This document shows, one piece after another, positions 1 through 64,000 of a DNA stretch of 64,000 nt. The DNA is from Eledone cirrhosa (taxonomy: Eukaryota). The notes below the pieces were generated by a model that saw nothing but the letters and a program-made list of their open reading frames with translations, searched no databases and was not told the DNA's origin. The number at the start of each line of letters is the position of its first letter. The stretch's first letter is position 1. The position numbers and the translations under genes were made by a program. Location of the stretch: positions 301,754,001 to 301,818,000 of the forward strand of contig OZ024741.1 in assembly GCA_964016885.1 (NCBI GenBank). The letters are read 5' to 3'.

Positions 1-246
1 ATATACATATACATATAAACACATATAATAACATATACACACACATATAAACACACATACACACAAATAAATATATACATATACACACATATAATAAATA
101 CATACATACACATATATATGAACACACACACATATATACATACATATACATATACACATACATATACATATATATATATACATACATATATATAAATATA
201 TACATATATATATACACACATATATACATATATGCATCACACACAT

Positions 247-325
<79 letters not shown>

Positions 326-554
326 CATACATATACACATGCATATATACATACATATACACACATACATACACACAAAGACACACATACACATATACAT
401 ATACAAACATATATACACAAACACATACATATACATACATATACACACATAAACACATACATACACATATATACACATATATACATATACATATATACAC
501 ACATATATATATATATATGCATATATACACATATATATATATATATATACATAC

Positions 555-603
<49 letters not shown>

Positions 604-1054
604 CACACATACACAATACACAATACACATAAATATACATATATATATATACACATATATATATATATATATATAAACATACACACATACACACATATAC
701 ACATACATACACACATCCATACACATACACATACATATACATATATATATATATATATATACATATATACATATATATACATATATATACATATATACAC
801 ATATATACACATATATACACATATATACACATATATATATATACATATATATATATATACATATACATACATATACATACACATACATACATATATATAC
901 ATACACACATACACATACTTACACACACACATACATATACATACATATACACATAATCATATATATACATATATACACATATACACATACATATATATAT
1001 ATACATATACACACATATATACACATACACACACACATATATACACATATATAC

Positions 1055-1117
<63 letters not shown>

Positions 1118-1250
1118 AACATCCACATACATGCCCATATGTAGGTACATATGAATGCACGTACACACAACGATACGCATACAAACGAACGGCCACTCAT
1201 ACAAATACATACATACATGTACCCATAAATATACGCATATACACAGGCAC
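1..1250. repeat. Compound (TA)n/(CA)n/(TACA)n microsatellite
   Basis: Directly visible low-complexity purine-pyrimidine alternation; overlapping YI/HT ORFs are artefacts. Confidence 0.95.
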
Positions 1251-1459
1251 ATAAATACAGCTCTACAAGCAGAAAACGTAGATAGGTACTTACATAACCA
1301 TAGTGCCGTGTTTCAGGTCGAGAAGGGGTACGGGTAGGGTGGGAAGGAGGTAGAGGGACTGTTTCATTCTTTAGGGGAAGTCGTTTTTAGCCATCGGGCA
1401 TTAACACTGGCTTAAGGTATTTGAAAGTATAGTTACGTGTATGTGTATGTGTGTATATG

Positions 1460-1548
<89 letters not shown>

Positions 1549-2199
1549 TAAATCATGTCCTTAGAATTATTAGATAAAATATATACTATTTCCTCTCCCA
1601 ATTAGCATAATTAACCATATAAAAAACCAATTAGACCAGGCTATAAGAATTAAGATCACGCCATCTAGCGTCGACTTTGAAGGCAGTCGATTAACTGCCC
1701 TTAGTTCTGACGTCACGTTCTGACGTCAGTAGCTGAGACAATAACACTTGGACAATGAGAGCTCGGAAATAGACGTGCTATCTCTATCATGCTACCTCTT
1801 TGCAGTGATCCAAAGGATGACATCACATCATGCGGCAGTATACGACGACTTAAATATATCCCAACCTAGGAGCACTAATGTATTTGAATATATTCTGTAA
1901 TTGCTCCTATTAAAAAAAATGTTTATAACATACAATTGCGGTATGTTCCTTCTTCCTTGTTTGACTATGTGCCAGTAAACAATAACCAATTAGACGGGAT
2001 GACTGAGGACCATCTCCCGCCTAAAAGCTCCTATGAAGAAATATTTGATAAATAACCGAAAGCAGCCTCTTCGCGGTTGACCACAATAGAGTATTTACCC
2101 AACATTTCAACAGCATGTAGAAACTGACCAAATATACCGTGAACCATACACAATAGGTATAAATTTAAAGTTAGAAGAAATGAGTACATACCGTAATTA

Positions 2200-2278
2200 T
2201 ATCCCTACCATGGTTTCGTTCGTATTTTGAGATATCCTATTAAGGATAAATGTCGAGTATCGAACTCATCAGGAGACA
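2200..2278 (-). ncRNA. Type I hammerhead ribozyme motif
   Basis: Minus strand UGUCUC-CUGAUGA-GUUCG...CGAAC-GAAAC-CAUG-GUA-GGGAUA: stem I with two G-U pairs, long stem II, palindromic stem III (ACCAUGGU), GUA cleavage triplet. Confidence 0.8.
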
Positions 2279-2784
2279 AACTCAATAGGACAGTTAATTT
2301 TCCAAAGCGATCCCGCCAGAAATAGATTCAAAAAATGGCTAAGAATCGTTCGTTAAAAAGAATGTGATTAGTTACTTACAGCGAGTAGGCTGGTTGCTAG
2401 AAAGCGCAGCCCAATATCGCCCAAATTGCATCTCAACCCAACGGGAGATTATTAAATATAAAGATTTACATATACATAAAGTCATAGATATATATGTGGC
2501 AACCGTTCACGATGTGGCTCAATGAAGAATTAATAAATTAAATAATCAGAGCAATATATCATGAATCATGTCCTTAGAATTATTAGATAAAATATATACT
2601 ATTTCCTCTCCCAATTAGCATAATTAACCATATAAAAATCAATTAGACCAGCAACCAGCCTACTCGCCGTAAGCAACTAATCACATTCTTTCTAACTTGA
2701 CCACTGCTACGTCACGATTCTTAGCCATTTTTTTAATCAATTTCTGGCAGGATCGCTTTGTAAAATTAACTGTCCTATTGAGTT

Positions 2785-2848
2785 TGTCTCCTGATGAGTT
2801 CGATACTCGAGATTTATCCTTAATACGAACGAAACCATGGTAGTGATA
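2785..2848 (+). ncRNA. Type I hammerhead ribozyme motif (second copy, shortened stem II)
   Basis: TGTCTC CTGATGA GTTCG...CGAAC GAAAC CATG GTA GTGATA. Confidence 0.7.
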
Positions 2849-4233
2849 TAATTACGGTATGTACCCATTTCTTCTAACTTTAAATTTATACCTAATTGTG
2901 TATGGTTGACGATATATTTGGTCACTTTCTACATGCTGTTGAAATGTTGGGTAAATACTCTATTGTGGTCAACCGCGAAGAGGCTGCTTTCGGTTATTTA
3001 TCAAATATTTCTTCATAGGAGCCTTTATTCTTATAGCCTGGTCTAATTGATTTTTTATATGGTTAATTATGCTAATTGGGAGAGGAAATAGTATATATTT
3101 TATCTAATAATTCTAAGGACATGATTTATGATATATTGCTCTGATTATTTAATTTATTAATTCTTCATTGAGCCACATCGTGAACGGTTGCCACATATAT
3201 ATCTGTAACTTTATGTACATGTAAATATTTATATTATATATCCGACAGACAACCTTTCTCTCCCCCCCCCCGGGAAAAAAACCCAGTTGATGGATGTGAA
3301 TCCGAAATATATAGGGACAATTAAATCTCTCCCAAGGTAACTCTTTCTCGTGTTGTTATTTTTATTTTTATCCTTTACGCTATTTCCTTCATTCCTCTAC
3401 ATGTTATAGTCTTATACACGCCACGCATCTCTCTCTCCACCACCGGATCTTGTTACCCGGAGATTTACCCATCTGCATTGTCGAGGCTGACCCTTAATTT
3501 AACTTAATTTTGTATATATATGTGTATATGTATATATATATACCAAATTAAGTTAAATTAAGGGTGTCATGTCACCCGTAAAATATGCTCCAAGATTCTA
3601 ATGAATAGATCTATAGCGAGAATGCAGGGTTGTATGAATGTAACAAGGAATACATTGTTTGTGTGTATAATATTTAATTAACAATGGTAGATAGTATTTT
3701 TGACATGTCAAAGGAATAGATGTTAGAATGAAGCAAAGTTAGTAGTTACCGTTTTGATTGCCAGGCAAACGCGGCTGGCAGAGGACGCCTGGCTAAGGCC
3801 AGGCGCCTGTTGGCCAAATGAATGGCAGAGCCAAATGTGAGGCTCTTGACCTGGTGCCGAAAAGGCAATGAGAGAAAGAGTGGTTAAAGTTGTTAGTTTT
3901 ATAGGGCTCTGACCGGAAGTTGCAGAAAGGGCTCCACTTCCCGTCTAGATCCTAATCAAAACAAGGGAGACAACCGCTACAGATCCGAGCATTTTTATAT
4001 CAACTAGAAATTGATTGACATATAAATATATCTAAAATAAACATATGAAACAATCACAGGGGATAATTTGTAAAAGTGTGTAAGCACACATAGCTAGGTA
4101 GGTAACTAAATAAAGTTTAACTAGAACTTCAAAAATAGATACCTTATGAATTGATTAATCTTCCTTGTATATATTCCATTAAAGAAATATATTTCACCAA
4201 TTAATCGATTGGTAAACGACAGTAGCCAGATCC

Positions 4234-4600
<367 letters not shown>

Positions 4601-4607
4601 GTGTCTG

Positions 4608-5176
4608 TTGACACCTGGAATGTAGCTTAAGAGAAACATGACAACAATGATATGATAGGCACTCAATTTTTGAACTGGTTTATAGAAGTCCCATGGCCTT
4701 TATCACACTAAGTAGAGCTTTAAAGAATTAGCTTTTAAAGAATTTCCCTTTTCTTTAAATCCATCAACCATGACCGACCCCAACCATCTTATAGACACCT
4801 GAAATATAGGCATTGTTAGCCTAAGAGAAACTTAAAAATAAGGAGTGGCTCCCCAATCTGAACATGTTTATAGAATTCTTTCTGCCTTTGTCAATCTAAA
4901 TATAAATTATAGCTTTAAAGAATTAGCTTTTAAAGAATTTCCCTTTTCTTTCAACCAATGACCTCCAATCATCCCACTCCCCACCCTCTCCTACACCTGA
5001 AAAGATATAAATACCACAACATTTATTTTGGACAGCCAGATTCCTGATGATTTCTAAAGAGTGAAACTTCTAGTCCTGTAGAATCTCATCTATATTAAAA
5101 CTTTTATACTCTGCTATGTATTGAGTACCTTGCTTACTGTGGTTACCTCCGATTCAACCCGGAATAACTTACCTTA
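4608..5176 (+). mobile_element. PLE-like 3' terminal fragment with internal ~190-bp tandem duplication and HHR
   Basis: AGCTTTAAAGAATTAGCTTTTAAAGAATTTCCCTTTTCTTT occurs twice (about 4716 and 4911). HHR at 5038-5086. The tail contains GTATTGAGTAC, like the 18977 family, and ends in (TA)n. Confidence 0.6.
5038..5086 (+). ncRNA. Type I hammerhead ribozyme motif
   Basis: AGATTC CTGATGA TTTC-TAAA-GAGT GAAAC...GTA GAATCT: perfect 6-bp stem I, weak stems II and III. Confidence 0.6.
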
Positions 5177-5329
5177 TATATATATATAATCCCGACTCCG
5201 GCGCTGCAGTCCCAATCTACCAGTTCAAGATTTTGCTCGTCTGATGTTGGGGACAACAATATCGTTCGGCACGTCCTGAATGACCAACCAGCCTTCTCTA
5301 GGGACAACACTGCTTGCTCCCTATTGAGA

Positions 5330-6080
5330 GGCGCCTAGAAAAAGTGGTCCTACACCATAATGGGCCGAGATGTTTTAGCCACGGGTGAAGTGCTTGAGAG
5401 ACATGGCGTTTGTAACTGCACTGAGCATAAACTCGCCATCGCAAACACCATCTTCCAGCTGAAAGACAGTTTGAAAACAACTTGGATGCATCCACGCTCC
5501 AAACATTGACACCTCATTGATTATTTTCTGTTACGCCAATGTGGGCTGAAAGACGTCTTGCATACCAGAGTGATGACCATTGTCGAATGTGATACCGACC
5601 ATCGTCTCACACGCTGAAAACTCAAGCTCTACTTTAAACCCAAACCAAAGAAGGGAGGGGCCCTAAGAAAAATATTTAAGGTTTGCAGTTTCCAGTCACC
5701 TGATGTGAAAGCTAATTTTCAGGAAGCTTTTTGGTCGAAGGTTGAAGATACAAGCGTCTCTACAGATCCCTCTCCTGAAACGCTTTGGAGACAAATCAAA
5801 ACTGCCATTCTACAGGCATTTGGAGAAATCCTTGGGTTCCGATCATTAACGGAGCGAAGCTGGGTTGGGTTGCGTCCTGGCACCGACTTTCTTCACCATC
5901 TTCTGCAGCATAATACACAAGTAGGCGTCAGATGGTCATGATGATCAGTCTACACCAGATATCGTTTTGATGTCAGCCTGTTTAATCGTCGATGACTGCA
6001 GGCCTATTGAAAGACCCTGGAGCATCTGATCCGAGACCGCCTCTTTGCCAACGATGGTGCAGTTGTTGGCCATACAGAAG
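5330..6080 (+). mobile_element. RTE-clade non-LTR retrotransposon fragment (APE endonuclease end joined to part of RT), decayed
   Basis: Translates as AIANTIFQLKDSLKTTWMHPRSKH*HLIDYF...ECDTDHRL, then after an internal deletion RYRFDVSLFNRR*LQA and IRDRLFANDGA (YADD-equivalent region). Confidence 0.85.
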
Positions 6081-6821
6081 GAGCGAAATATTTATTCGTA
6101 AACATACCATATTCAATGAGATATACGAAATTCTCTTACTTATATATACACATATATGTCGGAGCGAACATTTTAATTATTATATATATATATAGTTATA
6201 TATACACTATATACAACTATAAACAGGAAAGGTCAGTAATTTATTACCAGTAAGAAAAATAGCTCAATGTAAATACATGAGATGTTTTACAGAGCAGGAA
6301 TATAAATTACACAATAATCAAAACTATGTTCAAAACATGTTATTGCTGACAATCTTTCGTTTGGAATCATCGGAGCACTAGCAAAGTTTGGACATATAAT
6401 TAACTTCCTATTCAACTGAACAATCATATAGATACATGGATATTAATGTTGTCATCAACAGTTTCGTATTTACAGAGTGGAATGGATGTGACAGAGATTA
6501 CAAGAGAATTGTATAATAATTAAAGAGGCACAGAGTGGAATGCATGTGACAGAGATTGCAAGGGAATAGTATAATAATTAAAGAGACATTAAGGTAGAAA
6601 GTTACTCGTAAAACGAGGACACTAGCAGTACATATGCAAGCGTACAGAGAGTGCAAATGCGTTAGGCATATACAGGACAGCTAGGTAGGAAACAAGCAAT
6701 GGTACTAGGCATATATAATTACTGTATGGCAAAGGTATTACATAAAATAACATAGGTTTACAAGCATATCAAGCAGGCAAAGATGTTTGTGTATTAAAAT
6801 TATATATATATATATATATGT

Positions 6822-7508
6822 GTGTGGGAAAGTAAAAAATCGGAGAATAGACCGTTAAAACATGTTTATTTAAAACACCACCTACGTACGTTTCGCCCAG
6901 TTGGGCTTCTCAAGGGCATAAATAATCAAAAGTGTTCCTTATATTGTTCGGAAAGCGTTTTGGGGGTTAAATCCACATCAAGGTTCATTGCTCGCAAAAA
7001 TATCTTGTTTTGATTTTGCAGCAGGTCAAGGGAGGTAACTCTGGCCGGTGTTAGGGCAGTCTTTCCCGGACAAATTTTTTCTTTTTTTTTTTTTTGCCGC
7101 ATCTGTTTGTCTGAAGCTGGGTCTGGTATGCAAGGATTGTTTCCTGGGTGTTATTTTGCAGCGCCTGCCCGCCGGGGTGTTAAGACTTGTTGCAGGGAGA
7201 TCCGGTGTACGGTTTCACTCCTCATCCTTAACCCATCTGAAGAAGGATATTTTTAAGCGATGTGTACAACTTATCGCTGTTTCAGCTCTGCTGTTGATGA
7301 GCTCGTGGGGTGCAGTTATGATGTGGTAGAGCTCCATGAGGCAAAGATCGCATTTCCTCTTGAAGTTGTACGGTGCAGCCCTGCCGACAATCTCCCAGTG
7401 CGTGGAGAAGCTGATGTTTAAGTCCTTTAGTGATGTGATGTAGTCCGCGAGCGAAGTGGAGTGCCTTAGTTTTCTATTTGTGAAAGAGTGGAGATGTGTT
7501 CGAAACCT
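6822..7508 (-). mobile_element. Penelope-like element, 5'-truncated (GIY-YIG C-terminus + 3' region with HHR variant)
   Basis: Minus 7508-7215 reads RFRTHLHSF...TSLADYITSLK...WEIVGRAAPYNFKRKCDLCLMELYHII...INSRAETAISCTH, the typical PLE endonuclease tail. HHR variant at 6879-6918. TA repeats on both sides. Confidence 0.85.
6879..6918 (-). ncRNA. Minimal hammerhead variant
   Basis: UGCC-CUUGAGAA-GCCC aacu GGGC-GAAAC-GUAC-GUA-GGUG: palindromic stem III, non-canonical CUUGAGAA box. Confidence 0.55.
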
Positions 7509-7800
7509 ATATATATATATAACATGGTGTTATAAGATAGCCCATGTTTCACCAAAATATCAATGCAGGTAGATGATCGATCTGGATCATCAGTAAAAGA
7601 AAATCGATCCATCTGATCTTACACACAGAATACATAATACAGAACTGAGAACAGCGAAAGAAGCACATGGTGTTATAAAATAACCCACTGCACACTGTTA
7701 CTGTCCCAGTGATGTGAAAGGGTTTAAGGACAATTAGAAATAGCAGCCTAATCTCTCAACATAGTGAAAGCTCAACCAAGTAGGAACATAATTATATTAT

Positions 7801-8018
7801 ATTTAAAATGTTATATGTCATGTTTGAGATAATCTTGAACATGCGCCTTATCACCTATTGTACATATATATCATGAGATATATATGTATGTAAGCCATTC
7901 ATTATTTTGTAATGATTAAAGGCTCAGATTTATTCCTTCGGTTTTTCTTTGAGCTTATTCTTAGGTGATAAGACGCATGTTTGAGATTACCTCAAACATG
8001 ACATATATAATTTTAAGT
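7801..8018. repeat. Imperfect inverted repeat (~57-bp arms)
   Basis: TATATGTCATGTTTGAGATAATCTTGAACATGCGCCTTATCACCTA versus TAGGTGATAAGACGCATGTTTGAGATTACCTCAAACATGACATATA. Confidence 0.8.
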
Positions 8019-8224
8019 GTTATATATACGAAGCTAAGAAGAAATGTGTGTGTATAAGTGAGTAAAAGAGTGTGTGTGCATGTAAGCACGAAGCTATGAG
8101 CAAAAGTATGTTAATATAAGGGTGTGTATCGGCATATATAAAATATACATATATAATATAATATATATATGCATATATATATATAATATAATATACATAT
8201 ATACTATAATATATATACATATAC

Positions 8225-8301
<77 letters not shown>

Positions 8302-8302
<1 letters not shown>

Positions 8303-8568
8303 CTTCTTCGCTTCGCCAACTTATTCCTCAGAGGGTCGTGGGGGCAGTCCTCAAACACTCCTTCCAGCGGGTCCTGTCAGAAGCAACCGTCTCCAAATGA
8401 TCCGGCTGGATCCCCAAGCGTGACCAGCCAAGCGCATGGGAGTTATCCAACCATCTTGCTCGGGGTCTACCCCTGAGTCTCTTGTCGGTTGGTTTTTCCC
8501 GTAAAAATTCTTTCCTAAGACATTCTAACCACGCACCCATAGTATCGGAGCTGTGATCTCTCAATTCT
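8302..8568 (-). mobile_element. RTE (Rex3/Expander-like) 3' end fragment
   Basis: KRLRGRPRARWLDNSHALGWSRLGIQPDHLETVASDRTRW followed by a short GAA tail; related copies at 26949, 33010 and 60781. Confidence 0.8.
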
Positions 8569-8593
8569 CCAAATATATATATATAAATATATA

Positions 8594-9479
<886 letters not shown>

Positions 9480-9498
9480 TTTATATATATATATATAC

Positions 9499-9565
<67 letters not shown>

Positions 9566-9599
9566 GGTAAACAGAAATAACAACACAAACGGTACAGTA

Positions 9600-9925
9600 T
9601 AAAGAAGGAATGAACATTTGAGGGCCATACGACTTGGTATGGATACTCCCGTCGCCCGTCATTTCTGTTCCCCAGGTCACTCTTCCCAACATGTCTCAGT
9701 CCTTAGTGTCCTTTTGTATCACGGATCAAAGGCCTCGTGCACCAGGACTGAACAGAGTCTGATTTTCCGACTTGGCTCCTATACATTCTACAGGATGTTT
9801 CCATTTAATCCACATCTGCTCACCAGTTTGTTATACATATTTTCTTCTTTCTTATTATTTTCCCTCCTTACTTGACTTTGAAGAAGATTTTAAACCGAAA
9901 ACGCAAATCCCTTAATATCTTTTTA
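9600..9925 (+). mobile_element. Penelope-like GIY-YIG C-terminal fragment
   Basis: RRNEHLRAIRLGMDTPVARHFCSPGH...RTEQSLIFRLGS fits the PLE EH...PVARHF...EQ.LIF.LG pattern. Confidence 0.75.
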
Positions 9926-9932
9926 TTCGGCG

Positions 9933-10485
9933 TATTCTCGGGTCCAAAATAATGGTTTCTTATATAGGCACAAGGCCAGCAATTTTGGGGGATGGAAAAG
10001 TCGATTAAATCAACCCCAGTCCATGACTGGTACTTTATTTATCGACCCCATAAGGATTAAAGGCAAAGTTAACCACGGCGGGATTTGAACTTAGATCATA
10101 AAGGGTCGTAACTCTATGCTGCAAAGCATGGCGTCCGCGGCCCTTAACCGATACTTCCAATCGACCGCCCTTCTCGGGTCCAAAATAATAGAGGGTTGTA
10201 ATACGCCGGAGAGTTGGAATAAGCGAATGGAGTTGGAAAGTCGCTCATTTTTCTAGGTTGATTAAAAATAAAACAGAATTAGTCGTTTAGTTTTCATATT
10301 GAGACCCCAACCCATCCTATTTATTTTATAAAGATTTCTAGTAATATACCTTTTTGTCATATATAATGTTTTTTAATGTCTAAAGAAAATTAATTGATAC
10401 AGGAATGTTACCAGGAATGTAAAATATCGCTGGAACTAGATTAACAATATTTAATAAACGATGGGGCGGCGTCTGAAATAAATAA
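9933..10485. mobile_element. MITE (TACTCTCGGG family), interrupted by a SINE
   Basis: Same internal sequence (CATATTGAGACCCCAACCCATCCTATTTATTTT) as the intact copies at 22061 and 44514. Confidence 0.75.
9954..10170 (-). mobile_element. tRNA-derived SINE (family 1) with 19-bp target-site duplication
   Basis: B-box GTTCAAATCC and central TTTGCCTTT..ATCCTT..GGGTCGATAAA..GTACCAG on the minus strand. TTCTCGGGTCCAAAATAAT at 9935-9953 and 10171-10189. Confidence 0.92.
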
Positions 10486-10802
10486 ATGTTTCCACTGTAC
10501 ACACATTTCTTATAGTTTCATGCACAACAGTTTTTTTTTTACTACCGTGTGTATTCTTTCACTTTTTTCTCACATTTTGTTTAACCTGTTGTAAACTCTC
10601 AAGTTTTAACTGTTTGCTCCTGTGTCCGTTTGTATCATCTTTATCTACAAACACACACACACATATATATATATATGTGCGTGTGTGTGTGTGTATGTGT
10701 GCGCGCGTGTATGTGTGTGTGTGTATGTGTATGCATACATGTATATATATGTATGTATATATATATAATATAATATACATATATATATATACACACACAC
10801 AC

Positions 10803-10862
<60 letters not shown>

Positions 10863-11559
10863 TCTCACACACACACATATATATATATGTATGTATATAT
10901 ATATATACGCGAAATAATAAATCATATACAAAACTACTTCCGTTAATGATATATAGTCTGCGTGGTGGGAGGTGGGAAGATAAATACACATATGGTATGT
11001 GTATTTCATATCTTTGTTTGGAATCTCCCTGACGTTAAAGGTGTTCTTCCATATGCAAACAACTCCATTTCAACGAAAGAAAAATAATAAACATCCCTAT
11101 TAAAACACTTCATCAATCATCAGAATACAATAAAGCATCGATGGAAAACAGTATACTGACAATCATGGACACCCAAGTATATTGATATTTGTCTTTCGAC
11201 TCTTCAGAAATATGAAAATAATAAGATGCATATCACCAAAATTTTATACCAGATATTCGTTTGAATTATTCTTCATACTTCTATACACCATCGCCTGAAA
11301 CTATTCTAAATCTCAGAAAACCTAAAAAGAATTTGATAGTGATCTGCTCGAAAGTTTTCAAAGGAAATATCAATATTCACTTCGTTTTATGATTCACAAT
11401 TGAAAATAGCGATGAATGGTGGCTTCCATAAAATAAAGGTAGCATAAGTAATTTGAGAGAACGACAACTAGACTACGAACAATAAATAGCATTTTATTAA
11501 CACATCAAATTTTATATAATGTAAACTTGCCTTATGATTGGATTAATGGTATATGGTAG

Positions 11560-11727
11560 AGTCCCGTAACTCCCGATAGAGTCGTATGGGCGCTGTATTG
11601 ACATACGGCGTTTCTTGGGCACTTTAAGCCTGGCGGAGCCCATCTCTCTCCAGGCCTAAAAATTTAGTCTCGTCCTTTGGTGGGCTCGAACCTCCAATCT
11701 ACAGGCTGATAGCCGAATGTGCTAGCT
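11560..11727 (-). mobile_element. tRNA-derived SINE (family 3)
   Basis: Minus-strand GGTTCGAGCCC B-box; body shared with 34560-34685 and 45808-45930 (GCCC.AGAAACG...TATGTCAATA). Confidence 0.65.
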
Positions 11728-11860
11728 GGATTAAAATAGTGCCTAAATTAAATAATCTTGCTGAATTCACTTTTATAATTTATATGGAAGAGAAACAGGC
11801 AAATCTAACTTTCTTGCACAATAAATATTCAATGTCGTCCATATGATTTTTATAAGTATA

Positions 11861-12906
11861 CTAGCAGCAGAACCCGGCGTTGCAGGAGGTAGAAAACGTG
11901 AAATAGCAGCACGCATATGCAAAGATTGAGGAATGTAGCTGAGTACTTTTTGAATACCCTTATTCTCAGGGAATGATTAAGGAGCGACGTAGTCAATTGT
12001 GTGAAAACCATGTAGGGATGTACGTTTAAGTAGGGATATTGAGATGACGAAATCAGCGTGGCAACGTAGTTGCAGCAGTAGGGAGTCATAGTGCAATTAG
12101 CACAAACGCTGGGCAGCACTGGTTGCACTGCGTTTACACAGCAATAAAGGTGCGACAAAAAGGGTCACCGTGGAATTAGCACAACCTGTTCGGCGTACTT
12201 GCGCAGGGCGTTCATACTGCGATGTAAGTGCAACAAAATGGGTCTTAGTAGAAGTAGCACAGACGTGAGTTTTACTGTGTCAATAACACGGCAACGTACA
12301 CAGGACCCGAATTTGCGCGTGATGAAAGCACGAAGCGTCAACAGGACACCGAAAAAAGTTTGGTCCTGCTTAAGTAAGTGTTGTGTTCTCTGTTAAATAA
12401 ACCAAATTTTTAACGAAATATTTTACGCTACTTACGATGTTTAAGTAGCGTTTATATTGAAAATGAAAATGGCATGTAATGCCCAATGCTAATTCGTAAA
12501 TTTCCTAGAAACCATTAATCGAAACGGAATTTTCTTTTGTCCACAGCAATGCGAGGGGACTGACTAATGTGTGCTGCAAATTTCGAGGAAATCAGCTGGA
12601 TTATCTTTAAGTTACGCCTTAAAAAAGCATAAAAATGCCTAAAACTGCGATTTTTCGCTTAATAGGACAGAAAAAATTAAAATATGTTTAGCCCATTGTT
12701 TAGCCCAAGTACGCCGAACAGAGGTTGTGCTAATTCCACGGTGACCCCTTTTGTCGCACCTTTGTTGCAAAATATGTTTAGCCCATTGCACTTCAAGAAA
12801 TATAAGAAACGCATGTGTAAAGTTTGAAAGAAATCGGTCTGGTACTTCTCGAGTTTTATGGATTTACACAGACAGACAGACATCCTCTGTTTTGTATATA
12901 TAGAGA
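11861..12906 (-). mobile_element. Non-autonomous Helitron-like element
   Basis: On the minus strand it starts TC and ends CTAG, between A and T with no TSD. (CTGT)n near the 5' end and a GC-rich subterminal segment near the 3' end, as in Lep1-type Helitrons. Confidence 0.7.
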
Positions 12907-13964
12907 TCACAATAATTAATTGAATAGTTAGTAACATGTGCTTATGCCGTATTTGACTAAATAGAATTAGTCTGTTAGTTGGGATTTTAGAAAACCCTCT
13001 GAATGGAAAAAAGGATGAGTATTGACGTACATGGGACACGAAACCACATCGCTCGTTTTTGCCGAACCAATATGTCACCATTACACCAACATGCCACCCA
13101 TGCCCTCTTCTATTCAATTAGATGCTATATAACCATAGCATGTATATACATAGGGAAACAAAAAGCAGGCTTTCTTTTGAAACGGCTAGCGAATTTGAAA
13201 ATTAGGTAGTAACATGTGCTTAGGCCGTATCACCTCCGAAGAGACAATAATCTCTTAAATGCGTACAGTGAATAGTAGTAAATGTGTTTACACGTCATTT
13301 TTTCATAGCGAATCTTATATTTGAAAAACCATAGTTAAAATTACATTAACTTCATATTAAATCTTCTAGCAATGACTGTTGTTTTTTATTCCATTAAATA
13401 AAGTGCATTTCAAACGTCTATAATACCAGTATGATATGGCGGGAATACACTTGATAAATGTAATACTGTAATGACTGGTGCAAAGAAACCTTCATGGAGA
13501 TTTGTTTCTTTCCAACACGAAAAATAAACTTTAATATATTTTCATCCACAAACACTTTCAAGGTATTCACAGCAAACTAAGATTTATTGAAACCTGCCAA
13601 CCTCTAAAATCACAAACGGAGAGTACCATGAAAAAGAGTGAGAAATGGTGCAAAATGGATTTACCCATTTTCACAAGTGAAGACATCTCTCATCCATCCC
13701 AAAGTAGGTGGGAGATTTCTGCGTTGGATGGGGGAGAGTTGACTGTTTAAATATTTCATTTGTTCAATAGTTGATAATAGCCTGTGAGTCCTATGTTTTT
13801 CTATCATAATAAACAAATTATTTGAAAGTAAATAGAGGCCAAATGCAGATGACTTTAACAATAGTTGATAATTGATAACCATAAATAATAGTTGAATAAA
13901 TCGGGAAAAGTATCCCTAGAGACAGAAAAAACTGAACAGAGACATACATACATACATACATACA

Positions 13965-16900
13965 GCCAACGCGATCAGTCGCATATTTTGGCGTGGGAGA
14001 CTATTTATTAAATTTAAGATGAATACTATCTTCGACAGTAATTGCCACAACTACAGTCAAGTTGAATAACTGTTTATTCTTCTAGCTATATCTTCTGAAG
14101 AGACCTTTTATTCGAATTCGTAGAGATATCCGACTAGATACATAATTCATTTTACAAGGATTTGCCACAAACAGCATGGCTGAACACAGCATCAACAACA
14201 AACTTAAGGAAGTATCGAAGACAAACAACGAGAAATTAAACAAACTTTATTCAGTTGTAGCTACAGAAGAAACCAAAATTATAAATCGCATTTCTCTTGG
14301 AGTTGCGAACTTAATGATGATTTATTTAATTGTTATAAAATGGCAAAAAACAATCCCTCTATTGGTTAAATGAACAGAATGAAGCTACACTGGGACGAAA
14401 TACACGCAGAGCTAAATTATTTCACAGCGAAACAATTACGCCAACAAGCGACGTTTGTTGAATGTAAAAATAAGATAAATATTATTAATTGTAAGTCTCC
14501 TTCAACAAACATGGGATCAACAACACGTGCTACAGGTCGCCATGCTACTAGACTTCCTAGCAGCCAGATCGAACAGCGCCTTGAAATAACTATGCCTGTA
14601 AGAAACTTGACACCACCTGTACCATCTAAGTCTACCTCGAATGCTGTGGAAAACACTATCGATAATAATAATAATCAAAGAAATAATAATAATAATCGAA
14701 GAAATTTGACACCACGTGTACCATCCAAGTCTACCTCGACTGTTGTGGAAAATACTATCGATAATGATAATAATCAAAAGTATAAACAATTGAAAATTTC
14801 CCTCAACGAAATCTTCCAGAGAGAAATTAATTCATGTATAAATATCTCTCTTGCTGAACGTGTTAAAACGACAATATTTAATAAAAGAACAAATAATGAA
14901 ATATTGCGTGTTATTGACGAAATAGGGGATGAATATTTACGACGGATAATAAAACTCCAACATTTTGGCAGATCAACGCCTGTTTATATGCCTTAGCAAC
15001 GACAGTGAAGCATTATCTTGGTGATAGCAGAGATATTAACAAGAACAAATCACCACCAAAAATACCATCATATATAACTAAAATAGAAAAAAAGATTGCT
15101 GATCTACGAAAAAACATAGGACATGTGACAATGCTCCTTACATGCAAACAAAGACAAAAAAACCTCACTCCTCACCAACAAAGAGTGAAAAATAAAATAG
15201 AGACGATGTTTGGTAACAGTAGAACCAGAACTATTCAATATAAGCTGATCACCCTCAAACAAGAATTGAGAGCTGTTAGCGAAAAACGCCGATACATGAA
15301 GAAGGTAGATGAGAGAAAAGTGCTTAATAAAAGATTAAGACGAAACCAAACATCAGTCTATAGAGATATGGAGAACAAAATAATAAGTGTCACTGAGGCC
15401 CCATCCCAGAAAGACATAGATTCCTTTTGGAGCAAAATATGGGGTGAAAAGAAGAATTTCAACCAAGATGCAGTGTGGCTAAGAGAAATCCAAAAGAATT
15501 ATTGCTCCTAAACTACAACAAAAACAGACGTAATAAGTGAGGGTACCCTTGAGACTGTGATAGGAAAACTCCAAGAGAAGAAGACACCAGGAAGGGACAT
15601 GATTGTCGGCTACTGGTACAAAAAACTGATATTCTATCGGAGGTATCTTACTGACCTCTACCAACATGTTCTTAAGGGAGATACACTTATACCAGAATGG
15701 TTGACATTAGCACAAACATTACTGTCTCCAAGAACAAAGACACCCACTTGGCAAAAAACTACCGACCCGTTGCATGCCAGAACCTGATATATAAGATGTA
15801 TACAGCCTGCCTGAACCTATTCCTCCAAGATCACTGTGAAAATAATAACAGCATCACAGATGAAGAAGCAGCTGGAAACAAAAGGGTTTGGGGATGTGCT
15901 GAACAACTCCTAATCAACAAAACTACGATGTCGGAGGTGCGACAACTTAGGAGGAATATGGCTACAGTCTGGCTGGACTACAGGAAAGCTTTCGATTCTG
16001 TTCCCCACTCTTGGATGATTGAGGCCCTCCAATTTGCTAAAGTCCCAGACATTATTATCAGAGCCATAGAGAAGCTGTCTTCTTCTTGGGATACTATCCG
16101 AAGATTAAAGACTGAGAGGGAGGTCTCTATTTTCACTGATAAAATAAAATATCGCAGGGGTATATTTCAGGGAGACAGTCTTCTGTGATATTATTCATCC
16201 TGTCATTAAACCCCTTGTCCCTTCTGCTCAAGAAATATGTAGGATACATCATTGGCTCACAGGAGGACAGAAATACGAACCTAACCCATAATTTCTTTGT
16301 GGATGATCTGAAACTCTATGCCAAGAACATGGATGGAATGAAGAAAATTCTTGACCTGGTTACAACATTCTCAAAGGATATAGGAGTGGATTTTGGCCAA
16401 AATAAATGCTCATATATGACTGTAAAGCGGGCAAAAACAACAACCCAATCTAGAAACATTGTCATCAATGGCCTAACTGTTTCACCGATATCTGATGAGG
16501 ACTGCTACAAATACCTAGGGATAGATGAGAACATATCGTATAATGGTATCTGCAATAAGGAACGCGTAACCAAGGAATATTTCACCCGATTAAGAAAGAT
16601 TTGGTCATCGGAACTCTCTGCGCAAAACAAAACAGTGGCTCACAATGTGTTTGCTGTGCCTGTCCTAACATCAACGTTTGGAATACGCAATTGGACGATA
16701 GTCGAAATCCGAGCAGTTGTGTTGGAACTCGAAAAATACTAAACAACACCGGAAACTTCCACATCAACAGTGACATAGACCGCCTTTACTTGAAACGTAA
16801 GCAGGGAGGCAGAGGCCATACATCAGTCCAGACAGAATTTGAATGTCACACCATATCCCTCCGACAACATCTGCGAACCTCGAAGCGTAGGAGCCCGTCT

Positions 16901-18042
16901 TTCGAGCAAGTCTATCTGCATGAAACAGATAAAATCATGAGCGTTGGGAAGGAACTCCTCGAGATATATTCCCTGTGTGATAATCAAAATCTCACACCCA
17001 GGGAAGTCGCTCAGCAGTATCGCAGTGAATCCATGGATGAAAAACTGCATGCTTATCAGCAAAAAATCATGCATGGATATGTTGCCAGCAAGCTCCAGAG
17101 TGAGAGTAATATAGATAATTAAAGTATTCTATCTTGGACCAACAACCGTTATATATTGAAGGATACGCTTTTGCAATCCAAGAGCAGGAAATTAACACAA
17201 AATACCTGATTCACAAAAGAGATAGGCAAAACACCTAGACATAATAACAAGTGCAGACTCTGCAGAACTAACATCGAAGATATCACCCATGTCATTAGCA
17301 GCTGTCCAAAGATGTCATCGCGGTCCCATCTACCTATGAGGCATGATGTAGTGGCCAAAGCACTGTACAATTCAATCCGTAAAAACGATAGCCCCGATAA
17401 TAAACACATTACAAGCTACAGTAATGTGGAAGACATCCATGTACATAATATGAAAGAGTACTGGTGGAATGTTCCAGTAAAAACCCCAATAAAATGCAGG
17501 CATAACAGACCAGGTATTATGATATGGGACAGGGAAAAGAAGGCATGCACAGTAGTTGGAATTAGCTGCCCAGCAGATGCCAATATAATATCAAAGATTA
17601 GCGAAAAGGAGAATATTTATGCAGAACTGATGAGGAATCTGCAGATACTCCACCCTGATTATACCTTCAGATTTATGCCTGTGATTATTGGGGCACTGGG
17701 GTATGTTAGTAACTGCCTCAATACAAATCTTGAGAAGCTGGGCTTCATAGGAACAGAAAGAACACAACTAGTTAGGAAATTGCAAGTACAATCCATTAAT
17801 GGAATAGTAAAAATATGTAAAACATTCCAAAAATGTTGCATCTAATAACTGCATATACACATGTACAGATACAAAGCATATACACATGCACACATACAAC
17901 TCAAAACATACACATCCACACATGCATACATAATCTACCTAGTTGATGTTGTGTAAATTTCAATGAGAGAGTCTTGTGTCTATGTTAGAAACCGACTCTC
18001 TCTCTATTGGTAAAATTTTGTGAAATTATAAAACCAGAAAAT
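13965..18042 (+). mobile_element. R4/Dong-clade RLE non-LTR retrotransposon, near full length, decayed, in (CATA)n
   Basis: RT motifs KTPGRDMI, NYRPVAC, WLDYRKAFDSVPH, RGIFQGDSL, FVDDLKLY, YKYLGI, DRLYLKRKQGGRG; CCHC knuckle CRLC...HVISSC; RLE motifs RHD, RP(G)I, ISCP, KENIY, PVIIGALG. (CATA)n on both sides. Confidence 0.92.
14176..17845 (+). pseudogene. RT-CCHC-RLE polyprotein broken by many frameshifts and stops
   Basis: Collinear ORF pieces 14370-14996, 15005-15511, 15557-15787, 15697-16188, 16185-16742, 16601-17122, 17312-17845. Confidence 0.9.
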
Positions 18043-18097
18043 CATACATACATACATACATACATACATACATACATGCATGCATACATACATACAT

Positions 18098-18506
18098 GGT
18101 GGCTGCCAACTCGTTTTCGAGTATGGCCACTACTTTATATCCATGTAGGAGAACCCCTACCGATGCGCTGAACGAGTGTGACTTTTTAGTCCAGCCAGCG
18201 ACTTGAAAACTCTGGTACAAACACTACACTTGTGACAATTATTGACACTTAGTGCTGGGCCCATGGTATCATGTGACGACAAATGCAGGGAGATCTCCAG
18301 ATATAAAGCAATGCCTGTGCCGTGAAGCTTTTATAGTGAGCAAAGGCACTGCACAAAGCCAGTCCCACTCTCTTAACCAAGATGATATTTACCAAAAAGA
18401 AGAACACGTCAACATCATTGGATACCATCAGAGTTGCAGGTGTTATATCAGAGTTTTCCTTCTCCTAGAATTCTGCCTTGACAAAGGCTAAGGGGTCATC
18501 TCTCCC
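18098..18506 (+). mobile_element. Short non-coding retro-element between (CATA)n arrays
   Basis: Bounded by CATA repeats; ends CAGAGTTTTCCTTCTCCTAGA...GCCTTGACAAAGGCTAA, a motif I associate with RTE-related 5' regions and SINEs. Confidence 0.45.
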
Positions 18507-18657
18507 ATACATACATACATACATACATACATACATACATACATACATACATACATACATACATACATGCATACATACATATTTTCATAAAATTGTAGGA
18601 ATCTCAAACACAGAAATAGCTGTAAAACAGCTGAACGGAAGGGCGGTCAGAACAGTC

Positions 18658-18793
18658 GAAGAAGAAGAAGAAGAAGAAGAAGAAGAAGAAGAAGAAGAAG
18701 AAGAAGAAGAAGAAGAAGAAGAAGAAGAAGAAGAAGAAGAAGAAGAAGAAGCCAGAGAGAGAGAGTGAAGGGGAGAGCGATATGATGAGAGAT

Positions 18794-18863
<70 letters not shown>

Positions 18864-18865
18864 AG
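18658..18865. repeat. (GAA)n and (GA)n microsatellites
   Basis: Directly visible. Confidence 0.95.
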
Positions 18866-18939
18866 GAAAGAAGAATGAGAGCGATGGACCATAAAATTTG
18901 ACATGGAGGATTAAAGAAGATAAAGCAGTGGAGAAAAGT

Positions 18940-18976
<37 letters not shown>

Positions 18977-18981
<5 letters not shown>

Positions 18982-19165
18982 AACCAGTAAGACCCCGACA
19001 GCTGAGCTCAAGCCGTTTCGACGGCTAATTCTCAGAATTAGCCGTCGAAACGGCTTGAGCTCAGCTGTCGGGGTCTTACTGGTTCCTATTACCCACTCTA
19101 CTACCTCAAGTATTGAGTACTTTGGTGCGTTATGGTCCACCTGGTTCCTTACCACATTTCCTTCG

Positions 19166-19167
<2 letters not shown>
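18977..19167 (+). mobile_element. Fold-back PLE-like element family A (56-bp perfect palindrome arms + tail) in (TA)n
   Basis: 18977-19032 is the exact reverse complement of 19034-19089. Contains the HHR 3' half GAAAC-GGC-TTGAGCTCA-GCT-GTC. The tail runs to (TA)n. Confidence 0.85.
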
Positions 19168-19204
<37 letters not shown>

Positions 19205-19205
<1 letters not shown>

Positions 19206-19341
19206 CAAAGGAATTGTGGTAAGGAACTAGATGGACCATAACGCACCAGAGTACTCAATACTTAGGGTAGTAGAGTGGGAAATAGGAAAAAGTATGACCC
19301 CGACGGCAGAGCTCAAGCCGTTTCAACGGCTATTTCTGGAC
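19205..19341 (-). mobile_element. Family A copy, diverged, without inversion
   Basis: Reverse complement of the 19034-19167 unit with substitutions; tail-to-tail with the previous copy across (TA)n. Confidence 0.85.
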
Positions 19342-19610
19342 TATATATATATACGTATATATATATATATACAACTTTTATATATATATATATATATATA
19401 TAAACCTTATTTCGTATGTTCGGTTGTCAAAAAAAACGATTCCTTCCTTACTACTAGATTGCCACTCACCCAAAATACTATACCTAGCACTAATGAGCTA
19501 ATAATTCCACTTTCTTTCTACGTAAGCCCGTCGTTACACGTAAAACATTAGGCCCAATACCTGAAGTAAAATCAGTAGCAAATAGGAGAATTATAAGCAG
19601 GTGGAAAATA

Positions 19611-19790
19611 ATTGTTTCTACAATAGGCACAAGGCCACCAATTATTCCAGTGTATTACTGGTACTTTATTTTATCGACCCCCGTTAGGATGAAAGGCAAA
19701 GTTAACCTCGACGCGATTTGAACTCAGAATGGCAAGGGCCGTAACTATGCTAGAAAGCATGGCGTCCGATCCTCTACCGATACTGCCAAT
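19611..19790 (-). mobile_element. tRNA-derived SINE (family 1)
   Basis: Same diagnostic body as 9954-10170. Confidence 0.9.
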
Positions 19791-20287
19791 ACACAGAAAA
19801 CCAATTCCTTATACGTCTAGATAAGTACCTTTGTCTTCTGATGGCTAATCAAAAACAATCTTTTTATGTAACAAAATATTTTTCATTCATTTGTATGAAT
19901 CCACAGCGTGGTCAATAACCTACATTCCTTTTCTCATATGTATTGTGATGTGAATAAATGAGTGCTATATAATTTTTCATATTTTAACATGTTAGCTATT
20001 TCCATGTCATTTAATATATTTCAAGGTATGTCATTGTTGTTTGTGTATGCAGAGCAATGTTTATGAATGTCCATTTGCTAACTTCAATGAATTATAACTT
20101 TGTTTCCTTGCAGAATTATTTTTATCGGTGCGATGCAAACTTTGCGGAAGTGGTTCGTTTGTAAAATGAAGCATGAAAATATTTATCTGATGATGCCGGT
20201 CATATAGTTATGAAATCAAGGCATGTGGAAAATTATGTGATGCCTGGTTAGATACAAGTGCTTTTAGTTAGTTTCGAAAGAGATGTG

Positions 20288-20997
20288 CACACGCACCAGT
20301 TGCTTTCACTTCAATTTATTATAATAAATTTATAAATTTAGGAATTTATAAATTTCTGGTTGGTTGGTTGGTTCCACAATCAGAGGGTTGTTTATATATT
20401 GTCAAAGTTCTTTCGTCACACATTCTGTGACCTCTTCAGTGACTGGGGATTCTTTTCTTTGTTTTTTGTGCCTCTCCTTTGTTCTGCCCTACGCCATCTT
20501 GTTTTTGTGTGTGTGTTGTGTGCTTAGTTTGCGCATGTGTTACATCAGGGTGTCTGTGTGTGTTTATATTCGTTTATTTATTTGTTTATTTATATGTTTA
20601 TTTACATGTTACTGGTTGGTTGTTTGTTCTATATGCGTGTGTGTTTTCATTTTGTCCTTAATTGTAAGTTGTGATGTTGTTGTTCCACTCATGTTTTCTA
20701 TTTAATTTTGGTTGGAGTTCATTTATGTTTATTGCCTCTGTGATTTGTCTAAACATTGCGTCTTTTCTGTGTGTAGATTCTATTTTTAATTCTATGTTCT
20801 CTAATTTACCCCTATGTTCTATTTTAGCATCTTTACTATCTTGAAGGTCTCGCCAGTGTTCATTTATCCGTTCCCCTACACTACGAGCTGTCTCACCTAT
20901 GTACACTATATTTTTATCTCTACATTGTCCTTCAGTACATTTTATGCTATATACTACATTTCTAGTTTTACAGTTAATATGGGGGCTTAATTTACAG

Positions 20998-20999
<2 letters not shown>
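20288..20999 (-). mobile_element. Penelope-like element, 5'-truncated: GIY-YIG domain + 3' region with HHR
   Basis: Open frame 20999-20658: ICKLSPHINCKTRNVVYSIKC...C...VYIGETARSVGERINEH...RQITEAININELQPKLNRKHEW; HHR downstream in sense; truncation point abuts (TA)n. Confidence 0.9.
20401..20443 (-). ncRNA. Minimal type I hammerhead motif
   Basis: GUCA-CUGAAGAG-GUCACA gaaug UGUGAC-GAAAG-AA-CUU-UGAC. Confidence 0.7.
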
Positions 21000-21038
<39 letters not shown>

Positions 21039-21043
<5 letters not shown>

Positions 21044-21225
21044 AACCAGTAAGACCCCGACAGCTGAGCTCAAGCCGTTTCGACGGCTAATTCTGAATTA
21101 GCCGTCGAAACGGCTTGAGCTCAGCTGTCGGGGTCTTACTGGTTCCTATTACCCACTCTACTACCTCAAGTATTGAGTACTTTGGTGCGTTATGGTCCAC
21201 CTGGTTCCTTACCACATTTCCTTCG

Positions 21226-21227
<2 letters not shown>
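21039..21227 (+). mobile_element. Family A fold-back element (second young copy)
   Basis: Identical to 18977-19167 except at the hairpin tip (TTC-T-GAA versus TTCT-C-AGAA); (TA)n on both sides. Confidence 0.85.
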
Positions 21228-21271
<44 letters not shown>

Positions 21272-21502
21272 CAATAACAGAGATAGTTTAAAGCTAAACT
21301 CTGACTGGTAACCATCTCACTCAACAAACATTAGGTTATATTAAAATATAAACCCAAATTAAGTGTTTGGGGTGCTAACAATATGTATAATGTGGAAAAA
21401 CCAGTTGTATTATTTTATGAGATATAATTAAAGTTAAAGTATATCTCTCTTTCCAAACAATTGTTTCATTATAAGTTTTCTACAAGTTTGGGAGAATGTT
21501 TC

Positions 21503-21535
<33 letters not shown>

Positions 21536-21890
21536 CAAATAAAATACAGAGTTACTAACTCATATTGATACCCTCCAATTAACAAGCTCAAAGTATAAAT
21601 ACTGTGTTAATAATTTTCGTGTTCCTAATATCATCATTAATATATTAAATATCATTTGTGATGGGAAATTTAACTATATTCATGTCATTACGATTTCCCT
21701 GTGTACTAGTATGTTATATTTTGCCTATGTGTAGTTAAGTTTATGAGAATCCAGTAGATGTTCTACAGTGGTGCTATGAATTGAGCTCTTATTGTTGTAT
21801 TAATTATTCAGCATATTTTTATATCATAGTTAAATGGTAATGTTGGTTGACTTAACTTTTTATATGTAATTAGTATGTACTTTTGTATAG

Positions 21891-22012
21891 CAGCGTTTGT
21901 TGTTGAATTATGGAGAGCCTGTTATTGCTGAAATTGAAGACTTTAATCTGGAAATGGATTACGCTTCCAGTTTTCTCTATTGCGTTTGTACTACGGGCAA
22001 GGATATGTTTAG
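21891..22012 (+). CDS. Candidate internal exon of an unidentified host gene
   Basis: TTTTGTATAG acceptor, AG/GTATTT donor, one open frame QRLLLNYGEPVIAEIEDFNLEMDYASSFLYCVCTTGKDMF, in non-repetitive sequence. No homology confirmed. Confidence 0.35.
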
Positions 22013-22060
22013 GTATTTGGTTTTGGTTGACATCTTTGTTTTTGTTGTTGTTTTTGTATA

Positions 22061-22380
22061 TACTCTCGGGTCCCAAATAATAGGGGAAAGTTGGAATAAG
22101 CGGGGGGGGGGGGGTGAAAATCAGTAATTTTTCTAGGTTGTCTCCCAAAATTAGCCGTTTAGTTTACATATTGAGATCCCAGCCCATCCTATTTATTTTA
22201 TAATGCGCTTTTTTGTCATGTGTAATGTTTTTTTAATGTATAAAGAAAATCAATTGTCGCAGGAATGCTACCACTTAAAATAAAATTTAGGCGAAGACAG
22301 ATTAGCAAAATTTAATAAATGGAGGGTGGTAAAATCTGAAAAATTAATAAGGGAGAGCGATTATTCAAGGCCCGAGAGTA
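22061..22380. mobile_element. MITE with TA-flanked TIRs
   Basis: TACTCTCGGGTCCCAAATAAT ... ATTATTCAAGGCCCGAGAGTA. Confidence 0.85.
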
Positions 22381-23002
22381 AGTATGGGAACTTTGTGTCA
22401 AGATGCCCTTATCGTTTTGGTTTTCTATAGTTAGCTTATGAGGATGTTACCACGAATGTATTTCACGCTTGCGTGGTTCTACATGTTTCCTGTCAAATCT
22501 CTATCAGCATTCAGGAGGAATCTTTCCGTCTATTCTAGACTGAATTCTAAAATAGCTCACGCATCTGTTTAGATGAAAATCTACTGATCCTTCGATTAGT
22601 TAGAGTGACATCTTAGTAACCACATCGTTGGGTCAAATATCAATGGCATTTATGTGTTGAAGTCTCTAGAAATATGATTCTATTTTGTTAAGTGATCTAT
22701 AGTTATAGCATATATATTAATCATGGCAAAACAAGAGGTGACAAAATCTATTCTGTATATTTTTGTTTCTTTGTTTAGGCAAGTATAAACTTTGCCTGAA
22801 CTTCTCTTTTCTTTGAAAGAAATACTTTGATTTATTATCAATATATTTCTCAACAATGTTGTTTGTAACCCGTCGGGAATAGTAATATTATTGTCATAAT
22901 ATTCAGAAGGAAAGATAATTTGTTTACTCGTCGGCTCATGACATATATTTTTTTATATAGCTGTTTGGTTATCGAAGACAAAAGAAATCTTATATTGTCG
23001 AA

Positions 23003-23855
23003 ATAATGGTTTTAGGCACAAGGCCAACAATTTTGGGAAAGGACAAAGTCGATTAAATCGATCCCAGTGTATTAGTGGTACTTTATTTTATCGACCCCCA
23101 TACGGATGAAAAGCAAAGCTAACCTCGGCGGTATTTGAACTCATAACGTAAAGACCCGTAACTCTATGTCGCAAAGCATGTTGTCCGACGCTCTATCGAT
23201 ACTGCCAATCCACAGCCCTTTTAGTTCAAATCCCATCGAGGTTAATTTTGCCATTCATCCCCCAGGATTCGAAGAAATAAAATGTCATAAAAGTACTGGG
23301 GTTGATATAATCGACGTTCCCTCCTTATTGTCGAAGTAATAGTAGTTGTTCTATTGTAAGGTATTAACAGCTAAGCCGGTTCGTTTCTTAATCTTGTCCT
23401 AGCAGTATCGGTAGAGTGTTGGACGCCATGCTTTCTACCATAGTTACATCCCTTTACGGTCTAAGTTCAAATCCCGTCAAGGTTAACTTTGCCTTTCATC
23501 CTTACGGGGTCGATAAAATAAAGTACCAGTAATGTACTGGGTAATATGCTGGCCTTGTGCCAAAAGTAGAAACAATTATTACCAATAAATTACGATGGCT
23601 ATTCTTTACAATCTTCTAATCATATAACTTTCAATATTATATACTTGTTTAGGGCGGTGGATTGGCAGTATCGGTAGAGTGTCGGACGCTATGCTTTGCA
23701 GCAAAGGGTTGCGGCCTTTTATGATCTGAGTTCAAATCCCGCCGAGGTTAACTTTGCCTTTCATCCTTACGGGTCGATAAAATAAAGTACCAGTCATGCA
23801 CTGGGGTCGATTTAATCGACTTTCCCCTCCCCCAAAATTGCTGGCCTTGTGCCCA
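23003..23855. mobile_element. Cluster of four family-1 SINE copies (one minus, three plus)
   Basis: Copies at about 23003-23220 (-), 23221-23320 (+, partial), 23401-23580 (+), 23651-23855 (+). Confidence 0.88.
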
Positions 23856-24917
23856 TGTACATAGGCAACAGAACTGTATGTTTTCGCTTATATTGGATTC
23901 CCGTAGGAGGGGGACCGAAGTCAGAAACAGTCGACTGTCGACAGATTATCCGCTCCTGCCTTTGCTGAAATCCACGTGATGGCGCTAGTCATCAGCTTCC
24001 AAAATTCATAGCTAAAGGCTTTCAAATGTATATTCATAAACATACCTATATCGCTAGATATTCAAATACACACACGCATGTGTGTGTGTAAGACAATGAG
24101 AGGATAAAAACGATATCCACTTGTATTGAAGTAATATGGTGTCCACTTGTATTGAAGTAATACAGCAATTGAAGTAATATGGTGGCTGTTAGGGATTGAA
24201 ACATCAATTTACTTATTGAATAGTTGAATAAAAATAAAGAGATCCTTTCCGTGTGGTAGAGCTATCTTCACCGTGTTGTCGTGTATGTATGTACACTATC
24301 CGGAGAGTGGATAGTTTCAGAAACTACATACGTTTAAGGAATTAGTCAAGAACTAAAAACTACTTATACATTCGTCAATTATTTAATGCAGCTGCTGTAA
24401 GATATTCATTTTAGACATTGTCAAGTTGAGCTACGTGATTTTGCAGCAATCGATATTAGGTTAGCTGTATCCACTTCATTGTCGTCTTTTTCTTAAAAAT
24501 GTAATGAACAGATATATTGAAAGGATTATATTATGTCCGGTAAAATCAACTTGCATCTGTCACATATGGGGCTTTTAACAAATAAAGTGCTCTACATTGA
24601 TGATGTCCAAAAGACAAAAATACTTGCTATATTCACATGGATAGTTAAATAAATAAATTGGGTTTACTAATGCCCCATTTATCAACATCCAAGAAGTATG
24701 TCGTTGTTCTATCAACTATAGCATCGATATTTTCCTTCTCAGTTCGATCTATATGGAGAACCCAATCAAAGTCTACACGAAGGCTGGTAGTTTTAATGAT
24801 AATCAATATATTATGATAATCAATATATTATTTTCAACTACATACAGAGAGGATGTTATGCTTCTATCAGATTTACATAATCCTAATAAACTACGTAGTT
24901 CTCTTGATGAAATACTA

Positions 24918-25120
24918 TACGAGGGAGTACTGAAAGAAGAATATACTGGAGGATCAGTTAATTATGATTTTGTTCAACATATTCTCCTCTCAGATTCACA
25001 CACTTATTGCAGCGATCCTTCAGTTTTTCTAAGCCCTGTAAAAAGAACTCGGAAGGTTAGGTCTCCAACCAGGCCTCTGTTGTAGCATTCAAGCCACGAA
25101 CTTTTCAGCAAATCCTCGTA
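24918..25120. mobile_element. Mariner-derived MITE
   Basis: TACGAGGGAGTACTGAAAG ... CTTTTCAGCAAATCCTCGTA termini; the interior resembles a transposase 3' end on the minus strand. Confidence 0.75.
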
Positions 25121-25678
25121 GCTAAGGCGAGCAAATTGAAATATAAATGAGAATTACAAGAGTCTAATCGTTCACTGTGACATAGAGCATATCAGTAGTG
25201 AGATATCCGATGCGAAATCATTCATTGTTTGCTCGGATAGTTTTAGTTTAGTTTTCACACGGGTAGGCTTAGAAAGGAGAGGAAACGAGCAACAAAACAC
25301 AAATACGAATCATGCAATATAACACGAAATTTGCTAACCTAAATACAACGAGATGAAAATATGGACTATTCCATTTTAATTAAATATTTTCAACAACAGT
25401 AATAAACAGAAAATATTTTATTAGATTAGATATGGGAACTATGTTTTATTGGGTGAAATATTGCTCCTAAAATCGCAACATTATAGAAATGTTTATATTT
25501 CTATTCTCCTTTTTTGCCGTGCTTTTATCCTAAACGTTACACAGTCGGTAAACAGAAAATCAATAATTCGGTAAACATTATATTATAGTTTGTTATATTT
25601 TTGCATTTTGCTCTCTTGCCATCCACCACTTCATTTCTACCTCTCATCCATATTGTATATATATTCCTCTACTTTTCT

Positions 25679-25726
<48 letters not shown>

Positions 25727-25819
25727 GTATATATATATATGCATGTGTATATATATATTGTGCATTCGGGAGTATAAAGTTTCAAGGCAGTTAATACAAA
25801 TATATAGATATGTATATGC

Positions 25820-25855
<36 letters not shown>

Positions 25856-26490
25856 ATGCATTCGTGTGTATAAAGTTTCAAGGCAGTTAAGACATTGATA
25901 ACATTTATTACAGATTAAAAGAAAACGTAGCATGTCGTCTGGCATGTGACTCCTGCAGAGTTGGTTCGATTACTTTTTCTCAATGAAGATTACTCATGAA
26001 CTAATAATAGTGTACGTGTATGTGCATAAACACATGCATATGTATTGTCCACCATTTCTCTGTGTGCTTGTGGTTATGTATAGACTTAAGTCTGGATGTA
26101 GGTTCTTTTCGTTTATTTGTTGTTTTTTGTACGAAAGGCGATTTGTGTGTGACTGTGGTAAAGGCCGTACATGTGTGTATGTGTAAGCCTGTGCGCCCGT
26201 GTGCATATATTTGTGATAGTGTGTATAGTGATGTTCGGGTGGCCTTATAAGAATACAAGGAACGTGATCGTATAAAATATCATACTGAGTGATCCACAAT
26301 ATCCTGACTCTGAAATATTTATATGATTTAAATACTGAATAAAAACTCCGTACTATTATGCAGAGAGCAGCACATATGTACAAACACATATACGTACTCT
26401 GTATGCATATACACAAGCATCCAAATACACTTACACAAATATAATCACATCAGCATACACACACACCTACGTATGCATAGAGAGAACATA

Positions 26491-26705
26491 AGGGCGGTGG
26501 ATTGATAGTGTCGGTAGAGCGTCAGACTACATGCTTTGCACTATATAGTTGCGGCTCTTTACGTTATGAGTTCAAATCCCACCAGGTTATCTTTGCCTTT
26601 CATCCTTGTGGGATCGATAAAATAAAGTACCAGTAACTTACTGGGTTCGATTTAATTGATTTCCCCTCCCCAAAAACTATTGGCCTTGTCTTAATCAGAA
26701 AACAT
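26491..26705 (+). mobile_element. tRNA-derived SINE (family 1)
   Basis: GGGCGGTGGATTG start, GTTCAAATCCC B-box, conserved body. Confidence 0.9.
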
Positions 26706-26948
26706 AATTCTACCGAACATATAAACAGGCACATAATTTCAATAACTCAACCTCCGTGAAATTTAATGACGTGAAAATATGGGTTCAAATGTACTCAGTT
26801 GTGTACAAAATTAAGTGGAAATAATGGAAGTGAAGAAATTTACTTCAAAGGGCCACAGAATTCTGAAGCTGGTTCCGAAACATGCTTCTCTCTAAATCTT
26901 TTTTATTTCCAATCTAATACTAAAGCTAGTTATACTTTAGGTATGCCG

Positions 26949-27300
26949 TTCTTCTTCTTCTTCTTCTTCTTGGGAGGGTTGTGGGTGCAGAATCCTCAAA
27001 AACCCCATCCATCGAGTCCTGTCAGAAGCAACTGACTCCAACTGATTCGAACGAGACCAGCCAAGCTCATGGATGTTATCCAACCATCTTACTCTGTGTC
27101 TATCCCTGGGTCTCCTACCGATTGGTATTGCCCGTAAAATCTGTCCAGCGATTCTTTCCCGAAACATTCTAAGCACATGCCCGTAGTATTGGAGCTATGG
27201 TCTCTCAATTTGGAGAAGTAGGGACTCTACCTGGAGTGACTCTCTGATCTCCGAGCTACGCACTCTATCGAGTAACATTACTCCAAACACCCTTCGGAGT
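26949..27300 (-). mobile_element. RTE (Rex3/Expander-like) 3' fragment with (GAA)n tail
   Basis: GRRPRDRHRVRWLDNIHELGWSR...VASDRTRW, then (GAA)n. Confidence 0.82.
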
Positions 27301-27884
27301 GTGTCATGCTGCAAACAAAACACGCGTACCGGTTAAACTTCCATTAGTTTTTATTATTAAACTGTTAGATTACCGAATAATATACGTTGCGGTATTTGTT
27401 CCTGTTCTTATATTCTGATTTTAATTCTCGCTAGTATCAACTTCGCCTTTCATCCTTCTGAGGTTGAGAAAACCTAATCATTATTAATGTGATATTTAAT
27501 TCACCTGTTGGGGGATTAATCTACCAGACAGCTAATAATCTAATTGTCAAAGCTCATTCATCACACAGTCGTTGGCCTGTGTTTCCTTTCTGTTTCAAAT
27601 AGATTTCCACGGTACTTCATCAAAATCAAAGACGACGACATTAACAACAAAATTACTAGTGAAGCAATATTTCAGCCATGTGAGTGTATATACAGTTGCT
27701 AGAATTGTTATCAAATAACACTCAAATACTCTTCAATCAAAACATATAACCTAGTAAGCGAATTCTATCCAACATTCAACAATGTCTTCGATGCAGAAAA
27801 AAAAGAATGACTTTGTTAGCTTGATAAGTTTTACCCAAGTTAAGATATGGGATGACTTTGGGGTTAAGCTGGAATTTGACTTTA

Positions 27885-28245
27885 GATCAGCAAATAAAGT
27901 ATTCTGGCAGACCATCCGCTGACTTAGTAATATGAGGTCCTCCTCCACACTTGCTATCGGGAGGGCTTCTGGGGTTCTTCTCTCTTCAGAGAGGAGCAGC
28001 CTCGCGATGTTAAGAGAATACTTTGCTTATCTCCTAAACTCGGTCGCAACAGCATCTTCTGGTGTACGTGAGATGCATCTGAGAGCGATGACTAACCTCT
28101 CGAAGGCTGAGGTCATCAGAACAATTAGTGCTCAAATGTGGCAAGGTCATTGGGGAGGATGAAATTTGGCCCTTTGGTGAAAGCCTTAAATAGAGAAAGT
28201 AACCTCTAGCCGACATGTGTGTGCCGGGTAGCCTGGGTCTCTGTC
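27885..28245 (+). mobile_element. RTE internal fragment (linker before RT)
   Basis: KVFWQTIR...GVLLSSE...LREYFAYLLN...AEVIRTI, then a G.DEI-like motif. Confidence 0.65.
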
Positions 28246-28724
28246 AGTTAGTGGGATAGAACCCAAAATCATATGGTTGCGAAACAACATTCTCAATATT
28301 TCGGCCATATGAGTGCAATTACATTAGTGACATTAAGTACAGTTATAATACTAATGCTGTCGACACGTACTGTGTAGCTTCAGAATATTTTCACAAATTG
28401 TATCAAGATATCAAGTTTTTAGAAAGGATGGGATCATAGATTAACAGATAGTACGAAATGTTATTGATAAAATAGATTTACAAGGAAATAAAAACAAAAT
28501 GAGTTACACAGAGTTATCTCCTATAAAATAAGATGACTTGAGAAATTATATTGGCAAACATTTTAGATGTTATCTTCGCTTTGTCGGTATCATCATACGA
28601 AATCAATTTGACTACTGCTCCCAAGCAGTATGGATCTTTTATTAAGTAAGCGTTTGAAGTCTGAAAAATTGGCAAAAACGCCAAATTCAGCAACATAATG
28701 TCACAATGGAATGGTTGCTGCGCA

Positions 28725-29235
28725 ATATCGAATCGCTCTAGGTTGGGCAGCTTTCAACAAGAACAAGGAAGTACTAACATCAAAACGAGTTTCCTATCAT
28801 TTGAAGACTAAGATATTTGATACTTACATCCTACCAGTTGTATTATATGGTCTTGACTGTGTTAATTGTACAAGGTCACTTCAGAAGCTCTCTACATTCT
28901 AGAACCACATCATGAGACTTATGACAGGCAAGCGGCTCAGCGACCGTATATGTATTAGTGAGCTGCTCAACATTACCAAACTTCAATTGTCAAGTCAAGA
29001 GTGCTCAAACTATACGGCCATATAAAAAGATCAACACGTGATGTGAGTAGATTATGTCTGGAAGGAAGGTTGGCTGGTAAGAGAAGCAAAGGCCGGCAGC
29101 CAAAACGATGGCTTTACAATGTCAACTTATGGACTGGACTTGATCTTTATTCTTTGAACTCTGCTGCTGGTGATCGAACATTGTGGAGAGAGAGATGTCA
29201 CATGTCGATGCACAGTCTGCAACTGGCGGAGTTTA
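28725..29235 (+). mobile_element. RTE-clade 3' fragment (post-RT region)
   Basis: RIALGWAAF...LKTKIFDTYILPVVLYG...LKLYGHIKR...LEGRLAGKRSKGRQPKRW...DRTLWR. Confidence 0.85.
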
Positions 29236-29914
29236 GCGTCTCAAAACAAATGTCACTAATCAACACATAAACTAACAACAAAACATAAACCAAAATAACA
29301 TCTCTAATTAACGTTACTAGTCTACCAAGGGAAGGGTGAGATTAGGTTTATAAGCCGTTGTCGCAGAAAATCAATTAAATCACCATTCAATACGAAAGAA
29401 ACTACAGAGAATAGAAATTACGCCCAATGTAATCATCTCAAAGAATGGTAACGAAAAGCCCCCAGTTCAAACTTTATGGTATTTAGTTAATATCCGTGAG
29501 ACAGAGGCTTCCGCCTACACAAATATACACAAACATACATACTTAATAACAATCAAACATCGGGATGAGCTCTTTCTGGCCTACATAATGTCTTAAATAA
29601 GTTGTGTTTATCCCATCTGCCGGTAAAACTCCCTCCCATGCATCCTCATCGAAGCACTGGATCCACTAAATTAGGTTAGTTGTGAAAGCGAAAACTCGGC
29701 GCTATAACCGATGCAATGCAAGTTCCTTCAATGGAACCGGTTCAACCCACCCTGGGTGAACGCCTCCACAAGAATAAATAAGTAGTAAGACAACGAAGGA
29801 GCTCACGTGAAACTGTGGGAAATATTTGTTGGTAACGGGATGAAGGATTAAACAAAAAGTAATTAGAGGAGCTAAAAATCTTCATCGGGAGAAAAACGTG
29901 ATCCTGGTATGTGT

Positions 29915-30190
29915 ATATGCATTTTTTCTTCTAACTTTAATTTTATACCTAATTGTGTATGGTTGACGATATATTTAATCGATTTCCACGTGCTATTGAA
30001 ATGCTGGGTAAATATTTTATGGCTGTTGATCGCGAATAGGGGGCTATCGTTTATTTATCTATTATTTCTTCACAGGTGCCTTTTAATCTTATAGCCTGGT
30101 TTAATTGTTTTTTTGCGTGGTTAATTATGCTAACTGGGAGATGAAATTGAGTATATATCTTATCAAATGATGCTAAGGACATAATTTATA
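29915..30190 (+). mobile_element. Diverged 3' fragment of the 1547-3236 family
   Basis: Aligns by eye to 2867-3131 and ends at (TA)n at the same terminus. Confidence 0.75.
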
Positions 30191-30211
30191 GTATATATAT
30201 ATATATATATA

Positions 30212-30306
<95 letters not shown>

Positions 30307-31577
30307 GCTTTCTATGTGGATATGAACTGGGACATACTGACATCTATATTGGTCAATAAGAGCAAGAAATAATTTTCGCTGATTCTATCCCCGGAGTTTC
30401 CACAGGATATGATGAATATCGACTACTTTCTGGCCACTTCGCCGATACTTAGTAAATATCTGTGGAAATGACAGGTTTCTTTGTTCTATCAAACTAAAAG
30501 GATATTGCAATAATGTTCTATTGAATCAAAGCTATACATTGAATCTGCTGTCTCTACATATCCTTTGATGATGAGTAGGATTTGCAATGACATAACATTT
30601 CTTTTTAAAACTAGCGGCTAAATGGAATAAAGCCGTGTGTCTTGTGTGACTGTTTCTTACTTCTATTTATTACACTATCATTTCATAAACATATTTTCTC
30701 TAAACGTTCGGTCCGTGGAATTGTACTACATAGGACATACCTCATCGATTTACGGACTTCTCCAATCGTTGAGAATAGCGTATTGCCTCTTAAACCCTTC
30801 TCTAAAAGCTGTCAAAATCTTTCCCATCCAGCACTGCACCTACCTCGGCTTTTCTATCCGTCTTCGTTTTCATACCGAACATTAATATTCTGGGATACAT
30901 CATGGTTGTTCTCCATATTAACTTTAACAGAAGCGATAAACCGTTTCCCTATAGAGACAATGGTTCAGAAAATATAAATGCACACGTTTTAACTTGCTGT
31001 CTGAAACAATTTTGTGTGAATGTTTGTGTATATGGGGAATAAATTTATCATATTAGGATTTCCTCGGTTTATCATAACACTTTTAACTGCATATTTCAGA
31101 AATTATTGATCAGAGCCACGAATAAATAATTTAATGATTTTATAAATATTTACTAAATCTTGTAATATGGAGAAAGGTAAAAAAATTGTTTCTTCTAATC
31201 GAATATTGCGCATAATATTAAATCATGCAATGATTTTTCTACAGATAGAATATACGCAATACAAGATCTTTTGAATGAGGACAAACGTTAATAATTGACG
31301 CTTTTAAACATCCAAGCTATTCAGAGTTTTACCTCCATGTTTATACATAAGATGGTTAAATGCAACAACGTACGATTCTTTATCTGTGAATATATGTATA
31401 CATTATGATTGTGAATAAATGCATATTTTGCACGTAGTGATTCAAAACTTTTATGTATGTAACATGAATGGAATTGGTAGAATATATATGCGTATAAACA
31501 CAGGTCTGAATTCTCAGGACAGGTTTTAAACTTATGCATACATACAAGGACATACGGACACACAAACAAACATATAG

Positions 31578-31610
<33 letters not shown>

Positions 31611-31623
31611 CATATTATAATAT

Positions 31624-31666
<43 letters not shown>

Positions 31667-31804
31667 AGTAAGTATGTTTTGAAACAGTGAGCAGGTTTGA
31701 AATTAGAAAATAGAATAGCTTTCACCGTATTTTTTACTAAAGGAATTTTAGCCTGATAATGGGGTTTAGAACCCTCAGATAAATGGAAAAAGATGAGTAT
31801 TGAC

Positions 31805-31845
<41 letters not shown>

Positions 31846-32182
31846 CATATATTTTATATACATAATATATATATTACATATTATAATATTGTGTATATAT
31901 ATATATATATACAATATTATATGTAATATATATATATTATATATATATATATATATACACATATATATATAATACACACATATACCTATATATATATATA
32001 CATATGTGTGTGTGTGTGTGTGTGTTTGGACCTAGAACTGGCAATATTATTGGAAGAACTACTTTATATTCCATTTGATTACGTAAATGTATATTCTGCT
32101 GATGTGGAACGTTCCGGATACTGAAACAGAAGTATATATTATATTGAACTCTACGGAGTCTATCTTCTTATTATTATTATTA

Positions 32183-32490
32183 TCCAGTGTCCGAAAATTG
32201 CTGACTTGTGGGTTTATGTCGAACACCTGCTGTCGCGTGTAGGACGGATCCGGCTATCATCTGAGTCCATCGTGAGGATTTCCCCGCCCTCTTCCTTTAG
32301 CCGGGAAGGGCAGGCAGTTTTTATCTGTCTGGTGGCCATGGCGTAAGAGATAGTATGGTGGACACGTTTGAAAGGGCTGAAGACGAGCACTTACCTCTTA
32401 CACGCAGAAATGCCCATTTGTACCGTCCTGTATTGTCCTGCACTGTCCTTAATGTCTACTTTATGTAAACCCTTGTGGTTAATAAAGAAA

Positions 32491-32492
<2 letters not shown>
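32183..32492 (+). mobile_element. Tx1/L1-like non-LTR 3' fragment in (TTA)n
   Basis: AVFICLVAMA*EIVWWTRLKG resembles a Tx1 ORF2 C-terminus; AATAAA lies just before (ATT)n; (TAT)n also upstream. Confidence 0.6.
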
Positions 32493-32539
<47 letters not shown>

Positions 32540-32766
32540 AGTAGAAGAAGAAGTTCAAGTAAACGAAATCGGGAGATAGCTTTGTAACACACCATGTCAT
32601 TGAATCTGCCTAAGAGTTAGGCTAAGAGTCATCTTACATCCGAATGTAATACACAGGTAGTACATTTGATCTAACAACTAAATAGACATATACATTTAAA
32701 ATCGCTCCACAGTATTTGTACCATATTAATCTTAAGTATATTATATTGTTAAGTATATTATATTAA

Positions 32767-32955
32767 GGGCGGTGAATTGGCAGTATCAGTAGAGGGTTGG
32801 ACGCCATGCTTTCTAGCATAGTTACGTCCCTTTACAGTCTGAGTTCAAATCCCGCCGAGGTTTACTTTGCCTTTCATCCTTACGGGGTCGATAAAATAAA
32901 GTACCAGTAATGTACTGGTTAATTGCTGGCCTTGTGCCTAAAGTAGAAACAATTA
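32767..32955 (+). mobile_element. tRNA-derived SINE (family 1)
   Basis: Conserved head, B-box and body. Confidence 0.9.
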
Positions 32956-33009
32956 TATTGTTGGCAATATTGTCGATCTACTCATTGTTTAGCCATGAGT
33001 AAAAAACAT

Positions 33010-33235
33010 TTCTTCTTCTTCACCCACTTATTCCTGAGAGGGTTGTGGAGGCAGAGTCCTCAAACGCTCCTTCCAGCGGGTCCTCTCAGAAGCAACCGTC
33101 TCCAACTAATCCGACTGCATTTCCACTCGAGACAAGCCGAGCTCATGAATGTTATCCAACCATTTTGCTCGGGGTTTACCTCTGGGTCTGCTGTCGGTTA
33201 GTTTTGCCCACAAAATCTTCCAACGATTCTTTCCT
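33010..33235 (-). mobile_element. RTE 3' fragment
   Basis: Homologous to 8302-8568; GAA tail. Confidence 0.8.
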
Positions 33236-33592
33236 TACTGACCACAAGATAAGCAACTCAGTAATTCGTAACAATAGAAGGTATACGATGCTGACGATAG
33301 CTAATAAGCTTGAAACTAGTACATCGTTCCTTTGTCAGTGTTGAACAAAAGGGCAACGATGGTTGCTAGACACTGTACGGCTTAATTCGGGATGTTTGTT
33401 TACAAACAAACCGAGCATTATAATAAATGTTCGGTAAACCCATAAATATAAATATATATATATGTGTGCATGTATGTATATATATACATACTACTGTACG
33501 TCTGTATACATATATGTATGTACGTATACTTACTTATATTTAAGTAACAGCCGTACTAAGAGTGAGGAATGAAATTTCGTTTCATTTTTTCC

Positions 33593-33634
<42 letters not shown>

Positions 33635-33642
<8 letters not shown>

Positions 33643-34225
33643 TAAAATAACAGATTAAAGTTTAAGCAAAGAATCGCTGCTTTCACCCTTAACGGGATCT
33701 TCTGAAACTAACAAAGTCAATCTGTAAACGACTTCTGCTATACCATTTACGTGGTTTTGTCTTTGCACGCTATTGTTCTCCACGCTCCACATATGACTTA
33801 TTATCTTCGTTTTTTCGTTCATTGCCAGAGAACGTCTCTATGCACCACTTAGAGAACATTAGTCTACAACCTCTTTTATACCATAAACGTGGTTCTGTCC
33901 TTGCACGTAATTGTTTTTCACCGCTCCTATTAATGACGTATTATTCGTTTTTTCCCGTTCTTTGCCAGCGAACGTCACCATGAACCAAAGTATCGTCTTC
34001 CTGTCTTCCTCCGGTTGCAACGTTTTTTGAAATATCCAGTTCTGCGTTTACAGATTGACTTTGTTAGTTTCAGAAGATCCCGTTAAGGGTGAAAGCAGCG
34101 ATTCTTTGCTTAAACTTTAATCTGTTATTTTAATAAATATTTGCTCTTCGGTTCTTATATATTTGATATATATTTTCCTTATCGAGCCCTCTCTGTATTT
34201 TAGTCTTCAATTTTATTATTATTAC

Positions 34226-34226
<1 letters not shown>
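33635..34226 (+). mobile_element. Fold-back element family B in (TA)n
   Basis: 33635-33730 is the reverse complement of 34045-34140. Spacer with two ~110-bp imperfect direct repeats. HHR-like CAGAAGA-TCCC-GTTAA-GGGT-GAAAG in the arms. Tail to (TA)n. Confidence 0.75.
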
Positions 34227-34277
<51 letters not shown>

Positions 34278-35601
34278 AGAGGGAATCTGTTACAACAGTG
34301 ACACATGCAGATAATTAAGTTTCGTTGGGCCAATTCATTCAGTCTGCCATATTGAGATGGAGTATTTCCGGAGAGATTCTTGATAGTATAGGAGAGTTCT
34401 AAAGACATGGAATCCTAAAAATTCCAATCGGTTAAATAATAAATTATGGTCAACCTTATATATGTAAAGGAGATAAATCTAACAGAAAAGTGGAGGGGGC
34501 GATGACTTGTGTTCAGAGAGAAAACAAGAGTTTATTTCTGTCACTCTCAGATTTCTTCTCTGGAAGAAATCTGGTGTCTTCAGATTCGGAAAGGAGATAG
34601 GCTCTGTCAGGTTTTTAAAATGCCCTAGAAACGTCCTATGTTAATACGGTGCCCCTACGACTACTTCGGATGTTACGGGACCATGCATACATGCTCTCTC
34701 TGAACACAAGTTCCGTTGTGTTTCAATATTAATCAACACGTGTGAAATTAATATAAATTTTTATGAAGTATTCTTCTTAAAATATATTACTATATTTCCC
34801 GACGTTGAAGACGCTTCGTCCTCGATGATGGATCCCTATTTTGACAACCAAAAATTTGTAAAACAATACACTTTTTTAAAAAGTCCTAGCACTTCGGGTC
34901 TTATTATCTAATTTTTTATGATATTTTTTTTTTTTTTACTACTATAACTAAGTTTAAGTTATACACTTCATTGAGAGGTCATATACAGTTCAGATTACTT
35001 TCGAGCATAGATAATTTTCCTCTGGGGTTAGGATATGCCTATGAGAAACGGAACCTTCGGCTTCCGGTACCCATGGTAGATTTTCGAGACTTATTTTAGG
35101 AAAAAGATAGCATCTTCGACCCTGGAAAATACGGTAACTATATATTAACTAATCACATGCAAACTGTTCTGTTAAATCAAGTTAATATATATATCTCAAT
35201 GAAATGTTTCAGGTTTTAATTAACTTAGTATCTACTTATTATTCAAATTAGCAAACTACTTAGTATTATGTGTAGACTTCACGTTTTAAAATTATGTAAA
35301 CTAAATTTTTATGCTTTTAAGAAAACTTCTAAGCAAAATATAAAATAATGATATCATCAATATTGTATGTTTTCGTTATATCTCGTATACAACTCATTAC
35401 TGCATCATTTATTTTTTTTTAAATGTTTATTTAAATAAGAGCTTCATTTTGTTGGTTGAAGTATCTAGACATACTTAACAGTGCTTTCAAAATAACTTCG
35501 CTTCGTAACGAATAGATTTTAGTTTTACATGCGTTCCTACATTTTTCCAATTTTCTTTTCAATTTTCCAATTGTCCTTTTCTTTATCCCTTTATTCGAAT
35601 T

Positions 35602-35630
<29 letters not shown>

Positions 35631-35635
<5 letters not shown>

Positions 35636-35766
35636 AACGAGTAGGACCCCGACGGCTGAGCTCAGCCGTCGGGGTCCTACTCGTTCCTATTACCCACTCT
35701 ACTACCCTAAGTATTGAGTACTTTGGTGCGTTATGGTCCACCTGGTTCCTTACCACATTTCCTCCG

Positions 35767-35768
<2 letters not shown>
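35631..35768 (+). mobile_element. Family A fold-back element (subfamily variant)
   Basis: Perfect palindrome 35631-35690 centred on TGAGCTCA, same tail, (TA)n on both sides. Confidence 0.85.
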
Positions 35769-35842
<74 letters not shown>

Positions 35843-36035
35843 TACATATATACGTATATACATATATAAATATATATATATACATATATATACGTACATA
35901 TGTATATATGTACATATGTATATATAAATATATATATGTGTGTGTGTGTATGTATGTATATATATATATACATATATACATATATACATTTATAAATATA
36001 TATATATACATATATATATATGTATATATATGTAC

Positions 36036-36087
<52 letters not shown>

Positions 36088-36190
36088 GTGTGTGTGTATG
36101 TATATATATACATATATACATATATAAATATATATATATATATATGTGTGTGTGTATGTATATATATACATATATACATATATAAATATA

Positions 36191-36267
<77 letters not shown>

Positions 36268-36275
36268 GTACATAT

Positions 36276-36325
<50 letters not shown>

Positions 36326-36528
36326 GTACATATACATACATATATATATGTGTACATATACATACATATATATATATGTGTACATATACATACATATATA
36401 TATATATGTACATATACATACATATATATATATATATGTACATATACATATATGTACATATATATATATATGTACATATACATATATATATATGTATGTA
36501 TATATATATGTACATATATATATATATA

Positions 36529-36594
<66 letters not shown>
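35769..36594. repeat. (TA)n-based compound microsatellite
   Basis: Directly visible. Confidence 0.95.
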
Positions 36595-36598
<4 letters not shown>

Positions 36599-36917
36599 TG
36601 GAGTGAGAGAGAGAGAGATAGATCGATTTATTTTTACTTATATTTATTTATATTTTCCTTTTCAAGTATAAATATTGCGTTATATTAAAAATTATTTCGT
36701 ATATATCTGAGAAACTACAAAAAATTATCGAACAGGCCTGAAGGCGAAAAACACATTATTTTTAATAAATATAATACACTCTATATTTCAAATATATCGA
36801 ATTACTTTTATAAATGTTTGATACTGTAAACATATGGTTAGACATGTCAAACATGTTTTCTATACACACCATTTAGCACATACACACCCACATCCCTCTC
36901 TATATATATATATATAT

Positions 36918-37297
36918 CACATAAGAAACGGAGAATCAGTGGTGCGACGAATAAAATGTATTAGACATATTACAATCGTTTCTCTGGCGATCAGTTCGAG
37001 GCACGATCGATGGAATGATCGTACCTAACTCTGAAATCGCAAGATCCTCAGATACATCTCGATTCTACGAAGCAGAGATTCTGAGGATCTTGCGATTTCA
37101 GAGTTAGGTACGATCATTGCATCGATCATACCTCGAACTGATCGCCAGAGAAACGATTGTAATATGTCTAATAAATGTTATTCGTCGCACCACTGATTTT
37201 CCGTTTCATATATTATATTATACTCTGCTCTGTAAAAGCATCGAGTGCTCAAACGGCCTACCGCATACGGACGCTTTAAGCATCCCACACCAATTAC
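36918..37297 (+). mobile_element. Fold-back element family C in (TA)n
   Basis: ~130-bp arms 36921-37052 and 37080-37211, each covering an HHR; tail 37212-37297. Confidence 0.82.
36963..37059 (-). ncRNA. Type I hammerhead ribozyme with long stem II
   Basis: AGAUGUAU-CUGAGGA-UCU.GCGA..UCAG...CUGA-UCGC.AGA-GAAAC-GAUU-GUA-AUAUGUCU: 8-bp stem I, canonical core. Confidence 0.8.
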
Positions 37298-37309
37298 ATA
37301 TATATATAT

Positions 37310-37819
<510 letters not shown>

Positions 37820-38239
37820 ATGTGTATGTGTGTCTGAATGTGTGGGTGTGTATATGTGTGTGTGTGTAAGAAGATTACCAGGCTTTGCACGGGAAATAAA
37901 TCGCCTAGGTCGTAGCCATTTGTAATTCATTGAATAGGAAATCGGAAATATTTTCAACGTGTATGCACATGAATTCCTATTCTTTTTACTATTATAAATA
38001 TGTCCCAACAATAAACAATTAATATTTTAAGATCTTTACATAGTCAATCCGACCCACCCATATTCTTAATACGCATCATATTTCTATTACAATTGATACA
38101 CTAGTATTAGAATTAAATCTACTTAAGTTTCTTTAACTATAATTAGATCTACACAGGTTGTTGTTTGTTTTACACTCAAATATATAGATAAGTTTATTTA
38201 CCCCTATAATGACCTGAGATTTGCACCGCGAAACATAAA

Positions 38240-38500
38240 CCCGGTCAAGGTTGTGGGAGACCAGCAGTCACCCATGCATACCAACCTCCCCTTTCTATGC
38301 CACCGATGTTGTGCAAGGGAAAGGCAAAGGCCGATACAGCTTGGCACTAGTGACGTCGCAACTCATTTCTACAGGTGTGTAAAGTGCAGCAACATTAAAT
38401 AAAGTATCTTGCTCAAGGACATCACCCAGTCCGAGAATCGAACCTACAACTCCCCGATTGCAAGCCCAATGCTCTAACTACTAAGCCATGCGCCTCCTCA
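38240..38500 (-). mobile_element. tRNA-derived SINE with CORE-like segment (family 2)
   Basis: Minus-strand GGCTTAGTAG A-box, GGTTCGATTC B-box, GTCCTTGAGCAAGATACTTTATT core-like motif. Confidence 0.85.
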
Positions 38501-38993
38501 CTCTGTAAGTATATCCATACTTTCATTTGGATACATGAACATTAATTACAGCATGTGGACTTATATCCTCTACACATTAGACTTCTTTGTTTCTTAAATC
38601 ACGTTGCATAATGCTAAACATTAATACTCTTCACTGCCTTACTTATTTATCTCTCACATTTGGTTTTGAATCTTCTTTTCGCTTTATGTCTGTAATTTGC
38701 TTATCATTATACGCCTACCTGGTAATGAAGCATTTCTTCCCCAAATCTAAAATATATTTCATGAAGAGATTTAAGAAATGTGATTGCAATGTTTGTTGAT
38801 TTAATTAATTAATTTGCAAACTGTTTCCAATTACATTTCGATAAATCGAAACGGTCGTAGAATCTAATTTTTTAATAAAATCTCTGGTTATTCACCTAAA
38901 TTGGATTATTATGCTTATTTTTTCAGTAAATGATTAACACATTGAGCGTTTACGCACTTAGTAACGAATTAGTGTTATACCCACTCCTTTTGA

Positions 38994-39489
<496 letters not shown>

Positions 39490-39490
39490 A

Positions 39491-39795
39491 ATGAAGTAAT
39501 TCCGTCGGAAAAGTCGAGGAAAAAAGTGTGCGCTATGTAGGTAACAGAGCTTAATAGTTATGTAATAAACAACATAAGACAATTATTTCATTTACCAGTG
39601 GTTTCTTAAAAGCAAAAAAAATTTTGCTTTCAATCATCAGAATGAAAAAATCCTGGTGTATTTATTGACGTTGGATTTTAAAAACAAAAATACAATCTAT
39701 ATGAAAGTGAGGCTGGAAAAGGAAGAAGGAAAATAAAAAGAAAATAAAAACACACATGCAAACACACACACACACACACAATTATATACATACAC

Positions 39796-39832
<37 letters not shown>

Positions 39833-39928
39833 TATATGTGTATATATATACATATACATACATATACACATACATACATACACACATAAATATCAACATA
39901 TCCATACATACACATACATATATACAAC

Positions 39929-39962
<34 letters not shown>

Positions 39963-40391
39963 CACACATACACATACATATACATATACATACATACATA
40001 CATACACACAATCATACGTATATACACACGTACATACATACACATACATACACACATATATACACGCATACATACGCATGCACAAAAATAGAAATATATA
40101 CACACACCTCTACATACTCGCACACACAAATAAATATAAGAAAAAATATATAATGATAAAAAACATAAAAATGAATATAAAGACTATTATAATGTTGACA
40201 GCGATACAGGCAACAAATAAATGAACAAACACACGTGGTAAGCAATACACACAAATGCACGTACACATACATACGTAAAAATAAATACATACACACACTC
40301 TCACACATAATATACATATACAAATACATAAACACATACATACGCATACACAATTACATACACACACACACATATACATATATACACACAC

Positions 40392-40474
<83 letters not shown>

Positions 40475-40610
40475 CATAACCATACAAATATACACATACA
40501 TATATATATACATATCACAAACACATACATACAAATACAAACACACACATATATATGTGTGTGTAAAACTCATTCTTAGATAATTCATATGAACCTTATT
40601 TAACTCTAAA

Positions 40611-40641
<31 letters not shown>

Positions 40642-40767
40642 CATACACATATATACACATACATACATACTCACATACACATATATACCTACACACACAT
40701 ATATACATACACATACGTATGCATACGTACATACACACACACACACACACACATATACATATATAAC

Positions 40768-40802
<35 letters not shown>

Positions 40803-41131
40803 AAGAACATAAATATTATATATATATATATAAAAAATATTGTATATATAAAAATAAAAATAAAAATGAAAATAAAAAGTTGGGAATACGACAAATAATA
40901 AATAAAAGAATATATATTTAGAAAAGGGTATAAATGCTTATAGCAGATTTAGAGCACTCAACAAGTTCCTGGAGCAAAAGATCAATGAAAATAATCATTA
41001 AATCACTATATGTATAGATGCATATACATACACCCTTATACATATATACATATACACATATACATACACACATATATATACATACACACACACACAAAAA
41101 CACAACCACAGAAATACACACATACAATTAC

Positions 41132-41188
<57 letters not shown>

Positions 41189-41361
41189 TAGGAAAAATTC
41201 TGACCCCACGGCAGAGCTCAAGCCTTTTCTAAGGCTATTATATATATACACACAAAACCATTATATAAAAAAATACATATACACGCACAAATATACACAC
41301 GCCCATACACACACATTAAATCTATATATACACACATACATACATACACATATATACAAAC

Positions 41362-41396
<35 letters not shown>

Positions 41397-41555
41397 TACA
41401 CACATACATACATACATATAAATATATACACACACGCGCACAAATGCAACAGAAATATATAATATATACGATTATGTATACATATACATATACATATACA
41501 TACAGATAGATATAAACATACATACACACACATATATACATACACATATACATAT

Positions 41556-41622
<67 letters not shown>

Positions 41623-42145
41623 TACATACATATACGCAACAAAAAAAAATAATATCTAAAAATAAAAAAGTTTTTGGTATGTGAAGGGTAAGGCAAATAA
41701 AAAATAGGGGGGAAAAGAGGGGGAAAATAAATGACATAGGAAAAGGTTTAAATATAAGTGGAGATAAGGGAGAATGAGAATACAAGAGTACAGAACGTGG
41801 ATTCAGCAGGTAAAAAAAACGTAGTTTGAGTAAAGAGCCGAGAAGGAGTTCAAGGTGGTTGAGTTATCATAGCAATGTCAATCCAGTTACAGATCAGATG
41901 TGATTTCAGATGAGGACAACATCTGAAGATCTCGGTCTTTGAGTTCATGCAAGCAGAAGTGGCTTTCAAGTTTAGCAAAATCCTATATTTAACTCTAATA
42001 TATATATATATTAGAGTTAAATAAGGTTCATATGAATTATCTAAGAATGAGTTTTACACACATATATATGTGTGTGTTTGTATTTGTATGTATGTGTTTG
42101 TGGTATGTATGTATATGTATGTGTATATTTGTATGGTTATGTATG

Positions 42146-42202
<57 letters not shown>

Positions 42203-42754
42203 ATATATGTATATGTGTGTGTGTATGTAATTATGTATGCGTATGTATGTGTTTATGTATTTGTATATGTATATTTATGTGTGAGAGTGTGTGTATGTAT
42301 TTATTTTTACGTATGTATGTGTACGTGCATTTGTGTGTATTGCTTACCACGTGTGTTTGTTCATTTATTTGTTGCCTGTATCGCTGTCAACATTATAATA
42401 GTCTTTATATTCATTTTTATGTTTTTTATTATTATATATTTTTTCTTATATTTATTTGTGTGTGTGCGTATGTAGAGGTGTGTGTATATATTTCTATTTT
42501 TGTGCATGCGTATGTATGCGTGTATATATGTGTGTATGTATGTGTATGTATGTACGTGTGTGTATATACGTATGATTGTGTGTATGTATGTATGTATATG
42601 TATATATATGTGTATGTATATGTATGTGTATATATATGTGTGTGTGGTTGTATATATGTATGTGTATGTATGAATATGTTGATATTATGTGTGTATGTAT
42701 GTATGTGTGTATGTATGTATGTGTATATGTATGTGTATGTATATATATATATAC

Positions 42755-42796
<42 letters not shown>

Positions 42797-43036
42797 GTGT
42801 ATGTATATGAAAAAAAAAAGACGATCGACTTTCGTCAAATCGGACCGAGGGAACAATGTTTCCGTTGGTCTTTCCAATTGCTAATATTATCTATCAGTCG
42901 CAACTCCAGGTAGAAGGAGCAACGTGAAATAAAGTGTCTTGCTCAAGGACATAACGCATCGCCTGGTCCAGGAATCGAACTCACAACCTTACGATTGCGA
43001 ATCCAATCTCTAACCACTCATCCACACGCCTTCACT

Positions 43037-43075
<39 letters not shown>

Positions 43076-43305
43076 ATGTATATAATTGTGTGTGTGTGTG
43101 TGTTTGCATGTGTATTTTTATGTTATTTTTCCTTTCCTTCTTCCTTTTCCAGCCTCACTTTCATATAGATTGCATTTTTGTTTTTAAAATCCAACGTCAA
43201 TAAATACACCAGGATTTTTTCATTCTGATGATTGAAAGCAAAATTTTTTTTTGATTTTAATAAACCACTGGTAAATGAAATAATTGCCTTATGTTGTTTA
43301 TTACA

Positions 43306-43311
<6 letters not shown>
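39491..43311. repeat. Kilobase-scale inverted duplication including internal microsatellites
   Basis: 39555-40612 is the reverse complement of 42006-43311 apart from a SINE in the right arm; the unique blocks (39555-39750, 40080-40300, 40560-40610) all have mirror copies. Confidence 0.9.
42809..43036 (-). mobile_element. Family-2 SINE inserted in the right arm of the inverted duplication
   Basis: AAAGTGTCTTGCTCAAGGAC core-like motif, GGAATCGAAC B-box; absent from the left arm. Confidence 0.85.
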
Positions 43312-43362
<51 letters not shown>

Positions 43363-43987
43363 GGGGGGGATGAAGTCGAAAATGCAACTGAACACTCAAT
43401 GCCAATTTGGGTGTGGTTGCCGATGTGGTATTCTACGGTTCGTATTACACCGTAGTAGCATATGTGATATTGATGGGTTTGTTTGCTGTTTCAGGATTTT
43501 CATTATTGTAATGTTAGGGATTTCTCCAGAGTCCCTCAAGCATGCTCGAAATAGCAGCTGCCACACCCAGATATATTGGTTACCAGACCTGAGTGCTACT
43601 TTATTTTAACGATTGACAAAGATGACCTCTGCGGAATCGGGATTCAAAGCGTAAAGAGCCGCTAAAATTACTTCTAAGCAATTTTGGTGGGAAATAAAAT
43701 CGATTATATTGATCCAAATACCTGACTGCTATTTTATTTTATCTAAATTGAAAGGATGAAATGCAACGTTGACCACGATAGGATTTGAACAGAGAATGTA
43801 AAAAGCCGGAACAAATACTGCCTAGCAATTGCACGATTCTCTAACGTCCTCCCACAAAAGAAATATTTAAAGAAAGACCCAACAAATAAAGATTGTACGA
43901 CTGGCTTCGTATTTATTTGTCTCTGCATGTGAGTTCCTTATTAGATGTGCGTCTCATTAGATATGTGTGTGCATTTCATAGTATGCG

Positions 43988-44290
43988 AAGGTGCGTGGCT
44001 TAGTAGTTATGTTGTACGGCTTAAGATCGTAAATTCTTGAGTTCGATGCACTCCGACTGGTTGTGGCTTTGAGTAAGGAATTATTTCACGTTGCTCAAGG
44101 AAATTATTTCACGTTGCGACAGGAAAAAAAGGAGTTGTACATGTAATTCAAAGGACCAGTCACGTCAAACACTTTGTTGCGACAGATCTCCCTCAGAACT
44201 ACATTAAAGTTCCACGTGTTTGTGCAATTATTTGCCAATTGCTCATTAATTTCGGTATAGGCTGTTTTTTTTATTGAAACAACTGAAATA
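43988..44290 (+). mobile_element. Family-2 SINE, decayed
   Basis: GCGTGGCTTAGTAGTTA head, GTTCGAT, TTATTTCACGTTGC core-like motif. Confidence 0.7.
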
Positions 44291-44319
44291 TTCGTCGTTA
44301 GAACCAATGGAGGCCCGGT

Positions 44320-44364
<45 letters not shown>

Positions 44365-44513
44365 TTTCATGTTATGTAGGTGTCCTCCTGTCTCTTGTCA
44401 TTTGTTTTGACTGTGTATTTGGGCGCACGAATTTTTTTAATTCTATATGATTTTTAAAAGATTCTATATGTCTAAATCTTGTAATTGTTTGTATGCGTTT
44501 CAGTTTTCGTATG

Positions 44514-44897
44514 TACTCTTGGGTCCCAAGTAATAGCAGGGTGAAATAAGTGAGGGACTTGGAATAAGCGGGAAAGGGAAATCGATCATTTTTCTAGGAT
44601 GTCTCCGTTTATTTTTTTAGAAACCAGAATTAGTCGTTTAGTTTACATATTGAGACCCCAACCCATCCTATTTATTTTATAATGTATTGGATTTCTAGTA
44701 ATGTACTTTTTTTCATGTCTTATGTTTTTTAATGTATAAAGAAAATTAATTGTTGCAGGAATGTTACCACTTAAAATAAAATTTCGCCGGAGATAGATTA
44801 GCAAAATTTAATAAACGGTGGGGTGGAATAACAACGTGGGGGGGGTCTCAAAAGTTAATAAGCGGGGTGGGGATGATTATTCGAGGCCCGAGTGTAT
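44514..44897. mobile_element. MITE (TACTCTCGGG family)
   Basis: TACTCTTGGGTCCCAAGTAAT ... ATTATTCGAGGCCCGAGTGTA. Confidence 0.85.
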
Positions 44898-45325
44898 GCG
44901 TTTTAATTCTGTCTTCCATAAATGGCTGGATACGAATTTTCATGTTGTTAGAATAAAAGATATAACAGTCTTTGAATTCTTTTGGAAGTTGTTTCAGAGT
45001 ACATTAGTAAAAACATTTTGCCAGTGCAATGGACTGTCTTTGGTAATACCAAGGAACATAAAAAGAGAAGTCCAAATCTTCAATTTTAGTATTATACTAG
45101 ACCCATTGGGTCACGTTCACTTCAGAATATTTTTTTTAAATCATGTTCACTTTAAATAATTAAAATATATACAGACATGTATATAATGTGAAATGAAACT
45201 GGAAGGCCCATATATATACTTGTGTGTATGTGTATATATAAATGTGTGCGTTTGTATACATATATATATGTATGTGTGTGTGTGTAGGATCTATATACAC
45301 TGGTCATAGATACACACACATATAT

Positions 45326-45376
<51 letters not shown>

Positions 45377-47435
45377 ACACCACCAGCTCTCTCTCTCTCT
45401 CTCTCTGTCTGTTTATAAAGATACCCGGAAAAACCCCTTATCTCGGGGCCCGTGCTCCGATTTACGCGAAACTTGTTTTATTCCATTTGTATTCCCATTT
45501 CAGGGTCAAATTTCTTTCAAAGTATTTCCCCTTATGCGCCCTTTTGACTGTATTACATTACAGACAAACAAGCAAGCAATCACAGAATTTTAGTAATATA
45601 TAGATAGATATATACGAATTGACAGTCATTAGAACGTCAGATAGAATACTTTGTAGTATTCGTTTCCACTCTCTGAGTTCAAATCCCGCTGATGTCAGCT
45701 TTGCATTTCATCCATTCGAGGTCGATAAAAAAGTACCAGTCTAGTACTGGGGTCGATTCTTCCTCTATATCTCTTTCTCTTTTCATTCTTTCACTCTCTA
45801 TCCTTCTCTGGAAGAAATCTGCTGTATTCAGACTTGGAGAGGAGATGGGCTCCACCAGGTTTTAAAATGCCCTAGAAGTGCCATATGTCAATATGATGCC
45901 CCCTACGACTCCTTCGGGAGTTGCGGTACTCTGCATGCATATAAATATGAATAACAAGTATTGGGTTTTTCTAAATATAACATTTCAGTACATTTTGTTC
46001 TTAATTTAATTCCTTTTAATCCGTTTAGTTGTCATTTCTAAATTTAGAAGAAATAAATCTAGTAATTAGAATATGTTCATGTCTATACTGCGTTCTTATA
46101 CACATTTCCTTATTATTTCCATAAATTCAGAAAGATAGTTAATCTCCTACACAACAATTTCTCAAATTAACGTTAGAATATTACTGCAACAATTGTTTTT
46201 TTGTTTGTTTGTTTGTTTTTAATAAACGTGTGTATGTATATGTGGGTGCACTTGTGTGTGCGCTTGTGTGTGTATATGTGTGTGTGTGCGAGTGTGAGCA
46301 ATTATTTTTTATTCAGAATATTATTGAACTATTTTCATTGTTTTTTGTTTTAATGTATGTGTGTGTATGCATCTGTGTGTGTTGTGTTTGTGTGTGTCTG
46401 TATCTGTGTGTGTGTGTGTGTGTGTGTGCATTTGTGAGTGTGTGTTTGTGTGTATGTTTGCATACCATTCGATGCTATACACATAAATACGCGGATACAC
46501 AGATTCACACATACAGATATGCACTTTTGCATATTTACGATGATTACATGAGCGTGCGTGTCATTTCTTTAGTGAAAATGTTCAAAGCAATATTTTTAAA
46601 TACTTTATTTTCTATAAACACACATATTTCAAATTAATTCGAGTTACTTTCTTATTTATTTAGTACACATCATAGCAGTTTCATTCTATCTACCATTTCA
46701 CAGCTAAATTGCCCAGCCAAGATTTTTAAAAATTATGTATACAGCTGTCAGTTATATTAGATATGTAAATCCATTCAAGCATGTTTCATATGCTAATGCT
46801 GAAATAACGATCCTAAGCCAAATATTGGTATAATCTTTACTTAATGAAGAGACTTGTGAGAGAAAACCGAATTTTGTCCAAGGATATTGCTGATTAAGAT
46901 CTTGCGAATTAGAGAAAACAGATTTAATAAGATTAAATTCCTACACACAGACACAACAAACGGAATGCATGTACAATCATTATCCCACACACATTCCTTA
47001 CGATTAATTTTCAATAATTGGTTTTCTTTGTTCTTGATTCTTTCAGATGTATTTCCTTTTCTTTTTCTTTATTTGTTTGTTTCTTTAATAATGTGTACGT
47101 TTTACCATAATTATCATTTCAGAATGCTTTTAAATCTCAGATCTAATTGGTTTACGGATAATAACTTTGTGTTATAAAATTTTGACTGGGTAAATAGCGT
47201 CGCGTAAAATGCGAAATGAGATAGGTAATATCGTATCCCAGTTTTGTAAGTTCAATTTCTTTTAGATTCGATTTTATGTTTCATCTCTTCAATGTCGATA
47301 TAAATGTAGGCGAATTACTTTTAGGGAACTACGATTCTAACATATGCATGGCTTTATGTACAAATCGTAATTCAATATTTTCGAAAGGCAAATAAATGGA
47401 TACATTAACGATTTGTACTCTATTATGCCATATCT

Positions 47436-47661
47436 ACGAGTATCGGCTAAAAGGTCCATCGGCTGTAAGTTCATACACTGAAAAGTTCATAGGCTGACCA
47501 ATACACTCTCATGGCATGACCAAATAAGGTTTATTTTTCAACATAGTCCATGGAAAAAAAAACAATTAATAAGAAGAGCTGAAATTAATACATTCAAGAT
47601 TTCACATCCCTAGCATCGCTCCTTCATTGTCAGCCTATGAACTTTTCAGCCGACTCTTGTA
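47436..47661. mobile_element. Mariner-derived MITE
   Basis: TACGAGTATCGGCTAAAAG and CTGAAAAGTTCATAGGCTGAC mirror GTCAGCCTATGAACTTTTCAGCCGACTCTTGTA. Confidence 0.75.
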
Positions 47662-48099
47662 AAAAAAAATATTAAAATATCAAATGACGTACAGTCTTGT
47701 ACCTTGAATATAGAAAGATACATTTGCAAATATAGTCACCTAGCACAAAACGGAATACCAGAAAAAACATTCATATTCTATTAATAGGATGACTACCAAA
47801 TAAATAGCTATAAAACAAGAATATTTTTCACATTTAAATAAGTACATTCCAGCTTAATAGGAGATTGGATTTCATTCTTAATGCAACGGATTATACTTCA
47901 TATTTCAGAGCTTTATCTTTTCGGAGTGTCAGGAACGATACAGAGATTTGTATGCCTTAGTCTTTTATGCGACTATCACATTTAGAGACCCGCTGAGACT
48001 TGTTGATGAAAATTATATGAAGTACGATTAGTTTCAACATAAAAATGTCAACATATGCAGTATAACATCGTCAGGAAGATAGCTATGGGATTTGGGGCT

Positions 48100-48800
48100 G
48101 ACAAAAACAAGGAAGCCATGACTAACACAGAACATAGCAATAAAAGACTGAGTATAGTTGACAAGAAAGGGCGTATCGTGTGTGTATTATGGTATATACA
48201 TAGTTAGTCTAGAGGAGTTAAGGTTGTTGTAATATAGGTAGAATAAGAAGAGTTTTTCTGTGGGTCAAATGTTTAAGTGGGTTGGTGAGAGAGTTATTGA
48301 AAGTAAGTCGATGATTTTAAAGCCTAACAATTATATGAATAATTTAATTTCAGTGTTGTTCAAGAAAGAATGCGGCATAAATTTCTTTCCTTGGTATCAG
48401 CATCTATCTGGGTGTTGCATTGTCGAAATAATGTTAACATCTCTTTTAAATACTGTTTCTGTTAAAGCTTATGTTCATCTAAGTTTGACGTGACATGTTT
48501 GGGTTGCAAAAGGGTGAAATCTATGAGCAGAGATTAAAGACAAATGAAACTGGGTATCATCTGCATAAAACTGAGTCTGGAATCATGAGGTACAACTGGC
48601 TAGATAGGTGTATGAGTGAGAGGGTGAGAGAGCACCGCTGGTATACATTGTGAAATTGAGTTCTAACAAAAGTTTTGGATCAATGCCATAAGAGACAGTT
48701 AAAGTATATAAATGGACAACTTTGTTAAAGGATTCTCAAGAAACTAGAGGGTACAATATATTCTGATGTCAAGTGCTACGTCATTGATTTCAGGGGTGCG
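48100..48800 (-). mobile_element. Highly decayed CR1/L2-like RT fragment
   Basis: Minus-strand VALDI near 48780 and FYADDTQF near 48570, in the expected order. Confidence 0.55.
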
Positions 48801-48964
48801 TGCTTAATAATAGGGGATATAACAGAGGCAGTAGACGGAGGAAATGCATCTGTGGGCTCCTACTTGTGGACAGAAAAGGGGCAGGGATTAGAACTAACCA
48901 GTTTAACTGATATTATCATCATACGTAACTATTTAGAGTTAAATTGTTAGAATGATGACTATCA

Positions 48965-49380
48965 GCGACATTTATTGCTCTCTGTGCAAAGGCTACTGGC
49001 AGCAGATATACCGCCTGACAAGTGGAACGCGTACCTTCCACAAGACGTGAAAGAACAGAGTTTCAAATCAAGCGGTAATATATAACGGGAGTGATGTTTG
49101 CGTTCATCACCTCTTCCAAATCTTTCGAGGATAGCTTCCTCTTGGACCATTTCTTAATGAAACTTACCACCCTGCTTATTTCCTCGTTACTGTTCCTATC
49201 CAACGAGATGATCAGACCAATCCGGCTTTACCGGTCCAGCTACCCAGGACTACTGTACATTGAAGTGATCCAGCTACCTCTGAAGATGAGAGTAGTATCG
49301 CCGGCCTTGAAAATAGAATTCAAGTACCAATGGTCAACGTTATCGAAAGCTTCCTATTGTTCCCAAATGACCAGCGTCCC
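48965..49380 (-). mobile_element. Tx1/L1-like RT fragment, internally deleted
   Basis: Minus strand EAFDNVDHWYL...FRGSWITSMYS and WSKRKLSSK...NANITPVIYYRL. Confidence 0.7.
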
Positions 49381-49729
49381 ACCGAAGCCAGGTTTACTAA
49401 CCACTCCCTCTTATGTATCGCATGAGGTGAAGGTTGTCGTGGATAGATATGGTCGGGGTTGCATACGATTGCACCTTCCCGACCAGACTTACTACGACAA
49501 GCCCCAACCTCTTTGCTAACATCTTAAATCTTGAAAACACTGTGTTGAGCAGAGTTAAGGACCAAAACCTGTCACCCTTATTCGTGTCTTTCCTGGCTAA
49601 TGTGTCTACTCCATCAGATAGAATGTCATTACAGCATTTGTTCCAGTTCTTTGCAAACTGTGCTCAAATCTCGCCACGGTCAACTTCGCCTTTAATCCTT
49701 CAGTGGTCTTAGAATAAGTCTGTCTTAAG

Positions 49730-49985
49730 CCATTTAAGGCTCGTTAGTCCGGTGCGTAACCCGGTGAAGTGACTGAGAGTACAAGACTCCCACCTGGATA
49801 TGACGCCAGTCCATCGCGGGGTTAAACCCCCAGCTATTTCTGGTACTCATTTTCAACTGAGTATACTGGAGCAATGTGAAGTTAAGTTTGCTCAAGAACA
49901 CAACACGCAACCCAGCCCAAGAATCGAACCCACGAAATTATGATCGTATGTCCAACACCCTTACCACTAGGCCACGCGCCTCCAC
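49730..49985 (-). mobile_element. Family-2 SINE nested in a decayed family-1 SINE
   Basis: TTGCTCAAGAACACAAC...GAATCGAACCC...CCACTAGGCCACGCGCCTCC; family-1 body resumes at AATAAAGTACCAG. Confidence 0.75.
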
Positions 49986-50139
49986 TTTTAGAATAAAGTA
50001 CCAGTAAAATACTAGGTTGGTTTAATCAACTTTGCGCTTACTACAAATTTGCTGATCTTGTGCCAAAATCAGAAATCCATATTAGCCTATATAAATTATA
50101 CCAGAATAAGAGATTCAAAGGAAATATACTAACATTATG

Positions 50140-50540
50140 AAATACCTAAACAAAACACATGCACCACTGAAAATGCCAACGTGGCGAAACTCTCGGAATT
50201 TCTTTCACACAAAGTGATTGCGGAATGTTTTCTCAAAATAATTTTATAAATCAACATCAAGAAAGAAAAACGCTCCAGAATTAATTTTCAACTCTAGCAG
50301 TCAACAGAATATCTCTAAGAGAAATGGCGATACTATACAAATAAAATGATCTGGATATTAAAAATATCCAGAATGTGGAGATTTATAGGAGAAACAATCT
50401 CCATAATAATGGGAGCCTTGGTAATGATATATACCATACATACAAAACCATAAACAGCACTTCAATGAAAAAAGACATGCAAATCATGGAGTATATAAAT
50501 AGTACAATACACTGCAGATATACTATATAGAGCATTTTCA
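50140..50540 (+). mobile_element. Decayed R4/Dong-type RLE 3' fragment
   Basis: NISLRE...K*NDLDIK.SRMW...ETISIIMGAL, matching KYxDL.IEI.RMW...IPIIVGALG. Confidence 0.6.
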
Positions 50541-51276
50541 ATTTCAATATTTTTTTTTATCCTTACTGCAGCATTTTTTTTTATTTAACCTTCCCATCTT
50601 TCTTTCTCCTACGTGAGACCTAAAACACCAAAATAATTTCGTCAAAATATGCAAATGGAGATATTTGCAATAAATATTTTAATCAATGAAAAACAATATG
50701 TGTCTATTTTACACTATAAACTAAATACATGGAACCTACCCTTATCTCCGAAAATATACTTTAGGAAGATCAATAATTTATTCTAAGCCAAAGTTCTATT
50801 TGAATGCATTATTTCTCGTATGCAAACATCGAGCAGAATACTATAGACTTTTGTCTTTTGTCTGATGAAGAAATTTGAATATCGGTAAACTAATAATTTG
50901 GCAAAATGTTTGCATATAGAACATAAATATATTAAGTGACCTATGCGCCAAAGATAGCGGACATGTACTTTCATTTGTGACAGACAATAGGACGATCTTT
51001 CTTCATATTCTCAAACAATAGAAATACAAGATATTCACTAGCAGGATTACCAATTATCGTGGAACCTACAAATTGCCTCAATACTTATAAATTAATCTCA
51101 AATGAAAGATTTTCGATAAAATTCCCTGGTCACAAAACAGCTGGCTACCTAAACATAGATTATCGTTTATGCTCCAAGGGCCATATTTCTATAGTATCTA
51201 TCAGATAAAAGTTTAAGAAAATTGCCGTAGTTTCTACTGAAAATTCTTTTAGTTTTCTAGCTCAAAAGTGAAGAAA

Positions 51277-51316
51277 GCAAAATATACAAATCACGTTTTG
51301 CAATATGGTAAAATAC

Positions 51317-51370
<54 letters not shown>

Positions 51371-51510
51371 ACACATATACACACGCACACACGCACACAC
51401 GCACGCACGCACGCGCGCGCACACACACACATACACAGTTACAGACATATATATGTGTGTGTGTAATAGTATTTTTCCATATTGCAAAACGTGATGTTTG
51501 TATATTTTGC
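51277..51510. repeat. Inverted repeat bracketing a (CA)n tract
   Basis: GCAAAATATACAAATCACGTTTTGCAATATGGTAAAATACTATTACACAC versus its reverse complement at 51454-51510. Confidence 0.88.
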
Positions 51511-53586
51511 CCTGAATACACACACACATACACACACATACACACGTACAAAATTCATAGCGGAAAGCTGTCAAATGTTTTTCCTAAACATATACGTGTA
51601 TAACGCTATGTTGGAGCACCAATACTATTCTTTTTTTATTTAAGCCTATCCAGCCACAGCTCCGATTGCAAATGAGCTTCATCAGCTCATATGCCTAGGC
51701 AAGAAATCTACACGATTCTAGCTTATTTTTGTCTCAGTGGAAACTAGGTATATATGCAGCCTTGACAACCGCCAACAAGTGAGAAACAACGTTGTCGGTT
51801 ACTTCCTCTGATTATTCCTGAGACTAAGGATGTTTTTCATAAATGTCTTGTTTATAACACACACATATATGTGTATAACGCTATCTTGGAGCACCTATAC
51901 TAATTTATATATGATATATGTGTGTGTGTGTATGTGTGTGTGTGTGTGTGAGTGTGAGTGTGCGTGTGCATGTGTGTCTATGGTTACAATCTTCGTCCGC
52001 AGAGGATGGGGAACGTAAAACTCGGAGTAATGGTTATTGAAGTTTTCATCTTACAATAAATGGGATATAACACTAAAATAGTGTTTAGTACGCTCCCCCT
52101 ATTTGCTTGTACACTTCCTTGTGCCATCACGAACGCAAACACGTACGCTGACATACATACGCGTACACATAACTATGCATGCATATATATGTCTGTAACT
52201 GTGTACATTTATATATGTGTATATTGTTTAATCCGTATGCTTGTGTCTGTGTCTTTACATCTATGATATAATATCAATCTCTTTTAACAAAATAGCATGT
52301 CACAGTCACACGCCACTCTTTAAACACAACATTTCTTTTCTGATGTTCTGCGTTTAATAAGATATCCCACCTCTCATAAAATCTATTATTAACGATATCT
52401 CCCATTTAACATCCCACATTAACATAGTACCGTTGACCATTATTCAATTGGTTTTGCTGTTACTGCTGTGGATTTTCCTCGTAAATTGTGTTGTTTTTAT
52501 TTAATTCTACATGCATGTATTAAGTTGATACTTGCAATTGTTTTATTAGTCTGTTTTGTTTGTATTTTTCATGTTCTTATTGAGAACCGAAGAATGTATT
52601 CAATCTCCCGGAGAGTAAAATCCATGATTAATGTTTGGATTCTCAGTTGGAGTCACTTTCTTTCAATTAAGAACGAAAGCGGTGCAGTCATGAACGATTG
52701 TGGCAGTAGAGATGACGAAATATATCTAAACGATTATGGTTCAGTTGCATTTGTTTATTATTGTCATTATTGTAGAATCGGGATATTATTATAACAATCG
52801 TGGTGATGAGGGTGCTGATGGCAATGCAATTCTTTCCACTTTCAACATTGTAGAGTAACTAATGTAAATCAATGACTAATCATTTTCCATGCGACTTAAT
52901 ATGAAAGCACATGTAAATGTGAAACTATTCAAAGAGCTAACATTCCAAAACTGGAATAACGGAATATGGTACAGCTTTCAAGAATTTGATACCATCAATT
53001 TGAAGAATGAAAATACAGTATACAGAGTTACGCTGCTGCAATAAATTCTACTTCCTTGTATTACCACCCTACTACATGATACAAGATAAGTATGATTCAT
53101 TTTGGAAGCATTGGTTAACATTGGACCTTTAAGAAATAACAATTACACCTCACTCAAAGGATAGGTATATTACATAATGTTGTCATAGATAAGGTTCTGC
53201 TTCAACACAAAATGAAATGTTAACATTCGTATTTATGAGCACAAACAAGAATGACCTGGTATTAAAGACCATCATCATATCCTATGTTTATCACTGCAAG
53301 TATGGGAGGTAGACACAAAGAAAATATTAAAATCAGTAACGTTGTACAAGTTCATATCTTATAAATATTAGAAGTATAAACAGTTTTAAAACTATATTAA
53401 CGACAAATACACAAATGCAGGTTAAAGTCTTAGCAGAGTTGTCCCAATGCTCAAAAACTAAAAGCTTGTTTTACATAGTTCCACGGGATCAAAATATATA
53501 TTTAGAAAGATTATGTAAATCATAACAGCGATCATGTAAAAGCAAGAATCATATTATTGGTTCTTCAAATGACATTAGAATTTTAT

Positions 53587-53800
53587 TTCGATGTGCACTT
53601 TAATAAGAAAAATTGGTGCATCAATTTAAACAGAATACGATACTTCGATATGCACTTTAATAAGAAGGGTGCACCATTGTAAACAGAATTTGATGTTTCG
53701 ATATGCACTTTAATTAGAAAAATGGGTGCACCATTGTAAACAGAATTTGATGTTTCGAGGTGTACTTTAATAAGAAAAATGGGTGCACCATTGTAAACAG
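53587..53800. repeat. Minisatellite, ~57-bp unit, nearly 4 copies
   Basis: TTCGAT.TGCACTTTAATAAGAAAAATGGGTGCACCATTGTAAACAGAA units start at 53587, 53644, 53697, 53754. Confidence 0.9.
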
Positions 53801-53969
53801 GAAACAAAAATGATAAAAATGGTTAATGTTTTAACCTTTTTCAAGCTGATCCCGTAAAACTTCCAAGGGTTAGAAACAACCACGAAATATGAAATATCAA
53901 TATAACATTTTAAGTATATTGGTTTTGATTTATATCTATATATAAGCAAATAATAATTTTCTACTTTTA

Positions 53970-54706
53970 GCACCAGGCCAGCAATTATCCCAGTGCATTA
54001 CTGGTACTTTATTTTATCGACCCAGTAAGGAGGAAAGGCAAAGTTAACTTCGGCGGGATTTGAACTCAGATCATAAAGGGAGGTAACTCTATGCTTCAAA
54101 GCATGGCGCCCGACCTTCTACCGATACTGCCAATCCAAATAATAAACAAATAATATAAACAAATAATAATGATTTGTACTATAGGCAAAAGGCCAACAAT
54201 TTGTGGGGGTGGAAAGTCGATTAAATCGACCCCAGTGTATTACTGGTCCTATATTTTATCGACCCGGTAAGGATGGAAGGCAAAGCTAACCTCGGCGGGA
54301 TTTGAACTCACAACATAAAGGGCTGTAACTCTTTGCTGCATAAAGGGGCGCAACTCTATGTTATGAAACATGGTGTCCGACGCCCTACCGATACTGCCAA
54401 TCCACCCTTAATATAATTGTTTCTACTTTTGGCACAAGGCCAGCAATTACTCAGTGTATTACTGGTACTTTATTTCATCGACCCCATATGGATGAAAGGC
54501 AAAGTTAACCTCGGCGGGATTTGAACTCAGAATGGCAAGGGCCGTAACTCTATGCGTCAAAGCATGGCGTCCGACCCTCTACCGGTACTGCCAATCCACC
54601 GCCCTTAATATAATTGTTTCTACTTTTGGCACAAGGCCAGCAATTATCCAGTGTATTACTGGTACTTTATTTTATCGACCCCGTAAGGATGAAAGGCAAA
54701 GTTGCC
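53970..54706 (-). mobile_element. Head-to-tail array of four family-1 SINEs
   Basis: Copies at about 53970-54137, 54172-54410, 54414-54606, 54611-54706 (last truncated). Confidence 0.92.
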
Positions 54707-55003
54707 TTTAATATAATATTGCATAATTATATATACACAACACAACAAAATATATCAAATAGATTTAACAAATTACTCATATATAATTTAAAGATAAGTA
54801 ATATTGATCGTAAAAGTAATTACTAATTACTCTCTCACATATATACTCACACTCATACACACACACTCATACACACACACACTCATACATACACACACGC
54901 GCACGCACACATACACACACACACATACTTACCATCCCCTTTCCATAAACTGTAGTTCAAAAAGATTTTCTGTCTTTGTCGTTGTTGCGCACTTTCTCAC
55001 TTT

Positions 55004-55060
<57 letters not shown>

Positions 55061-55356
55061 CTCATCTTTTTTTCTCTTTCTCTCTTTTTCCTCTACTTCT
55101 CTCTCTTCCTCCTCTCTATTTTTTTCCTACACACACTTTCAAAAGCGTGAACGATGCTTTTAAAAAGTAAATAGCTGGAGAAAATAGCTTCGTGAATAAA
55201 AAAAAAACAAAAAAAAATAGAGAATGCACTGGAATATGTTAATAAGTAGAAAACACTCTTCAAATGTAAATATACAATGCGACATTGTAAAACGGATACA
55301 TTCGTGCACAGCGAAAACACTAAAAGAAGTAAAATATATATATATATACGTATATA

Positions 55357-55790
55357 CTTAGGTTAAGAGGAGTTAGGTATTGTATACCCGTGTCCCATTA
55401 AGGTATTGGCAGCATAATAATTAGCTCTATGCTTTGGAGCAGAGCCGTATATATGACAAAGAACACAAGAGCGTCTACAACATCAAAAGATTTTTATTGG
55501 CTTACAATGTTTCTTCCTTACGTAACCGTAGGATTCGTCAGAGCTATAAAAGGGGTTTGATTGGTGTTATGGACTCTACCAACCAAACATTCAAGAACAA
55601 AGAGTAAAGAGAGTAAAGAGCAAAAGTAGGGGACGATAAGTCTAATTTTGGTGCGGGGGATGGGGTGTGGGTCCTTGTTTACTAGCTGCGGTCATATTCA
55701 TTCCCGGGAGTCGAGTGGTTAGTTGAGCCATAGATGGGGAGGCGTCGATAGTAGGGTGCAGAGGGTGTGCAGCGGCTACACACACACAAA
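55357..55790 (-). mobile_element. PLE-like 3' terminal region with HHR
   Basis: HHR at 55498-55546; tail runs to TA repeats at about 55350. Confidence 0.6.
55498..55546 (-). ncRNA. Type I hammerhead motif
   Basis: UAGCU-CUGACGA-AUCCUACG guua CGUAAGGAA-GAAAC-AUU-GUA-AGCCA. Confidence 0.65.
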
Positions 55791-56093
55791 GGGCATACAA
55801 TATATATATAGCGGATGAGAAAGTACATGAGGTAATTAGAAATGGAAAAAGAGTAATAATAATAATCTATAATTAATAATGTATAATAAGGCATGGGGAA
55901 GATTACACTATAATAAGGTATAAAAGTAAGAATAAGGTAAAATATAAAGGAGGATAAAAGTGAAAATAAGAATAAAGATAAAAAATATATATATAAAAAA
56001 ATATATAGAGAATATATATTCAGCTCCTGATTATTACTGGAATTCTATAAGAATCTAGCTTCTATAATTTTCGGTGGAAGCAGGGGAGTTCGT

Positions 56094-56135
56094 GGCTCTG
56101 ATGAACACCAACCACCGTGAAACAGACTGTCAACC
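56094..56135 (+). ncRNA. Minimal type I hammerhead motif in a PLE-like 3' end (about 56070-56300)
   Basis: GGCT CTGATGA AC...GT GAAAC AGACT GTC AACC; the tail ends in a long (TA)n. Confidence 0.55.
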
Positions 56136-56300
56136 TCTCTCCATCTTTCGTCGAAAATAAGTAAGTGACATAGTCACTACTTTAAAACTGATAGCGTATG
56201 GTCTTCTAAATGTTTTTAATTAAACATACGGTATATTGCCAAATATACTATGCATATATTCATGTATACATCGCTATTTCAGAGCACTAATCCTAATTCC

Positions 56301-56710
<410 letters not shown>

Positions 56711-57687
56711 GCAAAGAAGCAAGTCAAATACATAAATCCGAATGTAGATATACCTAGAACAAACGCAGAGCCATCATTGAATGCCCTATACGTAAATAAT
56801 ATACTCAGAAAACAAACCCAACAACAAACAAAACATCTAAGACCATTGAATTCCAAACTCGTAAATAATTCATTCATAAAAACAAAGCCATTCATGAACT
56901 AAATGTCTATATTAGAACTAAGACATCCTCCATAATCCCTACCTCAGACATTATCCATATTTCCTGACCCCTAACCCGCTCTGTATGGTTCTTGCGACCG
57001 GAGACGAGCAGAAAGGTTGGAAAGAGAAATATCGTTGATGTGGACAAGAAAGCAGTTGGTCAAAGAAATTATGTGAGACTGTGGAAAGGGAATTAGGGCT
57101 AGTAGGAGTCAGAGGTGTTATAATTAACATCACAAAACCCACACTTGGCCGTTAACCAAAGTTAAAGATACCACAGCGAATCTCTATTCTGAAAATTGAT
57201 GAAATGCCAAAGCAATTTTTTCCCTTGCTACGCTTAACTCAAACGCCGTAATTGATAGTAAATTCACCCAATCACTGAAAATCTAATACTTCTTTCCAGA
57301 AATTGTACCAGTACCTCTTAAAAAATCATGATATCACTTTTAAAACAAAATCTTCAAGTTTATTGTGCTATAGTGGTCCTAAGATTATTTTGTGATGGGC
57401 ACCTGGACACTATACATAGGATGACAAAATAACAAATATAGATAACATCAAAAGGTGTAAAATAAATAACCCTGAACTATTACTGTTGGATACGCCTCTA
57501 TAAAAAGAAACATATGGACGATTTGGGGCGGTATAGGTTTGGTCCACAATCTTCGGAAAATTTGCTAACCAAGCGTCGAGTGGTGACTGCTTTCGTAGCA
57601 CTGAGTGTTTTGAGAAAATTCGAATAAAGAATAAGAACATACACTGCTATAAGGCAAAGGCCCGAATCTATCGTGAAAGAGAATCTA

Positions 57688-57732
<45 letters not shown>

Positions 57733-58884
57733 ATGTGTTTGTGTGAGGGACTGTGTTGATATGCATGTATTCATATTCTATATACATTGTCTTCACGATT
57801 TTCTTCATTTAAAAACGTTCCAGTAGTTTGTTTTCTCTTGTATAGCATCAAAGGTGTCATAACAAATGATTTGACACTTTTGAATACTTTTAAGTGAACT
57901 TGTCTTCTTGTCATATTATAAATGTATATTCAAAGAATATACATTTAAGAAATTCTTTGAAATCCAATGTGTTAATTCTCTGGAAAGTAAATACTGCTGT
58001 GAATGAATTAGAGATGAAAGTACGCATTTTCTCTTGGACATTAAATGTTGTAATCATTTGAACGTGTTAAATCCAACAGAAAATATTTTGAAATGCTAAC
58101 ACATTCAGTATGACTTGAATATATTCCAACACTATTTCAGATTACGCAATGAACGTTTTCCTATGATCTATGAATTACAATTTATGTGTCAGCAAGCGAT
58201 AATCATTCCGAATTTCAATTCGTCATGAAGAGATGGAATTTGCTGCTTTTGGTAGAAACATCAATCATTTTGAAAGTATTCATCCTCAGAATTTCCTTGA
58301 AACAATCTATTTCGCTTGTCCAATACATCCTTGTTACTTATACATCCATCGGGATATAACTTTTTCCCAGCCACAATCACATTGATGCAGATTAAGGAAA
58401 AAATATGGAAGCGTAATCTGTATTGTAACGTAATGGGAATTGCTGAAACATGTGTGTGCCAAAATCGAATTATACTCAGACAATATAGTAGATACCTAGA
58501 GGAAATTTGTTTTTAAATCAATAGCTTACCTATTCATGTTTGAACGTAGGCAGAAAGACGTGTTTCCTATTGCCAGCGATATTTGAAATATATTATGAAT
58601 CAATGGGACAAAGCCGTTCATTCTGGATGTCACTAATATCTGAACTTGAATACTGATTTATTGCTCCACTAGGTCAGCATTTAACGCTGTCTGCCGTAAA
58701 TTCCTCCCCGCCATGCCTGCTAATTTGATTCCACTGATGTAGGCTCCTATTACTATTTCATAGTCCATCGCCATGTTGTCATTCACTGAGTGGGTTTGAC
58801 AGCATGAAAGAATTGCCGTGAGGGCGTGACGACAGTAATGCGTATGGTGGCAGTGACTTATAAAATCTCCTCCACCTCCATTGG

Positions 58885-59200
58885 CAGAAATGCGACATGT
58901 GACACATTCTCTGCCTCCAACTTAATCGTTTCGGCCATAAACCCCGGGAACGCGGTCCGCAATGCAGAGGACAGGAAGACAAGTAAATACCAGGGATTGT
59001 CCGGTCGCTTCCTCTTTGCACTGGTCGCCGTCGAGACCTCAAGCATCCTTGGACGCCGTACAGCTGAGCTCCTCTGCAAAATCAGAACGTCAGCAGCCCG
59101 TCTGAAGAAGGAGTTCCGCGAGGTGGGGTGACTGTTGCATCGGTTTTCGCTGGCCATTGTCCAGAAAAATTCCTTTGAAGTTTTGTCCACGGAGCGCAGC
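58885..59200 (+). mobile_element. CRE-clade non-LTR retrotransposon RLE C-terminal fragment
   Basis: ATCDTFSASNL...AEDRKTSKYQGL...FALVAVETSSILG...L.RFSLAIVQKN, the CRE pattern DATC.DT...AE.RK..KY...VAVET.G...RLSIAIQRGN. Confidence 0.8.
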
Positions 59201-59571
59201 CGAAACACCGCCCCCGTCCTAGATGTAGAATCTGTCACACTCTCCCTCACTCCTCCCTTTCTTCCGTTGCTTAATAGTCCTCACCTATAGTCCTTGCTCT
59301 TTTCCTTCTCATTTATGGCAATTATAGTCCTTTCCTTTACTTTCCTATACAGCCAGATCTGCTCTTCTTTACCCCTTCCCCCCTTTTTTCGTTATTTAAT
59401 TTTGTGTTTATTCTTTTTTAATATTTACATCATTGTATAACTTTTGTTTGTAAAATTCCAAGAAGTCTCCCCTTTACCATTCTTTATTTATGTCTTGTGC
59501 TAACACTTTAATGAACATGTTAAAACAGGCGGAACTCGGATGTAAATGATATGGTAGTAGTATATAACATC

Positions 59572-59980
59572 TGGGCGGTGGATTGGCAGTATCGGTAGCG
59601 GGTCGGACGCCATGCTTTGACGTATAGAGTTACGGCCCTTGCCATTCTGAGTTCAAATCCCGCCGAGGTTAACTTTGCCTTTCAACCTTACGGGGTCGAT
59701 AAAATAAAGTACCAGTAATGCACTGGGTAATTGCTGGCCTTGTGCCAAAAGTAGAAACAATTATATAACATCTTTAAATTAGCAATTTGAAGCTGCTACT
59801 TTTTGGCACAAGGCCAGCAATTATATCAGTGCATTACTGGTACTTTATTTTATCGACCCCGTAAGGATAAAAGGCAAAATTAACTTCGTCGGGATTTGAA
59901 CTCAGACCGTAAAGGGCCGTAACTCTATGATGCAAAGCATGGCGTCCGAACTTCTACTAATACTGCCAATCCACCGCCTT
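59572..59980. mobile_element. Tail-to-tail pair of family-1 SINEs
   Basis: Plus copy 59572-59765 and minus copy 59797-59980, about 30 bp apart. Confidence 0.92.
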
Positions 59981-60074
59981 AATAATAAACAACTAAAAGC
60001 ATTACCGCAGACAGTTTATAGATTTAATTGAATAACTGATATTAGTTTCGGATTGTAATAGGACCCCAGTTTAG

Positions 60075-60270
60075 CCAACAGCCTAGGGAAGCCTGCTTCC
60101 AGGACAAGGTTCTCGCCATTGAGGTTGGAGCCAGAGGCTTTGTACAAAAATCTGCCTACAATTTCATGAAGTAGCTTTCAGTCTCTGGGAAGATGAGGAC
60201 CAAAGTCCTAAAGGCAATATCAGAGGGAGCGGAAAGGAGTTCCAGTTAGATCTGGTTGAAAAAGAACAAA
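60075..60270 (+). mobile_element. HERO-like RLE non-LTR C-terminal fragment
   Basis: VLAIEVGARGFVQKS...KAISEGAERSSS*IWLKK, matching EVG.RGF...AE..S.WIW.KR. Confidence 0.7.
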
Positions 60271-60454
60271 AACAACCTCCATGCCATTTAAGAGCACCGT
60301 GTATGTATTTTAGCACACGCTAAGGAAAGTAACTTTGGATGAGTCGTAGTTGTAGTGTTCGTGGCAGCGGTAATACTGCCGTCTCACTGCTACCATGACT
60401 ACCAACGTTATTTTCCAAACTCAAGAAAGCGTTTGAATCTAAGTAAAATTCTAA

Positions 60455-60730
60455 GGTGGACTTACAATCATAACGTTGTGGGTTCTATTTCTGGACTGGG
60501 TTGATATTGCGTTCTTGAGCAAGACACTTCATTTCACTTCAATATACTCAGCAGAAAATATTACTCCAATATACTCACCTGAAAATTAGTACCAGCAATA
60601 GCTAGCTGGGGTTTAACCCTGCGATTGACTGGGGTCCTGTCCAGGAGTGAGTCTTCGCTTAACACCATGAAAACCGGAATAAGCACCGGCTTGATTAGTC
60701 TGCGGGCTCGAGATAGACTTTAAAACAAGT
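60455..60730 (+). mobile_element. Family-2 SINE, decayed
   Basis: GTTCTTGAGCAAGACACTTCATTTCAC core-like motif; mirrors 49730-49985. Confidence 0.75.
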
Positions 60731-60780
60731 AAGGTCTTAATAAATCATTATATATGTGAGTTTGAGTATGTTTATATATG

Positions 60781-60950
60781 TCAGAAGCAACCGTCTCCAA
60801 CTGATCCGACTGGATCCCCAAGTGAAACCAACCAAGCTCATGGATGATATCCAACCATCTCGCTCGGGGATCTACTCCAGGGTATCCAATCAGTTAGTTT
60901 TGCCCATAAAATCTGCTCAGCGATTCTTTCCTGAGATATTCTAACCACAT
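60781..60950 (-). mobile_element. RTE 3' fragment
   Basis: Homologous to 8376-8535. Confidence 0.75.
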
Positions 60951-62099
60951 AACAATATACATCATAAACAAAATATATTCGTGACTAATTACGTATAAAT
61001 CTACCGGTTAGATTTTAGCAGTAAAATGTATACAAATCTCATTTGCCTAATGTAAAAGAGGTAGTAGAGACAACAAGACTTCACATTCTCAGCATGAGGC
61101 TATGAAAGTCTAGAAACTTTAATGGTGGATTTAGAAATGTTACTATTCCGAACTAACTACAATGGATTCATAGGAATATATGAAAAATAAAATAAGATTA
61201 AACTAGAATATAATTGTCTTTCTAATACAATACGTGTGTGTATGTCCGTATGTGTGTCTGTGTGTCTGTATGAATGTGTCTGTCTATCTGTTTGTCAGTG
61301 TTGTACAGTATTTTGGTACAGCCGTTTATCATCTGAGACCAAATTTTACCAGGAAATGATCTTGTCTTTCATCCCTTCAGGAATCGATAAATTAAGATCC
61401 AAGTCACGAGCTAGGTTTGACTAAATCTAACTATAAAGCTCCGCTAGAGTTATATGGAGTTGTGCCAAAGTAATCATTCAGAGCTTCATCCAGTTTGATC
61501 TTTCAAAAAATAATAGATCTTACAATTTTACTTGTACATTACTGAAGGCAATACATATTCTAATTATTTTATATCTACCTATAACTTTAGCCAGCGTCTT
61601 ATTGAAGAAGGGCTGTGTATGTTTTGTTGGATTTTTTTTTTTTTTTTTTGTGATACGAAGAATTGCAGGTAAGATAAGCCGAGCAACAGATATACAGAAG
61701 TACCCGGATAAGAGAAAATAAGCATAAAAGGATGCAACTGTAAATCTTTAATTATTTAGAGACTCAGCTAACTTCTTTTTTTTTTTTTTTTCTCCAATTC
61801 TAAGAACAATGTATTTAACATATATACATATATAAAAATGGGGAAATTTAAATATCGAAAGAAACAAGGAGAGAAAAGACAATATAAGAATAAAAATTGC
61901 AGATAGTCAATAGTCTCACAAAAGCGATGGATGATAAACCACAGAGAAAAAGGAGGGGAGGTAGAGCTACGCTGTAAGTAATATAATATACCTTAACTCG
62001 TAAATTGGAAGAGAACAGGCACACAAGGATCGTGTATTATATTAAACAGAAGTAAAACGTTAAATCTATGTGTATATGTTTATAAATATATACATATAA

Positions 62100-62182
<83 letters not shown>

Positions 62183-62271
62183 TCCACCATCAGCAAAGTA
62201 TATATATATAAAGATACTCCCACACACATATAATATATATATTATATTATGTGTGCATGTGAGTATGTGTT

Positions 62272-62395
<124 letters not shown>

Positions 62396-63652
62396 TTGCT
62401 TGTGGTGGATGCATTATTAAGACCGATACGTTTATGGATGGTCTGATGACAACAATCAGAACAAGGATGAATGTGTAAACAAATAAGAGGGTTTATATAA
62501 AATATCATGTTTGGTTCATATCATTAATCTGGGAGTCAGGAACATTGGATCTCATGCCTTTATTTCTTGGAACAACAAAATACATATTTTACCAAGTTCA
62601 TTTGTTCTTAATTTCTAATGCATTCTGCCTTCGAATCCAGATTGCATTTGTGTATATCGAGCATATGTGTGTTTTCTGATTTTTACTTACATCAATATAT
62701 TGTGTCAGAAGTTGTTGAATGTGCATATTTTCTATTATGCTGGCGAGTAAATATTATTTTTATGTATATTTTTGAGAAAAATCACCTTTCAATTGGACTA
62801 TTTAAAACTCCGCCAAGTGTTAGATTTACATGATATCTATCCAGGCAAATGGAGCTTCTCTCGAGACTAATATAATCATCAAAATACACGCACAGGATCA
62901 CCCGTATCGGTATCGAGATGTGTTCAAAGGACCTTGGGGACCATTTCAGCCGGCATACCAACAGCAGAAACCATCTGTACCATTTATTCATTTCACTCCC
63001 GCCTGAAGATAGGACAACAGAAACATGCAACAAGTTCACCTTCAAAAAGCTTCTACTACCATCCATCTGCACTCATCACTTCCAAGATGTCATTTTCATA
63101 CAAAAGTACCACAAACCAGCAATTTGTTTACCTTCACATAGGAACCAAATTTACTGGGAGCTTGCTCACAATACAAATGGATGATCAGAAACGCTGGGTA
63201 ATATATTAACAGTGGCATGTAGTGCGGTTCTGGTCACCCTACCACTGGAAGATCAGTATTGCGGGGCACTAGAATCTCTGTGGCATGTAACATTATACCG
63301 GAGAAACGTGGACAGTTCTCCAGGGTTCATCTATAAATAAAAATGCAATCTTCAATCTTATCAATGAGAACTTAACATCAGCCCGTCAGTTGAGTATTTA
63401 TGTAATTCAAAAAAAGGTTTAAGGATCAAACAATAAAACCTATACAAAAACACGACTTATATTTTAGGGTTATTTAGCTATACGTTAGCATTAACACATA
63501 CATTTATTTCACACGTTCATTCAATCTGGTTGTTAATGTTCTTATTTCTATCTGCATAATCAACGCTTACATCCATTCCACAAAACTGTACCTATGTACT
63601 ACAAACGGTACAAGCATATCCCCTAAAATATAATTTATAGTATATATATATA

Positions 63653-63830
63653 TGAAAAAAGGGAAAAGAATGACTTCACTTGTAGTGTTAAAAGATATTT
63701 TTGGATTTAATTTTATAATATTATTATAAAATTAAATCAAAAAAATCTTTTAACACTACAAGTGAAATCATTCTTTTCCTTTTTTTTTCAAATATACCTA
63801 ACTGTACCAAGGATCTCACACATTTTCCAA
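63653..63830 (+). mobile_element. Fold-back element family E between TA runs
   Basis: Near-perfect ~138-bp palindrome 63653-63790 plus a 40-bp tail ending at (TA)n. Confidence 0.75.
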
Positions 63831-64000
63831 TATATATATATAAATACATAATCGGAGAAAGCTAAAAGCGATACTCCGGCCAAATTCCAGCTCACTCAAC
63901 AAACATTAGAAAATACCTGAGTATATTCCTAATTAAACGTTCGGGGTGCTAACTAATTGTATTGTGTGGAAAATTGGCTGTATCATTTCAAATGTGATAT

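What the first reader, a model, noticed from the sequence alone, without database searches (positions are those of the whole stretch)
18977..35768. Fold-back points coincide with the hammerhead's own hairpins: possible ribozyme-templated snap-back retrotransposition
Seen: family A has five copies (18977, 19205, 21039, 35631 and a relic at about 41190), each carrying all or part of the 3' half of a hammerhead (..TAGCCGTC-GAAAC-GGC-TTGAGCTCA-GCY-GTC-GGGGTC). The 18977 and 21039 copies turn around just 5' of GAAAC, where the stem II loop should be. The 35631 copy turns exactly at the TGAGCTCA palindrome of stem III. The two non-inverted copies also stop at about stem II. All three inverted arms are perfect, carry the same subfamily variants as their partner arm, and end at the same base (..GTTCCTAT), a TAT microhomology with the (TA)n target. 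Known: PLEs carry HHRs and often have inverted pLTRs plus a tail. Inference: nascent cDNA stalls in the ribozyme, folds back on a ribozyme stem, self-primes second strand and rejoins the (TA)n target at a fixed site. The ribozyme would then have a second, structural role. I do not recall this link being described.
Basis: partly seen in the sequence, partly recalled or inferred. Interest (0 to 1): 0.82.

Follow-up and report, generated by a model that had tools for sequence, protein, structure and literature searches.

The report
Transposon palindromes record ribozyme self-cleavage
These tiny palindromes are copies of a Penelope-like jumping gene, present about ten thousand times in this genome, whose turning points pile up at two sharp positions (a likely transcription start and the predicted cut site of its hammerhead ribozyme), which would be fossil evidence that this ribozyme cuts in the living germline and that the palindromes likely form when two DNA copies of one RNA are joined head to head.

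Summary
The five copies and three perfect palindromes are real. They are 5'-end fragments of a 3,531-bp Hydra-clade Penelope-like element (21,486 exact tail hits). The turns do not sit on ribozyme hairpins. The stem III turn occurs at 144 loci, against about 9,800 that turn inside loop II, in copies that lack stem II's 5' strand. Tips mark two edges. (1) Position +1, an initiator-like TTAGT, often preceded by an untemplated G (10 of 13 junctions): a likely capped transcription start. (2) Position +42, exactly the predicted hammerhead cut GUC|G: both arms stop there in 34 of 50 listed loci and 25 of 51 solo copies start there, with A/T rather than G added. Mixed +1/+42 palindromes are about 25-fold rarer than independence predicts. 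The tail-less arm is often the longer one, and 11-14-bp target duplications occur. Best model: both target strands prime reverse transcription at two internal UAU sites of one RNA, both cDNAs run off its 5' end, and they are joined head to head. Inverted ends, tails and two start sites are known. I found no report of this genomic record of in vivo cleavage. No RNA data were available.

The parts
18980..19032 (-). Copy 1, tail-less inverted arm (parent +6 to +58); begins at internal site 1
19033..19166 (+). Copy 1, tail-bearing arm (parent +5 to +138); blunt junction with the inverted arm, no microhomology
19039..19074 (+). 3' half of the hammerhead: stem II 3' strand, GAAA, stem III with palindromic loop, GUC triplet, stem I 3' strand
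   Evidence: sequence; structure counted on 14 long copies
19069..19070 (+). Predicted self-cleavage point (+41|+42); second genome-wide edge of tips and solo copies
19087..19089 (+). Site 1 TAT (+59 to +61): end of tail-less arms, likely priming site for one target strand
   Evidence: (TA loose ends at L131:786)
19087..19166 (+). 80-nt tail between the two priming sites
19167..19169 (+). Site 2 TAT (+139 to +141): the parent continues TAT-CTAG, so this end also shares TAT with the target
   Evidence: TA loose ends at L131:866
19205..19342 (-). Copy 2, older solo tail-bearing copy starting exactly at +1
21042..21095 (-). Copy 3, tail-less inverted arm (+5 to +58); longer than its partner, 1-nt microhomology
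21095..21226 (+). Copy 3, tail-bearing arm (+7 to +138)
35634..35664 (-). Copy 4, tail-less inverted arm (+28 to +58); turn on the 8-nt loop III palindrome, a rare class
35657..35767 (+). Copy 4, tail-bearing arm (+28 to +138)
41191..41239 (-). Copy 5, old solo tail-less relic (+9 to +58)

Best explanation
The palindromes are 5'-end fragments of a Hydra-clade Penelope-like retrotransposon, likely made when both cut strands of a (TA)n target prime reverse transcription at two internal UAU sites of one RNA and the two cDNAs run off that RNA's 5' end (a likely capped start inside ribozyme loop II, or the predicted ribozyme cut) and are then likely joined head to head. Steps. (1) Shown: the parent is a 3,531-bp tandem unit with RT, Zn-linker and endonuclease motifs; arms end at +58 and +138, both followed by TAT in the parent. 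(2) Inferred: staggered nicks about 12-14 bp apart in (TA)n each prime by 3-nt pairing with UAU. (3) Shown: tips stop at two edges, about +1 (weaker at -4) and +42. (4) Inferred: +1 is a capped Pol II start, so the main transcript holds only the 3' half of the hammerhead and cannot self-cleave in cis; +42 is the 5' end left by cleavage of read-through RNA from tandem copies, which holds the whole ribozyme. (5) Inferred: both cDNAs usually come from the same RNA molecule (the longer would displace the shorter) and are joined by template jumping or end joining, with trimming to microhomology or short inserts. Palindromic words (TGAGCTCA, GTAC, CG) act only as annealing points between two like strands.
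For: Edge at +1: furthest arm ends between -5 and +7 in 88 of 102 sampled palindromes and beyond -5 in 1; 55 of 66 and 0 in the unselected subset. About 9,800 such junctions genome-wide (9,807 forward, 9,846 reverse, control 0). Contig depth falls about 21-fold (X1) and 11-fold (X4, another organism) from L131:743-755 to 704-716. ORF-continuing copies L103, L105 and L108 also begin in this zone. G before the arm: 10 of 13 insert junctions at +1 against 8 of 31 elsewhere (p=0.003) and 6 of 46 at +42 (p=2.5e-5). Edge at +42: both arms end exactly there in 34 of 50 listed loci of 381 (23 with untemplated insert, 11 blunt); furthest arm at +42 in 23 of 50 listed, beyond it in 4; 25 of 51 solo copies start there in an 11-position window; 11 of 17 in an older subfamily; 20 of 20 fetched loci have the (TA)n-arm-arm-tail-(TA)n layout. 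Same RNA: mixed +1/+42 palindromes about 130 estimated against about 2,600-3,200 expected. Two primers: tail-less arm longer by 10 nt or more in 20 vs 9 copies (p=0.06), 14 vs 4 in the unselected subset; arms do not overlap in L061 and L137; tail-less arm over 3 kb in L132; both arms tailed in L013 and L108; a single added A sits on either cDNA (4 vs 3); duplicated flank in 11 of 41 informative copies, 10 of them 11-14 bp, against 46 of 1,640 mismatched pairs. In vitro, an Anolis PLE protein cuts and extends both strands and starts at two internal sites flanking the tail (PMC11167929).
Against: No RNA data: cap, start site and cleavage are inferred from DNA. In solo copies the G excess is not significant (14 of 77 vs 1 of 25, p=0.11), and TG occurs in these microsatellites. 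The hammerhead has no Rfam match, fold z=-0.31, no two-sided covariation among 14 similar copies, and a C3-A8 mismatch in 4 of 14. A predicted A/U hairpin in loop II overlaps +1, and +42 lies 1-2 nt from the base of stem III, so stalls are not excluded. Matching arm ends are also expected if one arm is copied from the other. The 11 blunt junctions could be CG annealing. Tallies are by hand on the first rows listed, and the patterns differ in sensitivity. 30 of 41 informative copies show no target duplication. A few copies have arms of different subfamily type (L023, L037 at three linked sites, L190; the same +36 variant on one arm in L014, L016, L097), so one RNA is not the only route. The Anolis study found that priming needed no homology to the target and saw no RNA-seq ends at the cut site.
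Confidence: 0.62

Rival explanations
1. One cDNA, primed at the tail end, runs off the same two RNA ends, adds a few bases, makes a U-turn onto itself and is copied back until it rejoins the target at the site 1 TAT (snap-back at the RNA end, not at ribozyme stems).
For: Explains matching arm ends and subfamily concordance (57 of 99 arm pairs identical; 49 of 50 concordant at +38). Some inserts of 3-7 nt could be loops. Self-priming was proposed in PMC3846280.
Against: 37 of 102 turns have a formal loop of 2 nt or less. The tail-less arm is often longer, or does not overlap the tail arm. In L062, L140 and L142 the tail-less arm carries +1 and the extra G that the tail arm lacks. Solo tail-less copies and very long tail-less arms exist.
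Confidence: 0.13
2. Two cDNAs are made on a long, uncut RNA and both stall at structures: a weak hairpin in loop II (near +1) and the base of stem III (near +42); there is no cap and no cleavage.
For: Predicted loop II hairpin spanning about -16 to +5. Ends spread over -5..+7. No RNA evidence for either end.
Against: The edge is at +42, not at +41/+40 where stem III begins. Stronger G/C stems are passed, while the weak A/U one would have to stop about 90% of copies. The G is specific to +1. Independent stalls would give thousands of mixed palindromes, not about 130.
Confidence: 0.12
3. One reading: nascent cDNA stalls in the ribozyme and folds back on stem II or stem III to self-prime the second strand.
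For: 144 loci turn exactly on the loop III palindrome. A few junctions use stem III complementarity (L017, L066).
Against: That class is about 1.5% of the loop II class. Stem II's 5' strand is absent from 101 of 102 palindromes. 5 of 102 have tail-arm snap-back geometry with 2 or more nt of pairing, against 9 with the opposite geometry. A zero-loop turn on a palindrome fits two strands annealing better than one strand folding.
Confidence: 0.06
4. The palindromes are assembly or library chimeras, or leftovers of long inverted repeats whose centres were deleted after insertion.
For: No unamplified long reads were available. RAD reads are cut at about L131:733, so symmetric tips could not be read.
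Against: Arms carry independent mutations (42 of 99 pairs differ, 1.7% per base). Target duplications. Opposite-strand joints starting at L131:722-739 occur in raw reads of two other samples, from few start points. In 22 of 29 strongly asymmetric copies the longer arm ends in the +1 zone, where a later deletion has no reason to start.
Confidence: 0.04

Closest known systems
Hydra clade of C-terminal EN+ Penelope-like elements, e.g. Hydra-1_Obim (Craig et al. 2021, PMC8557442)
   Same: RW(R), DKT, CxCX5C linker, no CCHH, CxxC and CxH, (TA)n targets, hammerhead. Protein blocks visibly alike to those printed in the supplement (by eye).
   Different: 3.5-kb unit with about 1.1 kb of 3' UTR, tandem arrays, 80-nt tail, U3-A8 core with a 37-39-nt loop II, and over 20,000 copies, most of them under 250 bp. 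Hydra-1_Obim is listed as 2,507 bp with no pLTR and has a different hammerhead.
Poseidon PAc of Anolis in vitro (Frangieh et al. 2024, PMC11167929)
   Same: Two internal RT start sites flanking the tail; both target strands cut and extended; AT-rich target; dimer predicted.
   Different: There priming was non-homologous, inverted products were not modelled in the text I read, and no RNA-seq ends were seen at the cut site. Here both sites share TAT with the target and inserted copies pile up at the cut site.
Inverted pLTR with palindromic junction in Adineta and Drosophila Penelope (PMC3846280, PMC2377424)
   Same: Head-to-head inverted pLTR, optional tail, 8-10-bp target duplications, promoter and start site in the pLTR.
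   Different: Explained there by self-priming on an antisense template. Here thousands of junctions fit two sense-templated cDNAs ending at RNA 5' ends.
L1 twin priming (passages in PMC11702581; original model recalled)
   Same: The second target strand primes internally on the same RNA, giving an inverted 5' piece joined by end joining.
   Different: L1's second primer lands at variable sites and the two pieces do not overlap. Here the site is fixed and both cDNAs cover the same RNA to its end, giving a palindrome.
PLE hammerheads and animal non-LTR retrozymes (PMC4209133; bioRxiv 10.64898/2026.07.22.740005)
   Same: Type I fold, palindromic loop III, U3-A8 variant known from Schistosoma PLEs; opposite-strand hammerhead pairs noted.
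   Different: These short copies hold only half a ribozyme and are not tandem monomers. In vivo cleavage of PLE hammerheads was stated there to lack evidence.

Membership tests
Hydra-clade PLE | Single ORF with RT and C-terminal GIY-YIG-type endonuclease | tested here: met
   717-aa ORF with YRDD at 348 and VIY..YIG at 591. Pfam and PDB gave no hit; Atlas neighbours carry HTH_animal, GIY-YIG and RVT_1 families.
Hydra-clade PLE | RWK and DKT motifs | tested here: met
   RWR at 37 (K to R), DKT at 117 (definition)
Hydra-clade PLE | CxCX5C linker, no CCHH in EN, CxxC and CxH around conserved E and N | tested here: met
   CNCPDRSIC at 572, one Cys only in the GIY-YIG core, CNLC at 670, CKH at 698
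Hydra-clade PLE | Insertion into (TA)n | tested here: met
Hydra-clade PLE | Placement in the Hydra clade of an RT tree | not tested
   Only a by-eye comparison with the printed supplement
Neptune/Nematis/Naiad PLE | CCHH motif with two Cys in the GIY-YIG core and CX2-5CxxC linker | tested here: not met
Type I hammerhead ribozyme | Stems I-III around the core, GAAA and NUH triplet | tested here: met
   97.6% of cells paired over 18 pairs in 14 long copies, slid controls 16-57%; the MFE fold forms stems I and II and a shifted stem III
Type I hammerhead ribozyme | C3-G8 core pair, or the U3-A8 variant | tested here: inconclusive
   U3-A8 in 10 of 14, C3-A8 mismatch in 4 of 14, never CUGANGA
Type I hammerhead ribozyme | Covariation or Rfam model match | tested here: inconclusive
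   No two-sided change in 14 copies at 93% identity; no Rfam hit; one G-C to A-U change in stem II of an older subfamily seen by eye (L014, L024 neighbours)
Type I hammerhead ribozyme | Self-cleavage | not testable with these tools
   Indirect only: inserted copies end at the predicted cut
Non-LTR retrozyme | Tandem short monomers, each with a whole hammerhead | tested here: not met
   Short copies are half-ribozyme palindromes or solos; whole hammerheads occur only in long copies

The most novel reading that the evidence does not exclude
Penelope-like elements make their hallmark 'inverted end plus tail' by priming both strands of a staggered cut at two fixed sites on one RNA, and this genome preserves thousands of dated records of that RNA's 5' ends. 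The promoter fires inside the hammerhead, so the mRNA carries half a ribozyme and is safe, while read-through RNA from tandem copies carries the whole ribozyme and is cut in the germline: the hammerhead acts as a read-through sensor whose cleavage product is itself retrotransposed.
Probability: 0.5. Interest if true: 0.85.

Novelty: new variant of a known kind. Interest (0 to 1): 0.72.

Why it matters
Two open questions in the PLE field become directly testable. Craig et al. [quoted passage not shown] 2024 found no RNA-seq ends at the cut site. Here several hundred genomic copies end to the base at the predicted cut, and about ten thousand at a likely capped start inside the ribozyme. The same junction count can be run on any PLE-rich genome without RNA. 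It also predicts the products of an in vitro reaction with this telomerase-related RT.

Tried and rejected
DNA similarity search of the genome returned nothing because common words are skipped; patterns were used instead. The repeat finder was swamped by TA-rich repeats. Rfam on the window gave only sub-threshold miRNA-type matches among the 150 rows shown of 300, and nothing on the parent. Pfam and PDB found nothing for the ORF. No RNA holder listed. RAD reads end at a likely AATT cut inside the tip zone, so their end peaks at 674-677, 722 and 733 were discarded. First boundary script over-extended and had a 3-nt offset; replaced, with 10 gapped copies corrected by hand, 5 dropped (L001, L013, L028, L060, L154), 1 reclassified as solo (L076) and 2 duplicates removed. 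Neptune clade considered and rejected. A downstream promoter element at +28..+32 was looked for by eye against a recalled consensus and not found. Earlier scan findings: none by sequence or full wording; the 8 shown of 358 for two words concern other systems.


Full report
OBSERVATION. Three perfect palindromes (56, 55 and 30 bp arms) end at the same base, sharing TAT with the (TA)n flank. A 26-nt tail word occurs 21,486 times in the 3.0-Gb genome, control 0. The genome's repeats look like those of an octopus; that is recalled, not tested.

PARENT. Searching for tails that do not run into TA found the parent, which continues TAT-CTAG and forms 3,531-3,543-bp tandem units. One real unit (L131) has a 784-codon open frame, 717 aa from the first Met. 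It carries RWR, DKT, YRDD, CxCX5C, a GIY-YIG-type core without CCHH, CxxC and CxH, which are the Hydra-clade marks of Craig et al.. Pfam and PDB give nothing; Atlas neighbours are PLE-type clusters. I number from the A of TT[A]GTCC (L131:726) as +1. Stem I 5' strand and core (TTGAGAA) lie at -48 to -37, stem II 5' strand at -36 to -28, loop II at -27 to +10, stem II 3' strand +11 to +18, GAAA +19 to +22, loop III +27 to +35, predicted cut +41|+42, site 1 at +58, site 2 at +138, ATG at +232. In 14 distinct long copies 97.6% of cells pair, with no two-sided covariation; the core is U3-A8 in 10 and C3-A8 in 4. There is no Rfam match and the fold is no more stable than shuffles (z=-0.31). U3-A8 is a known variant in Schistosoma PLEs (PMC4209133).

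SAMPLE. I fetched 88 of the first 100 listed tail hits and 50 of the first 100 hits of one subfamily (843 in all). After removing 2 duplicates, 136 remained: 102 inverted, 19 short solo, 10 long, 5 dropped; 10 gapped copies were corrected by hand. All come from contig C1.

FIRST EDGE. The furthest arm ends between -5 and +7 in 88 of 102 palindromes and beyond -5 in 1; in the unselected subset 55 of 66 and 0. Genome-wide this class has about 9,800 members. The exact loop III turn seen at 35631 has 144. Depth across the parent drops about 21-fold in contigs X1 and 11-fold in X4 upstream of +1, and TA loose ends sit at sites 1 and 2 in all four runs. The three ORF-continuing copies L103, L105 and L108 begin in the same zone. 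Where an untemplated insert adjoins an arm ending at +1, the adjoining base is G in 10 of 13, against 8 of 31 at other ends where G is possible (p=0.003). In solo copies joined to TA it is 14 of 77 (hand tally). Copying of a cap as an extra G is recalled from L1 work and was not read in a paper here (one search was a listing only). An older subfamily keeps TTAGT at the same distance from stem II and its tips fall at +2 (L024, L028, L060, L099). Penelope start sites lie in the pLTR (PMC2377424, PMC6765202).

SECOND EDGE. A pattern allowing tips from about +36 to +43 found 381 loci (control 2). Of the 50 listed, both arms end exactly at +42 in 34 (23 with an untemplated insert, 11 blunt), one arm at +42 and the other at +41 or +43 in 8, a CCG microhomology join in 6, other in 2. 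A second pattern (513 loci, control 11) gave the furthest arm at +42 in 23 of 50, shorter or ambiguous in 23, beyond in 4. Of 65 loci listed, 14 had a tiny inverted arm and were set aside; 25 of the 51 solo copies start at +42 in a +35..+45 window (binomial p=2e-13 against uniform). In an older subfamily 11 of all 17 loci have the furthest arm at +42. I fetched 20 of the 50 loci, chosen among the +42/+42 type; all have the standard layout. The base added next to +42 is G in only 6 of 46 arms (p=2.5e-5 against +1), so the G belongs to +1. +42 is the first base of the 3' product of a hammerhead cut after GUC.

HOW THE ARMS ARE MADE. Mixed palindromes (one arm to +2 or further, the other from about +31 to +44) number 268; about 23 of 100 listed start at +42. 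Corrected for pattern reach this is about 130, against 2,600-3,200 if arms ended independently (rough, patterns differ). So the end is a property of the template molecule, or one arm copies the other. Against copying: the tail-less arm is longer by 10 nt or more in 20 copies and shorter in 9 (p=0.06; 14 vs 4 unselected; 40 vs 40 at 1 nt); L061 and L137 have non-overlapping arms; L062, L140 and L142 carry +1 and its G only on the tail-less arm; L132 has a tail-less arm over 3 kb; L013 and L108 have tails on both arms; 37 of 102 turns have a formal loop of 2 nt or less; junctions are 35 inserts, 28 with 1-2-nt and 20 with 3-nt or longer microhomology, 19 blunt. A single added base reads A on the tail-less strand in 4 and on the tail strand in 3 oriented loci. 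Interrupted TA flanks are duplicated across the insertion in 11 of 41 informative copies (114 examined), 10 of them 11-14 bp, against 2.8% in mismatched pairs. Arms are identical in 57 of 99 pairs and differ by 1.7% overall; a few differ at subfamily sites (L023, L037, L190; +36 in L014, L016, L097), so two RNAs or gene conversion occur at times.

MODEL. The endonuclease nicks both strands of (TA)n about 12-14 bp apart. Each 3' end pairs with a UAU (sites 1 and 2) near the RNA's 5' end. Both cDNAs run off that end and are joined head to head. The main RNA starts inside loop II and holds half a ribozyme; read-through RNA from tandem units holds all of it, gives the long copies, and is sometimes cut at +41|+42. 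Shown: anatomy, two edges, added bases, asymmetry, duplications. Inferred: cap, cleavage, double priming, same RNA, joining route.

ARTEFACT CHECK. No long reads were available. Raw RAD reads of two other samples show opposite-strand joints from L131:722-739 to 780-808, mostly from 1-3 start points, and cannot show symmetric tips because they end at 733. Arm divergence and target duplications argue for real insertions. No RNA holder was listed, which says nothing about expression.

LITERATURE. Seen: PMC8557442 (passages, sections 11 and 15, three supplement searches); PMC11167929 (parts 1-2 of 4; supplements not read); PMC4209133 (parts 1-2 of 4); PMC3846280 (passages and Discussion); PMC2377424, PMC6765202, PMC12910113, PMC11702581 (passages); bioRxiv 2026.07.22.740005 (part 1 of 5 and passages; supplements closed); PMC12029980 (abstract). 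Inverted pLTRs, tails, target duplications, pLTR promoters, two internal start sites and self-priming ideas are all in print. In ten searches I found no report of PLE copies ending at the hammerhead cut, of a start site inside the hammerhead, or of a two-cDNA origin for the palindrome. Lunse 2016 and Arkhipova 2017 were not held, and Arkhipova 2006 and Evgen'ev and Arkhipova 2005 were not read; any of them could hold a precedent.

VERDICT. Interest 0.72.

Noticed in passing
window 20661-20996 (-): Fragment of a different PLE endonuclease (Pfam GIY-YIG, E=1e-5) with the two-Cys core of Neptune/Naiad type, right beside copy 3.
   Followed up: partly
window 19166-19205: Copies 1 and 2 sit tail to tail in one (TA)n tract, forming a second, imperfect inverted repeat that draws sub-threshold miRNA matches. 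L018/L019 show a similar head-to-head pair.
   Followed up: no
window 14370-17845 (+): Broken non-LTR retrotransposon with RT and a C-terminal restriction-like nuclease region, in several frames (family type recalled).
   Followed up: no
window 8660-9061 (-): Mariner-like transposase remnant (recalled likeness).
   Followed up: no
L105:1386-2043: Tandem 254-nt units (+1 to +254) each restarting at about +1, ending at site 2: looks like repeated jumps from the RNA 5' end to a template, a retrozyme-like array without a whole hammerhead.
   Followed up: no
L011, L054: One arm has a deletion between the two GCCGTC repeats of stems II and III while the partner arm is intact.
   Followed up: partly
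L090, L160, L052, L143, L170: Junction inserts copy nearby element sequence, like the templated inserts of polymerase-theta joining (recalled).
   Followed up: no
G000:C1:172998107-172998157: Two arms that both reach +1 are separated by a (TA)n run in the middle of the palindrome.
   Followed up: no
L021:560-1000: A second, divergent Hydra-like endonuclease region lies upstream of a family tail, possibly a chimera between families.
   Followed up: no
L008, L055, L127, L130: Long copies with a C3-A8 core mismatch; whether this subfamily's ribozyme is active is open, yet B-type copies also end at +42.
   Followed up: partly
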